The notes under the pieces: model-generated
The model's input: the letters and a program-made list of their open reading frames with translations, nothing else
Databases searched by the model: none
What the model was told of the DNA's origin: nothing
In this document: positions 1 to 64,000 of the stretch, one piece after another
Layout of the letters: every line of letters begins with the position of its first letter
How positions within the stretch are numbered: the first letter of the stretch is position 1
Assembly (NCBI GenBank): GCA_963801355.1
Contig: CAWDEM010000004.1
Location: 1,568,001-1,632,000 of the forward strand
Direction: 5' to 3'
Source: Ignavibacteriota bacterium
Lineage (GTDB): Bacteria; Bacteroidota; Ignavibacteria; UBA10030; UBA6906
DNA: 64,000 nucleotides
Translations under genes and position numbers: made by a program

Positions 1-1310
1 CAGATTCGCTGCAGGGACAACTCAGGCGCGTAGGCCCAATCTATATCTTCGGCGTCATACCACCGGTAGTACAAGAAGGTCTTGATCTTGGCAGTGTCAC
101 TCGGAGGGATGTTGAAGTGAGGGTTTGTTGAATCGTAGCACGCACTCCTGTTCATCAACGGGAACAACTTGTGTCCATTTGCATCCGTGGCGTCAAAGAA
201 GTGAATGGTACGCGCATTCATCATGGGCTGAGGTGCTGGTATATCGTCGAGTTGTCCTGTCTGGCGGTAGTACTCGCTCGCGGGATTCTTGTTCATCCAA
301 TTCCGGAGCCACGTCTCGATGTAGTAGCTGTTGTTGGCATACAGGATATGTCGATCCTGATCAGCGAAAGGGACGGTATGGTCAAACTGGGACACGCTGT
401 CAATCCAGATTGTCCCGCCGTACGGATCTGCCCCTGCCAGCGCTGGGATATGCCCGAACATCTGCGTGTTCACGAAGACGCAATTGGTGATCGCGAGTCG
501 CCTCCACCAGCCGGATTCCAGAGGGAACATCACGACATTGAGGAACGTACAGTGATTGAAATTCACGGAGTCTGCGTAGTTGCCGGACTCCTGTTGGTAC
601 ACATAGCCGATGTTTGCGAATGTGCAATTCTCGAAAGTCACACTTTCTGAATGCCAGCCCTCACTGCTGAAGGGGAAGGAAAGGGCTCTTCCATAGTAAT
701 TGAAGTGCTCATCAACACAGTTTCTAAAGTAACAGTCCTTGAAAAAACCCCGGAAGTGCTTTGCGGTTATTCCCACTGCTCCGCTTGCGTTTGCCGGAAT
801 GCCCGAACGGTCAAAGATGACGCCATCGAACACTGCGACCTGTCCGTTGACCGTATCAGGGGAATCCTCGATCTGCAGACTCACAGACATCCTTTGACCG
901 TTTGTTCGTGCATACAATAGCCAGAGATTCTTCAGCGTGATGTTGCCAAAGCACCGGAAGTTGAATTGCGGAAAACCCACCGTGTCCGACCACACAAGTT
1001 GAGGCGGTGCTGAATCCTGTGTCTTTCCTGGCTTCTGCGCAATGATGGTCAGGTGCGCTCCTGCAGGGACCGTGATTGTCCCGGTCAGCAGGTAGTAGCC
1101 GTGAGGCTCAAGCCGAAAAACGGTTTTGGAAAGAGTACCTGATGCAGTGACTGTCCTTATTGCTTCGTTGAGATGCCCGATACTCGGCGGGATGTCGCTT
1201 GGCACGTCAACCGTATCCGTCTGGGCGCCGGCTTGGGGCAGAGCCAGGAGACAGAGTGCGACGAGTTGTGCTACGGCAGAACAGTGCTTCAAAATGCGCC
1301 CCTTTCTCAT
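1..1310 (-). CDS. Secreted protein, probably beta-helix-like, partial (runs off the left edge; absent from the ORF track)
   Basis: Manually translated open frame from ATG at 1310 to the window edge. Signal peptide MRKGRILKHCSAVAQLVALCLLALPQAGA/QTD, then repeated FxNCxF motifs (FKDCYFRNC, FENCTFANI, FNHCTFLNV, ITNCVFVN). Confidence 0.8.
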   Translation of the reverse strand, partial: MRKGRILKHCSAVAQLVALCLLALPQAGAQTDTVDVPSDIPPSIGHLNEAIRTVTASGTLSKTVFRLEPHGYYLLTGTITVPAGAHLTIIAQKPGKTQDSAPPQLVWSDTVGFPQFNFRCFGNITLKNLWLLYARTNGQRMSVSLQIEDSPDTVNGQVAVFDGVIFDRSGIPANASGAVGITAKHFRGFFKDCYFRNCVDEHFNYYGRALSFPFSSEGWHSESVTFENCTFANIGYVYQQESGNYADSVNFNHCTFLNVVMFPLESGWWRRLAITNCVFVNTQMFGHIPALAGADPYGGTIWIDSVSQFDHTVPFADQDRHILYANNSYYIETWLRNWMNKNPASEYYRQTGQLDDIPAPQPMMNARTIHFFDATDANGHKLFPLMNRSACYDSTNPHFNIPPSDTAKIKTFLYYRWYDAEDIDWAYAPELSLQRI

Positions 1311-1376
1311 CCGGGCATTTGAGACAAGAGGAACTACACACGAAACGGACCGGGACTCGGAATCAGAATCCACGAG

Positions 1377-1405
1377 AATCTACACAGCAGCGTGGTGTAA
1401 GTCAA
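1377..1405 (-). promoter_or_regulatory. sigma70-like promoter (TTGACT-N17-TAGATT)
   Basis: Near-consensus -35/-10 with 17-bp spacer upstream of the CDS starting at 1310. Confidence 0.5.
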
Positions 1406-1425
1406 TGTGGCAGCAGAATTTCGGC

Positions 1426-1454
1426 TTGACATTGGCTGGTGGAACCTTTAAAAT
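1426..1454 (+). promoter_or_regulatory. sigma70-like promoter (TTGACA-N17-TAAAAT)
   Basis: Consensus -35, near-consensus -10, 17-bp spacer, ~80 bp upstream of the protease gene. Confidence 0.65.
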
Positions 1455-1533
1455 CTACTAAATTCCTGATTGTCCGCACTCCACGGATACGCACTCTGCG
1501 TGTCCATCTCGAACTCATCCAGGGAGAACAAAC

Positions 1534-2673
1534 GTGCCGAGAGGACGGACTTTTCTGCTCAGGCTGACAATGATATCGGTATTCATTGTTGCGGCCTTTG
1601 TTTTCATGTTATCAGGGTGCGAAGGAAATCGTGATGAACCTGCGAGTCCGGTATCATCAACGACCTCGATGACCTCCGGCCAGCAGATCCCGTTGTCGAA
1701 GAGTGATTCCCGGATTCTTGCTGCGATGCGTGTGCAGGAAAAACACACGCAACGGCTCATGGCGTCGAGGGACGTTGTCGGAACCGCGGTGGGACTCAAT
1801 GATGCGGGTGATGTTGTGGTGAAGATCTACACGGTCAGGGAAGGTGTCGCAAATCTCCCCGCGAACCTTGATGGCATGAAGGTCGATGTTGAAGTCACGG
1901 GGGTCATTCGCGCGATGGGTAAGCCGATTGGTGGCAGTCGGGTGGACCACAAAGCAATTCAAACCCCGCCGATCCAACTTGGTACTTCTGGCGGGTGGGG
2001 AAATGATCTTGCGAATGGTTACTGCTGCGGAGGAACACTGGGGTCGCTCGTAACTAAGGGCGGAAAACAGTATATCCTCAGCAACTATCATGTTCTTGAA
2101 GCTGACATCGTAATGGGTGGAAACAACCGAGTAGCGGCGAACGGTGATCCGGTGATCCAGCCGGGTTTGATAGATGTGAACTGTGGTGCCAGCAAAGCGC
2201 AAGCCGTGGCCAGTCTTGTTCTCTCCCACAGCCTCCCTAGATCGAACGTAGATGCTGCGATTGCTGAGGTAGTCTCGGGTACGGTCAGTACTGACGGCGC
2301 AATCCTCGAGATTGGCACCATTTCTTCGCAGACCATTACCGCATCACTCAATCAGGCGGTAAAGAAAAGTGGGCGCACGACAGGTCTCTCGCGCAGCACA
2401 ATCTCGGGATTGAATGGCACGGTCTCAGTGACGTATGAGAATGAATGTGCAGGAGGTATGGCATTCACGAAAACATTCACTGGTCAGATTGTCATCGCCA
2501 ACAAAGGAAGCCGATTCTTGAATAGTGGAGACTCCGGCTCATTGATGGTTGAGGACAAAGCGACCAATCCCCGCGCCGTAGGACTTCTGTTTGCCGGTAG
2601 CAGCTCACTTGCGGTCGCAAATCCGATCGATGAAGTACTTAAGTTCCTTGGTGCAACAATGGTGGGTAACTAA
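1534..2673 (+). CDS. Lipoprotein trypsin-like (S1/PA clan, Nal1-like) serine protease with an N-terminal pro-like domain
   Basis: Lipobox LSG/C; catalytic triad motifs SNYHV, DAAIA, GDSGS; C-terminal AVGLLFAG. Confidence 0.85.
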   Translation: MPRGRTFLLRLTMISVFIVAAFVFMLSGCEGNRDEPASPVSSTTSMTSGQQIPLSKSDSRILAAMRVQEKHTQRLMASRDVVGTAVGLNDAGDVVVKIYTVREGVANLPANLDGMKVDVEVTGVIRAMGKPIGGSRVDHKAIQTPPIQLGTSGGWGNDLANGYCCGGTLGSLVTKGGKQYILSNYHVLEADIVMGGNNRVAANGDPVIQPGLIDVNCGASKAQAVASLVLSHSLPRSNVDAAIAEVVSGTVSTDGAILEIGTISSQTITASLNQAVKKSGRTTGLSRSTISGLNGTVSVTYENECAGGMAFTKTFTGQIVIANKGSRFLNSGDSGSLMVEDKATNPRAVGLLFAGSSSLAVANPIDEVLKFLGATMVGN

Positions 2674-2698
2674 TCTTACAATGCTGCGACTGATCAGC

Positions 2699-2735
2699 CA
2701 CCCACCTTGCACATCTCAGGGTGGGTGTTTTGTTT
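2699..2735 (+). terminator. Intrinsic terminator
   Basis: CACCCACCTTG/CAGGGTGGGTG stem followed by TTTTGTTT. Confidence 0.65.
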
Positions 2736-2754
2736 CACGGTTCAGGGATTTAAC

Positions 2755-3099
2755 GTGAAAACAGTGTCGCAGGGAAATGGTGCAGTGATAGTAGTCACCG
2801 TCTGTGTTTCCATGATTGCGATCCAAACGGGGTGTGAGCAAAGCGCGAAGAAAAATGTCCAGACCGAGACTGCACAAACGATGAAAGACATTAATGAAGT
2901 GATCAAGGTGTACGCCGACAGCCTGATGGCTATCCCCGGCGTCGTGGGTCTCTACCACGGTTTGGATGACGATGGAAAGTCATGTCTGAAGGTCATGGTG
3001 AAGGAGAAGACCCCGGAGATCTCAAAACGGATACCAGAGCGGATTGAGGGATTCCCTGTCGTGATTGATGAGACGGGGGAGATCAAGCCAATGAAGTGA
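2755..3099 (+). CDS. Small putative lipoprotein consisting of a homolog of the upstream protease N-terminal domain
   Basis: Hydrophobic stretch and QTG/C; LMAIPGVVG...GLDDDG...IPERIEGFPVVIDETGEIKPM aligns with protease LMASRDVVG...GLNDAG...LPANLDGMKVDVEVTGVIRAM. Start codon uncertain (GTG 2755). Confidence 0.75.
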   Translation: MKTVSQGNGAVIVVTVCVSMIAIQTGCEQSAKKNVQTETAQTMKDINEVIKVYADSLMAIPGVVGLYHGLDDDGKSCLKVMVKEKTPEISKRIPERIEGFPVVIDETGEIKPMK

Positions 3100-3121
3100 T
3101 TTTTCTTTTGTTCTCTCATGT

Positions 3122-3153
3122 CCGGTCAGCAACTGTTGGCCGGGCTTCTTTTT
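3122..3153 (+). terminator. Intrinsic terminator between convergent genes
   Basis: CCGGTCAGCA/TGTTGGCCGG stem followed by GCTTCTTTTT. Confidence 0.55.
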
Positions 3154-3204
3154 CTCCCCACACAGCCACAGCCTCCGTCACCCGAACGATCTGTAACTCT
3201 GCGA

Positions 3205-5808
3205 TCACTGCGGCGACGGCATTCGCTCATCCTCCGAGAGAAGTGCCTGAAACCGTGGATTGCTCCTGAGCGGGTCGTAGATGGGATCGAGGCGAAGTTC
3301 AGCCTTCGTGAGCACACTGGGGACAGACAAAAGCTGTTCGATTTCGCTAATAGCCTTGGCGTCGTGGCCAAGAATGACGTGAACTTGCATCACGCCGATC
3401 TCGAGTACTTTGCCGCCATTGTTTGAAAATTTCAGCCCACGGTGAAGAACCTCGTTTGCCTCGCGAAGAGCATCCTCACGCTTACCAAGAATGGCGAAGG
3501 CCCTCGCGAGCTGCAAGTGATTAGGTTCCCAGTCGGGCTGCAGTTCTACCAGTTCCGAATACTCTGCTGCCGCTACCAGAGCTTGCTCATTTGCCTTTGC
3601 GTGCTCCCCCATGAATCTGTAGATGTCCGATTTCATGAGAGGGTCCGTCGAAGAGTCCGCATTGCAGAATGCGAGTGCTGCAGCGTACTCTCTCTCGTAA
3701 AGGCGGATCCTGATCTCGCCGCCGGTCAACTTCTCCTGTGTGTTCCTTCGCGTCTCATCCAGCACTTCCTTTGCCCGCGGAAGATCACCTCGACCCAACA
3801 AAGAAGTTGTGAATTTCCAGCTGTAGGAACCTGTCCTGCGTGGTTCAAGTGCAATCACGACGTCGCTCATTCGCTCCGCGTCCGCAAATTGGCGTATGCA
3901 GAAGTACCCCCAGCAGACGAAATTCGCCGACATGAAACTTGGGTCTAGCTCGTAGGCCTTGAGAGTATACCCGAGCCCCTCCTTCTCATATCCTTGGGCT
4001 GTGAGGAGTGCCCCCACCGTAACAAGAAACTCACTGTTGCCGGGCTGGTCATTCAGGGCCAATTGAAACTCGGCGAATGCACGTATTGAATCCGGTTCAG
4101 CATAATAGTAGTATGCACCTTTGGCTTGATGGATTTCGGGAAGATCCGGCTCAAGGGCTTTGGCTTTCTCAAGGGCGGCCCTCGCCTGATTCATTCGTTC
4201 GGCGGAGCGCACTTGTTCAAAGAACATCTGCTCACATCGCACCAGCGAAAGCTTCGCCCAGGCTATCGCGAATTTGGGGTCAAGCGCGACAGCTTTCTCG
4301 AGCAACTCGGCTGCCCGGCTGTCTTCCTCCTTCGATTGGGCAATCATCCAAGTGCGGTTCCCCATCAGGTAATAGTCATACGCTTCTGTGTTTTCTGTGG
4401 GCTTGCGCCCGATGAGCAACTTTTCACGCGGAGTCAGGTTTGCCCTCAGTTCGGATGCAATCTTTTCTGAAATTTCACTCTGAATGGCAAAAATATCTCC
4501 GTACGGCTTCTCATATGTGTCTGCCCAGATGTGATTCTCACTCTGCGCGTCAATCAGCTGCACCTGAATGCGTATGCGCCCCCCTGCCTTCTGGACGCTC
4601 CCTTCCATCAGATAGTTCACCCCCAGCTCCTGACCGATCTGCCTCATAGTCTTCCTGGTGTCGCGGTACTGCAGAACGCTGGTCTGCGCCTTTACTTTGA
4701 TCTCCTTGATCCTGGTAAGATGCGTCAGGATCTCACCATGAATACCGTCGGCAAACGTCTGATCATCCTCTGTCTTGCTAGGCGTATTCAGAGGGAGCAC
4801 TGCGATGGATCTTTCTCCCGCTGGCAGGTTGTCGACATATCGCACTTTCGCAAACCACGCCGCAGTGACAATCAGCGCAACGACAAGCAGAATGCCGAGA
4901 AGGAGAGGTACCGGTCGTTTCCACAATGATGATCTCATCACGGCATGCGCTGAGTCAGGCACAATGGGACCGGCTGTTGATCCGGATTCCTTCGTGAGCT
5001 TCCGCAGAGCAACCAGAATTTCATTCACATGTTGAAAGCGCTCCTGCGGCTGCTTTGCCAGCGCCTTGTCGACAATCCGTTCCGCGTCCATCGGGATTCC
5101 GGTGCGCAGGCCGGTGATGGGAGCCGGCTCAGCATTGAGAATGGAATAGAACACGGCGTTCTCATATTCCGCCACAAACGGGCGCTTGCCGGAAAGCATC
5201 TCGTAAAGAAGGGCTCCCAGGGACCAGATATCGGTTCTGTGGTCGGCTGATTCACCCCGCACCTGCTCGGGCGACATGTATGCTGCCGTGCCGAGCGTGG
5301 AGCCCGTCTTTGTGAGCATCGTCTGGCCGGAGAGTTTTGCCAGTCCGAAGTCCACAATCTTGGCCACACCGTCCGACGTGACCATGATATTTGCCGGTTT
5401 GATGTCGCGATGCACGATGCCGTGGTCATGCGCTTTGGCCAGACCCTGCGCCACCTGGAGGGCAATATCGATCGCATCTTCGAACTTGAGCGGACCGCGC
5501 TCTATCTTCTTCTTGAGCGTTTCGCCTTCAAGGTATTCCATGCTTATGAACATCTGTCCGTCGGGAGTTTCGTCGATGTCGTAGACGACGCAGATGTTGT
5601 TGTGCTGAAGCGCCGAGGCTGCTTTCGCCTCATGGATGAAGCGCTGTTTCGCATCGGGATCGCGTGTCAGGTCGGGTGGCAGAAACTTGAGGGCTACGAA
5701 GCGATCGAGCTTGAGGTCTTGGGCTTTGTACACCACACCCATGCCCCCCCCACCGAGGTGCTCGAGGATCTTGTAATGAGAGACCGTCTGACCGATGAGG
5801 GTAGCCAT
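3205..5808 (-). CDS. Hanks-type Ser/Thr protein kinase with TM segment, TolB-like domain and TPR repeats
   Basis: [30 protein letters not shown]; [20 protein letters not shown]; SIAVLP...GSVQKAG...HIWADTY; C-terminal [14 protein letters not shown]. Start reassigned to [12 protein letters not shown] at 5808. Confidence 0.92.
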
Positions 5809-5895
5809 GACAGTTCCTGTAGGAGGGAGAACGGCAGCAAGATACACCTGGCCGCGATGAGAGTCAAATTGCCCATAAGGTGGGGAGGGGACTGG

Positions 5896-5955
5896 ATCCA
5901 AGAGAATCAGATCCAAGAGAATCAGATCCAAGAGAATCAGATCCAAGAGAATCAG
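5896..5955. repeat. Perfect tandem repeat, 4 x 15 bp (ATCCAAGAGAATCAG)
   Basis: Units at 5896, 5911, 5926 and 5941. Confidence 0.95.
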
Positions 5956-5966
5956 ACTTTCAGGAA

Positions 5967-5995
5967 TTGACAATCCTGGTGGGGGGTATTATATT
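5967..5995 (+). promoter_or_regulatory. sigma70-like promoter (TTGACA-N17-TATATT)
   Basis: Consensus -35 and near-consensus -10 immediately after the tandem repeat. Confidence 0.6.
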
Positions 5996-6259
5996 CTGGC
6001 CACATAGGTCTCCCTGCGGTGGACGGGGCGGTTGCCGTGTGGGACCTGAGAGCGCAAGTCCGATTCTTGCTCCTGCTCTTACACTCCCATCTCTCCTACG
6101 GATTCCCTGAGCATCCCATCAACCACAACTCGCCGAGCACGAGTCGTCATGGGTATTACCATGCACGGGCGCTGCCGGTCAGACGGAGGGCTCCAAGGTG
6201 CCTCGTTTCAGCAAGGGTTGCATCATTCCCTGAAACACCACTCTACAAGGAGAAAGATC

Positions 6260-6331
6260 ATGAGAGATGCGTCTGCATCTTTGATGATAGTCTTTTGCAT
6301 AGCGCTCATGGGCTGTGCGAGTCGACAATGA
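6260..6331 (+). other. 23-codon ORF encoding a lipoprotein signal peptide plus CASRQ (truncated lipoprotein or micro-lipopeptide)
   Basis: AAGGAG RBS at 6247-6252; MRDASASLMIVFCIALMG/CASRQ*. Confidence 0.35.
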
Positions 6332-6439
6332 CACCCTGATTCAGATCGGCCCGCGGAGGATAGGAAAGTTTCAGGATGAGAGATGGGAACAATACGAGGT
6401 CTGGGAAAGAATGAAATAAGGGAGCAAAAGGAGGACACA

Positions 6440-8488
6440 ATGACGATTTCACGTGTGTGTCTCGCATTTGCTATTGCCCTTCTTTGTCATCATGCACCGG
6501 CTCAGTGGGTGCAAACAAATGGCCCTGAGGGGGGACCCGCGAGGGGCGTGGCCGCCCAGGGACGGTACCTCTTTGCAGGTATGTACGAAGGCGGTGTCTA
6601 TAGGTCCACAGATAACGGGGGAACCTGGAGTCAGCCCGTAGCGGGTCGGCCCTCAATATTCATCTATACCCTTAACATCATCGGGTCGAAGCTGTTTGCG
6701 GGAGGTCTTGGGGGCATCTTCGCATCCACCGACAGCGGCGTGACATGGAATTCATCTCAGACCGGCCTGTCGGGAGAAGTCCATGCCATGGTAGCCAGCG
6801 GTACGAATCTGTTTGCTGGCACGTATAGCGGCGTGTACCTCTCGACAGATGACGGCGCGACGTGGACGAAGGCCGCAACCGGTCTGACCAACACGAAAGT
6901 AACTGCTCTGGTTGTCAAAGGCACTGACCTCTTTGCCGGCACTCAAGGGGGCCTGTTCCGCTCTACTGACCAGGGTGCAAACTGGCTGGATGCTGAATCC
7001 GGTATCACGAACACCAATATCAATGCCCTCGCGGTCAGTGGCTCGATCATCTTCGCCGGGTCGTACGGCGGTGTCTTTAAGACGACCAACAACGGGGTGA
7101 CTTGGTCAGCGGCAAACACCGGTCTTTCCTCCCTGGCAGTGATGTCGCTTGCGGTAAGTGGCTCAGGGTTGTTCGCAGGGATATCTTCGGGAAGCATCTT
7201 CGTTTCGACAAACAGCGGAGGTAGCTGGGCTGCCACCGGCACCGGATTGCCCAGCTCGACGCCGTGGGGTCTCGTTTCGATTCTCTCTTCTCTGTACGTG
7301 TGCAACGAGGGGGGCGTATTCCGCTCCACGGACAATGGAGCGAACTGGGCTGTCTTGAATCGGGGCTTCCTGCATCAGACTACGCAGGCCTTCGCTGTCA
7401 TCGGCACGACGCTCTTTGCCGGAGCCTTTGGAGGTGTCTTCCGCACCACGAATGACGGAGACATTTGGACACGGGTAAACACAGGCTTAGTGAACACGGG
7501 TGTTTATTCGCTGATAGCAAACGGCGGTGAGTTGTTTGCAGGGTGTGTCCCCGGCGTGTATCGGTCCACCAACAGCGGCGACAACTGGACGTACGCCGGG
7601 ACCGGTCTCGCGGGCCCGAACGTGTTCAGCCTTCTTTTCAAGGGGTCATCTCTCTTCGCGGCAACAGCCGACGGAGTGGGGCTCTCGACCAACCGCGGAA
7701 CCTCATGGACGATGCTGGACGCCGGCCTCCCGAGCTCCAGTGCATTCTCGCTCGCCATCATCGGGAACACACTTTTCGCCGGCACAGGGAGCGGTCTCTT
7801 TCACAGCACAGACGATGGCGGCCACTGGATCGCCGATACGGCAAGCCTTCCTGCGAAGCCGATCTATTGTCTTCTCTTAAGCAAGACTACGCTGTTGGCG
7901 GCAGCGTACGCCGTCGGCATGTACGCCTCCAAGGATTCGGGAAAGACCTGGACCCTTAGCAACACCGGCATCACCAACACCGCGTTCCTCTCAATTGCCG
8001 GAACCGGGAGCAATGTATTTGTCGGATCCACGGGCGGGCTGTTTCTGTCGACAAACAACGGAGCAACGTGGGAAAGTGCGAAGGGCACACTGCCCAGCGG
8101 GTATACTACCGGTCTGGGCATCAAAGGTCAGTACGTCTTTGCCGGTTTGTTCCGGAAGAGTGTCTTTCGACGGCCGCTCTCCGACATGATTGTTGAAGTC
8201 TGCGAGGCAAGGGACAAAGGGGTCAGGGAATTCGTGCTCGAGCGGAACTACCCCAACCCCTTCAATCCTGCGACCACTATCCGCTACGGCCTGCCCAATC
8301 GTACGCACGTGACGCTCACTGTCTTCAACACTCTCGGTCAGCAGATTACCTTTCTCCAGAATGGGGAGCAGGATGCCGGGTATCACGAGGCCAAGTTCGA
8401 GGGGAGCGGTCTCTCAAGCGGCGTGTACTACTACAGGATGGAAGCGGGATCGTATGTGGAAACGAAGAAGCTTTTGCTGGTTCGTTAG
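6440..8488 (+). CDS. T9SS-sorted BNR/Asp-box repeat beta-propeller protein
   Basis: AGGAGG RBS; signal peptide; many STDxGxxW repeats; C-terminal NYPNPFNPATTIRY...SGVYYYRM...KKLLLVR. Confidence 0.88.
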   Translation: MTISRVCLAFAIALLCHHAPAQWVQTNGPEGGPARGVAAQGRYLFAGMYEGGVYRSTDNGGTWSQPVAGRPSIFIYTLNIIGSKLFAGGLGGIFASTDSGVTWNSSQTGLSGEVHAMVASGTNLFAGTYSGVYLSTDDGATWTKAATGLTNTKVTALVVKGTDLFAGTQGGLFRSTDQGANWLDAESGITNTNINALAVSGSIIFAGSYGGVFKTTNNGVTWSAANTGLSSLAVMSLAVSGSGLFAGISSGSIFVSTNSGGSWAATGTGLPSSTPWGLVSILSSLYVCNEGGVFRSTDNGANWAVLNRGFLHQTTQAFAVIGTTLFAGAFGGVFRTTNDGDIWTRVNTGLVNTGVYSLIANGGELFAGCVPGVYRSTNSGDNWTYAGTGLAGPNVFSLLFKGSSLFAATADGVGLSTNRGTSWTMLDAGLPSSSAFSLAIIGNTLFAGTGSGLFHSTDDGGHWIADTASLPAKPIYCLLLSKTTLLAAAYAVGMYASKDSGKTWTLSNTGITNTAFLSIAGTGSNVFVGSTGGLFLSTNNGATWESAKGTLPSGYTTGLGIKGQYVFAGLFRKSVFRRPLSDMIVEVCEARDKGVREFVLERNYPNPFNPATTIRYGLPNRTHVTLTVFNTLGQQITFLQNGEQDAGYHEAKFEGSGLSSGVYYYRMEAGSYVETKKLLLVR

Positions 8489-8514
8489 CGGTGCCATCTG
8501 ATGAGATGAAGACG

Positions 8515-8541
8515 AGGCTCGGGATTACTTCCGGGCCTTTT
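8515..8541 (+). terminator. Intrinsic terminator
   Basis: AGGCTCGGGA/TTCCGGGCCT stem followed by a T run. Confidence 0.5.
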
Positions 8542-8976
8542 CCTTATTTCACGCGCCACCCCTCATTTCCGAAAATCAAGCACAGAAATCGGCTTCTGGA
8601 CTCTCTCAACAAGAGCACCCTTGATGAAGGAGCTGCTCCGGGAGAGGGGCGAGATGACCATCCTGAAAGACGTAAAATGCCTGGATCAGGAACATAATCA
8701 GTATATGCAAGATCTGAAGAGCATGGGCCACTCGGACTAAATCGGTGGACCGATGTCATCGTATCGCGAAAAACCACGAGACCTGGTTGGGTTTTGGCAA
8801 ATTATTGTCAAGGGAACCAATAATATTCGAAGTCAGTTATAGATACCATGCGGTAGTCCACTTGGGGTCATTGGAGGAGAAGCAGATTCCGGGATCTTTC
8901 ATCAGGTGTTAGAGAGAAGGTTTCTGGTACCTAATCCATATCACAATTGCAGAACCCATCATAAAGGAGACTCACT

Positions 8977-9228
8977 ATGCCACTGTTCATGGACATTCAC
9001 AAGCACGTACCGGGCCTCACCGCAGAAGCAGTTACTGGAGCCCACGCAAAAGACCTCGAGATTCAGAAGAAGTACGGGGTGCAGTATCTGAAATACTGGT
9101 TCGATGAAGGCTCAGGAAAGGTATTCTGTCTTGTCAGCGCTCCCAACAAGGAAGCTGCGATGAAAGTGCATCGCGATGGTCATGGTCTGGTTGCCGACGA
9201 AATCATCGAGGTCAAGGAAGGAATGTAA
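8977..9228 (+). CDS. DUF4242 / SCO4226-like small putative nickel-binding protein
   Basis: AAGGAG RBS; MPLFMDIH...AHAKDL...YW.DE..GKVFCL..AP......VH..GHGL.ADEI.EV family pattern. Confidence 0.85.
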   Translation: MPLFMDIHKHVPGLTAEAVTGAHAKDLEIQKKYGVQYLKYWFDEGSGKVFCLVSAPNKEAAMKVHRDGHGLVADEIIEVKEGM

Positions 9229-9316
9229 CACAGAAGGATACGTAGGAGGCCAGACTCACGCCGGCCGGTTCTGCATATGCGGGCCCTCAAAACCTCCAAC
9301 ATCATACTGTTCCCTA

Positions 9317-9622
9317 ATGATGATTAGATCGGCCATGACTACCAAACAAGTCAGTCTTCGCTTGAAAACCATTCCGAATTGGTCGAAACGCGCTCAAAGA
9401 ATTCTTCGAACATTCAAATTCGAGGGATTCTTGAAAAGTATCGATTTTGTCGACCGGATCGCAAGGAAAGCTCAAGAAAGTAATCACCATCCGGATATCG
9501 ATATCCGTTTCAACAAGGTGACATTGAAGCTCACGACGCATGATGAAGGAGGGCTTACCGAGAAGGACTTCTCCCTTGCCCGGCAATGCGATCAGGTCTT
9601 CTCCAAGCATTTTGCGTCGTAA
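9317..9622 (+). CDS. phhB: Pterin-4-alpha-carbinolamine dehydratase
   Basis: Motifs NHHPDI, LTTHDEGGLTEKDF. Start uncertain (9317 or 9335). Confidence 0.85.
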   Translation: MMIRSAMTTKQVSLRLKTIPNWSKRAQRILRTFKFEGFLKSIDFVDRIARKAQESNHHPDIDIRFNKVTLKLTTHDEGGLTEKDFSLARQCDQVFSKHFAS

Positions 9623-9679
9623 TCAATGCAGCCTCCAATCCAAAACTGTATGGAAGTGGGTACCTGTGTCTTTCAATCG

Positions 9680-9711
9680 GCCCGGGCAGCGATGTCCGGG
9701 CTCTTCTTTTT
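9680..9711 (+). terminator. Intrinsic terminator
   Basis: GCCCGGGCA/TGTCCGGGC stem followed by TCTTCTTTTT. Confidence 0.6.
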
Positions 9712-9954
9712 CCGCGGCCTCGACCAAGGATGGCCTGTACAGGTCGGGAAAGACCAGGAGATCAAGGCTCTGTCAGAGATGAACGTGCTTCAGGAGTTTG
9801 AGAGTGACCTTTGGAGTAGCGCTCAATGGGCCTCAGCCGTCGAGCCGCCGCTCTGGACCTCTCTTCACAGCCCACCCCGGCGACCGACGGGGTCCTTCCT
9901 CGAGCCGCAATGGTTCCTCCGGCAATAACCTCGAAAGGACAACGTGAGAACACA

Positions 9955-10423
9955 GACAGCGATCATCTTCAACCCGGAGGGGGGCCCTCTATTTCTCCGG
10001 GGACGGAAATAGTACGTAAGCAACAACAGCGACCCCGAGCACCCCAAGAGCAGCCATCCCGTACCGGAGCAGCCTCCTCCGCTTCTGCGGGAATGCCAGA
10101 GTGTGCTTCCGTGATCCGCCAGTCTGAACAGTCCCGTCTGAATTGGATCGAAGATCTACGATCAGCTCGTGGAATTGCCTGCAGCGATCCTCTGGACTTT
10201 TGGAAAGACATTTCGCCACCACCTGGTCCAGAGTGGCCGGGGCATCCTTTCGAAGTTCGACGAGAGGAAGTGGATCCGAGTTGAGAATCGAGTAGAGGAA
10301 CTTCATGGCGACGGTACGGGTGAGCTTGAGGCCCTCGCCCTTGTAGACGACGCCCATCCCGCCTTGGCCGAGCTTTGAGAGGATATTGTAGTGCGAAACC
10401 GTCTGACCGACGAGTGTAGCCAT
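9955..10423 (-). pseudogene. Ser/Thr kinase paralog with an internal deletion and C-terminal loss
   Basis: MATLVGQTVSHY...[10 protein letters not shown]...VAMKFL is joined directly to YSILNSDP, so the HRD/DFG/APE region is missing. TM retained; KMIAV (start of the TolB-like domain) lies in another frame. Confidence 0.85.
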
Positions 10424-10510
10424 GACAGTTCCTTCAGGAAGAGGGATGATGGCGAGTTAGCTCAGAAAATGAGCATAGTCAAACGCGGGCGAGACGAGGG
10501 GAGTCCTCCA

Positions 10511-10544
10511 GAAATAACGAAGCCCGACGGCGTCGGGCTTCGTT
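10511..10544 (-). terminator. Terminator hairpin downstream of the displaced tRNA-Asp 3' fragment
   Basis: Perfect inverted repeat AACGAAGCCCGACG/CGTCGGGCTTCGTT followed by ATTTC on the minus strand. Confidence 0.75.
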
Positions 10545-10559
10545 GCACATCGAATTGGT

Positions 10560-10573
10560 GCGGGGTAGACGAG
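10560..10573 (-). repeat. att site: duplicate of the tRNA-Asp 3' end
   Basis: GCGGGGTAGACGAG identical to 26943-26956. Confidence 0.85.
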
Positions 10574-10824
10574 GGTCTGGACGAACCCTCATAATGTTCG
10601 AATTCGGACTGAAACCGGCAAAGAGCGGGGCGATCATTCCGTGATAACCACAGCCAACTACGTCTTTTTCGCTAATTTCTTCCTACGCTTCGGATTGGGG
10701 GTTAGGTCACCCTTTTCATGTCTCTCCTTGATGATTTCCAGAATGTATGGCGCCAGGATCTCCGATGCTCTCTCAAGTCGCTCAGTCGGCGAGAGGTTGG
10801 GATTCAAAGAGTCGAAAGATGGAA

Positions 10825-11232
10825 CCCGTGCAGCACATCACGCGCCGCATAGATTGCCGGCGTTGAACCCGGAATATCGACCATGCTTCTCTTGAAACGC
10901 TCATTGGGAAAGAAATTCACGTTGTTCGGATCGACCACCGACACGCCATCGACAATGAAAAAATACGGCTAGAGATTTGGCTCAACCGGACCCACTGTGA
11001 CACTCCAGATACCGGCTGTGTCGCGCTGAAGACGCTGAGGGACCTTGATGAATTCAGCGTTCAATTCTATTTTCTTGGCATTGGGGGCTTTGAAACAAAA
11101 CGTCACGGTGCAGTCAGGATGCACGATAGGCGATTCGATCGGTTGGACCCAGGACCTTTGTGCCTTGACGGGAACAGCGAGAACGAGCACATGAAGCCAT
11201 ACCAATACGCCGAGAACGCTTCTCTTTTTCAT
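10825..11232 (-). pseudogene. Esterase (CE1-like, N-terminal Ig/CBM48-like domain), nonsense mutation and truncation
   Basis: SPIVHPD.TVTF..KAPNAKKI...GIWSVTVGPVEPNL*PYFFIVDGVSVVDPNN...RDVLHG; homology continues in frame past the TAG at 10969-10971, then stops before the catalytic domain. Confidence 0.85.
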
Positions 11233-11299
11233 GTGTCTAGTCTTTCCCAATGTCTGTTTCGGAAAAGACCCATGTGAAGTGAAGGCAAGACCATGCAGG

Positions 11300-13705
11300 T
11301 CAGTGAGTTTCCTCCACAATCATTTTGTCAAAATTGAAAAAGTCGCCTCCAGCAACGAACTTCAGCACATGTTGACCGGCATCGAATTTCACCGTCTTCT
11401 TCATAATCGTCCAGTTCTGAAATCCTTTAGTATTGGGAACCACAACAGGACCTGTTCTATCCGCACCATCGCATTCCAGACGGAACCTCCCGCTATCGTA
11501 GGATGAAGCAACATAGACAGAGATCTGGTATGTTGCAGAGTTGCTGACAGTAACCGTGTACGCCATCCATTCTCCCGCATGGATCCACCCCACGTCGTAG
11601 CCGCCTGCAGCGCATTCCTCAATATCCACTCCTTCATTGAGCCGATATTGTCCCCCTTCATTGACCTCATCTCTGTCGTAGTACGCATCACCGGAGCAGC
11701 CGATATCGAAGTCTTCGGCTTCAATAGCGCACGGGATTAAATGTCGTGTATATGCTTCCTGTATCATCTCACAGACTTCCAAGAGTTTCCAGCCAAGATG
11801 CGAGCTGTCTTCCAAGTTGACTAGTCCTGCCCTGGCTCCTTGTGCGAGGACCGAGTTCACGGACAACGCTAACCCGGGAAACTGTTTGTTCGAAATTCTG
11901 AGCAGTCCACCGTGTGCGCTTTCGACTCTCCACACTTGGTTGTCACTATGTGATGGAATCGACATTGTGAGTCGGTGACCTAAAGGATCGTACTCCAGTA
12001 CCTTCCGGTTGTTGTCGCGGCTCAGAATCCTGTAAAAGCCCTTCCCTGTGGACTCCAAATTCCACTGGTTTTCAGGGACCTTTCTATTTCCGGTCATTGT
12101 CAGATCAGAACCAAGCACCAGACTGCCAGTGTTGTTGCCAGGGACGAGGTAATAATGCCGTGCGCAGTCGAGATCCGCATACTTGTCGAGTGGCGGGATT
12201 TTTCCATCGAACCGGAATCTCAGAACGTATGCCATCTCTTCGAAAGACCGTTCTGGCAGGCTCACGACCACTCCGTTTACGTCCTGGATGAATTCCAACG
12301 GCAGATATTTCCCGGCCCCGCCGTTGAGAAGTTCTACAGATCTGAGGTTCTTGAGATCGATCCTTGTGGAAGACAATGCAGCGAGCCGTATGTCCTTCTG
12401 TCCATTTCCCCAACCCAGCAGAATCGCATACAGCGCCGAGTTGTCTTTCGACTTCGTGTAACGAACATCCCTGGCTGTTCCCTCAGCCGGAGCCGTGAAG
12501 ATGCCGAAGGCGGCTCCCATCTTTGTCGGTCCCTCACCGTATGTTTCCCACGCCCGCGTTGCGTAGACTGCCTCACCGTACTTCTTAAGCCAGACACCCA
12601 TCGCAAGCAAAACCTCCTTTTGTTCCTGTGGGATCATACCGTCAGCCCTCGGAGAAATGTTGAGAAGCAAATTCCCGTTCTTGCTGATTCTGTCCAGGAA
12701 GCCGTGCAGGATCTGTTTCTTGGAGTAGTATCTAATCCCCTCGGTGTAGCACCAACTCGATGAACTGATGGCATCATCGGTGAGCCAGTAGTTGTCGGTG
12801 ATATCCGTAGGGCCGCCTCGTTCATAGTCCAGCACAGCACATTTGTCGTTCAACCCATCCTTGTATGTGGCTACGACTTCCTTGTTCCACTCAGCAGCCT
12901 TGTTGTAGTAGTAAGCCAGGAAGCGCAGAAGAACTGGTTGCGAAATGGCAGGCAAGTTGAAATCCTGCCAAAGGACGTCGGGTTCGTAGTTGTCGATGAT
13001 TTCCTTGTGCTTGCTTAACCAGAACGCCTCGTTTTTGTCTTTGCCCTGCTGTCCATAGAGCATTTGAAGCTTCGGATCGTTCGTTTGAGGAACCACATTG
13101 TAGTATCCGGTGATATTGTACGCATGGTGCATAGAAAGGACTATCTTCATGTTTCTTTTACGGATCGCATCAGTCAGCAAACCAACGAGATCAAGTTTGG
13201 GACCCATGTCTTTCGCGTTCCATGGATTGACCCTGCTCGCCCACATCGAAAAACCATCGTGGTGCTCGGCCACGGGGCCTGCAAACTTTGCCCCTGCATC
13301 AACAAAAAGCTGTGCCCATTCGTCAGGATCGAACGCTCCGCCTTCCGACTTAAGTCTCGGCGTAAACTGAACACCTTTCCCCTGCTTGTCCTTTGCCCCC
13401 ATAACAAAGTTGCTGTATGGCCACTGGGCTGGGTCCCCGTAGACCGCCGTATGGTGTTTGTTTTCCGGCGACCCTTTGATGTACATGCTGCGGGGATACC
13501 ATTCATTGCCAAATGCCGGAACGGTGTACACCCCCCAATGGAAATAGATGCCGAACTTGGCATCCTTGAACCACTCGGGCACTGGGTTCGACTTTTCCAG
13601 CGAGGAAAAAGTCGGCTGAAACCCTGACTTCTGAGTCTGAGCCGTGAGGTTGCCGATGATTCCAGTCGCGAATAGAAGAATGGTGAACGTAATCATGCAC
13701 CTCAT
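11300..13705 (-). CDS. GH29 alpha-L-fucosidase with ricin-like and CBM6-like C-terminal modules
   Basis: PEWFKDAKFGIYFHWG, AEHHDGF, NGNLLLNISP; QxW repeats; IEAEDFD...GWIHAGEWMAY. Confidence 0.9.
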   Translation of the reverse strand: MRCMITFTILLFATGIIGNLTAQTQKSGFQPTFSSLEKSNPVPEWFKDAKFGIYFHWGVYTVPAFGNEWYPRSMYIKGSPENKHHTAVYGDPAQWPYSNFVMGAKDKQGKGVQFTPRLKSEGGAFDPDEWAQLFVDAGAKFAGPVAEHHDGFSMWASRVNPWNAKDMGPKLDLVGLLTDAIRKRNMKIVLSMHHAYNITGYYNVVPQTNDPKLQMLYGQQGKDKNEAFWLSKHKEIIDNYEPDVLWQDFNLPAISQPVLLRFLAYYYNKAAEWNKEVVATYKDGLNDKCAVLDYERGGPTDITDNYWLTDDAISSSSWCYTEGIRYYSKKQILHGFLDRISKNGNLLLNISPRADGMIPQEQKEVLLAMGVWLKKYGEAVYATRAWETYGEGPTKMGAAFGIFTAPAEGTARDVRYTKSKDNSALYAILLGWGNGQKDIRLAALSSTRIDLKNLRSVELLNGGAGKYLPLEFIQDVNGVVVSLPERSFEEMAYVLRFRFDGKIPPLDKYADLDCARHYYLVPGNNTGSLVLGSDLTMTGNRKVPENQWNLESTGKGFYRILSRDNNRKVLEYDPLGHRLTMSIPSHSDNQVWRVESAHGGLLRISNKQFPGLALSVNSVLAQGARAGLVNLEDSSHLGWKLLEVCEMIQEAYTRHLIPCAIEAEDFDIGCSGDAYYDRDEVNEGGQYRLNEGVDIEECAAGGYDVGWIHAGEWMAYTVTVSNSATYQISVYVASSYDSGRFRLECDGADRTGPVVVPNTKGFQNWTIMKKTVKFDAGQHVLKFVAGGDFFNFDKMIVEETH

Positions 13706-13799
13706 GTCTCTTTGCCTTTCTCAGATATGCACGTGAATGTCACAGAGGAGATGAGGACCCTCATGGGTGGTGGCCACATTAAGTAACCGGCGTTCTGGT

Positions 13800-16415
13800 C
13801 TATTGAATATTTACGACGATCTTGTTCCCTGAATACTTGACCGTCCGATCTATCGCTGCCGATGACTCGATGCCACCCCCCCTGTTTCCTTGCACCACCA
13901 CGATATTGAACGTATGTTCCTTCATCATTCGAGGAAAAGACCCCTTCCGCGTATCAATGGTCAGCCGCCTCTGCGCATCGCTCCATTGAAATGTGATGAG
14001 AGAGTAGAGGCCCTTTTCGTAATTGTAATTGTCACTTTCGTCTTCATAGAGCGTGAACTCACCATCAGCGCCGGGATAGATTCTGATTTCGATAGGATCA
14101 GTGCTCTCTGTGGAATACTGGATACATGGCCCCATCGGAACGACCGACCCCGCTCTGACAAAGAGTGGAATCTTGTCCAAAGGAGCGGCAGTTCGTATCG
14201 TCTGTCCACCGTCGAACCGTTCGGCGGACCAGAAATCGTACCAGACTGCATGCGCCGGCAAATACACATTCCATTCAGCAACACCGGTTTCAGTAACAGG
14301 GGCAACCATAATGGCTTTGCCGAACATGAACTCAAAGGGGTGGTTCAAAGCAGAGACATCCTCACGGAAGTCCATGACCAGGGGCCGCATCACGGTCGAT
14401 CCGCCATTTGTGATTTGCCATGCTTCGGAATAGATATACGGCAGCAAGCGATAGCGAAGCCCGAGCATCTTCCGCATGTTTTCTTCAACCTTCGATCCAT
14501 ACTTCCAGGGCTCCGTCTCTGTTTGGTACCCATGTATCCGGAAGATGGGATTGAAAGCTCCCCATTGAAACCAACGGGTGAGCAGTTCTTGGTATTTCTC
14601 ATCCGCATACTGCGATGGCCCAGGACGAAAAAAGCCGCCGATGTCGGTGGTCCAGTATGGCAATCCCGTGATGCAGTAATTGAGCCCTGCTACAATCTGC
14701 CGGCGGTAGCCATCCCACGTTCCCCCAACATCACCTGACCAGTTGATAGTACCGTAACGCTGTTGCCCAAGGAACGCCGAGCGCGTCAGGATGCAGACTC
14801 GTTTCTCGGATGTTGTCTTACGCTGCCCCTCGTACACCGCCTGACTCACATACAGCGGATACGCAAGACGATAGATATCACCGGGCCCGAGGTAGGTCTT
14901 CATCCCGTGCAGGGCATCGTTCTCCGGTTCGGTCGCATCCATCCACCATGAATCGACGCCATAGGAAAACAGATTCTCGTTCAAAGTATTCCAGTACGTT
15001 TCCCTTGTGACTGGATTGAAATAGTCCAACCATTTACTATCCGATACATAGAGATCTTTCGAAACGTACTCTTTTCCAATTGCGGAATTCTTGTCCGGAT
15101 TCGACCAAATCGAAATGTTGAAGTGGGCGTTCAAAGCGTGAAGCTTGTCGATAAAACCTGCCGGATTAGCGTAGTTTGTTGTATCAAATTGTGGGACACC
15201 CCAGCCAATATTGCCCCAGTATTGCCAATCCTGCACGATAACATCCACGGGGATATTGTTTTTGCGAAATTCCTCAACCGTCTCCACAAGGTTTTTGCCG
15301 GAGGCATAGCGTTCACGGCATTGCCAATAGCCATACGCCCAACGCGGCAGCATGGGAACGTAGCCAGAGAGGTTTCTGTATGTGGCGATAACGCTGTCGG
15401 CAGACGGTCCATTGAACACGACGTAGTCGAGCAACTCTGCATTGGGTGAACGAAAGGTGGTCGCGTTGCTCACACGTGACCACGACACCGTAGGCCTGTT
15501 ACTTGCTTTGCAGACCACCTGGACTCGATGTTCACCCGCCCCAAGATGAACCAGTGCGCTCGCTGTAGGAGGAAGCCAGAAATTACTCTGGTCAATGCAC
15601 GGCTTGCCGTCGATTGCAACATACTGTCGGTTGCCCATGTCACCGAGGTTGAGAAACACGGAGTAGACTCCATCCTCGTGAACGACTAACTTCCCCACGT
15701 ACAACATCTGGTTCTGCGATATTTCCACCGTCCCGGAAGTAGTTGTCACTTCAACCATTTTCTCCCCCTCACCAGCTGAGCGCACTTTATTCTCGAGTGG
15801 AACAGGATGGTCGGCCGGGTTGAATTCCGTCAGCCCGTACTGATGCCAGAGCAATCCGTACCCTTTGCTCGAGTATACGAACGGGATCGCGATCTGGGAG
15901 TTCACCTGCGTCAGCCTGCGACTGATGCCTTTTATGTTGTAGTGTCCGTCCTGAAACTGTCCCAACCCAAAAAGGCACTCGTCGGCGGGAGATTCAAAAC
16001 TCTGTTCAACCACATAGCACGGCTTGCCCATGACAGAGTCTGGCACCAACGTCCGTGTTCCCGCCTTTTCGCTCAGGAATATTTCTCCCGAACTATCTTC
16101 AAAAGCTAATCTGCCATCTTGCTTGTCGAGAGCGACGACCATGTTTCTGACTCGCACCTCGAGTGTTGAGGGCGAATCAGAGACCGTAAACCTGGGAGTC
16201 CGGACAGCTGAAGTAAAAACAAGTTCAGGCACCCGATCATCAACACGTTTGAAGAGTTTGATCCTGACGGCATTGTCAGCCAGGGGACAAATGCTCAGTG
16301 TCCCTTCCGGCAGAACGACATTCACTCTATCGGAGAGCTGCTCATACCCGCGTGTGGCTTGTCCCACACAAAAGGAGGGGAACAGAACGACCATCAAAGA
16401 GAAAAGAGATTTCAT
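13800..16415 (-). CDS. GH31 glycoside hydrolase, probable alpha-xylosidase (PA14-like insertion, DUF5110 C-terminus)
   Basis: GLGQFQDG, WQCRERY, VQDWQYWG, nucleophile region WWMDATEPE, WSGDV, FRIHG, LYEDE. Confidence 0.9.
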   Translation of the reverse strand: MKSLFSLMVVLFPSFCVGQATRGYEQLSDRVNVVLPEGTLSICPLADNAVRIKLFKRVDDRVPELVFTSAVRTPRFTVSDSPSTLEVRVRNMVVALDKQDGRLAFEDSSGEIFLSEKAGTRTLVPDSVMGKPCYVVEQSFESPADECLFGLGQFQDGHYNIKGISRRLTQVNSQIAIPFVYSSKGYGLLWHQYGLTEFNPADHPVPLENKVRSAGEGEKMVEVTTTSGTVEISQNQMLYVGKLVVHEDGVYSVFLNLGDMGNRQYVAIDGKPCIDQSNFWLPPTASALVHLGAGEHRVQVVCKASNRPTVSWSRVSNATTFRSPNAELLDYVVFNGPSADSVIATYRNLSGYVPMLPRWAYGYWQCRERYASGKNLVETVEEFRKNNIPVDVIVQDWQYWGNIGWGVPQFDTTNYANPAGFIDKLHALNAHFNISIWSNPDKNSAIGKEYVSKDLYVSDSKWLDYFNPVTRETYWNTLNENLFSYGVDSWWMDATEPENDALHGMKTYLGPGDIYRLAYPLYVSQAVYEGQRKTTSEKRVCILTRSAFLGQQRYGTINWSGDVGGTWDGYRRQIVAGLNYCITGLPYWTTDIGGFFRPGPSQYADEKYQELLTRWFQWGAFNPIFRIHGYQTETEPWKYGSKVEENMRKMLGLRYRLLPYIYSEAWQITNGGSTVMRPLVMDFREDVSALNHPFEFMFGKAIMVAPVTETGVAEWNVYLPAHAVWYDFWSAERFDGGQTIRTAAPLDKIPLFVRAGSVVPMGPCIQYSTESTDPIEIRIYPGADGEFTLYEDESDNYNYEKGLYSLITFQWSDAQRRLTIDTRKGSFPRMMKEHTFNIVVVQGNRGGGIESSAAIDRTVKYSGNKIVVNIQ

Positions 16416-16479
16416 GGTTCGCGGGTAAGCAAATGTCCGTTTGGTTGTTTGTTTTGCTACCGGTTTCGCAGGAATTGTT

Positions 16480-18906
16480 CTAGGGTTTGACTACGACTTC
16501 TTTCCCATGATATGCTACGACTCTTTCATATGTGCCTACGGTCTCCATTCCGACACCCTTGTCCCTGGAGACCCACACAATGTTGAAGTCCCTTTCGTTG
16601 AGCATTCCAGGGAACGAACCGGTTCTATCACTGATTGTCAGGGCCTTTTTCGCATCATCCCAGCTGAATGTAATTGTCGAGTATGCACCTTTCTCATAGC
16701 CGTAATTGTCGTTCTCGTCTTCGTACAACGTGAATTCACCATTGGCACCGGAATAGACCCGGATTTCAAGTGCATCCCATTTCTTCTCCGTGGCATATTG
16801 CACGTTGGGACCAAGAGGAAGAATTGAACCTGACTTCACATACAACGGAATGATGTCAATCGGGGTTTCTTTCCCTACAGATTGTCCGCCTCTTAATCCT
16901 TCGCCCGTCCAAAAATCATACCAGTCGGTTCCTTTCGGCAGGTACACCTCATACGCTTTGATCTTGCCGTAATCCTCGACGTCAACGGTAGTGCCGGGCT
17001 TTGAATACATGGAATCAGTCACTGGACAGACAAGCAACGACTTGCCGAACATATACTGGTTGTCGATATCCAGTGCCTTCTTGTCGTCCGCAAAATCCAT
17101 CACCAGCGCCCTCATCATGGTCGATTGCTTCGCTGTGACATCCCACGCGGTAGAATAAATATAGGGCAACAGCCTGTAACGAAGGGCTATAGCGTGTGCA
17201 ATCGCATCATAGATCTTGTCACCTTTCTTGCCGAATTGATAAATCTCACGGGGGGCATCCGTTCCGTGGGAACGCATCATAGGACAAAATGCGCCGAACT
17301 GAATCCAGCGTACATAGAGTTCCCGGTAGTTTGCATCCTGCAGCTTGTTAGGGAAATTCCATAGGAAGAAACCGCCTATGTCGCTGTTCCAATACGGGAT
17401 GGCGCTGAGCGAAAAGTTCAATCCTGCCGAGATTTGTTGCCTGAGTGCCTTCCAGGATGCCACAACGTCTCCCGACCACGTGTTGGCGCCGTAGCGCTGC
17501 TGACCGGCAAATGCCGAGCGGGTAAGAATAAACACGCGTCTATCGGATGTGACGGAACGTTGATGGTCGTACAAACCACCAACCGTCATGAGCGGGAAAG
17601 CGTTACGCACTTTTCGAAATGAACCGAGATAGGTTCTGTTGTCGAAATCGGATGGCTTGAACTCCATGTGGTCGGGTTCTGACGAGTCTAACCACCATCC
17701 GTCCATCCCGAGCGAGAAGATACCTTTATTGAGGTATTTCCAAAAAACATCGCGCGCTGCGGGATTGTAGGGATCGTACACTCTTACGCCCGATGGGTAA
17801 TCCATGTTGGGCGGCCATTTCTCCAAACCGGATGCTGGCCACGTCATGAAGTCCAGGAGTGCGCCTATCTTGTCCAATTCCTTGTACTGTTTTGTCTGGG
17901 GACCAAACGAATTCCAGATTGAAACAAGCATGTGTGCATGCAGGTTGTGCACGTCATTGACCATCTTCTGAGGATCGTAGAATTCCGCATTGAGGAATTC
18001 CATGGCATTCCACAGGTAATTATTGCCCCAGTATTGCCAATCCTGTATGATACCATCGAGTGGAACTCCCAGTTCTCGGTACTTTTTTACCACATCCACC
18101 AACTCATCCTGACTTCTATACCGTTCTTTGCACTGGAAATAGCCAAATGTCCACAGTGGGAACATGGGCACTTGCCCGGTGAGGTCGCGCATCTTAGCGA
18201 TGACTCCATCCGCATTGCCTCCGTACAAAAAATAGTAATTGATACAATCGCCCACCTCCGATTTGAACGACGTGCTTTCCGGATTATCTTCAAAGAGGGT
18301 TGGAGAATAGTTGTCCCAGAACAACCCGTACCCTTTGACCGACACAAAGAAAGGAACATAATCATCTGTATTTCCCTGTATCATGTTCAATTGCAGGTTG
18401 CGCTGAACCATTTTTCCCTGCTGCTGTTGTCCTAATCCGTAGATCGTTTCATCTTTGTCCAAAACAAAAGACTGATATGCACTGTACGTTTTCACACCCG
18501 CGTCGTCGAAATCCGTAAACGCGACCCCCTTTTCTTTCTCGCGCAGCAAAGGTCTGCCACTCGAAGTTGAGAAATCGATCGCACCGCTTTTCAGGTTGAG
18601 GTCAACTTGGAGACTTGTGCTTTTCAGAACAAGCTCGTCTCCGCACTGCTTCACGCTCAGTTTCGTGTCTTGCGGAGTCTCAACGACCGAGAGGCTTGTT
18701 TTAGAAAACGTTTTCCGTCGTGGCGATTTTAGGATTCTTACTGTTGATGGATTGTAGAACTGAATTTCCACTTCGAGGGAATTGATGGTTGATGTAATCC
18801 CATAATTCGTCTTCTGGAAGTTCTGGGCCTCGCTGTCTGTAACTACCAGAAGAAGCGAAACCACAAGGAGATTTGCGGGTAGCTTCATTGTTCTTGAGTT
18901 CATCAT
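16480..18906 (-). CDS. GH31 glycoside hydrolase, probable alpha-xylosidase
   Basis: YGLGQQQ, FQCKERY, IQDWQYWG, WWLDSSEPD, WSGDV, MRSHG. Start moved to 18906 (or 18888) to avoid overlap with the esterase. Confidence 0.9.
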   Translation of the reverse strand: MMNSRTMKLPANLLVVSLLLVVTDSEAQNFQKTNYGITSTINSLEVEIQFYNPSTVRILKSPRRKTFSKTSLSVVETPQDTKLSVKQCGDELVLKSTSLQVDLNLKSGAIDFSTSSGRPLLREKEKGVAFTDFDDAGVKTYSAYQSFVLDKDETIYGLGQQQQGKMVQRNLQLNMIQGNTDDYVPFFVSVKGYGLFWDNYSPTLFEDNPESTSFKSEVGDCINYYFLYGGNADGVIAKMRDLTGQVPMFPLWTFGYFQCKERYRSQDELVDVVKKYRELGVPLDGIIQDWQYWGNNYLWNAMEFLNAEFYDPQKMVNDVHNLHAHMLVSIWNSFGPQTKQYKELDKIGALLDFMTWPASGLEKWPPNMDYPSGVRVYDPYNPAARDVFWKYLNKGIFSLGMDGWWLDSSEPDHMEFKPSDFDNRTYLGSFRKVRNAFPLMTVGGLYDHQRSVTSDRRVFILTRSAFAGQQRYGANTWSGDVVASWKALRQQISAGLNFSLSAIPYWNSDIGGFFLWNFPNKLQDANYRELYVRWIQFGAFCPMMRSHGTDAPREIYQFGKKGDKIYDAIAHAIALRYRLLPYIYSTAWDVTAKQSTMMRALVMDFADDKKALDIDNQYMFGKSLLVCPVTDSMYSKPGTTVDVEDYGKIKAYEVYLPKGTDWYDFWTGEGLRGGQSVGKETPIDIIPLYVKSGSILPLGPNVQYATEKKWDALEIRVYSGANGEFTLYEDENDNYGYEKGAYSTITFSWDDAKKALTISDRTGSFPGMLNERDFNIVWVSRDKGVGMETVGTYERVVAYHGKEVVVKP

Positions 18907-18911
18907 AGCAT

Positions 18912-21480
<2,569 letters not shown>

Positions 21481-21691
21481 TTGGAACTGATGCTTTTGAG
21501 AATTCCTCGGCAGCAGGTAAGTTCTTATCGCTCACAAGCACTTCATCATAACAACTCGAACTGCACCAGCCTCAGAAACGCGAATCAATCGAGACGCAGT
21601 ACTCGACTGCGTAGGAGCAACCTTACACAGCCGGTCGAGGGCCTTCTCAACAGCCTTGGCGGTACGGGTATCGTGGCAGTGTGTCAGATTG

Positions 21692-23623
21692 TCATTTGGC
21701 GACGATCTTCGCTGCCCAATCGTTGGATGCTCGATCTTTCGTGTCCGGGAATTCTGGCACACGAAGCACCCCGTTCTCATCGGCTCTTATCAACACCTTC
21801 TCTTTCCACTCGCCGGTAACTGGATGGTACCATTGAAATGAATAAGCCGAGCCTGGCATGAAATTATGAAGCGTGGGAAGGACGGATGTATTTTCGAAAT
21901 AAAGAAAAGCCAGACTCTTGTCCGGCGTCCGCATCATATATGCCCAACCATCCAATCCGTCCTCCGCTGCTCCCGGCGCTTTGTTGGGCTGCACATCGTG
22001 ACGAGCAAGTTCCAGCTTCTGGTAGTTTCCACGTTCCGATAGTATGAAGTCTCGCAAGTGCTGCATGTACTTGGCCGATTCATATTTCAGTGCAACCCAG
22101 AAATGAGGACGTGCCCCGGCCGGTTCACCAGTCGTAGTTATATCATACGCCGACGTTCCATGCACATGTCCTGACAATCCGCCCGAGAGAACGGAACCGT
22201 ACATCTGAGCCCGGGCAAAATAGTTGTCACGATCGGAATTGGCCGGTGGGCGCTCTCCACCGGGCTTGTTGATCTCATGATTCCAACCGGTGTAGTATGG
22301 CTCGAAGTTGATCGCAGGGTAGGCAGGATCCAGCTTGAATATCGTTTCGAGCGCATTCGCCACCCGATGATCTCTCGGGTTGTTTCCCACACTGTGCATC
22401 GTGAGCCAGGGAGCGCTATTGCCATGGCCGAATTGAGTGTAGGTTGAGTTATTGATGAGCACCGTCACCGGCTGACCAAAGGGCATGGAACCATATTTTG
22501 CCAGATGGCAGGTCAGTGCTTTGTTGAACTGATCGGCCGTTAGGCTGAAATCAGCCGGAATCCAATCCAGGTGAATCACACTGAAAATGATATTGTAAGC
22601 ACCGTAGCGCGAAGCCAGGTATTGTACATACCGTGCAAAGCTTCCCTTGAAGTTGAAATAGGCATTCCAGGAGGGGCCAACATCTCTCCGCACCGTTTCA
22701 AGCAATGGCACAAATCCCTGTTCAGACAGGAATCTCATCTTCTTGTCCAAGCTCTGGAAATACTCGGGATTGAGACGATCAAAATCGGCCACACCTCTAT
22801 GGTCTTTCGACATCTCGAATGGTAGATGTCCATACTCATCCCGCATGTTTTTGGCAGTAAAAGAGCCCCAATAACTTGAAGCGCCGGAGGCACCAGTTCC
22901 CATCACGGCTGACACATCATAACCAAACTTTTCCCAGGCGTTCCTCACGTACACACCGTTGGAATCCGCATACGTGCTTGGATTGTAGTCCGCTTCCCAG
23001 TTCGGAAAACCAGCAATCATGCTTACAGAATTAAACCCCTGTTTCTTCCGATACGCGACGGCATCCTCAAAACCGATTCCAGGTCCGGGCTCGTAGTCAC
23101 CTGAGGCAGCTGCGTTCCTGAATGGAAGCCTCCAGGTGGTACCGGCTAACCAGGTATCACCAACGAGAAAAAAGGATGTACCGTCTGCATACTGCAGGGC
23201 ATGCCCGTTTGGAGTCGGCCGCAGAAATCCACGCCGCACCGGATTTGCTTCCTTTTGCTCTTCCGCCCATTGTACTGCTGTAAATCTACCGGATTGATTG
23301 TTGAGTCCTTCATCCCGTACCTGGTTAGAGCCGCTCGTCCATCTCCACTCTCCAACTTCTGTTGCCACCACCCGCACCCTGAAGGTGCTGCCGCCATCCC
23401 AAAACCCATAGACGCGCTTGGAAAAGCCCGGTCCTTCTAGATCTACCCAGCAGGTCACATCCGTATAAGAGTTGTCGTATTTCTGGCCTGCTGTCAGCGC
23501 GATTTCATTCAATTCCCACACATGAAACAGAGGAATGATCGGAGCATTCTGTGCGTGGTGCGGTATTCCCAACAGGAGAAGCAGAATGAATAACAAGAAC
23601 ACTATTTTGTACGTGAAGTCCAT
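21692..23623 (-). CDS. DUF5060/DUF4038 (apiosidase/GH140-like) secreted glycoside hydrolase-like protein
   Basis: Signal peptide; GFWDGG.TFRVR...GEWRW; YADGTSFFLVGDTW; RKKQGFN; NFEPYY; C-terminal WYHPVTG...DWA. Confidence 0.78.
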   Translation of the reverse strand: MDFTYKIVFLLFILLLLLGIPHHAQNAPIIPLFHVWELNEIALTAGQKYDNSYTDVTCWVDLEGPGFSKRVYGFWDGGSTFRVRVVATEVGEWRWTSGSNQVRDEGLNNQSGRFTAVQWAEEQKEANPVRRGFLRPTPNGHALQYADGTSFFLVGDTWLAGTTWRLPFRNAAASGDYEPGPGIGFEDAVAYRKKQGFNSVSMIAGFPNWEADYNPSTYADSNGVYVRNAWEKFGYDVSAVMGTGASGASSYWGSFTAKNMRDEYGHLPFEMSKDHRGVADFDRLNPEYFQSLDKKMRFLSEQGFVPLLETVRRDVGPSWNAYFNFKGSFARYVQYLASRYGAYNIIFSVIHLDWIPADFSLTADQFNKALTCHLAKYGSMPFGQPVTVLINNSTYTQFGHGNSAPWLTMHSVGNNPRDHRVANALETIFKLDPAYPAINFEPYYTGWNHEINKPGGERPPANSDRDNYFARAQMYGSVLSGGLSGHVHGTSAYDITTTGEPAGARPHFWVALKYESAKYMQHLRDFILSERGNYQKLELARHDVQPNKAPGAAEDGLDGWAYMMRTPDKSLAFLYFENTSVLPTLHNFMPGSAYSFQWYHPVTGEWKEKVLIRADENGVLRVPEFPDTKDRASNDWAAKIVAK

Positions 23624-23863
23624 TTCCTCCCTCCATGAAAAACACTATGAGCACTGACGCAAGATGTATGACGGACTTGCGGCTCACGTGCGCTGCGAAA
23701 CAAAACGTTCGGTTGAATCCCCCCTTCTCAACCCCTAACTGTCCGGGGACTTCTCACGCTAGACCGCAGATCCCTTGATGCGGCAAGATAACCACCGCTC
23801 AATGGATTGTCAACCAACGCCGAGGGCTACATGCGAGGGGGGGGTGCGCGAAGAGATACAAGA

Positions 23864-23886
23864 GGGCCCAGCGATTGCCGGGGCTC
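23864..23886 (-). terminator. Probable terminator hairpin
   Basis: GAGCCC...GGGCCC stem on the minus strand just after the stop at 23904; weak U tail. Confidence 0.4.
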
Positions 23887-23903
23887 GTTCTGTTCAGCAG
23901 GAT

Positions 23904-25460
23904 CTACCGGAGAAGGATGAGTTTACGCGTCTCGACGAACGAGCCGGCTTGCATCCGATACAGATAGACGCCTGATGCCAATCCCGACGCATCAAACTTC
24001 ACCTCGTGATACCCCGCCTCCACTTCGCCATTCACCAACTCCTTCACGATTTGGCCGAGAGTGTTGTAGACGGTGAGTGTGATGTGTGAGCGAATGGGCA
24101 TAGCATACTGAATTGTCGTGCTCGGGTTGAAGGGGTTGGGATAGTTCTGGAAAAGCGAAGATGTTGCAGGAGGGGACACGCCCACGGTGGGGTCGACGGC
24201 CACAACGCGACTGTTGGTTTTCTGCAGCTGGTCCAGTGCAAAGGCAGCATAGGCTGATTCCGCCGCGAGCACGGTCGAGAAATCGCACAGTCCGGATCTC
24301 CAGGCGGAGAGGAGCGTGTCCGCAGCTTCGAAGATGGTATCCTCCGCTCCGAAGATGTCCGGCAATATCCCTTCACCTGCATCGTTGCGGAGCGGGAATG
24401 AGTTCAGGTAATACACCCACGTAGGTCCACCCCATATCTTGTACGCGATCTCGAAGGCGGTAGCGTTTAGCGGAGCTCGAGGCGCATCGACGGCCTGGGG
24501 CGGTACCCGTCCAATCGGCCAGTACGGCACAGCAATCCCGGTGGCAGGATTGCCGAGGATGACCCAGAAGGTGGAAGTGAACGCCGGCTCCCCGTGGAGT
24601 ACGCCGTGAACAACGGCCGCCGAAACCGACCCGACATTGCAGATGGTTTCACCGGCTGGTATGTACCCATACGGTGCTCCTCCGTGGGAACCGTGGAAAG
24701 GAATCGGATATGGCACACCGCTGGGATCGGCGAGGTCTCTCATCTGGTGACGAAAGACTGTCCTGGGCGAGATCGAGTCACCGGCGTAGAAGTCATCAAA
24801 GAGCGCAGTCGTTCGCTCGAACCGCACTAGTCCTAACGAGCCACCACCGGCCATGGCAAAGTTCGTCCGAAGAACATATCCGTGGGGGGCCGCCATCGAG
24901 TCAGCGGCATCGTACATCCAGTAGGCAGTGCCGCCCGTTTCAAAAATCACCGCCGCCCCCGTTGAATCCATCACGGCAAAACACGCGTCCGTGCCCCGCT
25001 GCGTAGCGTTGGTGCTGTCCAGCAAGGACTTGAACTCCGCCACGGATGCACAGGTGCCGGCAGCAAGCGTCATGAAAGGGCCGTTTCCCAGCCCTCCTGC
25101 CGAAACAAGATCGGGGCACCACGAGTTGACGATGGCAAACCCCTTGTCGTTGAGGCTCATCCAGCTGCTCGACCTGCTCCCCGCGTTGATTACTGCCAAG
25201 AATTTGTGCGCATATGTCGTGTTCAGGAATATGGCGTTGTCCTGATTTTCAGCGTCACGTGTCTTCCAGATGATCGGGCGTCCATCCCGTGTCGCTCTCC
25301 CTGAGGCCGCGCCGAGGGTGCATCCCTCCCATGAACCATCGAGCCCGCTTCTGTAGGACAGCTCTTGCGGGAGAGACGTGACTCCAGGATCACCCTGGGA
25401 TGAGGCGGCAGCCGCGAAGACGGTGAAGGCAAGGGAAAGCTGGATACACCGTAGCGTCAT
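23904..25460 (-). CDS. T9SS-sorted Ntn-hydrolase (C45/C69, carcinine hydrolase/acyltransferase-like)
   Basis: GGAGG RBS; signal peptide; G/CTLGAASGRATRDGRPIIWKTRD; LNDKGFAIVNS; RTNF; C-terminal QNYPNPFNPST...SGVYLYRM. Confidence 0.8.
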   Translation of the reverse strand: MTLRCIQLSLAFTVFAAAASSQGDPGVTSLPQELSYRSGLDGSWEGCTLGAASGRATRDGRPIIWKTRDAENQDNAIFLNTTYAHKFLAVINAGSRSSSWMSLNDKGFAIVNSWCPDLVSAGGLGNGPFMTLAAGTCASVAEFKSLLDSTNATQRGTDACFAVMDSTGAAVIFETGGTAYWMYDAADSMAAPHGYVLRTNFAMAGGGSLGLVRFERTTALFDDFYAGDSISPRTVFRHQMRDLADPSGVPYPIPFHGSHGGAPYGYIPAGETICNVGSVSAAVVHGVLHGEPAFTSTFWVILGNPATGIAVPYWPIGRVPPQAVDAPRAPLNATAFEIAYKIWGGPTWVYYLNSFPLRNDAGEGILPDIFGAEDTIFEAADTLLSAWRSGLCDFSTVLAAESAYAAFALDQLQKTNSRVVAVDPTVGVSPPATSSLFQNYPNPFNPSTTIQYAMPIRSHITLTVYNTLGQIVKELVNGEVEAGYHEVKFDASGLASGVYLYRMQAGSFVETRKLILLR

Positions 25461-25831
25461 AGTTGCCTCCTTGGAGGATGTGGGGACAGGGGTGGCCGAG
25501 GCAGATGCAGGAGGGTCGTCGGGGTGGGCTCTACAACAGAAGAACTGGAACAGGGTCCAGGGCGGCGGCCCGATGGCCGAAAGTGGTTCACCAGTATGCA
25601 CGAATGTACACGGAACATACGGCATTGTCAATCAGCCAGCTGCTGAAACCCCAACTCTGAAACCCCAACTCACAGCCGAGTTTCCGGCCTATCTCCCCCA
25701 GACCCCTCTCCCCCAATGCCCTCTGGTGGAGATCGCCCGGGAAATGCCCACTCACGTGCGGATTTCGGGCCGTAGAACGCATCCTGCAGACCTCTCCAGC
25801 CCCAATTGGGCCGCTCCAGGATCCTCAACGG

Positions 25832-26860
25832 TCAGTTCAGTTCGATCTGAATCCTGTTCACCGTGCTGTGCAGCTGCTCTGGCTGCAGGTGGGCGTAGAT
25901 CTCGGTCACCTTTGATGAGGAATGTCCCAGGAGTCGCTGTACTTCGTACAAAGTCGATCCACTCTGGACCAACAAACTCGCAAATGAATGCCTCAGGCTA
26001 TGAAAGTGAAGCCGATCATCCAGACCTGCTTTCGGAACGTACCATTTGAACAAATGGGTGATGTACTGCGGATCTATCGCCTTGTCGTCAAACGTGAAGA
26101 CATACTTCCCAAGACTTACCGGGATCCGTGATGCCAACACATGCATGGCTGCATCATTGAGCGGGACCGTTCGGTGCTTCTCCGCCTTTGTCTTGAAGGT
26201 TGGGGTAGAATGAACAAGAACAATCCTCTTGATCATCTGCACGTCTACCCATCGCAGATTGGCGATCTCTCCTCGACGCAACCCGGTAGTAGCGGCAAAG
26301 ACAATGACCTCGCGGAACCACTGTTCCTCTACACATGCGAGCAGCCGCCCGAGTCCGTCGAGAGAGAAGAATACGGGAAGCTGTTCTGAGACCAGTGCAA
26401 ACTGCACATCCTCAAATGGGCTCTGCGGAATGAGCTTCCACTTCCGCGCAGTGTTGAACGCCGCACGCAAGGTCCTCAGCTCAATGTTCACCGAGATGGG
26501 CTTGACTTGACCAAGGCGATAGGTCTTGTAGCGGTCGAAATGTTGCGCGGTGATGTTGCCCAAGCTGATGTCTCCGATCTGGCACAAGAAGTTCCTCAGA
26601 CATCGGCGATAGATGTCAAAGGTCGCGGGAGAGTAGTTCTTCTCTGCATAGGCAAGGAAATCCGCAGCGAAGACCCTGAGAGGGATAGGTCGGGCCTTCT
26701 CCCGAATGAGTTCCTGGAAGTGTGCGAGGGCTTTGAGCGCTCCAGATTTGGTCGTTGCCCCGGTGGACTTCCAATGGCGCCTGCCATCGCGGTAGAAGCC
26801 GATGTAATAGATCTGGTTGGGACGTTTGTAGAGGGAGAATCTTGAAGGAAGGACAGACAT
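25832..26860 (-). CDS. Tyrosine recombinase / integrase
   Basis: TGLRRGEI (R), K in FKTK, FHSLRHSFAS (HxxR), LLGHSSSKVTEIYAH (H, catalytic Y); GGAGG RBS; adjacent to the tRNA. Confidence 0.95.
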   Translation of the reverse strand: MSVLPSRFSLYKRPNQIYYIGFYRDGRRHWKSTGATTKSGALKALAHFQELIREKARPIPLRVFAADFLAYAEKNYSPATFDIYRRCLRNFLCQIGDISLGNITAQHFDRYKTYRLGQVKPISVNIELRTLRAAFNTARKWKLIPQSPFEDVQFALVSEQLPVFFSLDGLGRLLACVEEQWFREVIVFAATTGLRRGEIANLRWVDVQMIKRIVLVHSTPTFKTKAEKHRTVPLNDAAMHVLASRIPVSLGKYVFTFDDKAIDPQYITHLFKWYVPKAGLDDRLHFHSLRHSFASLLVQSGSTLYEVQRLLGHSSSKVTEIYAHLQPEQLHSTVNRIQIELN

Positions 26861-26872
26861 GTTGACCTCCAA

Positions 26873-26936
26873 CTGTCAACAGATCTGTCTACAGCAAGCG
26901 GATCAAGGGATGCGGAAGATCAGAATACCCTTGATT
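26873..26936. promoter_or_regulatory. Putative integrase arm/core-flanking sites
   Basis: Tandem CTGTCAACAG/CTGTCTACAG and inverted ATCAAGGG...CCCTTGAT between the tRNA and the integrase. Confidence 0.4.
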
Positions 26937-26943
26937 TTACAAG

Positions 26944-27018
26944 CGGGGTAGACGAGACTCGAACTCGCGGCCTCCTGCGTGACAGGCAGGCGCTCTAACC
27001 AAACTGAGCTACTACCCC
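26944..27018 (-). tRNA. tRNA-Asp (GTC)
   Basis: GGGGTAGTAGCTCAGTTTGGTTAGAGCGCCTGCCT-GTC-ACGCAGGAGGCCGCGAGTTCGAGTCTCGTCTACCCCG; cloverleaf intact; CCA not encoded. Confidence 0.97.
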
Positions 27019-27131
27019 GAACTATCCACTAACGAAAGGATCTGCAATTCACAACCAAGTACCATAAAGATAAGGATAAGGCACAGAATAATCAAGAGAA
27101 TGATGATTTTTCGATGCGCTCGACGTGGAGG

Positions 27132-29186
27132 CTAGTGAAACAAGGCCTCCGCCGGAATCGGGCCCTTCCTAACGCCACTTCTCTCCCAGGAAACCTTCAG
27201 CCCCTCTCCCCCTGAACTTTGAAAGAAAACCACACGGATCGGATGAAATCCCTCGGCAAGCGCAATCACGCCCGAAACCTCCTGCATGCCGTGCTGCCCG
27301 TCGTTGTCAACGATCATTGACTCACCGATGTACAATCGGCTGCCATCGTCCGACTCGGTGATGAACCGGTACACTGCAGTCGCGGGGACACGAACGTAGC
27401 CGGTGTACTCCAAACCGTAGTTTTCCCCCTGCATTGTCGGCGGAAGGAAAAATGACGCGGCTATTCCGTTCTTGACTGCAGTGAGGGATGCGAAATCAGG
27501 TAGTTGATCCCACTTGCCCTGAAACCAACGGAAACCCACACCGGCCTCGCGCCCGGAGAGCGAAAGAGACGGCCGTGGCTCCACTTTTTTGAGTTCGATC
27601 CGCGACGAGTCGCTGACCGGACGGCCACTCACGAAACAACGGGCACTCACAGTCGAAGACGAGTGGAGGATCACGGGTCCATCGACGCGCGGCGACCTCA
27701 CCGTCGGCGTGGAACCATCCGTGGTGTACCTGATTTCCGCCCGTTTACTATTCGAGGCAATTGTCACAGCCGCGCTGTCTATGAAGATGGGAAACTCGGA
27801 TCCGATATCCGGTGGATCGGCGATGTCGGGCCGGCCGGGAATCTCGAGTACAACTACAGAGTTGATGGGATCCGGCGGCGCCGGCGGAAGACCAATCACC
27901 AGCGCGTCATCATGACGGTTCACTTTCAAAGAACGCCTGCGGGAATCCGCCAGAAGATATGCCTTCCGCGCGTTGTTAAGGATTCCGGGCACAACCAACT
28001 GCCGGTTCTGCGGCCAGTCGAACACGTGGAGATACAAGCGCGTTCCGCCATTAGCTTTCTTTTGCGTACATCGTCCCCAGGCAAGTGACTTGAACGGACT
28101 CGCCTGCGTGCCATAGATTGCTTCACTGTTTACCTTCATCCATTTGCCGATGGCCTGCAACCGTTCAATGCTCGGGCCCGGAAACTCACCGTCTGCCGTC
28201 GGCCCGATATTCAGCAAGAGATTCCCGCCCTTCGATGCAATGTCGGCAAGCATCCGCACCAACTCGCTCGAAGACTTCCATTTGTCGTCGTGACTATTGT
28301 AACCCCAATGGTCGTTCATGGTTATACAGGACTCCCAGTCAACGCCGGGAAGACCGGTCGCGGGAACCTGCTGCTCGGGTGTCCCGAAATCGCCGGCGAA
28401 TTCTTCTCCCTGGGAGAACCCCTGCATGCCCGACCGTCCTGCTCCCACACGGTTGTTGATGATGATGGAAGGCTGCAGAGAGCGCACATAGTCGTAGAGC
28501 TCACGCCCCATCTTCTGGTTCCAGGTGTTCTCCCATTCGCCGTCAAACCAGAGCACGCCGATGTCACCGTAGTTTGTCACCAACTCCCTCAATTGCTCTC
28601 TCATGTAATGAAGATATCGTGCGGAGTCTGCTCCTTCCGTCGGACGGTCCTTTTCCCAATCCCTCCTCGGAAGATAATCGGGATGATGCCAGTCCATTAT
28701 GGAGTAGTACCAGCACATCTTCATCCCCTGCCGCCGGCATTCTTCAGCGAGAGACTTCATAATGTCGCGACGAAACGGAGTGGACATGACGTCGTAGTCC
28801 GTTTGCTTCGAATCGAACAGGCAGAAACCATCGTGGTGTTTTGTTGTGATGACGATGTATTTCATACCGGCTTCTTTTGCGGCACGGACCCATGCCCCCG
28901 GGTCGAACCGGGTAGGGTTGAACTGGCTGACGAATTCATCGTACTTCGCCAGAGGGATGTGAGCGGTCGTGCGGATCCACTCGGCATGGCCGGTCTCCTC
29001 CCCCCAGGTCCCCGCAGGAATGGCATACAACCCCCAATGGATGAAGAGGCCGAATCGCGCCTCACGCCACCACTGCATGCGGGCGTCGTGTTGTGAGGGA
29101 GTCTCGGGTTGCCCGAGCGCTGCAAAGGGATGCGTGCAAAAGAGAGCGAACAGGACGGGCAGAGCGATGATTCTTCGTGCGTTCAT
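27132..29186 (-). CDS. GH29 alpha-L-fucosidase with FN3/chitobiase-like and PA14 domains
   Basis: WWREARFGLFIHWG, TKHHDGF, LWFDGEW, GGNLLLNIGP; RYTTDGSTP; ESDDGSRL...DNDGQH. Confidence 0.92.
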   Translation of the reverse strand: MNARRIIALPVLFALFCTHPFAALGQPETPSQHDARMQWWREARFGLFIHWGLYAIPAGTWGEETGHAEWIRTTAHIPLAKYDEFVSQFNPTRFDPGAWVRAAKEAGMKYIVITTKHHDGFCLFDSKQTDYDVMSTPFRRDIMKSLAEECRRQGMKMCWYYSIMDWHHPDYLPRRDWEKDRPTEGADSARYLHYMREQLRELVTNYGDIGVLWFDGEWENTWNQKMGRELYDYVRSLQPSIIINNRVGAGRSGMQGFSQGEEFAGDFGTPEQQVPATGLPGVDWESCITMNDHWGYNSHDDKWKSSSELVRMLADIASKGGNLLLNIGPTADGEFPGPSIERLQAIGKWMKVNSEAIYGTQASPFKSLAWGRCTQKKANGGTRLYLHVFDWPQNRQLVVPGILNNARKAYLLADSRRRSLKVNRHDDALVIGLPPAPPDPINSVVVLEIPGRPDIADPPDIGSEFPIFIDSAAVTIASNSKRAEIRYTTDGSTPTVRSPRVDGPVILHSSSTVSARCFVSGRPVSDSSRIELKKVEPRPSLSLSGREAGVGFRWFQGKWDQLPDFASLTAVKNGIAASFFLPPTMQGENYGLEYTGYVRVPATAVYRFITESDDGSRLYIGESMIVDNDGQHGMQEVSGVIALAEGFHPIRVVFFQSSGGEGLKVSWERSGVRKGPIPAEALFH

Positions 29187-29265
29187 GGGGGGATCCTTCA
29201 TCTCCGTGGGTTCATGTATCCGAAGATAACCAAAAAGTCGGAATGGTGCCGCATGCTTTTTCCAC

Positions 29266-29293
29266 TTGACACTCACCCCCGATTTCTTATATT
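29266..29293 (+). promoter_or_regulatory. sigma70-like promoter of the ilv-leu operon (TTGACA-N16-TATATT)
   Basis: Located 22 bp upstream of the leader ORF. Confidence 0.55.
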
Positions 29294-29314
29294 CAGAACA
29301 TACCTGTGAATCCA

Positions 29315-29446
29315 ATGGGAAACAGCCTCCATACCGGCATCAGCAGCACCGCACGGACACCCGTTGCATTCTCACGTATTTCTGTCTCCTGGTTGGCTAT
29401 TCTCCTCCTTATCCTTAACCTCCTGGTTCTGGGGCTACTTAACTAA
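29315..29446 (+). CDS. ilv/leu operon leader peptide (43 aa)
   Basis: MGNSLHTGISSTARTPVAFSRISVSWLAILLLILNLLVLGLLN*; Leu/Ile/Val run directly before the stop. Confidence 0.75.
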   Translation: MGNSLHTGISSTARTPVAFSRISVSWLAILLLILNLLVLGLLN

Positions 29447-29542
29447 CCCGGACGCCAGAGGTTAACCAAGCACACCACAAAGCACTTCAGTTGATCTACC
29501 GGTAAGCAAGGTTCGCCTCTGGCAGGCCGAAATTGTTGTTTC
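29415..29542 (+). promoter_or_regulatory. Ribosome-mediated transcription attenuator
   Basis: Mutually exclusive pairings: TTAACCTCCTGG(29415)/CCAGAGGTTAA(29455); GCCAGAGG(29454)/CCTCTGGC(29516); TTCGCCT/AGGCCGAA followed by ATTGTTGTTT. Confidence 0.7.
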
Positions 29543-29552
29543 ATGCGTCTGA

Positions 29553-31253
29553 GTGAGGATGAACCCAATGCCGGAATCGTTTTCGTGGAACCGCCGCAGC
29601 CGGACCGTTACCGAGGGTATCCAGCGTACGCCCAACCGTGCAATGCTGCGGGCAGTGGGATTCGGTGACCCCGATTTCGCCAAACCAATCGTTGGAATTT
29701 CCAACGCCCACAGTAATCTCACCCCCTGCAACGTAGGTTTGAACGGCCTCGCGGATGCCGCAATGGCTGCCCTGAAGGCAGCCGGGGCGATGCCCCAGGT
29801 CTTCGGGACAATCACCGTCAGCGACGGCATATCCATGGGGACACAGGGTATGAAGTACAGCCTGGTCTCCCGGGAGATCATCGCGGATTCCATCGAAGCG
29901 GTCTGCAGTGCCCAGTGCATGGATGGCATTCTGGCTATCGGCGGGTGTGACAAGAACATACCCGGTGCACTGATCGCCTTCGCACGCCTGAATATCCCCG
30001 CGATATTTGTCTACGGCGGGACCATCAAACCCGGGCACTACAACGGCCGGGATCTCACGATCGTGAGTGCGTTTGAGGCGGTTGGGGAGTTCAGCGCGCA
30101 CAAGATCGGCGAGCACGAGCTGAAGGAAGTCGAGCGTCACGCATGCCCCGGTGCCGGCTCATGCGGCGGCATGTACACGGCCAACACAATGTCCTCGGCT
30201 GTCGAGGCGATGGGCATGTCGCTTCCATACTCTTCGACGATGGCGGCGGAGGATGCCGAAAAAACCGGGAGTACCGCTGCATCTGCGGACGCTCTAGTAG
30301 GCGCCATCAAGAACCAGATTCTTCCCCGGGCAATCCTCACTCGCAAGGCCTTTGAGAATGCGATCGCCGTGACAATGGCTGTCGGCGGATCGACAAACGC
30401 CGTTCTCCACTTGCTGGCGATTGCGTATGCAGCCGGAGTGCCACTCACAGTGGATGACTTTGAGCCCATTCGCAAACGTGTCCCGGTGTTGTGTGACCTC
30501 AAGCCTTCGGGCAAATACGTCACAACGGAGTTTCACAGAGCCGGTGGAGTCCCCCAGGTGATGCGCATGCTCCTTGATCATGGCGTGCTGCATGGTGACG
30601 CCTTGACCATCACAGGGCAGACGGTCTCAGAGGTGCTGGCCCCGGTCCCGTCGTCTCCGCCGGTAGGGCAGGAGGTCATCCATTCCTGGGATACGCCGGT
30701 GTATGCGCACGGTCACCTGGTGATACTGCGCGGCAATCTCGCGACAGAAGGCGCGGTGGCGAAAATCACAGGGGTAAAGAAGGCCAGGATTACAGGTCCG
30801 GCACGCGTGTTTGATTCCGAAGAGACCTGTCTTGAGGCAATTCTCTCCGGTCTGATCCGCGCGGGGGACATCCTGGTGATACGCTACGAAGGCCCGAAGG
30901 GAGGGCCGGGCATGCGCGAAATGCTTGCGCCGACCTCCGCCCTGATCGGCGCCGGGCTGGGTGATTCGGTCGGACTGATCACTGACGGCCGCTTTTCGGG
31001 GGGAACCTACGGCATGGTGGTGGGCCATGTCGCTCCGGAAGCGGCCGTCGGAGGAACGATAGCACTCGTGCGGGAACAGGATATGATCACGATCGACGCT
31101 GAAACGATGCAACTCACATTGCATGTTTCGGATCCCGAACTTGACAAGCGGCGCGTTTCCTGGAAACCCTCCCCGCCACCGCAGCGCGGCGTGCTGGCAA
31201 AGTATGCCAGGTCGGTGTCGAGCAGCAGCCTGGGGGCTGTGACAGATTTGTGA
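29553..31253 (+). CDS. ilvD: Dihydroxy-acid dehydratase
   Basis: [49 protein letters not shown]. Start may be 29559 or 29568. Confidence 0.96.
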
Positions 31254-31313
31254 AAACGAGGAACCCGGCATGCGTGTTGCCGGTTCTTAAGTCAAGCAAA
31301 GAGAGGAGCATCT

Positions 31314-33122
31314 ATGACACGGGAGTCAGACAGCGAAGAGGGATCGAAGCCCGGCACGGTGATGACGGGAGCGGAAATTTTCGTGCGTTCGCTCATTGAA
31401 GAGAAAGTCGAGGTGCTCTTCGGATACCCCGGAGGAGCGACAATCGGCGTGTATGACGTGCTTCGTGATCTTTCCAACATCCAGCATGTTCTGACGCGGC
31501 ACGAACAGGGCGCGACACATGCCGCCGAAGGATACGCCCGGGTGACAGGCAAACCCGGCGTGGTACTTGTCACTTCAGGCCCCGGGGCAACAAACACGGT
31601 CACAGGAATCGCGGATGCCTACATGGATTCCCTGCCGCTCGTCGTGTTCACGGGCCAGGTACCGTTGCGGCTCATCGGCAACGACGCCTTCCAGGAAGCA
31701 GATATCGTCGGCATCACACGTCAGATTACCAAGCACAACTACCTCGTGCGGGATGTGACAGAACTCGCGAAGACGATCAAAGAGGCCTTTCACATCGCCG
31801 GCAGCGGCCGGCCCGGGCCCGTGCTGGTGGACCTGCCCAAAGATGTCATGGCACACACCGCGCCGTTCCACTATCCAGCGACAGTGGAGATGAGGAGCTA
31901 TAATCCCATTGTTGAAGGACACCAGAAGCAGTTGAAAAAGGCCGCGGATGTTATCAACGGGGCCGAGCGGCCCGTGCTCTATGTTGGCGGTGGTGTCATT
32001 CTGTCGGGTGCTGCAAAGGAGCTGACGGCCCTCGCGCGCAAGATGTCCTGTCCGGTCACCACTACTCTTCAGGGGCTGGGTGCTTTTCCGTCGAACGACC
32101 CCCTGTCAATGGGGATGCTGGGGATGCACGGCACCTGGTACTCCAACATGGCGGTGCATCATTGCGATGTCTTGATCGCCGTGGGGGCCCGCTTTGATGA
32201 CCGGGTAACAGGGAAAGTTGAAGAGTTCGCGCCGGAAGCGAAGGTCGTTCATATCGACATCGATCCATCCGCAATCAGCAAAAACGTTGCGGTGGATGTG
32301 CCGATCGTCGGAGATGTGAAGCGGGTTCTCAGCAGTCTGCTCCCCCTCGTCAGAAAACTCGACACCGCCGGATGGCAATCGAAGATTGCCGGGTGGAAAC
32401 GTGAGCATCCGCTGCGGTATCAATCGGGCCGGGAAATCCGTGCACAACAGGTTTTCCACTGCCTGGGCGAAGTTACCGGGGGAGAGGCGATTCTGGTCAC
32501 TGACGTCGGTCAGCACCAGATGTGGGCGGCGCAGTTCTTCCCCTGCATGGAGCCGCGGACGTTCGTCACTTCGGGAGGTCTGGGGACGATGGGGTTTTCG
32601 CTTCCTGCCGCAATGGGGGTGGCGTTCGCCCGTCCGAACCTGCCCATTGTTTCCGTCAGCGGCGATGGCGGCTTCCAGATGAATTCCCAGGAACTGACGA
32701 CGATTGTCCAGCACAAGCTCCCGGTGAAGATCTTCGTCATCAACAACGGGTTTCTGGGGATGGTCCGGCAATGGCAGGACCTCTTCTGGAAAGGGCGCTA
32801 TTCGCAGGTCGAAATGACAAGTCCGGATTTTGTGAAGCTTGCGGAAGCACACGGCTGTCCGGGTTTTCGTGCAACGACCTCGTCAGAAGTAGAGCCGCTG
32901 GTACGTCGCGCGATGGGGTACAGCGATGGCCCCGTGCTGGTCGAATTCGTGGTGGCACCGGAAGACAACGTCTACCCGATGATCCCGGCAGGCCAGACGG
33001 TGAAGGAAATGATTGACATCCCACTTGATCCGGGGGGTGAAGGTGTTACCGTATTCGTTCCAGGCAGTACCACGGCGGCACACATGAGAAAGGAGGAGCG
33101 CCATGGCGTCCGCATCCACTAG
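31314..33122 (+). CDS. ilvB: Acetolactate synthase large subunit
   Basis: FGYPGGA, RHEQGA, TSGPGATN, GMLGMHG, DVGQHQMW, GDGGFQMN. Confidence 0.96.
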   Translation: MTRESDSEEGSKPGTVMTGAEIFVRSLIEEKVEVLFGYPGGATIGVYDVLRDLSNIQHVLTRHEQGATHAAEGYARVTGKPGVVLVTSGPGATNTVTGIADAYMDSLPLVVFTGQVPLRLIGNDAFQEADIVGITRQITKHNYLVRDVTELAKTIKEAFHIAGSGRPGPVLVDLPKDVMAHTAPFHYPATVEMRSYNPIVEGHQKQLKKAADVINGAERPVLYVGGGVILSGAAKELTALARKMSCPVTTTLQGLGAFPSNDPLSMGMLGMHGTWYSNMAVHHCDVLIAVGARFDDRVTGKVEEFAPEAKVVHIDIDPSAISKNVAVDVPIVGDVKRVLSSLLPLVRKLDTAGWQSKIAGWKREHPLRYQSGREIRAQQVFHCLGEVTGGEAILVTDVGQHQMWAAQFFPCMEPRTFVTSGGLGTMGFSLPAAMGVAFARPNLPIVSVSGDGGFQMNSQELTTIVQHKLPVKIFVINNGFLGMVRQWQDLFWKGRYSQVEMTSPDFVKLAEAHGCPGFRATTSSEVEPLVRRAMGYSDGPVLVEFVVAPEDNVYPMIPAGQTVKEMIDIPLDPGGEGVTVFVPGSTTAAHMRKEERHGVRIH

Positions 33123-33645
33123 TGTGCGACGATCGGTTTCCGCGCCTGTGACCAGCAGGCGGCATACGATTTCAGTCCTGGTGGAGAACAAGTTCAATGC
33201 GCTCTCGCGCATTGCGGGACTGTTTTCGGCCAAGGGATATAATATTGAGAGTCTGAGTGTCGGACCCACGGAGGACGAAACCGTCTCCCGCATGACCATC
33301 GTGACAGAGGGGGATGATCCCATCATCGAACAAATCACGAAACAGCTGCATAAACTGATTGATACCATTAAGGTAATCGATCTCACGTTTGAAAGCTTCG
33401 TGGAGAGAGAGCTGGTGCTGCTGAAAATCCAGACCACAGCCGCGACTCGTCCGGAGATCATGCAAATCGCCGAAATCTTCCGTGCCAAGGTCGTGGATAT
33501 CAGTCCGCGCACGCTGACACTGGAGGCCACGGGCAGCCGGCAGAAAGTGGACGCAATCATCAAGATGCTCAAACCCTTTGTCATCAAAGAGTTGGCACGA
33601 ACGGGGCAGGTGGCACTCAAGAGGGAATTCCACGGCGAAGTGTGA
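33103..33645 (+). CDS. ilvN: Acetolactate synthase small regulatory subunit
   Basis: HTISVLVEN...LSRIAGLF...YNIESLSV; EQITKQLHKLID; ELARTG. Confidence 0.95.
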   Translation: MASASTSVRRSVSAPVTSRRHTISVLVENKFNALSRIAGLFSAKGYNIESLSVGPTEDETVSRMTIVTEGDDPIIEQITKQLHKLIDTIKVIDLTFESFVERELVLLKIQTTAATRPEIMQIAEIFRAKVVDISPRTLTLEATGSRQKVDAIIKMLKPFVIKELARTGQVALKREFHGEV

Positions 33646-33702
33646 CCGTTGTGGCTGGTGGATCCACAGACGACACTATGAAGAGAGAACGGAGAAGAAA
33701 CG

Positions 33703-35262
33703 ATGGACGACGACCGGGTACACATTTTTGACACGACGCTTCGTGACGGTGAGCAGTCCCCAGGTTGCAGCATGAATCTGGAAGAGAAACTCCGGATGGC
33801 GCGTCAGCTGGAGCGGCTGGGGGTGGACGTGATTGAGGCGGGGTTTCCCATCGCGTCAGTGGGAGATTTTGAGGCGGTAAGAGCCGTGGCGGAAACAGTG
33901 CAGCGACCGATTGTTGCAGGTCTCTGCCGTGCGGTCGAGGCCGATATATCGCGGGCCTGGGAAGCACTCAAGGCAGCCTCCCGGCCGCGCCTGCACACGT
34001 TTCTGGCGACCTCCGACATCCACCTCAAATACAAGCTCCGGAAGGAGCGTCCGGAGGTATTGAAGGCGGTAGACGCAGCGGTCCGCTATGCGCGTTCACT
34101 TTGTGCCGATGTCGAATTTTCCTGCGAGGATGCATCGCGGAGTGATATCGGCTTCCTCTGTGAAGTAGTGGAGGTGGCCATCGAGGCGGGCGCAGGGGTG
34201 ATCAACCTGCCCGATACCGTGGGATATGCGATGTCTTCCGAATACGGCGCGATGTTCCGCCAGGTGCGGGAACGCGTCCGGGGGATCGATCGCGCGGTGC
34301 TGAGCGCGCATTGTCACAATGATCTGGGCCTGGCTGTCGCCAATTCCATTGCCGCGATCGAGAACGGCGTGCGGCAGGTTGAATGCACGCTGAATGGGAT
34401 CGGCGAACGTGCGGGAAACGCCGCTCTTGAGGAGATCGTGATGGCGATAAAAACGCGTGGAGAACTCCTGGGTGTGCAGACGGGTATAGTAACGGAAGAG
34501 ATCATCAAATCCAGCCGCTTGCTGTCCAGCGTGACGGGCATGATGGTCCAGCGGAACAAGGCCATTGTGGGTGCGAACGCTTTTGCACACGAAGCCGGTA
34601 TTCATCAGGACGGCGTGCTGAAGAGCGCCATCACGTACGAGATCATGACCCCGCAATCCGTCGGGATCAAATACAACACGCTCGTCCTGGGGAAGCACTC
34701 GGGAAGACATGCGCTGAAGCAACGGTATGCCGACCTGGGCTACACGCTGTCGCCGGAAGAGCTGGAGAGCGCTTACACGGAGTTCTGTGCGATTGCCGAT
34801 CAGAAAAAGGAGGTTGCCGACGAAGAGCTCGTGGCTATTCTGGAAGACCGGGCGACCTCGCCGGAAGAGTACTATCACCTTGAAGAGCTTCACGTGAGTA
34901 CGGGGACGCGGGTTCGCCCCACGGCCACAGTGGAGCTGAGGAAAGGGGATACGCGGTTCGTGGATTCAGCCACGGGTGACGGCCCGGTGGATGCGGCATA
35001 CCGTGCCATCGAGCGCATCACCGGCATCGCCGGAAAGCTGACGGAGTATGTCCTCAAGTCGGTAAGCTACGGACACGACACGATCGGCGAAGCGTTTGTT
35101 CGCGTGGATTTTGACGGTGTGGTGTTCAATGGCCGCGCGGCAAGCACCGATGTCATTACAGGCAGCGTGAAGGCGTATCTCGAGGCACTCAACCGTGCGC
35201 AGAATGCCATTCGCTTGAAACATGCCGCCGCGGCTGCGACACCGGCGGAGGCGGGGGCATAG
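33703..35262 (+). CDS. leuA: 2-isopropylmalate synthase
   Basis: FDTTLRDGEQSPG, HCHNDLGLAVAN, GIGERAGN, HEAGIHQDG, GDGPVDA. Confidence 0.96.
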   Translation: MDDDRVHIFDTTLRDGEQSPGCSMNLEEKLRMARQLERLGVDVIEAGFPIASVGDFEAVRAVAETVQRPIVAGLCRAVEADISRAWEALKAASRPRLHTFLATSDIHLKYKLRKERPEVLKAVDAAVRYARSLCADVEFSCEDASRSDIGFLCEVVEVAIEAGAGVINLPDTVGYAMSSEYGAMFRQVRERVRGIDRAVLSAHCHNDLGLAVANSIAAIENGVRQVECTLNGIGERAGNAALEEIVMAIKTRGELLGVQTGIVTEEIIKSSRLLSSVTGMMVQRNKAIVGANAFAHEAGIHQDGVLKSAITYEIMTPQSVGIKYNTLVLGKHSGRHALKQRYADLGYTLSPEELESAYTEFCAIADQKKEVADEELVAILEDRATSPEEYYHLEELHVSTGTRVRPTATVELRKGDTRFVDSATGDGPVDAAYRAIERITGIAGKLTEYVLKSVSYGHDTIGEAFVRVDFDGVVFNGRAASTDVITGSVKAYLEALNRAQNAIRLKHAAAAATPAEAGA

Positions 35263-35265
35263 GCG

Positions 35266-36666
35266 ATGACACACCAGGCGCCCCGGACGTTGTTTGACAA
35301 GCTCTGGCAGGCACACGTGGTGCACGAAGAGCCGGATGCTCCGACGCTTCTGTACATTGACCTTCACCTGATTCATGAAGTGACCTCGCCCCAGGCGTTC
35401 GATGGTTTGAGACGGCGCGGACTCCGCGTGCGCCGTCCGGACCGCACCGTGGCGACCGTGGATCATAGCATTCCCACCGATCTGCGGCCGGTACGGGATG
35501 CTCTTGCGGCGAGTCAGATTGCCGCGCTCGAACACAATGCGCGCGAATTCGGTATCGCACTCTATGGATCCGGCCATCCGCAACGCGGCATTGTCCACGT
35601 CATCGGTCCAGAACTCGGGCTCACACAGCCCGGGATGACGATCGTGTGCGGAGACAGCCACACCTCGACGCACGGGGCATTCGGTGCACTTGCATTCGGT
35701 ATCGGCACGAGCGAGGTGGAGCATGTCTTTGCGAGTCAATGCCTCCTCCAGCAGAAACCACGGTCCTGCGAAGTGCGGATCGAAGGCACGCTGGGCAAGG
35801 GTGTTGGTGCCAAAGATGTCATCCTCGCGCTTCTCGCACGAATCGGCGTGGGTGGGGGAACGGGTCGTGTTTTTGAATACACCGGCCCCGTCGTCCGCTC
35901 CTTTTCGATGGAAGAGCGTATGACCCTCTGCAATATGTCGATTGAGGGAGGAGCACGGGCAGGAATGGTCGCAGCTGACGACACGACATTCTCATATCTC
36001 GCCGGCCGCGAGTTCGCACCGGCGGCATATGATGCTGCCGTGAAACGCTGGGGATCGTTCCGCAGTGATGACGGTGCGCGTTACGACATGACGATCGGTC
36101 TGGATGTGACGCGCCTTGCACCGATGGTGACGTTTGGAACGAATCCGGGGATGGGTGCACAGATCACGGCGACCGTGCCCGATCCTGCGGGTGTCGGTGA
36201 TGCGTCGGAGCGTGCGTCGCTGCTCAAGGCGCTTGACTACATGGGGCTGAAACCCGGGAGCCGGCTGACCGGCCATCCGATCGATGTGGTATTTATCGGC
36301 AGCTGCACCAACTCAAGAATCAACGATCTCCGCCAGGCAGCATCGGTGATGCGAGGAAGAAAGGTGGCTGGTTCTGTGCGTACCCTCGTCGTGCCCGGCT
36401 CCTACGCAGTGAAACGGCAGGCGGAAGCCGAGGGCCTGGACCGGGTCTTCTTGGAAGCGGGCGCCGAATGGCGGGAGCCCGGCTGCTCGATGTGCATTGC
36501 GATGAACGGCGATGAAGTGCCTCCGGGGAAATACGCGGTGAGTACCAGTAACCGGAACTTCGAAGGTCGCCAGGGAAAAGGAAGCCGCACGTTCCTTTCG
36601 TCGCCGTTGACCGCAGCGGCCTCGGCTGTCACCGGGTGTCTTACGGACGTCAGGAGCATGCTATGA
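35266..36666 (+). CDS. leuC: 3-isopropylmalate dehydratase large subunit
   Basis: [44 protein letters not shown]. Confidence 0.96.
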
Positions 36667-37283
36667 GTGCCGGGACCACGGAGTTTGGTCGCGAGCCGTT
36701 CCGAACGGTCACCTCGCGAATCGCTGTTCTTCCGCAGGACAACATCGATACCGATCAGATCATCCCGGCCCGGTTTCTGAAAGTCACCGACAAGGCGGGA
36801 ATCGGAATGCACCTGTTCGAGGACCTGCGCCGCGGTCCGGACGGTGCATTGCGCGCGGATTTCCCCCTGAACAAGCCCGGGAACCGGGGGGCGGCAATCC
36901 TCCTGGCAGGCAACAATTTCGGCTGCGGGTCTTCGCGTGAGCATGCCCCCTGGGCACTTGCCGGCGCCGGCTTCCGTGCAGTCATCAGCACATCGTTTGC
37001 GGACATTTTCAAATCCAATGCGTTGAAGAATGGACTCCTGCCGGTCGTGGTTGACACCGCGACCTGGTCGGCATTGGCCGAGGTTGCCGCTTCGGGTGGG
37101 ACCATTGATGTCGATCTGTCCGAAGAGGAAGTCAGATGGCCGGAAGGGAAGGCGGGGTTCTCGATCGATCCTTTTGCGCGAACATGCTTGCTGCACGGTA
37201 CCGATGAACTCGGCTACATACTCGATCATGAGAAGGAAATCGCAGCGTTTGAACGGCGCCGGGAACAGGGGGAGCATCCGTGA
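36663..37283 (+). CDS. leuD: 3-isopropylmalate dehydratase small subunit
   Basis: [28 protein letters not shown]; ATGA overlap with leuC. Confidence 0.96.
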
Positions 37284-38341
37284 CTGCGCAGATCATCGTA
37301 CTTCCCGGAGACGGCATAGGGCCGGAAGTGACGAAGGAGGCGGTGAATGTCCTGCGGGCTGTTGCCAGAAAATTCGGGCATGTGTTTGTGTTTGAAGAGC
37401 ACCCGTTTGGCGGGGCCTCGGTGGACATGCACGGCGTTCCGATCACGGAGGGGACCCTTGCGGCGTGCAGAAGGTCTTCGGCAATCCTGCTCGGTGCGGT
37501 TGGCGGTCCACAATGGGACAGCCGGCCTGTGGACATCCGGCCCGAGCGCGGACTCCTCAGGCTCAGGAAGGAACTCGGGCTGTATGCGAATCTCAGACCC
37601 GTGCGGGTGCATCCGGCGCTTGCCGGTTCCTCTCCGCTGAAGGAACATCTCCTGCGTGATATCGACATGGTTGTCGTGCGCGAATTGACGGGGGGCCTGT
37701 ACTTCGGGAAGCCGCGCTTCACCAGGGAGGAGGGTGGCACGGTGAGGTCAGTCGACACGCTTGAATATACGCGAACGGAAATCGCGCGTATCGTGGATCT
37801 CGCGTTCAGGCTTGCGTCAAAGCGGAAACGAAAAGTGACTTCCGTTGACAAAGCGAATGTGCTGGATACTTCGCGGCTGTGGCGGAAGACCGCCACGGAA
37901 ATCTCGGCGTCGTACCCGGGGGTCGTGCTGGAGCACATGCTTGTCGACACCGCGGCAATGCGTCTGGTGTCCGCGCCTGCGTCGTTCGACGTGGTTGTGA
38001 CCGAAAACATGTTCGGCGATATTCTCACCGATGAGGCTTCCGTGCTGGCCGGTTCGATGGGCATGCTTCCGTCAGCATCACTCGGGGACGCTGGTCCGGG
38101 TCTCTTCGAACCAATCCATGGATCCGCTCCCGATATTGCCGGCCTCGGCGTTGCGAACCCCGTGGGTGCCATCCTGAGCGCAGCCATGCTGCTCCGCTAT
38201 TCGCTCGGCAAAGAAGAGGAAGCGTGTGCTGTGGAGAGCGCGGTGTACGGAACGATCGAGGCAGGACTGCGGACCCCGGATCTCGGCGGGACGCAAACGA
38301 CCCGGCAGGTCGGTGCCCGGATACTGCAAGGTTTCAACTGA
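37280..38341 (+). CDS. leuB: 3-isopropylmalate dehydrogenase
   Basis: LPGDGIGPEV, RELTGGLYFG, VDKANVL, NMFGDILTDE, EPIHGSAPDIAG. Confidence 0.96.
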   Translation: MTAQIIVLPGDGIGPEVTKEAVNVLRAVARKFGHVFVFEEHPFGGASVDMHGVPITEGTLAACRRSSAILLGAVGGPQWDSRPVDIRPERGLLRLRKELGLYANLRPVRVHPALAGSSPLKEHLLRDIDMVVVRELTGGLYFGKPRFTREEGGTVRSVDTLEYTRTEIARIVDLAFRLASKRKRKVTSVDKANVLDTSRLWRKTATEISASYPGVVLEHMLVDTAAMRLVSAPASFDVVVTENMFGDILTDEASVLAGSMGMLPSASLGDAGPGLFEPIHGSAPDIAGLGVANPVGAILSAAMLLRYSLGKEEEACAVESAVYGTIEAGLRTPDLGGTQTTRQVGARILQGFN

Positions 38342-38408
38342 GAAAGAAAGATGGCGAACCCAAAATTGTAATCGAAACACACAAGTATTCATGAGCAAGG
38401 AGAAACCA

Positions 38409-39464
38409 ATGGCAATCATGGATTTTGGCGGGGTCAAAGAGGAAGTCATCACCCGTGAAGAATTTCCCCTGCAGAAGGCGCAGGCTCTGTTGAAGAAGGA
38501 GGTCGTGGGGATTCTGGGTTATGGCCCGCAGGGACACGGTCAGGGTCTCAACCTTCGCGACAACGGCATCGACGTGATCCTGGGTCAGCGCAAGGGTGGA
38601 CGTGGATGGCAGGAAGCGGTGCGGGATGGGTGGGTAGAGGGCAGAACGTTGTTTGATGACATCGAAGACGTCGTGCGCCGTTCGACAATGGTGCTGTACC
38701 TGTTGTCCGATGCCGGACAGAAGGAACAGTGGCCGCTGGTAAAGAGGAACCTCCACAAGGGGCAAGCGCTCTGTTTTTCTCACGGCTTTTCCATTGTCTA
38801 CCGAGATCAAACCGGAGTCGTGCCGCCGGACGACGTGGATGTCATACTGGTCGCGCCGAAGGGCTCGGGGCGCACCGTCCGGACAAACTACCTCGCAGGC
38901 AGCGGGATCAATTCCAGCTTCGCAGTGCACCAGGACGTCACGGGCAGAGCGCGCGAACGAGTGCTCGCACTCGGGATCGCGATCGGTTCGGGCTACCTCT
39001 TCCCGACTTCGTTCGAAAAAGAGGTCTACAGCGACCTGACGGGTGAGCGTGGAGTGCTGCTCGGAGCAATCGCCGGCCTGATGAAGGCCCAGTACGAACT
39101 CCTGCGCTCAAAAGGCCACACCCCGAGCGAGGCGTTCAATGAAACGGTCGAGGAGGCCACGCAGAGTCTGTATCCGCTGATGGGACAGAACGGTGTGGAC
39201 TGGATGATCGGTGCCTGCAGCACGACCGCCCAGCGGGGGGCGCTTGATTGGGCGAAGAAGTTTGAAGAAGCAACCAGGCCGCTATTCTCCTCTTTATATG
39301 AAGCGGTGCATAACGGCACGGAAACGCGCCGGGTGCTGGAAACGTGCGGGGCTGCCGGCTACCGGGACCGCCTCGAAAGCGAACTGGACGAGTGGCGGAA
39401 TTCCGAGATGTGGCGTGCCGGCGCTACGGTTCGCTCCCTGCGGCCCGAGAAGTGGAAAAAGTAA
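38409..39464 (+). CDS. ilvC: Ketol-acid reductoisomerase (Bacteroidota/fungal-like type)
   Basis: GYGPQG, LSDAGQ, FSHGF, VAPKGSG, SDLTGERGVL, PSEAFNETVEE, CSTTAQRGALDW; AAGGAG RBS before 38409. Confidence 0.95.
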   Translation: MAIMDFGGVKEEVITREEFPLQKAQALLKKEVVGILGYGPQGHGQGLNLRDNGIDVILGQRKGGRGWQEAVRDGWVEGRTLFDDIEDVVRRSTMVLYLLSDAGQKEQWPLVKRNLHKGQALCFSHGFSIVYRDQTGVVPPDDVDVILVAPKGSGRTVRTNYLAGSGINSSFAVHQDVTGRARERVLALGIAIGSGYLFPTSFEKEVYSDLTGERGVLLGAIAGLMKAQYELLRSKGHTPSEAFNETVEEATQSLYPLMGQNGVDWMIGACSTTAQRGALDWAKKFEEATRPLFSSLYEAVHNGTETRRVLETCGAAGYRDRLESELDEWRNSEMWRAGATVRSLRPEKWKK

Positions 39465-39479
39465 AGGGGATCAGCTATC

Positions 39480-40373
39480 TTGCTTGCTATGATCTCGAGT
39501 GCCGGGCCATCTTACCAGTCATCGGTCAAGTCTGACGTCTCCGATGAACTGATCAATGTATATCTCCTCCGACCCATCGCCCACCAATTTGTCCGCGTTC
39601 TGTATCCAACCCGCGTGACTCCAAACCAGGTGACGGTGGCCTCAATCATTGCAGGGTTCGTGTCGGGAGGAGTCTATGCGTTTGGCGGTCCAATCTGGTA
39701 CCCGTTGGCAGGGCTTCTGGTTACGCTCAAAGATCTTCTTGACTCCGCGGACGGTCAGCTAGCGCGGGCAAAGCAGCTGTACAGCCGGCGGGGGCGCTTT
39801 CTGGACTCGGTGGGTGATATTGCGGTGAACCTGGTCGTGTTCGGCGCGATATCATTTTCAGTGTATCAGGAAACAGGCTGGTTTCCGATATTCCTTTTCG
39901 GACTGATGGGTTTCCTGGGTATCTCGCTTCGTGTGTCCTACCATGTCTTCTACCAAACATCGTTTCTCCATTTGCAGAGCGCCTATGAGTTGAACCGGGT
40001 CACGGAAGAGGTTCAAACAGGGGATCTGGCGGGCGATCCACGCACCTTGCTGATGCAGAGGCTGTTCCTTGTTCTGTATGGCTGGCAGGATAGACTCATG
40101 ATGCGAATTGACAGCTGGTCATTGAAAGGCGTCAGCAATCCCCGGCCGGAATGCTGGTACGGAGACCGGACTGCGTTGAGACTCTCAGGATTTCTCGGGC
40201 TTGGGACTGAGTTGTTCATTCTCATGATCTTCTCGGTGTTTCGCAGGCTTGACTGGTATCTTGCGGTGAACGTATTGGGCCTGAACGCGGTGTGGGTACT
40301 CTGCATTGTGTACAGGAGAGTGTTTCTTGCGCGGCGACTGGAGAGAGAGGATTTCCTCAGGCGCCCGACCTGA
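39480..40373 (+). CDS. CDP-alcohol phosphatidyltransferase family protein
   Basis: TPNQVT and DSADGQLAR...GRFLDSVGD signature; several TM helices. Confidence 0.88.
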   Translation: MLAMISSAGPSYQSSVKSDVSDELINVYLLRPIAHQFVRVLYPTRVTPNQVTVASIIAGFVSGGVYAFGGPIWYPLAGLLVTLKDLLDSADGQLARAKQLYSRRGRFLDSVGDIAVNLVVFGAISFSVYQETGWFPIFLFGLMGFLGISLRVSYHVFYQTSFLHLQSAYELNRVTEEVQTGDLAGDPRTLLMQRLFLVLYGWQDRLMMRIDSWSLKGVSNPRPECWYGDRTALRLSGFLGLGTELFILMIFSVFRRLDWYLAVNVLGLNAVWVLCIVYRRVFLARRLEREDFLRRPT

Positions 40374-40779
40374 ATCCCAGCCGCGTCCTCCGCTGCCCTC
40401 CCTCACCGGAGTCGATGAATTCCACGCTGACCGGCGAGCCGATGCGGATCGTTTCGGGATGACGCACATCCACACCGAGAATCTGCGCGCTGATCGCCGG
40501 TCCTTCCTCCAGCCGTACTATCCCGGTGCAGTAGGGGTTGTCGCGTCCGTAGCCCTCGCGGATCATCGCTGTCGGAGCGATGTAGATGATGGAGAATGCT
40601 GCGAGTGTGCCCCTGCCGCTCAGCGGTACCCATTCCAAATCACATTCCCGTTGTGCGGGTGCGAGCGGTTTCGGGGGTACATAGACATCCTGTGAGGCGG
40701 CCGACCGGACTCCCATGAGCCTGTGCTCGCGGAGCAATTGCATGAAGGCCGAGTGCGTAAAGTCGGTTGTGGTGCTCAT
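40357..40779 (-). CDS. DUF35 (Zn-ribbon + OB-fold) thiolase partner protein
   Basis: VYVPP, WVPLSGRGTL, PY..GIVRLEEGP.I.AQI, IRIG.PV.VEF; directly downstream of the thiolase. Confidence 0.85.
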   Translation of the reverse strand: MSTTTDFTHSAFMQLLREHRLMGVRSAASQDVYVPPKPLAPAQRECDLEWVPLSGRGTLAAFSIIYIAPTAMIREGYGRDNPYCTGIVRLEEGPAISAQILGVDVRHPETIRIGSPVSVEFIDSGEGGQRRTRLGFRSGA

Positions 40780-40780
40780 G

Positions 40781-42046
40781 CTATGACCTCCTCTCAAAAA
40801 TGTGGACCACGCATGTTTGCCCGGTTCCTCCCACATTGTGCGTGAGTCCAAGTGCGGGTCCCCCGGGCACCTGCCGCGCACCCGCCTCGCCGCGCAGTTG
40901 CTTCCAGATTTCCACGACCTGCCCGACGCCGGAGGCCCCGACAGGGTGGCCTTTGGATTTCAATCCACCGGATGAATTCACCGGTCGGACACCATCACGA
41001 CGAGTGCTCCCTTCCATTGCCGCTTTGCGACCCTCTCCGGCCTCGAAGAAACCCAGGTCCTCGGTAGCAATGATTTCGGCGATGGTGAAGCAATCATGGA
41101 CTTCCGCCACCCTGATGTCGCGGGCGTTAATGCCGGCCATTGCGTAGGCCTCCGCTGCCGCCCGCCGTACCGCGCCAATGGATGTGAAGTCGCTCCTGCT
41201 GTGAAGGGCCACATCGCTGGACTGTCCGCTCCCGGTGATATAGAGGGGGGTGGCGCTATAGCTTCTGGCGCGGTCTTCTGCGACGAGCAGGAGTGCAGCC
41301 GCGCCATCCGAGATGGGGGAGCAGTCAAACAGGCGCAGTGGCCATGCGATGGGAGGGTTCGCACGGTCATCGCTGAGAAACGCCCTTTCGTCCGCCCAGT
41401 CGGGCACCGGTTTCCCCTTTTGTCGTGCGGCCGTCTTTTTCGCGGCGATAATGTCGGCGATGCGCGTGCCGAATTGCGCTTTCGGATTGAGGCTGCCGTT
41501 GTCATGGTTCTTTATCGTAACCTGCATGAGTGCCTCTGCAACTGCCCCATGCCGGGCTATGTAGGCGGTTGCCATGGCTGCATAAAACCCGGGAAAGGTG
41601 AAACCCGCGGGTATCTCGTAGAGAACGTCGCCCGCAGTGGCGAGTGTGTCTGTGACGCGTTCAGTCGGCAGCGCGGTCATCTTTTCAATTCCGCCTACGA
41701 GCACAACATCATACAGCCCTGAAGCGATGGCCAGGATGGCCTGTCTGATGGCGGCACCGCCGCTGGCGCAGGCATTTTCGATGCGCGTTGACGGCCGGGG
41801 CGTCAGCCCGACCCATTCGGTCATGATCGGAGCGGTGTGTCCCTGCCCCTCGAACAGTTCGCTGCTGAAGTTGCCGACAAAGACCGCCTCGATGTCCGAA
41901 GGGGAGATGCTTTTGTCGACCGTCCCGAGCATATCCAGATAGGCCTGCACAAACAGATCCCTGGATGTCAATTTCGGAAATACGCCGAAGCCGCTCATGC
42001 CCGCGCCAACAAGTGCCACGCCGCGGCCGAGTTTACGATGAGCCAT
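40781..42046 (-). CDS. SCP2/archaeal-type thiolase (acetyl-CoA acetyltransferase domain protein)
   Basis: ENACASG, GIEKM, DCSPISDGAA, EVHDCF, GHPVGASG, HNVGG. Confidence 0.92.
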   Translation of the reverse strand: MAHRKLGRGVALVGAGMSGFGVFPKLTSRDLFVQAYLDMLGTVDKSISPSDIEAVFVGNFSSELFEGQGHTAPIMTEWVGLTPRPSTRIENACASGGAAIRQAILAIASGLYDVVLVGGIEKMTALPTERVTDTLATAGDVLYEIPAGFTFPGFYAAMATAYIARHGAVAEALMQVTIKNHDNGSLNPKAQFGTRIADIIAAKKTAARQKGKPVPDWADERAFLSDDRANPPIAWPLRLFDCSPISDGAAALLLVAEDRARSYSATPLYITGSGQSSDVALHSRSDFTSIGAVRRAAAEAYAMAGINARDIRVAEVHDCFTIAEIIATEDLGFFEAGEGRKAAMEGSTRRDGVRPVNSSGGLKSKGHPVGASGVGQVVEIWKQLRGEAGARQVPGGPALGLTHNVGGTGQTCVVHIFERRS

Positions 42047-42180
42047 GATGGTCCTCCTGGAATCCAGAACGCGTGTATCTGCGAAGAAGTTCGGTCGGCC
42101 GGTGCATCCGGCAATGCAGTGAACGCCGGCGGGTATCGCGGTACACCGTTAATGCGAAATGGTTGTGCGGGTGTGGGCGC

Positions 42181-43149
42181 TCAGGTGTGATCCTCGATGA
42201 GATCGTCGATGCCCTTGCGAAGGTAGCGAGCGGTGACCCATCCGATCAGCATCCCGGCGAGCATTGTAGCAATGCAGTAGAGCGGCGTGAAAAAGAAGAC
42301 CAGAGCACCTGTCGATTTCTCGTCTCCACGCACATCGTTGTAGATCGTTTCCCAGCCCATGTAGTACATCGGCACCATGAGAGCGATGATGCCGGCAAGG
42401 CCGCCGATTGTGACTGACCAGAGCGTGAACAGTGACATGCGCCGGGCGTTTTTCATAGCGGTTCCGGCGAGAATGGCGAAAGGGATCATGCTGAACAGAT
42501 CGAGCAAGAGGGCACGGCCCTTGAGATGTTCGATGAGGATATCCATCAATGCATCGCCCGCCGGGATATTTCCAACAAAACGTTGCACGGCGAACGCGGT
42601 CGCCGTGGGGACAATCGCACCTGCGACGAGCGGCATGATCCACGCCGCGCGGGCGGGGATGATGGGAGCCTGGTGTGAGGGGTGACCCGGGGAGCGGAGT
42701 TGCAGCTCACGGGTTTTCACCCAGCGGAAAATCGCGGGGTGGAGAACAGAGACGGCAAGCAGAACCGATGCGCCGATGGTGATAATCCGCCATGTTTGCT
42801 CAAACGCGCGGGCTTCGGCTTGCGGATCAGGATCCGGAATGACAAAGGGTCCCGTGACGATCTTCGGGAGTAGAATGAGCAACCCGCTTACGGTGGCCGC
42901 GAGTCCGGCGTATGCGAGTGCCGCCCAGAAGCCTGCAGCGGGAGAGCGGACAAACGTCACGGCAATAATTGCCGGAAGGAGCACCGCCGGAACCAGGAAC
43001 GAAAGGAGACCCCAGGTGAAAGGGAGGGGAGCGTCGACGATGAGCCGTTGAAGAATTTCGCCTGCCACCGGAAGAACCGCTTTCAGGATCAGCAGTGCAA
43101 GAACGATTCTGACACTGGACGGCAGCGCAGAAGTCTTCGTATCGGCCAT
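42181..43149 (-). CDS. Hypothetical polytopic membrane protein
   Basis: About 8 hydrophobic segments; AAGGG RBS before MADTK. Confidence 0.65.
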   Translation of the reverse strand: MADTKTSALPSSVRIVLALLILKAVLPVAGEILQRLIVDAPLPFTWGLLSFLVPAVLLPAIIAVTFVRSPAAGFWAALAYAGLAATVSGLLILLPKIVTGPFVIPDPDPQAEARAFEQTWRIITIGASVLLAVSVLHPAIFRWVKTRELQLRSPGHPSHQAPIIPARAAWIMPLVAGAIVPTATAFAVQRFVGNIPAGDALMDILIEHLKGRALLLDLFSMIPFAILAGTAMKNARRMSLFTLWSVTIGGLAGIIALMVPMYYMGWETIYNDVRGDEKSTGALVFFFTPLYCIATMLAGMLIGWVTARYLRKGIDDLIEDHT

Positions 43150-43303
43150 GTGGGGTCCCTTTGGAGGAGAACACAACCCCCATAGATACCGAACTTCGCA
43201 ACAAAATGCAAAGATCTTCCAATAGCACGCCTACTGGAGGGTCTCCATCGTCGAATTTTGCGAGCTATATCATGTTGAAAAATATAGCCTTACAAGATTT
43301 GCC

Positions 43304-43332
43304 TTGACTTCGTCGATCTTGTATCGTAAGTT
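43304..43332 (+). promoter_or_regulatory. sigma70-like promoter (TTGACT-N17-TAAGTT)
   Basis: Upstream of the response regulator start at 43379. Confidence 0.45.
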
Positions 43333-43378
43333 ATTGCGGGTTTACGTTGAAACTTTTCGAGAAGACAGGGGATCGAGA

Positions 43379-43792
43379 ATGGCTACGCCGCAGTCAATTG
43401 TGATCGTGGAAGACGAATGCATCGCCGCCGAAGATGTTCGTCGCCGCCTGGTATCGTGGGGGTACCGGGTTGCAGCGGTGGTGTCGACGGGAGAGGACGC
43501 AATCAGGTCGGCGGAACAGGCGCAGCCGGACCTCGTTCTCATGGACATCCATCTCAAGGGAAAAATGGATGGTGTGGAGGCAGGAGAATGTATTCGTTCG
43601 CGCCTCCACGTGCCGGTGATTTACGCGACTGCTTATAGCGACAGCGAAACCCTGTCGCGGGCGGGCGTGGACGATGCACTGGGGTATATCACCAAACCCT
43701 ACGACGATGTTGAAATGCGCGGTGCGATAGAACATGCGCTGTCCCGGCGGGAAGTCGAACTTCGCCTCCTGAGAAGTGCCATCGCGGTATAG
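43379..43792 (+). CDS. Stand-alone response regulator receiver protein
   Basis: IVEDE, DLVLMDI, TAY, YITKP. Confidence 0.88.
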   Translation: MATPQSIVIVEDECIAAEDVRRRLVSWGYRVAAVVSTGEDAIRSAEQAQPDLVLMDIHLKGKMDGVEAGECIRSRLHVPVIYATAYSDSETLSRAGVDDALGYITKPYDDVEMRGAIEHALSRREVELRLLRSAIAV

Positions 43793-43800
43793 GCTGTGCA

Positions 43801-43852
43801 GAGCGGTGTGATCGAGCGGTGTGATCGAGCAGTGTGATCGGGCAGTGTGATC
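43801..43852. repeat. Tandem repeat, 4 x 13 bp (GRGCRGTGTGATC)
   Basis: Units at 43801, 43814, 43827 and 43840. Confidence 0.9.
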
Positions 43853-43957
43853 GGCCGAACAGACGTCTTGTTTGTTCTCCCTCCTTTGTGTACATTCCGA
43901 CGCTAATACGCTTCCATTCTCCACCATTGCACCCCACAATCCGGAGGTCTAACTGCC

Positions 43958-44605
43958 ATGAAGCGGATGCTGCTTGTGCTGCCGCTCGCGCTTGCCATGT
44001 TTCTTGTTGGATGCGGCAAGAGTGCCGAGCAGAAGAAACTTGAAGAAGCTGCCAAGGAATTGGGTCAGGCTGGAGGGAAACTGGCCGACGGCGCCCAGAA
44101 AATGGCCGACGCGATGAAAGACATCAACGATGGGAAAAAAGTTGAGCCTATCGATTTCCGGGAACTGAAGGCGCTGCTACCGGAAACGCTTCCCGGACTG
44201 ACCCGGGGAAACGTGGAAGGGGAACGTTCGGGCGCTATGGGGATCGAAGTGTCCCAGGCCTCTGCGGATTACACGGACGAAAACGGTGCCTCCATCAGTA
44301 TTAAAATCAGCGACATGGGCGGTCTCACGGGGGCCATGCGGCTGGCGACCCTCGGATGGACGATGGCGCAAATCGATCGTGAAACCAGTGAGGGCTACGA
44401 GCGGACCACCACCTTCAACGGGAACAAAGCCTGGGAACAATACTGGACATCGACACGGCGCGGGGAGCTGCACATTCTCGTCGGGGGGAGATATGTGGTC
44501 GAGGTTGACGGGAGCGAGTGTGACATGAACCGGATCAAGGACGCAGCGGGGAAAGTGGATATCAACAAACTCGAAGCAATGAAAGATTTTGGAGTGACAG
44601 GCTGA
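43958..44605 (+). CDS. Lipoprotein of unknown function
   Basis: GGAGG RBS; lipobox LVG/C; DFRELKALLP...V.GRYVVEV.G. Confidence 0.8.
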   Translation: MKRMLLVLPLALAMFLVGCGKSAEQKKLEEAAKELGQAGGKLADGAQKMADAMKDINDGKKVEPIDFRELKALLPETLPGLTRGNVEGERSGAMGIEVSQASADYTDENGASISIKISDMGGLTGAMRLATLGWTMAQIDRETSEGYERTTTFNGNKAWEQYWTSTRRGELHILVGGRYVVEVDGSECDMNRIKDAAGKVDINKLEAMKDFGVTG

Positions 44606-44644
44606 ACGCCTCCGCCACTATCAGCGGTGCAGGAACGGAGTGAC

Positions 44645-45910
44645 ATGCACACTGTTCGCTTTGTAGTGATCGGCCTCGGCGGTTACGGTCTGACGCATAT
44701 CGATGCCGTACGCTGGCTTTCCCGGCAGAATCAGGGACGACTCGCGGGCGTGGTGGCGCTTGATATTGACCGGAAGGCCCGCCCCCGGCTCGCCGCTGAT
44801 CTCGAGAAAGAGGGGGTGGTTCTGTACCGATCGGTGGATGATTTTTTCGATCGTGGAGTCGATACTACCGACGTGCTGACGGTACCCATCGGCATTCATC
44901 GGCATGTTCCGGTATCGATCCGGGCGCTTGAGGCCGGACTTCACGTGTACTGCGAAAAGCCCGTCGCCGCGACAGTGCAGGAGGTGGACCGGCTCATTGA
45001 AGCTGAAGCGCGGTCGCACCGGAAAGTCGCCGTCGGGTTCCAGCATCTATACGGCGTCTCAATGCGGCGGCTAAAGGAACTGTTGACCGCCGGCCGGCTC
45101 GGGACCGTGCGCGACATTTCACTGATGTGCAACTGGCCCCGGAGCGTGCAGTACTTTCAGCGGAACGACTGGAGCGGACACCTGCGGGTTGGTGACGACT
45201 GGATACTCGATAGTCCGGCCAACAACGCGCATGCCCATTACGTGATGAACGCGTTGTATCTTGCCTCTCCCAGAGCAGCCGAGGCGTCATCGCCCGGGAG
45301 TGTCCGGGCTGAGCTCTGGCGCGCCCATCGCATCGAAAGCGCTGATACCGTGCAATGTCATATCACGACCGTCGACGGGGTCAGGGTCCACATACTCGTG
45401 ACGCATGCCGGCGGCGCGCCAAACGGTCCGGTGATGCACATTACTGCCGACAGCGGCCGTGCCTACTGGCTGACAGACGAAGGGTGCACGACGGTCCGGC
45501 ACGCCGATGGGCGTCTCGAAATGTTCGATAACCGGAGTCACGCGCTCTGGCGGTATGACGCGTTCAAGAATCTGGTTCAGGCTATACACGGCGAAGCCGC
45601 AGTGATCTGTACGCCGGCGGTTGCGCGGGCGCAGACGCTGGCCGTGAACCTCATGCACGAAAGCTGCCGGTCGATTCACACTGTGCCCGATGAGTGTGTG
45701 ACGGAACTGGAAGATTGGGAGATGTTTCCGCCGGATACCAGAGGTCTCTTCCGGCGCATTACCGGGATCGATCCGGCGATGCACGTGGCATTCCATGAGG
45801 GTGTGTTCCTGAGTCAGCTGGGATTGGGGTGGACCGCGGGGATGGTGTCGCGGAAGGTGTCGGGGGACGGGTACCGGTGGTTTCCGGCAAAGGAAGATAT
45901 CACAGGGTGA
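44645..45910 (+). CDS. Gfo/Idh/MocA family oxidoreductase
   Basis: VIGLGGYG, HVYCEKP, VGFQH. Confidence 0.88.
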   Translation: MHTVRFVVIGLGGYGLTHIDAVRWLSRQNQGRLAGVVALDIDRKARPRLAADLEKEGVVLYRSVDDFFDRGVDTTDVLTVPIGIHRHVPVSIRALEAGLHVYCEKPVAATVQEVDRLIEAEARSHRKVAVGFQHLYGVSMRRLKELLTAGRLGTVRDISLMCNWPRSVQYFQRNDWSGHLRVGDDWILDSPANNAHAHYVMNALYLASPRAAEASSPGSVRAELWRAHRIESADTVQCHITTVDGVRVHILVTHAGGAPNGPVMHITADSGRAYWLTDEGCTTVRHADGRLEMFDNRSHALWRYDAFKNLVQAIHGEAAVICTPAVARAQTLAVNLMHESCRSIHTVPDECVTELEDWEMFPPDTRGLFRRITGIDPAMHVAFHEGVFLSQLGLGWTAGMVSRKVSGDGYRWFPAKEDITG

Positions 45911-45930
45911 CCCTGACGGGTCACCCCGTG
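45901..45930. terminator. Hairpin between convergent genes (probable bidirectional terminator)
   Basis: GGGTGACCC-TGAC-GGGTCACCC. Confidence 0.55.
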
Positions 45931-45940
45931 AAGTGCAGGA

Positions 45941-47314
<1,374 letters not shown>

Positions 47315-47377
47315 TTAGCTGACATCAGCCGGGCGCGGGTCGTTCGACCTCGGGGAGTCCGGCTCTGGATCTGCGGG

Positions 47378-48541
47378 CTAGCGCCGGAAGAACTCTCCGA
47401 CGATCATCTCATAGTCCCGGTCATCCATATCCTGGAGCAAGCCGGCATACACCTCGCCGCCGATCGGCGATGTACTGCCGTCGGGGTTGCGCCGGTTCAT
47501 CCTGGCGGTCAATGCCGTCAGACGTTCGATTTCTTCCTGGAAAAACGCGACTGCCGACTTCCCGATTTTCAACGACGGGATCTCCACATCCAGATGGTCG
47601 GCGTCGAGGACGCACATCCAATGCTCGGCATAGGGCGTCGCCTGCAGATCCTCGGGGTGTTTCGAGAGCGCGTTGTTCACCTGAATGACTTTTCCCGAGA
47701 CCGGAGCGAGGAACGGTATGGAGTGTTTTCCCTGTCGCACGGTGAAGAGAGGGGCGCTGCGTTGCACCGTCATTCCCAGGTTCGGGAGTTCGATGGTGTC
47801 CACCGTGCCGATCAACCGCCGGGCGAAGTCGTCGATGCCGACGCGGACCGTGCCGTCTTCAAATGTCGACGCCCACGTATGCCCGTCTGCGATGAAGACG
47901 CCCCCGGGGATGGCGAACTCATTGTTGCCGATCCCCTCCAGCGTCGCCACATGGGTAATGTGGACCTTCGGCTTCAGCTGTTTCGCAATCCGGTCCTGAC
48001 GCTTCAGAAGGATCTTCTTCACGAATGCGAGGAGCTCATCTTCGGTGAACGGCTTCTGCACATAGTCCATGGCGCCGTGCTTCATGCATTCAACCGCCGT
48101 CTCGACCGTGGCGTAACCGGTGATGATGACAACATCAATGTCCGGACGTATGTGCTTCACCGATTTCGTGACCTCCACACCGTCCATGGCCGGCATTTTG
48201 AGGTCGGTGAACACGAAGTCGTAGTGGTGGGACTGCAGGAGGCCGAGGGCCTCCTGGCCGGTCTGCACCGTGTCGATCGAGTAGCCGTCGAGCACCAGAA
48301 TCTTCCGGAAGCTGTCGAGGATTACTTCTTCGTCGTCGACGCAGAGGATCCGGGCCTTCGGCTGGTCGACTTCCGCCCGTTTCAGGCTCTTTGCTTCGCG
48401 GGTGAAGTCCAGCGAGAGGCTGACGGAGAGTGCATTCTCGCGTTCCTTCCGCAGCTTGTTCTCCTGCATGCGTCGTGACACCACGCGGATGAGGATGTCC
48501 GCTATGACGAAGACAATGACGGCGATAACAAACAGTAACAT
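47378..48541 (-). CDS. Membrane-anchored response regulator fused to a GcvH-like (lipoyl-carrier fold) domain
   Basis: N-terminal TM; receiver (VDDE, FTDLKMP, ITGY, VQKPF); C-terminal PGGVFIADGHTW...VRVGIDDFA...VRQGKHSIPFLAPVSGKVIQVN...PYAEHW. Confidence 0.88.
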   Translation of the reverse strand: MLLFVIAVIVFVIADILIRVVSRRMQENKLRKERENALSVSLSLDFTREAKSLKRAEVDQPKARILCVDDEEVILDSFRKILVLDGYSIDTVQTGQEALGLLQSHHYDFVFTDLKMPAMDGVEVTKSVKHIRPDIDVVIITGYATVETAVECMKHGAMDYVQKPFTEDELLAFVKKILLKRQDRIAKQLKPKVHITHVATLEGIGNNEFAIPGGVFIADGHTWASTFEDGTVRVGIDDFARRLIGTVDTIELPNLGMTVQRSAPLFTVRQGKHSIPFLAPVSGKVIQVNNALSKHPEDLQATPYAEHWMCVLDADHLDVEIPSLKIGKSAVAFFQEEIERLTALTARMNRRNPDGSTSPIGGEVYAGLLQDMDDRDYEMIVGEFFRR

Positions 48542-48562
48542 GGGAGGCCTCTCCTTAGTTGA

Positions 48563-49372
48563 TCACGTCAATGGATCAGAGCCGCATGGTTGCAGGCGTG
48601 CGAGTTCGTACTCAACGTCCGTCGGGATGGCGCGATACAGCCATCCGGTAAAATAGGGGTCCTTCTCGATGATGGCCGGGAAGGATTTCAATTCGGCGTT
48701 CACGTCCACCACCCGGCCGGAAATCGGCGAGAGTACCGGATGGAGCAGCCCGTCGGACGTCTGGATCTGGGCGCACACGGTTCCCTGGATGATTTCACCA
48801 TCGGGGTGAACGGTTTCCACCGCGGTGGGCTGTTCAATGGTCCGCACGAAGAGGTGGGTGACCCCGACGAGCGCCGTACCGTCGCCCTGCGGGCATACCC
48901 AGCTGGTGTAACCCAGCCGCCGGTACTTCGGCGGGCAGGGGACCACGAGTGTTCCGTCCTCCGTCGTGCCGGAGACCATGCGTGTTTGCTGCTCACGGAT
49001 CTGCCGGAAACGCAGAGCACGCTGGATCGCCGACTTTAGTTCATCGAAGGTGAAAGGTTTCGGAATGTAGTCTACCGCTCCGACAGTAAGAGCCTGCACG
49101 GCGTTCTCGACCGTGGAAAACCCGGTGGCCATGATGACGGGTGTTTCCGGCGCCTTCTTCAGGGCAAGTTTCAGAAACGAGAATCCATCCATCCCGGGCA
49201 TCATGACGTCGCAGAGGATGAGGCCGAAGGACTGCCGGTCAAGCAGAGGAACGGCGGATTCCGCGTCAAGGGAGGTGACAACACGGTATCCTTCCGATGT
49301 ACAGATTTTCGTCACCGCGTCAAGAATGACTTGTTCATCGTCGATGACCAGGATGTCTGTGTGTGGCTTCAT
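48563..49372 (-). CDS. Soluble response regulator fused to a GcvH-like domain
   Basis: Receiver (IDDE, LCDVMMP, ATGF, IPKPF); C-terminal ALVGVT...SPISGRVVDVN...IEKDPYFTGWLY. Confidence 0.86.
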   Translation of the reverse strand: MKPHTDILVIDDEQVILDAVTKICTSEGYRVVTSLDAESAVPLLDRQSFGLILCDVMMPGMDGFSFLKLALKKAPETPVIMATGFSTVENAVQALTVGAVDYIPKPFTFDELKSAIQRALRFRQIREQQTRMVSGTTEDGTLVVPCPPKYRRLGYTSWVCPQGDGTALVGVTHLFVRTIEQPTAVETVHPDGEIIQGTVCAQIQTSDGLLHPVLSPISGRVVDVNAELKSFPAIIEKDPYFTGWLYRAIPTDVEYELARLQPCGSDPLT

Positions 49373-49378
49373 GCCTGT

Positions 49379-51247
49379 CTACCGTGGCTGCTGGAGGGGA
49401 AGACGGATGTGGAATGTCGTTCCCTTCTTCGGTTCGCTCTCTACAGTGATGGTGCCGTTATGGTTGTCAATAATGCCCCAGATGACGGAAAGCCCCAGGC
49501 CGGTGCCTTTCTGTCCCTTCGTGGAAAAGAACGGCTCGAAAATTTTTGGAAGCTCCTCGCGTGATATGCCGCTTCCCGTGTCGGCCACGGTGATCTCGAC
49601 ATAGTCGCGCACTCCATCTCGCTCCACCGACTCCCACCTCTGCCAGTCGCACCCGAACCTGCTGCAGGCTTCCCATTTGCCCTGTCCCGCGACTTCTATC
49701 CAGAATGTGGCCGCGGCGCATTTCGGGCAGCGGACCTGCGTATCCATCAGCGAGACGCCGCACTCAGGACATTGCACCGTCATCTCCTGGTCGGGGGAGA
49801 GAGGGATGCTGGTCATGTGCTGGTGGCGGCCGTACAAGGGGTCTAGGTGGAGAATACCTTCTTCGTTCCCCGCACGCACTTTCACCCTGATCGACGGCAG
49901 ACCGTTGATTTTCACGGCCGGGTCGATCAGCGCGTGCCGCTTGCTGCACGCAGCCTTCTTTACGGATGCGGTTCCCTCCGGGGAGAGCTTGAGCAATGAA
50001 GAGCCAATGGTGATTGTGCCGCCCGCCTGCGGCATCGCATCGATCGCGTTCACGATGAGGTTGACGAAGACCTGCTGGATCTGGTTGGCGTCGACGGTGA
50101 CCGGCGGAAGCTGCGGGTCAATATTCTTGACCAGATCCACATGCCGGAGCGTCAGCTGGTTGCTGACGACTGTCGTGGCACGGTCTATGACATCGTTGAT
50201 CTGTGCTTCGGTCTTCTTGGGCACCGACTGCCGGGCGAAATCGAGCAGGCTCTTGACGATCTCCCGGCTCCGGAGGGTTTCCCGTACGATGACCTTGAGG
50301 TCTTCCTGCAGCTCCGGCTGATCCTGTGTGCGCTTCAGCAGAAAACTGCTGTAGGTCAGCACGCCGGTCAGCGGGTTGTTGATCTCATGAGCGACCCCGG
50401 CGGCAAGCCGTCCAAGGGACGCGAGTTTGTCCGATTGGAAGAGTTGCATCCGGGCTTCGGACAGTTTGGCGGTCATGTTATTGAACGAGCGTCCGAGCCG
50501 GCCGAGTTCGTCATTGCCTTCCCGGCTGATGTGGTAGCTGAGGTTGCCATCGGCGACCTGCTGGGTCCCCTTGACCAGTTCGGCCACCGGCCGGGCGACC
50601 CATCGCTGCACGAAGAAGGCGATGATCAGGCTCAGTGCAACAAAAGCACCTGCTGCGAAGAGCACCATCTCCAGCACACGGTCGCGGATCTGGCGATCGA
50701 CCTCTTGCAGCGGCATGGTTACATCAAGGACACCGAGCACCTTCACGTGTGCGGGGTGGACGTGGCAGTCGGCAGAGGAACAGGAGGTCTCGTTGTATAT
50801 GGGGTTGATGACCGCCAGGTACCGGTCCGTCTCTCCTACCGGCTGGAGCAGCCGGGTTCTCTGGTCGATGGTCAGGTGCTGCAGCGGAGGTGTGCTGGCA
50901 TGACAGGCGCGACAATTAGCAACCTCCTTCGGAAGAATGGTGCCCACGTCGGTCCCTACGGAGGAGAACATGACCTTCCCCTCCTTGTTCAGCACCCGCA
51001 CGTCGCCGATGCCGGACTGCTGGCCGATAGCGCTGATGGTTTCCTGGATACGGTCACGCTCGTTGCGGAGCATATCCAGCCTGGTGCTGTGCTTGACCGT
51101 CTCGGTCAGCTGGTTTGCGTGACGTTCCACCTCCGCGGACAAACTTGCGTTGAGAGCACGGATGTTGAAGAACGCAATGATCCCGATGATCACGATTGCC
51201 GTGATCCCGACCACGAGGATGAGTCTGACACCAATCCGCCGGATCAT
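49379..51247 (-). CDS. Sensor histidine kinase: periplasmic c-heme motifs, HAMP, HisKA, HATPase with a Cys-rich insertion
   Basis: 2 TM; CRACH and CSSADCH; AHEINNPL; NLIVNAIDAM; DTGSGI, FEPFFSTK, GTGLGL. Start probably MIRRIG at 51247. Confidence 0.92.
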   Translation of the reverse strand: MIRRIGVRLILVVGITAIVIIGIIAFFNIRALNASLSAEVERHANQLTETVKHSTRLDMLRNERDRIQETISAIGQQSGIGDVRVLNKEGKVMFSSVGTDVGTILPKEVANCRACHASTPPLQHLTIDQRTRLLQPVGETDRYLAVINPIYNETSCSSADCHVHPAHVKVLGVLDVTMPLQEVDRQIRDRVLEMVLFAAGAFVALSLIIAFFVQRWVARPVAELVKGTQQVADGNLSYHISREGNDELGRLGRSFNNMTAKLSEARMQLFQSDKLASLGRLAAGVAHEINNPLTGVLTYSSFLLKRTQDQPELQEDLKVIVRETLRSREIVKSLLDFARQSVPKKTEAQINDVIDRATTVVSNQLTLRHVDLVKNIDPQLPPVTVDANQIQQVFVNLIVNAIDAMPQAGGTITIGSSLLKLSPEGTASVKKAACSKRHALIDPAVKINGLPSIRVKVRAGNEEGILHLDPLYGRHQHMTSIPLSPDQEMTVQCPECGVSLMDTQVRCPKCAAATFWIEVAGQGKWEACSRFGCDWQRWESVERDGVRDYVEITVADTGSGISREELPKIFEPFFSTKGQKGTGLGLSVIWGIIDNHNGTITVESEPKKGTTFHIRLPLQQPR

Positions 51248-51263
51248 TGCGCAGGAGACCGTT

Positions 51264-52445
51264 CTATTTGTTGCCGACCGCACGTACGGAGCTGATCATC
51301 GTGCCCGGCCGTGCCGCCGGATAGCTCTTGTCGTCGTGACATCCCGCACAGGATGGCGCTGCAGCAAAATTCATCTCCGCGTGACAGGACTCACAGTCCA
51401 GCCCGCTGTGCGATGCATCGAGCCGCAACCCTGTGATTTGATGCTTGAACGATGCCGGCGTCCACCCTTTGTGACACGTCGTGCACTTGCGGTCAACTTT
51501 CGTGAAGCGTTTCTTGTCGCCGTGGCACTTCTGACAGGAGAGGTCGCGGTGGAAGCGATTCAGGGCCCAGCCGGAACTCCGTGCATGGTCGAATGCCGTC
51601 ATCGGCTTTGCGACGTGGCACGCCTCGCATTTGTCCGAACCATGGCAGGTGAAGCAGGGCTCATGCAGCTGCTCCATGGAAAGCTGTGTCTTCACTTCCC
51701 GCACCTTGGTGTCATCGGCTCTGCTCCTGTTCACGTCGTGGCACCGTACGCATCCTTCCTGCTGGTGGCAGTCGATGCATTCCAGCCCGAACCGTGTCGC
51801 GTGGTCGTCGTGGAAAAACGTCACAAACGAACCGTCCTCATTGCGAGTTGCATAATCCACTTTTGTGGGGAGTGGAACTCTGGGATGGGATTTGCCGGCC
51901 TCTGTGCGAGCACGCGTCATCTCCGCTTCAGTCTGCTCCTGGGATTTCTTTGTGTGACATCCGCTGCAGTCCGTTGTGTGTGTCCACTGCCGGTGACAAT
52001 CTATGCACTGCCGGTGATATGCACCCTTGAGATCAGGCATGCTGAGATCGGCACGGGCCCTCGACTTCGGGTGGCACTCACGGCAGGAGAGGATCCCCTG
52101 GGAGGTGCTGTTGTAGTGGTGGCAGCCATAGCATCCTCCCGACATCTCCGACATCTCGGCGTGCGCCTTGTGCGCGAAGACCACCGGACCATACTGGCCC
52201 GCCATGTCTCCCATGCGCAAGACTTCCGGGCCTGTCTCCCCCGTGGCATGGCCGGGGAGCATGCGCACACGCGGACAGTTCACGAGGCACGGGTCTGTCT
52301 TTGTTGGTTTCGGGCAGGCATGGCACGTCTGGCATGGCACATCCGGACGCTTCGGCGGTGCATGTTTTTCCCATTTGGATCCCTGGCCGAACGCGGACAG
52401 GGAAAGCAACGCGAGCGCTGTGAGACAATGAATCCAGAGTTTCAT
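51264..52445 (-). CDS. Multiheme cytochrome c (13 CxxCH), cytochrome c3-like repeats
   Basis: Signal peptide MKLWIH...AFG; 13 CxxCH counted; VVFAHKAH and VTFFHDDH distal-His motifs; ATGA overlap with the NrfD-family gene. Confidence 0.92.
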   Translation of the reverse strand: MKLWIHCLTALALLSLSAFGQGSKWEKHAPPKRPDVPCQTCHACPKPTKTDPCLVNCPRVRMLPGHATGETGPEVLRMGDMAGQYGPVVFAHKAHAEMSEMSGGCYGCHHYNSTSQGILSCRECHPKSRARADLSMPDLKGAYHRQCIDCHRQWTHTTDCSGCHTKKSQEQTEAEMTRARTEAGKSHPRVPLPTKVDYATRNEDGSFVTFFHDDHATRFGLECIDCHQQEGCVRCHDVNRSRADDTKVREVKTQLSMEQLHEPCFTCHGSDKCEACHVAKPMTAFDHARSSGWALNRFHRDLSCQKCHGDKKRFTKVDRKCTTCHKGWTPASFKHQITGLRLDASHSGLDCESCHAEMNFAAAPSCAGCHDDKSYPAARPGTMISSVRAVGNK

Positions 52446-53686
52446 GACTTTTCCGATCGAATGGCATATTTCGCTTGGATAGCCGGTCGGTCTTCCGGCA
52501 CGCTGATTACCGGGAATATCATGACGTATGCCCTGTACATAAGGGTCAGGAGAGAGATGAAGCCGACGGTCACCGAAATTTCCCCTATCGACGGGAGGTA
52601 GGGATGCAGGGCGTAGGGGGGTTGATACGCGACAATGAAGTTGTTGATCCGGTTCAACGCCACGCCGAACACGACGAGTGCCGCCGCGGTGAACGTCAAC
52701 GCAGGTGACCTGAGAACGGAAGGAGAGAGGAACATGCGCAACGGGATGACGACGCCTACCACCACTTCGATCGTCCACATCACACTTGCCGTATTCAGAT
52801 CCGCGAGATAGACGAATGTCTCACGGATAAACATATCGCCGAGCTTGAACGCGAGGTACACGCCCAGGATCGGTGCGACCATGCCGCCGAGTTTGCCCAG
52901 AATTTCGGTTTCCGGCTTGAGCTTGAATGACCGTGCGGCCAGGGTGGACTCGAAGATGACCATCGGGAATCCCACCGCTATGGCGGAAAGAAGAAAAAGC
53001 AGCGGGAGGATCGGAGTGAACCAGAGCGGGTGCATTTTCGCGCCGGAGATGACCATCAGCGTGCCGAGTGAGGATTGGTGGAGCGTCGAGAGAACGACAC
53101 CAGCGATAATGAAGACGAACATGGTCGTGTTGAGTCCGCGGTCGAGCACGCGGAGCAACCGGTCCACGGAACGATTGAGCCCCCTGAGGATGCCCGGGAG
53201 GTTCACCTTGCCGATAAACCGTTCGGTCACGAGAGGGATGAATTCGATATAGAGCACCGTCATGTAGATCATCACGCAGATACCGACCTCGAACAGGGCC
53301 GAGTTGCCGTTCCACATGATGAGGGGGTGCCAGATAAAATACCAGCGCCCGATGTCCACACAGACACCGATGGCGACGAATGTGTAACCCAGCATGGCTG
53401 TCAGCAGCGCGGGGCGGATGATGGCGTGGTACTCTTCCCGGTGCATGACGTGGCCGAGGGCGGCGGTCGTGAAGCCGCCTGCCGCGAGGGCAACACCGGC
53501 GCCGACGTCGACGGCGATCCAGAGTCCCCAGGGATACTGATCATTCAAGTTGGTCACGGCGCCGAGGCCGAAAAAGAATCGGCCGGCCAGGAACGCGATG
53601 CCGTTGACCGCCAGGAGGATCAAGACGATGACTCCCGGTGTGAGGAACTTGGCTTTGATCGGGGTTGGTGTCATGTGCGCTTCCAT
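52442..53686 (-). CDS. NrfD/PsrC-family integral membrane subunit (HybB/HmcC-like)
   Basis: GLGAVTNLNDQYPWGLWI, GVALAAGGF, DIGRW, SALFEV, LSTLHQSSLG. Confidence 0.92.
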   Translation of the reverse strand: MEAHMTPTPIKAKFLTPGVIVLILLAVNGIAFLAGRFFFGLGAVTNLNDQYPWGLWIAVDVGAGVALAAGGFTTAALGHVMHREEYHAIIRPALLTAMLGYTFVAIGVCVDIGRWYFIWHPLIMWNGNSALFEVGICVMIYMTVLYIEFIPLVTERFIGKVNLPGILRGLNRSVDRLLRVLDRGLNTTMFVFIIAGVVLSTLHQSSLGTLMVISGAKMHPLWFTPILPLLFLLSAIAVGFPMVIFESTLAARSFKLKPETEILGKLGGMVAPILGVYLAFKLGDMFIRETFVYLADLNTASVMWTIEVVVGVVIPLRMFLSPSVLRSPALTFTAAALVVFGVALNRINNFIVAYQPPYALHPYLPSIGEISVTVGFISLLTLMYRAYVMIFPVISVPEDRPAIQAKYAIRSEKS

Positions 53687-53688
53687 GC

Positions 53689-54579
53689 CTAGGCCTCCTC
53701 TTTCCGGGTTTTCGTCATCCACATGATTGCCCCGAGTATTGCATAGAGTGCGACGGGCGGGACAAAATACGCAAAGATGCCATGCTGGATGGCTTCCGAC
53801 ACGCCGGGAGCCGGAGTGGTACCGAGTTTTGGGAACTTCAGATCTGCAAAGTCGCGTCCGGCGAGGTACACCCATCCTGTTCCGCCGGCTTCGTACTCGC
53901 CGTACACGTGATTGACGTACTTGTCTCCGTATGTGATTAACCGCTGCTTGGCGATCCGGATAATTTCATCGCGGGGCCCGAACGTCAGGGCCTCGACCGG
54001 GCACGCATCCACACATGCGGGGAGTTTGTTCTCACTTGTCCGGACAATGCAGAAGTCACACTTCCGGATTTCGGGCTGAATGGCTTTATCGTATTCAAAT
54101 GAAGGGATCTGGAACGGGCAGGCTACCATACAGTACCGGCAGCCGATGCACATGTCCGTGTCCCAGATCACCGATCCGTTTTCCTGTTTCGAAAACGCGC
54201 CCACGATGCATGCAGAAACGCAGGCGGGGTGATCGCAGTGCATGCACTGGACTTTGACGAAGTACGGAAGATCGGCCTTTCTGGGATTGTCGTACTGATT
54301 GACGACGGTAAGGGCTCCCGAATCCGGACGCCGCATCTCCTTGAAGACCGACCTGTCGCCGTACATCTCGAGGGGTGGCGACGGCAGGTCATGAGCGGTG
54401 CGACAGGCGTATTCGCAACTTCTGCAGCCGATACACACCGTCGTATCCACGAGGACGCCATTCCGTTCCGGAGACAGAACGTTCTTCGGGTTTGCCTTTG
54501 CAGTTGCATTGAGCCCGGCAACAGTTCCGCCGGCCAGGGCAGCAGTCTTCAAGAAGGCCCGTCGACTCGGTAATTTCAT
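53689..54579 (-). CDS. Tat-exported 4x[4Fe-4S] electron-transfer subunit (HybA/HmcB-like)
   Basis: SRRAFLK Tat motif; CIGCRSCEYAC, CMHCDHPACVSAC, CIGCRYCMVACP, KCDFC...PACVDACP; C-terminal TM. Confidence 0.92.
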   Translation of the reverse strand: MKLPSRRAFLKTAALAGGTVAGLNATAKANPKNVLSPERNGVLVDTTVCIGCRSCEYACRTAHDLPSPPLEMYGDRSVFKEMRRPDSGALTVVNQYDNPRKADLPYFVKVQCMHCDHPACVSACIVGAFSKQENGSVIWDTDMCIGCRYCMVACPFQIPSFEYDKAIQPEIRKCDFCIVRTSENKLPACVDACPVEALTFGPRDEIIRIAKQRLITYGDKYVNHVYGEYEAGGTGWVYLAGRDFADLKFPKLGTTPAPGVSEAIQHGIFAYFVPPVALYAILGAIMWMTKTRKEEA

Positions 54580-54622
54580 AGGTGGTCCTTGCAGGATTGA
54601 ACAGCACTGACGCGCTCAACTC

Positions 54623-54637
54623 TCAAAACTTGAGCCA
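54623..54637 (-). promoter_or_regulatory. sigma54-like -24/-12 element (TGGCTCAAGTTTTGA)
   Basis: GG-N10-GA spacing, 44 bp upstream of the Fe-S gene. Confidence 0.5.
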
Positions 54638-54708
54638 CAAACCAGTGAGCGAATGTGTTCAAATATCCAAGAAATCGGCGGAAAAACGGGCAAACCCGCA
54701 GCTCCCCT

Positions 54709-54754
54709 TTCCTAAAATGAGGAAAAAGTGAACAGCTATTCCCAGTTGTGGGAA
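54709..54754. promoter_or_regulatory. Two TTCC-N8-GGAA palindromes (putative enhancer/UAS)
   Basis: TTCCTAAAATGAGGAA (54709) and TTCCCAGTTGTGGGAA (54739), 30 bp apart, between divergent promoters. Confidence 0.5.
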
Positions 54755-54793
54755 AATTGGGCCATTTTCGCCTTCTCTTCTGCGGCATTCCCA

Positions 54794-54808
54794 TGGCACG
54801 ATTTGTGA
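54794..54808 (+). promoter_or_regulatory. sigma54-like -24/-12 element (TGGCACGATTTGTGA)
   Basis: TGGCACG followed by GG-N10-GA spacing, upstream of the NtrC-type gene. Confidence 0.45.
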
Positions 54809-54865
54809 CTTCGCAAAGCTGAGTGATTTCAGCCGTTTGCAGTCTCAGACGATTGGAATGAGTGA

Positions 54866-56230
54866 ATGAAAAAAGAAGAACTCGGCATTCTGGTCGTGGA
54901 CGACGAGTTCATTGTCCGCGAGTCGCTCACCAAGTGGTTCCGTGAAGATGGGTTCCGGGTCGATGCTGCTCCTGACGGGTTCACTGCGCTGAAGAAGCTC
55001 CAGACTGAACCGTGGAACCTGGTTCTCACTGATATCAGAATGCCCGGCATGGATGGACTGGAACTCCTGCATCGCGTCAAGCGGATAAGCCCCCAGAGCG
55101 TGGTCATCATTGTGACGGCGTTCGCCACGGTCGAAACCGCGGTGCGCGCATTGAAGGAAGGTGCGTACGACTACATCACGAAACCGATAGATCCGGATTA
55201 CCTCAACCATATTGTCATCAATGCGCTGGAGCAACAGCAGCTGGTGCTGGAGAACCAGCGACTGCGCAACGCCGTGAGCGAGCTGACGGCCGACTCCGCG
55301 ATCATCGGTGAGTGCGCCGAGATGCGCCGCGCGATCGAGCTCGTGGAAACGGTCGCTCCGGCGGAGACCACGGTGCTGATTACCGGGGAGAATGGAACGG
55401 GCAAGGAGTTCGTGGCGCGGGCCATTCACCAGGCGAGTGCGCGGCGCTTTTCTCCGCTGATAACCGTCAGCTGCGGTTCTCTCGGCGAGCTTCCTATGGT
55501 GGACGAACTGTTCGGCCACGAAGCAGGGGCCTATCCGGGCGCACAGCAAATGCAAAAAGGGAAGATCGAACTGGCCGATGGCGGTTCTGTATTCCTGGAC
55601 GACATCGGGAGGCTCGATCTGAAAGCCCAGGCAGAGCTCTTGCGCTCGCTGGAGATGAAGCACATTATCCGCCTCGGTGGTGTGGATCCGATCAATGTCA
55701 GCGTCAGACTGCTCTGCGCCAGCCAGGAAGATCTCGAGAAGGCGGTGCACGAGGGACGGTTCAGAGAAGATCTCTACTATCGCCTGACGGTCTTTGAGAT
55801 CATGCTCCCGCCGCTGCGGGCGAGGCGGGGTGATGTGGCAGCACTTGCTCACTTCTTTCTGGGCAAGTATGCGCGCGCTATGAACCGTAAGATGCAGGGG
55901 TTTTCACCGGAGGCAATGCTCGCTCTCAAGGCATATGCATGGCCCGGCAACGTGCGAGAACTCCAGAACGTCATCGAGCGTGCCCTGGTCGTGGCACGGG
56001 GTCCGATGATAGAACGGGAACACCTCATCCTGCACACAGATACCGCATCACCCACGACGGGAAAACGGCTCGAAGATATGGAACGAGCGCATATTGCAGT
56101 CATCCTGCGTGAAACCGGATGGAATATCAGCCGCAGCGCCTCAATCCTGGACATCGACCGTGTCACACTCTACCATAAGATCGAGAGATACGGATTGAAA
56201 CGGCAGGCGCAGCCGGCACCTCTCCGTTGA
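54866..56230 (+). CDS. NtrC/AtoC-family response regulator (receiver, AAA+, Fis HTH)
   Basis: VDDE, LTDIRMP; GENGTGKE; ELFGHEAGAYPGA; FLDDIG; RFREDLYYRL; WPGNVREL; HTH. Confidence 0.93.
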   Translation: MKKEELGILVVDDEFIVRESLTKWFREDGFRVDAAPDGFTALKKLQTEPWNLVLTDIRMPGMDGLELLHRVKRISPQSVVIIVTAFATVETAVRALKEGAYDYITKPIDPDYLNHIVINALEQQQLVLENQRLRNAVSELTADSAIIGECAEMRRAIELVETVAPAETTVLITGENGTGKEFVARAIHQASARRFSPLITVSCGSLGELPMVDELFGHEAGAYPGAQQMQKGKIELADGGSVFLDDIGRLDLKAQAELLRSLEMKHIIRLGGVDPINVSVRLLCASQEDLEKAVHEGRFREDLYYRLTVFEIMLPPLRARRGDVAALAHFFLGKYARAMNRKMQGFSPEAMLALKAYAWPGNVRELQNVIERALVVARGPMIEREHLILHTDTASPTTGKRLEDMERAHIAVILRETGWNISRSASILDIDRVTLYHKIERYGLKRQAQPAPLR

Positions 56231-56294
56231 TTTTCTGAGACGCATTGGGCATATTGCGTCACCTCAAACTGAACGCATACTTCTCGGGGAACGC

Positions 56295-57692
56295 ATGGCA
56301 CAGTCACAGTACGACATCGTTGTGCTCGGGGGGGGGCCCGGGGGCTACACCGCAGCAATACGCGCCGCCCGGCTCGGCCTCCATACTGCTATCATCGAAC
56401 GCGAACGCCTCGGTGGTGTGTGTCTCAACTGGGGCTGCATCCCTACCAAAGCCCTTCTTCGGAATGCGGAAGTGTACCGCCTGATCCGCTCAGCGGCGGA
56501 TTGGGGGATCTCCGCAGAGAATGTCCGCCTCGACTTCCCGCAGGTGATCAAGCGCAGCCGCGGGATCGCGGACCGCGTCTCCAAAGGCGTCGAGTACTTG
56601 ATGAAGAAGAACAAAATCGACTCCATCCGCGGATCGGGGCGCCTTCTTTCGGGCGAAACGGTTGAAGTGCGGGCGGAAGGGAAAGCGACGACGTCTGTCA
56701 AGGCAAGGCACATCATCGTCGCAACCGGCGCCCGACCCCGGTCCCTCCCGGGCGTTACTATCGACCGCAAGCGGATCATTACCAGTACGGAGGCCATGGC
56801 GCTTCCGGAGCAGCCTGCTTCCATGGTGATTATCGGAGCGGGGGCGATCGGCATCGAGTTCGCCTCGTTCTACAACGACATCGGGACAAAGGTCACCGTC
56901 GTGGAAATGATGCCGGCCATTCTGCCCATCGAGGACAAGGAACTGACCAAAGCGCTGGAAGCGAGTTTACGTAAGCAGGGGATTCAGTTCCTTACCGAGA
57001 CACGCGTGGAAAGCGCGACCACCGGGCCCGACAAAGTCACCGTGACGGTACAAAATGCTGCGGGAACGCAAGAGCTGACTGCAGATGTTGCACTGGTGGC
57101 CGTCGGCGTTCAGGGGAATGTGGAAAGCATCGGGCTCGAATCGCTCGGTGTGAAAGTGGAACGGGGGCATATCGTCGTGGACAAGAACTACCGGAGCTCC
57201 GTTCCCGGTGTGTTCGCCGTTGGTGATGTGATCGGCCCTCCCTGGCTGGCGCACGTTGCTTCCGCAGAAGGAGTGTTTTGCGTGGAGAGCATTGCCGGCC
57301 GCAACCCCGAGCCGCTGGACTACTCCACCATACCCGGTTGTACCTATTGCCGACCCCAGCTTGCAAGTGTGGGATTCACCGAAGAGATGGCGGTGGCTGA
57401 GGGGTATGAAGTCAAGGTGGGCCGATGCCCCTTCCGGCCCATGGGGAAGGCGGTTGCGATGGGCGAGACCGAAGGGATGGTCAAGCTTGTGTTTGACGCA
57501 AAGTACGGCGAGCTGCTCGGCGCACACATCCTCGGCTCCGAGGCGACAGAAATGATCGCTGAGCTCGTGCTCGCCAAGAAGCTGGAAGCAACGGGGCAGG
57601 ACATTTTCCGGACGATCCACGCTCACCCGACACTGAGTGAGGCAGTGATGGAGGCGGCGGCTGCAGCATACGGCGAGGCAATAAACATTTGA
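56295..57692 (+). CDS. lpdA: Dihydrolipoyl dehydrogenase (E3)
   Basis: GGGPGGY, GGVCLNWGCIPTK, IGAGAIG, HAHPTLSE. Confidence 0.96.
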   Translation: MAQSQYDIVVLGGGPGGYTAAIRAARLGLHTAIIERERLGGVCLNWGCIPTKALLRNAEVYRLIRSAADWGISAENVRLDFPQVIKRSRGIADRVSKGVEYLMKKNKIDSIRGSGRLLSGETVEVRAEGKATTSVKARHIIVATGARPRSLPGVTIDRKRIITSTEAMALPEQPASMVIIGAGAIGIEFASFYNDIGTKVTVVEMMPAILPIEDKELTKALEASLRKQGIQFLTETRVESATTGPDKVTVTVQNAAGTQELTADVALVAVGVQGNVESIGLESLGVKVERGHIVVDKNYRSSVPGVFAVGDVIGPPWLAHVASAEGVFCVESIAGRNPEPLDYSTIPGCTYCRPQLASVGFTEEMAVAEGYEVKVGRCPFRPMGKAVAMGETEGMVKLVFDAKYGELLGAHILGSEATEMIAELVLAKKLEATGQDIFRTIHAHPTLSEAVMEAAAAAYGEAINI

Positions 57693-58417
57693 CGGCACAG
57701 TCGGAAGCGCACGGCATCGAGGTGGTACGATTGGGTCGGTCGGCGTACCGTGCATGCCTGGCGCTCCAGCGTCATCTGCAGGAGCGCCGGATCGCCGGCA
57801 CCATCGGCGATGTCCTTCTGCTCACCGAGCATGATCCGGTGCTCACGCTGGGGACCACCGCAAATGCCGACCATCTCCTCTCTTCTCCGGAGGTGCTCTC
57901 CCGTGAAGGACTGGATGTTGTAGAAGTTGAACGGGGGGGCGATATCACCTTCCATGGACCGGGCCAGCTGGTCGGGTATCCCGTTTTCGATTTGACGCAG
58001 CACACACCGGATCTTCACCGATACCTCCGCCAGCTCGAAGATCTGGTAATCGGGACCCTTGCGGCATTCGGCGTCCGCGCGTCTCGTGTCGAGGGATACA
58101 CCGGCGTCTGGGTGGGAGGCGAGAAGATTTGTGCGATCGGCATACACGTGCGCCGCTGGGTCACGATGCACGGCTTCGCACTGAATATCAACACCGATCT
58201 GTCGTACTTCCGCCATATCATTCCCTGCGGGATTTTTGAACGGGGTGTAACGTCGCTGGCAGAAATTCTGGGACGGCGTGTCCCGTTGACCGAAGTGGAG
58301 GACGCGCTGCTGGGTGTGTGTGCGCGTGTATTTCTGAGAACCGTCCACGAGACTACATGTAAGGAACTTGGGATAGACAGTGACTCTCTCCAACGACAGG
58401 ATGCTGTGTGCCTATAA
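57689..58417 (+). CDS. lipB: Octanoyltransferase
   Basis: EHDPVLTLG, RGGDITFHGPGQLVGYP, KICAIG, HGFALN, IIPCG. Confidence 0.95.
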   Translation: MTAQSEAHGIEVVRLGRSAYRACLALQRHLQERRIAGTIGDVLLLTEHDPVLTLGTTANADHLLSSPEVLSREGLDVVEVERGGDITFHGPGQLVGYPVFDLTQHTPDLHRYLRQLEDLVIGTLAAFGVRASRVEGYTGVWVGGEKICAIGIHVRRWVTMHGFALNINTDLSYFRHIIPCGIFERGVTSLAEILGRRVPLTEVEDALLGVCARVFLRTVHETTCKELGIDSDSLQRQDAVCL

Positions 58418-60389
58418 GACGGTGCTCACCGCCCGTTTGATCGATACAAAGATCCTCGTCCTGCTGAAGCAGGGCAAAGCCTTCTTTCATATCGGCTGTT
58501 CCGGGCACGAAGTGGCACAGGTGGCCGCTGCCGCGGCAATGCGTCCCGGGCACGACTGGGCCTACCCGTATTACCGCGATCTTGCGTTTGCCCTCCAGTA
58601 CGGGTACACCATTGACGATGCGATACGCGAAGCCATGCACCGTCGCGGCGGTCCCGGCAGCAACGGCTTCAGCATGATGGGCCATTATGGCAAGAGGGAT
58701 CTTCGTATTGTTGCGCAATCGAGTCCGACAGGGACGCAATATCTGCAGGCGGTGGGAACCGCCATGGGAGCTGTTCTTGAAAAGAACGATGAAGTTGTCT
58801 ATGTCTCATCCGGGGAGGGAGCAACCAGCGAAGGGGAGTTTCACGAAGCGGTGAATTGGGCGGCGCGTGACAGGCTGCCGGTGGTTTTCCTTATCGAAAA
58901 CAACAGGTACGCGATCTCCGTACCGGTGACGGATCAGGTTGCAGGGGGGTCGGTGGCAAAGATGGTGCGGGGGTACGAAGGACTTGCCGCCCGCTGCGTG
59001 GATGGGTGCGATTACCCGGTCATGTTTCAGGCTGCGGAAGAGGCGGTCAACCGGGCCCGGAGGGGAGAAGGCCCGACACTCATTGAAGCCCAGGTGGTGC
59101 GGCTCCTTGCGCATTCGTCATCGGATGACCAGAGGAAATACCGCGATGCGGGGGATCTGGAAGAGGATCTGCGTCGGGACCCGCTGCCGCGTTTTGAGCG
59201 ATTGTTGTTGGAGAGTGGAGCCGTTACTTCAAACGACATCGCGCGGCTGAAGGCGGAATTGCAGAGCGAGATAGACCGCGTTGCGAAAGACGTGGAAACC
59301 CTCCCTGTTCCCGATCCGGCGGAGGTTGATCGTTTCGTGTACTCTCCGGGACGCATCGTGGCCTCTGACGGGTTCGTTGAGCCCGAGCATACAGGTCCGA
59401 AAATCGTCCTCGTGGATGCCGTAAACCACGCGCTTGCCGAAGAGCTGGAGCGCAACCCCGGAATGCTCGTGTACGGCGAAGACGTCGGCCGCGGAAAAGG
59501 CGGCGTCTTTACCGCCACAAAAGGCCTCACGGAGAAGTTCGGCGAGGAGCGGGTGTTCAACTCGCCGCTGGCTGAGGCGAGCATCGTCGGGACGGCGTTC
59601 GGACTCGCGGTGCGCGGCACGTTCAAGCCGGTTGTGGAGATCCAGTTCGGCGACTACATCTGGCCGGCCTTCATGCAGATCCGTGACGAGATCGCCATGT
59701 TGCGTTATCGCTCGTACAACACCTGGACATGTCCGATGGTGATCCGGGTGGCAGTGGGAGGATACATCCACGGCGGCCTCTATCATAGTCAGTCCATTGA
59801 CGGCTTCTTCACGCACATTCCCGGTATCCGTGTGGTGTTCCCATCGACGGCGGCCGACGCAAAGGGACTCCTGAAGACTGCCTGCCGGGAAGACGACCCG
59901 GTGCTCTTCCTGGAGCACAAAGGGTTGTACCGTCAGGGCTTTGCCTCTTCGCCGGAACCTTCCTCCGAGTATCTCCTGCCATTCGGCATTGCCAAGATCC
60001 GGAAACCGGGGGACGATATCACCGTCATCACCTGGGGCATGCTCGTGCAGCGTTCGCTTGATGCCGCGCGCGCGGTTGAGGAGCGGCTCGGCCTCAGTGT
60101 GGAGGTGATTGATCTCCGGACGTTGAATCCACTGGACAAGGACACGGTCTTGACTTCCGTGCGCAAGACCGGAAAAGTGCTGATCGTCCACGAAGATACG
60201 TTGACCGGTGGGTTCGGCGGCGAGATAGCGGCAATCATTGCGGAGGAAGCATTCGAACGGCTCGATGCGCCCGTGGTCCGGGTCGCCGCGAAGGATTCTC
60301 CCGTACCCTATGCGCCGCCACTGGAGTACGCCATGCTTCCCCAGGAAGCAGATGTCATGCGGGCGCTGGAAAAGCTCGCGCGGTACTGA
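58380..60389 (+). CDS. 2-oxoacid dehydrogenase E1, fused alpha/beta (branched-chain type likely)
   Basis: GHE, PYYRD, GEGATSEGEFHE...ENN TPP motif, HSSSDD; beta part GEDV, FNSPLAE, EIQFGDY, YHSQ. Confidence 0.9.
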   Translation: MTLSNDRMLCAYKTVLTARLIDTKILVLLKQGKAFFHIGCSGHEVAQVAAAAAMRPGHDWAYPYYRDLAFALQYGYTIDDAIREAMHRRGGPGSNGFSMMGHYGKRDLRIVAQSSPTGTQYLQAVGTAMGAVLEKNDEVVYVSSGEGATSEGEFHEAVNWAARDRLPVVFLIENNRYAISVPVTDQVAGGSVAKMVRGYEGLAARCVDGCDYPVMFQAAEEAVNRARRGEGPTLIEAQVVRLLAHSSSDDQRKYRDAGDLEEDLRRDPLPRFERLLLESGAVTSNDIARLKAELQSEIDRVAKDVETLPVPDPAEVDRFVYSPGRIVASDGFVEPEHTGPKIVLVDAVNHALAEELERNPGMLVYGEDVGRGKGGVFTATKGLTEKFGEERVFNSPLAEASIVGTAFGLAVRGTFKPVVEIQFGDYIWPAFMQIRDEIAMLRYRSYNTWTCPMVIRVAVGGYIHGGLYHSQSIDGFFTHIPGIRVVFPSTAADAKGLLKTACREDDPVLFLEHKGLYRQGFASSPEPSSEYLLPFGIAKIRKPGDDITVITWGMLVQRSLDAARAVEERLGLSVEVIDLRTLNPLDKDTVLTSVRKTGKVLIVHEDTLTGGFGGEIAAIIAEEAFERLDAPVVRVAAKDSPVPYAPPLEYAMLPQEADVMRALEKLARY

Positions 60390-60423
60390 GAGTACCTATT
60401 TCTCAACTTCATGGAGTCCGATG

Positions 60424-61911
60424 ATGGCACGGATCGAAGTGGTCATGCCACAGATGGGAGAGAGCATTACCGAGGGGACGATTGTCAAGTGGCACAAGAA
60501 GGTGGGCGATCAGGTGAAACTGGATGAGACGCTCCTGGAAATCAGCACAGACAAAGTTGATTCGGAGATTCCATCGCCGGGCGCCGGTGTGCTTGCGGAG
60601 ATCGTGGTCGGCGAGCAACAGACCGTGCCCGTTCGCACCGTGATCGCCTATCTCGAGAGCGAGGCCACCCAGGGTCAGCCGGTCCCGGTCGGGGCCCCAC
60701 CGGCTCCTGCGAAGACTCTTTCGGTCCCGGGGGAAACCGCGCAGCCGGTCGTCCCCGGAGAAACCGCACCGCCGGTTGTCCCGGGGGGAACCGCACCGCC
60801 GGTCGTCCCGGGGGGAACCGCACCGCCGGTCGTCCCGAAGATTGTGCATCCGGAAGGGAGATTCTATTCCCCGCTGGTGTTAAGTATTGCGCGGACCGAG
60901 GGGCTTCCGCTCGAGGAACTCGGACGCGTGCCCGGATCCGGGGAGGGAGGGCGCGTCTCCAAGAGAGATATTCTGGCGTATCTTGCACAGCGGCGGCAGA
61001 CTCCGGAAGTGAAATTGCAGGAACGCCCTGCGCCCGGGAGCGAGGCGGAGACACCGCAGGCGCCTCCGGTTGCGCCGCCTGATGCGTCCCCGGGTGCGCC
61101 GCCTGATGCGTCCCCGGGTGCGCCGCCTGATGCGTCCCCGGGTGCGACGCCTGATGCGTCCCCGGGTGCGTTGCCAGACGCGTCCCGGGGTGCGCCGCCG
61201 GATGGAACGCAGGCCTCCGATGTTGAGCGAATCCCGATGAGTGTCCTTGTTCAGAAGATGGCGCAGCACATGGTGAACAGTGTGCGGACCTCGCCTCACG
61301 TTGCCGCGGTGCATGAAGTGGATATGACCGCTGTTGTGCGCCACCGGGATATGCACGCGGCGGAGTTCGAGCGCCGCGAAGGGTTCAAGCTGACATTCAC
61401 ACCCTACATTGTCCATGCGGTGTCGCAGGCGCTGAAAAAGTATCCGTTGATGAACAGCTCAATCGATGGCACCACCATTATCCGGAAGAAGTCCATCAAT
61501 ATCGGTCTCGCGGTGGCGGCCGAGAACGGTCTGATTGTTCCCGTGATTAAGAATACCGGAGACCAGGACATCACCGGCATTGCCCGCTCCGTGCATGATC
61601 TTGTCGAACGGACACGAATCCGGAAGCTCAAGCCCGACGAGGTCCAGGGAGGCACATTTACGATCTCCAATTACGGAGTCTTCGGCACTCTCATTGGCAC
61701 GCCGATTATCAACCAGCCGCAGATTGCCATACTTGGAACCGGAATGATTCAGAAGCGGGTGGTCGCGATCGATGACGGGATCGCGATCAGGTCGATGGCG
61801 TACTTCACGATGTCGTTTGATCACCGGGTGGTGGATGGCAACCTGGGCGGTATGTTTCTGGATCAGGTGGTGAAGAACCTGCAGGGCATCGATCCTGCGA
61901 TGACGATCTAG
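60424..61911 (+). CDS. 2-oxoacid dehydrogenase E2 (dihydrolipoamide acyltransferase)
   Basis: MPQMGESITEG, lipoyl-Lys ISTDKVDSE, E3-binding SPLV...GSGEGGRV, catalytic DHRVVDG. Confidence 0.93.
   Translation: MARIEVVMPQMGESITEGTIVKWHKKVGDQVKLDETLLEISTDKVDSEIPSPGAGVLAEIVVGEQQTVPVRTVIAYLESEATQGQPVPVGAPPAPAKTLSVPGETAQPVVPGETAPPVVPGGTAPPVVPGGTAPPVVPKIVHPEGRFYSPLVLSIARTEGLPLEELGRVPGSGEGGRVSKRDILAYLAQRRQTPEVKLQERPAPGSEAETPQAPPVAPPDASPGAPPDASPGAPPDASPGATPDASPGALPDASRGAPPDGTQASDVERIPMSVLVQKMAQHMVNSVRTSPHVAAVHEVDMTAVVRHRDMHAAEFERREGFKLTFTPYIVHAVSQALKKYPLMNSSIDGTTIIRKKSINIGLAVAAENGLIVPVIKNTGDQDITGIARSVHDLVERTRIRKLKPDEVQGGTFTISNYGVFGTLIGTPIINQPQIAILGTGMIQKRVVAIDDGIAIRSMAYFTMSFDHRVVDGNLGGMFLDQVVKNLQGIDPAMTI
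60724..60837 (+). repeat. In-frame 27-bp tandem repeat x4 in E2 linker 1 (VPGETAPPV)
   Basis: Units at 60724, 60751, 60778 and 60805. Confidence 0.9.
61072..61203 (+). repeat. In-frame 24-bp tandem repeat x5.5 in E2 linker 2 (APPDASPG)
   Basis: Units from 61072 in 24-bp steps. Confidence 0.9.
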
Positions 61912-61944
61912 AGTATCAGCGGTGCAAATGAGGAGGTGTGGAGC

Positions 61945-62805
61945 GTGGCATACGCAGGAGATGGAGTGCGGCGGCCGGAATGGTTGAAGGTGAAGATTCC
62001 CTCCGGACAGAATTACCTCCGGCTGAAGGAATTGATGGACCGGCACCGGTTGCATACGGTGTGCGAGGAAGCGCGCTGTCCGAACATGGGAGAATGCTGG
62101 AGCGCGGGCACGGCAACGTTCATGATTCTGGGTGACGTGTGTACGCGGTCCTGCGGTTTTTGTGCGGTGCGGACCGGGCTCCCGCAAACGCTCGATCTCG
62201 AAGAACCGGCACGGGTCGCGGAGGCGGTCCGCATCATGGAAGTGCGTCATGCGGTGATCACTTCGGTGAATCGGGACGAGCTTGAGGACGGCGGTGCCTC
62301 GGTCTTTGCGGCGACCATCCATGCGGCTCGGGAAGCACGTCCGGGCATGACGGTCGAGGTTCTGATTCCGGACTTCCAGGGGGATGCCGCTGCCCTGCAG
62401 ATCGTCGTCGATGCGAAGCCGGATATTCTCAATCACAATACGGAGACCATCCCCCGTCTCTATCCCTCTGTGCGTCCGCAGGCAAAGTACGCGCGAAGTC
62501 TGGCGCTCCTGGATCGGGCGAAGGGAGCAGGGATGGTCACGAAGAGCGGTTTGATGCTGGGTCTGGGGGAGACAAATGACGAGGTGCTGGAGGTATTATC
62601 CGATTTGCGGGCTGTTTCATGCGATATTGTAACGCTGGGGCAGTATTTGCAGCCCACGAAGGAGCACCTCCCGGTAGCGCGATATGTGACGCCCGGGGAG
62701 TTCGCCCTGTTGCGGGAACGGGGAATGATGATGGGTTTCCGGCACATTGAATCAGGCCCGTTGGTGAGGAGTTCCTACCATGCCGGTATGCACATCGGTG
62801 TCTGA
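61945..62805 (+). CDS. lipA: Lipoyl synthase
   Basis: [41 protein letters not shown]; AGGAGG RBS. Confidence 0.96.
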
Positions 62806-62810
62806 TTTTC

Positions 62811-62839
62811 TTGACAAAGTGCCGCGGATTGCGTAACTT
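62811..62839 (+). promoter_or_regulatory. sigma70-like promoter of rplM (TTGACA-N17-TAACTT)
   Basis: Consensus -35 and correct spacing. Confidence 0.65.
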
Positions 62840-62894
62840 TAAAATCTGAAACACTTTCCCCCGGTGTCAATACCCTTTTCAAGGAGTGTTTTTC

Positions 62895-63329
62895 GTGGAA
62901 AAGACAACGCGGTTCTTCACGGCCAAGGACGTAGAGCAGAAGTGGCATCTGGTGGACGCAGATGGCAAGACTCTCGGGCGTGTGGCCACAGAGGTAGCCC
63001 GCCTGCTGCGCGGCAAGCACAAACCGGAATTCACGCCGAACGCCGACCTTGGCGATTTTGTGGTTGTCGTCAACGCGTCAAAGGTGAAGATCACCGGTAA
63101 ACGGGCCGAACTCAAGGAGTATTTTCACTATACGGGGTATCCCGGCGGCGCAACGTACGAGAAGGTGCAGGATGTCCTCCGGAAGAATCCCCAGCGCGTC
63201 ATCGAGCGGGCGATCAAAGGGATGTTGCCGCACAACCGCCTCGGGACAAGAATCTTCAAAAAACTCAAAGTGTATGCCGGGCCGGAGCATCCGCACGCCG
63301 CCCAGCAACCGCAACCATTTTCCGTGTAA
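62895..63329 (+). CDS. rplM: 50S ribosomal protein L13
   Basis: WHLVDA...LGRVA...GKHKPEFTP...GDFVVVVNA...GMLP...LKVYAG..HPHAAQ. Confidence 0.97.
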
Positions 63330-63359
63330 CGATCTTTCTGGCAGGAGACTGAACGCAGC

Positions 63360-63752
63360 ATGCACGCACACACGACGACAGCAGTCGGCAGACGAAAGAC
63401 TTCGGTCGCCCGGGTCATTCTGCTGCCCGGCACAGGCAAAATCACCGTTAACCATCGCCCGCTCGAGGAGTTCTTCCCGATTGAGACCCTTCGCGCCGAC
63501 GTACTGAAGCCGCTGGATGCGACGCAGACGGCGGGCAAGTATGATGCCCGCATCAATGTCGAAGGCGGCGGAAGCACGGGCCAGGCCGGTGCCATCAAGC
63601 TGGGCATCGCCCGGGCGCTGGTGGATCTGAGCGAGGATCACAAGCCCGCGTTGCGCGCCGCCGGTTTGCTGACCCGCGACCCGCGGATGGTCGAGCGGAA
63701 GAAATACGGTCAGAAAAAAGCACGCAAGAGATTCCAGTTCTCCAAACGCTGA
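63360..63752 (+). CDS. rpsI: 30S ribosomal protein S9
   Basis: [43 protein letters not shown]. Confidence 0.97.
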
Positions 63753-63778
63753 CACTGTACGTGCTGTATCGGTAAATA

Positions 63779-63850
63779 CGCATACTCTTGGATTTCGGCG
63801 GCAGTGTCCTGGCAGTGCCGGGATTCCGCCGGAAGATGAAGAGAGTAGAA
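63779..63850 (+). promoter_or_regulatory. Structured rpsB 5' leader (putative autoregulatory element)
   Basis: Nested stems TACTCT/AGAGTA, TTTCGGCGG/CCGCCGGAA, TCCTGGCA/TGCCGGGA upstream of rpsB. Confidence 0.5.
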
Positions 63851-63875
63851 GATCAACTATAGAAGGAATACTGCT

Positions 63876-64000
63876 ATGCCCCGCGTCGAAGTCGCCGAAC
63901 TTCTGGCAGCCGGCTGCCATTTCGGACATCTTACCCGCCGTTGGAATCCCAAAATGCGTCCGTACATCTTCATAGAGCGGAACGGGATCCACATCATTGA
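63876..64000 (+). CDS. rpsB: 30S ribosomal protein S2 (partial)
   Basis: [41 protein letters not shown]. Confidence 0.95.

Follow-up and report, generated by a model that had tools for sequence, protein, structure and literature searches.

To our knowledge, two-component systems are almost invariably taken to be switches of genes. Some response regulators, such as CheY, CpdR and RssB, act through protein binding and not through DNA binding, and Rrf1 of D. vulgaris, whose gene accompanies an Hmc-type HmcB/HmcC module, is a response regulator said to regulate hmc expression. A cofactor-free lipoyl-like fold occurs within membrane respiratory complexes, in the N-terminal barrel-sandwich hybrid domains of NqrA and RnfC (PF05896, PF13375). 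In the portions available of its description, LbpA is a lipoate-binding GcvH-like protein of an Hdr-like sulfur-oxidation system (PMC6067878). Finally, a module composed of a tail-anchored FeS protein, a HybB/NrfD-like subunit and a periplasmic cytochrome is presented, in the available portions of the source, as having flanking genes that are not conserved (PMC10924467 / 10.1101/2023.11.02.564894).

We analysed a stretch of 64,000 nucleotides from an Ignavibacteriota bacterium (the window), in which two consecutive response regulators end in a domain resembling the glycine cleavage H protein (GcvH). An earlier note on this DNA knew of no function for such an output. This assessment stands, as these proteins are not described in the literature searched on REC+GcvH, on GcvH-like+NrfD and on Ignavibacterium/Melioribacter. 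The Melioribacter genome paper, in its available portions, contains a sole mention, that of an ‘NrfCD cluster’ (Mros1571-1572).

Two response regulators with a GcvH fold

The membrane-anchored regulator, TM-REC-GcvH (47378..48541, minus strand), was characterized through Pfam, AlphaFold2, VIA-align and an alignment of 73 sequences. Its 387 aa comprise an N-terminal membrane helix, a receiver (65-174), a GcvH fold (approx. 208-341) and a C-terminal extension (342-387). Pfam recognizes Response_reg at 65-174 (E 5.6e-31) and GCV_H at 220-330 (E 4.2e-19; 69.1 bits versus a cut-off of 22.2), and the AlphaFold2 model (pLDDT 83.5, pTM 0.55) displays a helix at 2-43; D15 and R19 of the membrane helix are invariant in the alignment. 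The soluble regulator, REC-GcvH (48563..49372, minus strand; 269 aa), was analysed with Pfam, AlphaFold2, Foldseek and an alignment of 72 sequences. It displays Response_reg at 7-117 (E 4.7e-29) and GCV_H at 156-255 (E 2.2e-14; 53.8 bits versus 22.2), its model reaching a pLDDT of 90.6 and a pTM of 0.88. The Pfam domains and the modelled helix are thus those of the architectures described in the earlier note. Its mention of an intact phosphoacceptor Asp, Thr and Lys extends to the homologues as well: D69, D70, D113, T141 and K163 of TM-REC-GcvH are invariant (n=73 sequences), and so are D11, D12, D55, T83 and K105 of REC-GcvH (n=72 sequences), the phospho-acceptors being D113 (codon 48203-48205) and D55 (codon 49208-49210), respectively.

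Both C-terminal domains superpose on solved H-proteins, in agreement with their earlier assignment to the GcvH fold. Residues 209-341 of the TM-REC-GcvH model match the pea H-protein 1dxm_A (VIA-align: Z 18.6, rmsd 1.4 Å, 131 residues aligned; when the whole model is submitted, the match list is taken up by receivers), and the GcvH domain of REC-GcvH matches the E. coli H-protein 3a8i_E (Foldseek: TM 0.84 on the target, rmsd 1.7 Å, 119 columns). A look-up in the ESM Atlas returned ‘glycine cleavage H’ clusters only, at 0.81-0.85. The NCBIfam GcvH model NF002270 scores 73.9 bits on TM-REC-GcvH, below its cut-off of 117, and is absent from the best 25 NCBIfam families for REC-GcvH.

The GcvH fold of both regulators is without a conserved lipoyl-lysine. 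As the earlier note had read from the sequence, TM-REC-GcvH has a lysine at the lipoylation position, without the Glu-Ser flank: HMMER alignments to the H-proteins 1onl_A and 3a8i_E place K272 (codon 47726..47728, minus strand) in the lipoyl-lysine column. The conservation of this residue, a check that the note had proposed, turned out to be poor. Lys272 is kept in 9 of the 73 homologues, Gln or Met replacing it already in relatives at 86% and 83% identity, and the residue that follows is R in 61, K in 8 and H in 4 of them. The wider GcvH-like family described below has Lys in this column in 10 of 156 domains, and homologues of REC-GcvH have Gly in 52 and Lys in 1 of 72. The glycine reported at this position in the soluble protein itself depends on the alignment: a gap-free alignment from the downstream Pro does put Gly208 in the lipoyl column, whereas HMMER aligns the protein to this column with a one-residue gap. 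The window, which lies on contig C4, is indeed free from gcvP and gcvT, as previously noted. The single GCV_T match of the genome and a full-length gcvP (one GDC-P match among the matches listed for the genome) are on contig C8, where a canonical gcvH (126 aa, 156 bits) sits beside gcvP.

In REC-GcvH, C146 and H211 are invariant, and C200 and C263 almost so, in the 72-sequence alignment. A CCHC metal site formed by these four residues was considered. Judging from the strand register of the model, C200 and H211 are probably not neighbours in the hairpin, and the idea was abandoned on this ground.

The six-gene unit and the wider family

The two regulators end a unit of six genes, all on the minus strand, in the order Tat-exported HmcB-like FeS protein, NrfD/HmcC-like subunit, 13-haem cytochrome c, kinase, REC-GcvH and TM-REC-GcvH. 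The HmcB/HybA-like 4Fe-4S protein (53689..54579; Pfam Fer4_11, NCBIfam HmcB) carries a twin-arginine signal (SRRAFLK) and a C-terminal membrane anchor. The NrfD/HmcC/HybB-like integral membrane quinone-interacting subunit (52442..53686, start codon uncertain) was identified from Pfam NrfD, from NCBIfam (HybB 341 bits and HmcC 266 bits, both under cut-off) and from co-occurrence. The periplasmic multihaem cytochrome c (51264..52445), of 393 aa counted from the signal-peptide Met, was assigned from Pfam Cytochrom_CIII / Cytochrome_C7, its motif count (13 CxxCH) and its conserved position. The sensor histidine kinase (49379..51283; HAMP-HisKA-HATPase), recognized through Pfam, conservation in 66 sequences and gene position, contains in its periplasmic domain a CxxCH (124-128) and a Cx4CH (168-174), both invariant (n=66 sequences), and its ATPase domain holds a Cys-rich insertion (C446, H450, C505xxC508, C519xxC522, C540). 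With regard to the HmcABCDEF criteria, scores stay below the cut-offs for HmcA (59 bits versus 400), HmcB (317 versus 420) and HmcC (266 versus 550), and HmcA is a 16-haem cytochrome, for 13 CxxCH motifs in the window. The module is Hmc-like, not Hmc.

The layout of this unit was followed in 80 loci fetched from Ignavibacteriota-type genomes. REC-GcvH then TM-REC-GcvH was retrieved in 79 of 79 testable loci, the kinase gene comes immediately before REC-GcvH in 73 of 73, and HmcB, NrfD and cytochrome precede the regulators in 61 of 63. In the two exceptions (L019 and L050), the HmcB/NrfD pair is more divergent and a further TM-REC-GcvH paralogue is present. The related loci include records titled Ignavibacterium album and Melioribacter roseus. 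Across 301 genomes of the same phylum, an NrfD orthologue was detected in 20, TM-REC-GcvH in 19 and both in 18, the two genes lying approximately 4-5 kb apart on one contig (places listed for all but G168); in the two genomes with NrfD only, the contig ends 2.5-2.8 kb away from this gene. Linkage to the NrfD-type membrane complex nearby, for which the earlier note had suggested a check of the neighbourhood, is strictly conserved. From gene content and order, the two proteins would be the regulators of a dedicated two-component system that forms part of the Hmc-like quinone/FeS/13-haem cytochrome c module, an assignment to which we give an even chance.

The same fold is also found without receivers. 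A phmmer search with the GcvH and C-extension part of TM-REC-GcvH against 1.84 billion representatives gave 4349 matches at E<=1e-3 and 1290 at E<=1e-10, the best of which span approximately residues 10-190 of the 192-residue query, that is, GcvH fold plus C-extension. Among the best 150 matches, 106 have a length of 181-260 aa, the N-terminus being hydrophobic in 91 of these, and 14 have the length of receiver-fused proteins (341-450 aa), domains having been scanned in only part of these 14. The commonest form of this Lys-less GcvH-like family is approximately 230 aa long and has a membrane helix at its N-terminus, in which an acidic residue is conserved: among the 93 representatives with a membrane anchor, 74 have D or E at residue 17, and the window protein has its invariant D15. 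No paper on this membrane-anchored family was found in the literature searched.

Receiver-less forms were located at 71 loci, from Poribacteria, Methylomirabilota, Chromatiales, Deferrimicrobiaceae, Acidobacteriota, Gemmatimonadota and others. An NrfD gene adjoins them in 54 of the 71 and an HmcB-like FeS gene in 57, the usual order being GcvH-like / FeS / NrfD / GcvH-like (the ‘G-F-N-G’ module). The genome scan for receiver-less forms used a 9-row alignment. In the window's own genome, another contig carries a Qrc-like cluster ending in NrfD, followed by a 277-aa TM GcvH-like protein. Receiver-fused forms occur in Ignavibacteriota and, judging from the names of the sources, in KSB1 and Chloroflexota too. 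The soluble regulator was considered as the equivalent of the downstream GcvH-like protein of G-F-N-G and rejected, as its profile scores below the TM-type profile on 64 of 64 upstream and 38 of 38 downstream GcvH-like ORFs. Given these lower scores, and as it is devoid of the C-terminal extension typical of the family, its relation to the GcvH-like accessory proteins appears looser.

Proposed role and competing explanations

As they always come with a haem-sensing kinase and with a membrane module for electron transport, the regulators probably tune respiration directly, rather than switching genes. They may be phosphorylation-controlled accessory subunits of a quinone-linked respiratory module, a reading that we hold to be evenly balanced and whose target is suggested by the gene neighbourhood. 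The kinase would use its own haems to sense the state, redox or ligand, of the pool of periplasmic cytochromes, and would phosphorylate the receivers of both REC-GcvH and TM-REC-GcvH. Phosphorylation would shift the seating of the GcvH-like domains, one tethered via its helix and the other soluble, on the NrfD-type subunit, at its cytoplasmic or membrane face, or on a partner brought to that place. Through this phosphorylation-dependent seating, the electron flow or energy coupling of the module would be adjusted post-translationally, with neither DNA binding nor lipoate involved. Two observations speak against this reading. The HmcB-like FeS protein (Tat signal) and the cytochrome are periplasmic, which leaves the NrfD-like subunit and membrane helices as the sole possible contacts of the cytoplasmic GcvH domains, and the soluble regulator is only loosely related to the accessory proteins.

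What emerges is a strictly conserved two-component system ending in a cofactor-less H-protein fold, and in many phyla this fold, devoid of receivers, is encoded alongside quinone-linked FeS/NrfD modules. More tentatively, and at somewhat less than an even chance, the Lys-less GcvH fold may represent a class of cytoplasmic subunit, hitherto unrecognised, that regulates or gates NrfD-type quinone modules in many phyla. In Ignavibacteriota, where it is fused to receivers, a haem-sensing kinase could then turn the respiratory complex on or off, or move it from one coupling mode to another, in a matter of seconds and without transcription. In a bolder variant, the invariant His211 of REC-GcvH, beside the former lipoyl site, could join phosphotransfer between the two receivers. 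If the fold is a regulatory subunit, it would offer a direct and fast route from periplasmic redox sensing to the control of a respiratory complex and, if this is true, a role could be assigned to thousands of genes annotated ‘glycine cleavage system H protein’. For the annotation of metagenomes, GCV_H matches are unsafe as evidence of glycine cleavage or lipoate metabolism. With cultured carriers (I. album, M. roseus) among the related loci, the idea is bench-testable.

Other explanations have to be weighed against this direct action on the respiratory module. Indirect control of transcription, or a phosphate sink, seems unlikely: the output of the haem kinase would here be a DNA-binding regulator (e.g. 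NtrC-type), and the REC-GcvH pair would drain or buffer phosphate, or partner-switch that activator. A divergent sigma-54-dependent NtrC-type response regulator (54866..56230, plus strand; Pfam) is indeed present beside the unit and, in the window as in L001 and L005, it has no adjoining kinase of its own, which is consistent with such a scheme. However, most of the 80 loci are without an NtrC-type gene within reach (it was retrieved in about 13 of them at at least 45% identity), and a second kinase of its own accompanies it in 10 loci. Where this regulator exists, often with its own kinase, the embedded system is free for another task. The 54580-54865 intergenic region contains two sigma-54 -24/-12 near-matches (54623-54637, minus strand; 54794-54808, plus strand), but near-matches are at chance frequency in the window (74 found versus 67 expected), and a sigma-54 promoter was not retained. 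A mere sink, in addition, needs no two strongly conserved, distinct outputs (mean column identity 63% in REC-GcvH and 71% in TM-REC-GcvH).

Directly after the NtrC-type gene lies an E3 / LipB-type / E1 / E2 / LipA operon (56295-62805), overlooked in the earlier note. Its presence is consistent with Lys-less GcvH domains mimicking the H-protein, i.e. binding E3, LipB/LplA, LipA and GcvP/T phospho-dependently and coupling respiratory redox to 2-oxoacid/glycine oxidation. E3 follows NtrC also in L001, L005 and L006 (with LipB in two of these), and a glutamate dehydrogenase gene is found after TM-REC-GcvH in 5 of the 80 loci. We nevertheless consider this mimicry improbable. The 2-oxoacid dehydrogenase/lipoylation neighbourhood is limited to the three closest of the 80 related loci; the E3 side was not found in L011, L022 and L052, where room existed, and the NtrC/E3 side is absent from most of the 80. 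Moreover, the family is linked to FeS/NrfD genes in the other phyla. The coupling to lipoate metabolism proposed in the earlier note has in its favour the operon adjoining the cluster, an arrangement seen in these closest relatives only. In the window's own lineage, this operon and the glutamate dehydrogenase gene flank the cluster and would also fit a metabolic target, which speaks against the respiratory reading.

A role in assembly or maturation is likewise doubtful. GcvH-like chaperones would bind the NrfD-type subunit, or its partners, while these are being inserted, and the receivers would time assembly and not activity. The neighbourhood evidence is the same as for regulation of the assembled complex, and small accessory proteins that have a membrane anchor and are encoded next to respiratory operons often serve in assembly; a haem-sensing kinase with two regulators nevertheless seems elaborate for assembly. 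Least credible of all is a lipoyl or sulfur/redox carrier, as envisaged in the earlier note, with the TM protein lipoylated on Lys272 and shuttling reducing equivalents or lipoate under phospho-control and the soluble protein as decoy: the fold is intact, K272 falls exactly in the lipoyl-lysine column and genes for a LipB-type transferase, LipA and E3 are 8-14 kb away within the window, yet this reading fails on the rarity of the lysine in homologues and in the wider family, its loss at 83-86% identity, the absent Glu-Ser context, the scores under the NCBIfam GcvH cut-off and the canonical gcvH adjoining gcvP elsewhere in the genome.

Comparison with known systems

With GcvH (PF01597, TIGR00527), the regulators share the fold over the whole domain, and the His-x-Trp and Pro-x-Ser-Gly motifs are kept. 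They differ in being without a conserved lipoyl-lysine, fused to receivers, below the NCBIfam cut-off and without gcvP/gcvT linkage, one of them also carrying a membrane helix and a C-terminal extension. The likeness to NqrA and RnfC is more distant: weak Pfam NQRA matches were detected in several homologues and RnfC_N in one fusion protein, but these matches are weak or sub-cut-off, GCV_H is better everywhere and no Nqr/Rnf genes are near.

Like CheY, CpdR and RssB, the two regulators combine a full phospho-acceptor set with an output that is neither a DNA-binding nor an enzymatic domain. Unlike them, their output is a GcvH fold, one member is membrane-tethered and the presumed target is a respiratory complex; no response regulator with such a target was found in the literature searched. 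Rrf1 was considered as a possible GcvH-fused relative and not retained. The sole true hmc operon readable past hmcC, in a Desulfobacula MAG (L162; HmcA 574 bits), has downstream a receiver-only ORF of approximately 140 aa with no GcvH-like match, a comparison that bears on this one operon.

As far as the available portions of its description go, LbpA resembles the window proteins as a GcvH-like protein recruited to a respiratory/redox complex instead of glycine cleavage (PMC6067878), whereas in the window proteins the lysine is not conserved and the linkage is to NrfD/FeS/cytochrome genes. The module of PMC10924467, judged from the portions available, is matched by the three upstream genes, with their Tat signal, C-terminal anchor, NrfD-like partner and multihaem cytochrome; in contrast to that module, the flank is fixed in Ignavibacteriota-type genomes and consists of the kinase and the two GcvH regulators.

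The Lys-less proteins of the G-F-N-G module share with TM-REC-GcvH a helix with an acidic residue, the C-extension, FeS/NrfD neighbours and a Gln-Gly-x-Arg hairpin where the lipoyl-lysine would be. TM-REC-GcvH differs from them by a receiver inserted between the helix and the GcvH fold and, compared with the module as a whole, the unit of the window adds a soluble receiver-GcvH protein and a dedicated haem kinase.

Composition and conservation of the unit

Upstream of the two receiver-GcvH regulators, namely the soluble REC-GcvH (269 aa; 48563–49372) and the membrane-anchored TM-REC-GcvH (387 aa; 47378–48541, minus strand), lie four genes on the same strand. They encode an HmcB/HybA-like FeS protein that carries a twin-arginine signal and is anchored by its C-terminus, an NrfD/HmcC/HybB-like membrane subunit, a cytochrome c bearing 13 CxxCH motifs and a histidine kinase (49379–51283, minus strand). 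Across 66 kinase sequences, both CxxCH and Cx4CH are invariant in the periplasmic domain, and a conserved Cys-rich insertion (CxxC...CxxC plus C446, H450 and C540) lies within the ATPase domain.

This six-gene signalling unit is real and strictly conserved. Indeed, in 80 related loci (43–91% identity), nearly all titled Ignavibacteria, Ignavibacteriales, Melioribacter or Bacteroidota/Bacteroidetes and a handful only ‘bacterium’, REC-GcvH is followed by TM-REC-GcvH in 79/79 cases where the contig permits a test, the kinase precedes them in 73/73, and the HmcB, NrfD and cytochrome genes come before these in 61/63; in the two exceptions (L019 and L050), the HmcB/NrfD pair is more divergent and an additional TM-REC-GcvH paralogue is present. 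Among 301 sampled genomes of the phylum, an NrfD orthologue was detected in 20, the TM regulator in 19 and both in 18. Where the positions of both genes are listed (all but genome G168), a single contig carries them, separated by about 4–5 kb, and in the two NrfD-only genomes the NrfD gene is 2.5–2.8 kb from a contig end. The order kept in 61 loci and the co-occurrence in 18 genomes bear out the linkage to membrane redox genes.

A second HmcB/NrfD pair adjoins the main cluster in some Ignavibacteria genomes. It comes with the further TM-REC-GcvH paralogue (51–54% identity) in L019 and L050, and with a receiver-less TM-GcvH protein (23–28% identity) in L008, L014, L015, L024, L028, L031, L069 and L073; in L078, a divergent pair directly follows the main TM regulator, and no further GcvH-like ORF was detected there.

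Architecture and fold of the regulators

Pfam identifies a receiver and a GCV_H domain in both ORFs, preceded in the TM regulator by a hydrophobic helix, with all matches scoring well over the Pfam cut-offs. AlphaFold2 models, built from alignments of 72 (soluble) and 73 (TM) rows, are confident (pLDDT 90.6 and 83.5, respectively), and solved H-proteins superpose with the C-terminal domains of both regulators (E. coli: TM-score 0.84, rmsd 1.7 Å; pea: Z 18.6, rmsd 1.4 Å, 131 residues). The architecture read by the earlier note from the sequence is thus confirmed, and the fold mismatch that it had named as fatal was not found. The active-site residues of the receivers do not vary in either family (72 and 73 sequences), and neither regulator has a DNA-binding or enzymatic output domain. 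CheY and RssB are regulators acting by protein binding, and by analogy the two proteins presumably act likewise.

The window also encodes a stand-alone receiver-domain protein (162 aa; 43304–43792, plus strand), flanked by a membrane protein of 331 aa and a lipoprotein-like ORF of 215 aa; L005 and L006 have homologues of these in the corresponding neighbourhood.

The output domain in other bacteria

Searching 1.84 billion representatives with the segment that comprises the GcvH domain and the C-terminal extension (192 aa) returned 4349 proteins at E ≤ 1e-3, 1290 of them at E ≤ 1e-10. Among the best 150, 106 measured 181–260 aa (91 of those with a hydrophobic N-terminus), and 14, only part of which were covered by the domain scan, had the receiver-fused length of 341–450 aa. 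By source names, receiver-fused forms also exist in KSB1 and Chloroflexota. Helix residue 17 is Asp or Glu in 74 of 93 anchored representatives, and Asp15 of the window protein is invariant.

Of 71 receiver-less loci (Poribacteria, Methylomirabilota, Thermodesulfobacteriota, Chromatiales, Alphaproteobacteria, Deferrimicrobiaceae, Acidobacteriota, Gemmatimonadota and others), 54 have an NrfD gene beside the GcvH-like one, and 57 have an HmcB-like FeS gene there. These genes usually run GcvH-like, FeS, NrfD and second GcvH-like, an arrangement also found upstream in many Ignavibacteria loci. Two types of second GcvH-like protein occur: in one the N-terminus is Cys-rich (C..WM.AG...YK.C.....C..C), and the other has a different membrane helix. 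Of 58 FeS proteins of this module, 32 show no twin-arginine motif. The soluble regulator lacks the C-terminal extension of the wider family, and profile comparison found no special likeness between it and the module's second GcvH-like protein.

The organism's own genome holds a further GcvH-like protein next to NrfD (contig C8, about 2.009–2.023 Mb). A Qrc-like cluster there encodes a cytochrome c7-like protein, a molybdopterin-family protein (read as two ORFs), an FeS protein and NrfD, after which comes a membrane protein of 277 aa that combines a Cys-rich stretch with a GcvH-like domain. The cluster is adjoined by a divergent gene for an NtrC-type regulator. Two matches of the search, P0271 and P0377, are natural fusions: a protein of 1391 aa in which three Lys-less GcvH domains are joined to an FAD-linked oxidase, a 4Fe-4S dicluster and two CCG domains, and one of 386 aa that joins a GcvH-like to a cytochrome c7 domain.

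Proposed working, alternatives and known systems

The best reading, to which we give an even chance on gene-context grounds, would be direct control of the respiratory module. The kinase would sense the periplasmic redox state, phosphorylation would change the contacts of both GcvH-like domains with the NrfD-type subunit or with a membrane partner, and the module would be tuned post-translationally. A dedicated haem-c-motif kinase, two phosphorylatable regulators and an output fold that elsewhere is a membrane-anchored neighbour of NrfD/FeS modules point to such redox sensing and membrane engagement. The soluble regulator, with neither the family's extension nor a special likeness to the second GcvH-like protein, is a weak point of this reading. 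Both regulators may instead be assembly factors rather than subunits.

An H-protein mimic acting on lipoate-dependent enzymes deserves mention, as genes for E3 dihydrolipoamide dehydrogenase, a LipB/LplA-type lipoyl transferase, a fused E1, an E2 with lipoyl domain and LipA (56295–62805, plus strand) directly follow the divergent NtrC-type gene, and a glutamate dehydrogenase gene (45941–47281, minus strand) comes 96 bases after that of the TM regulator, on its strand. However, such neighbours are confined to the closest relatives: E3 follows NtrC in L001, L005 and L006 (with LipB in two of these), glutamate dehydrogenase recurs only in L001, L002, L005, L006 and L022 among the 80 loci, and E3 is missing after NtrC from L011, L022 and L052, where room sufficed. 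Of the couplings proposed in the earlier note, that to the membrane redox complex would be the likelier, and the lipoate interpretation is not supported. In the window's lineage, the NtrC-type protein may mediate indirect transcriptional control, but its gene is absent from most of the 80 loci, is accompanied by its own kinase in 10, and intergenic sigma-54-like motifs do not exceed chance.

The lysine data contradict a lipoyl-carrier role for the TM regulator. Lys272 (codon 47726–47728) does fall exactly in the lipoyl-lysine column (HMMER alignment to PDB H-proteins) and the soluble regulator has Gly there, as the earlier note had it, but this column holds Asn in 25, Thr in 18 and Lys in only nine of 73 TM homologues (60–91% identity), the rest having other residues; Gln or Met replaces Lys272 already at 86% and 83% identity. 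The following residue is Arg in 61, Lys in eight and His in four. Gly occupies the position in 52/72 soluble homologues (Lys in one), and Lys is found in 10/156 domains of the 150 best wider-family representatives. As the position drifts, it is not a conserved cofactor site, and the idea of one modifiable carrier and one decoy is left unsupported. The genome has an ordinary 126-aa gcvH adjoining gcvP on another contig, with gcvT elsewhere.

Full-text searches of main texts turned up no paper on receiver-GcvH proteins or on GcvH-like partners of NrfD, in agreement with the earlier note, which knew of no function for such an output; the unit is apparently undescribed so far. Both regulators share the fold of GcvH, but without its defining conserved lysine, family score or partners. 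Their sole likeness to LbpA is that of GcvH-like proteins tied to a redox system. The one true hmc operon read has downstream only a small receiver-only ORF. PMC10924467 describes a tail-anchored FeS/HybB-like/cytochrome module, for which it reports no conserved flanks, and the three upstream genes of the unit fit it.
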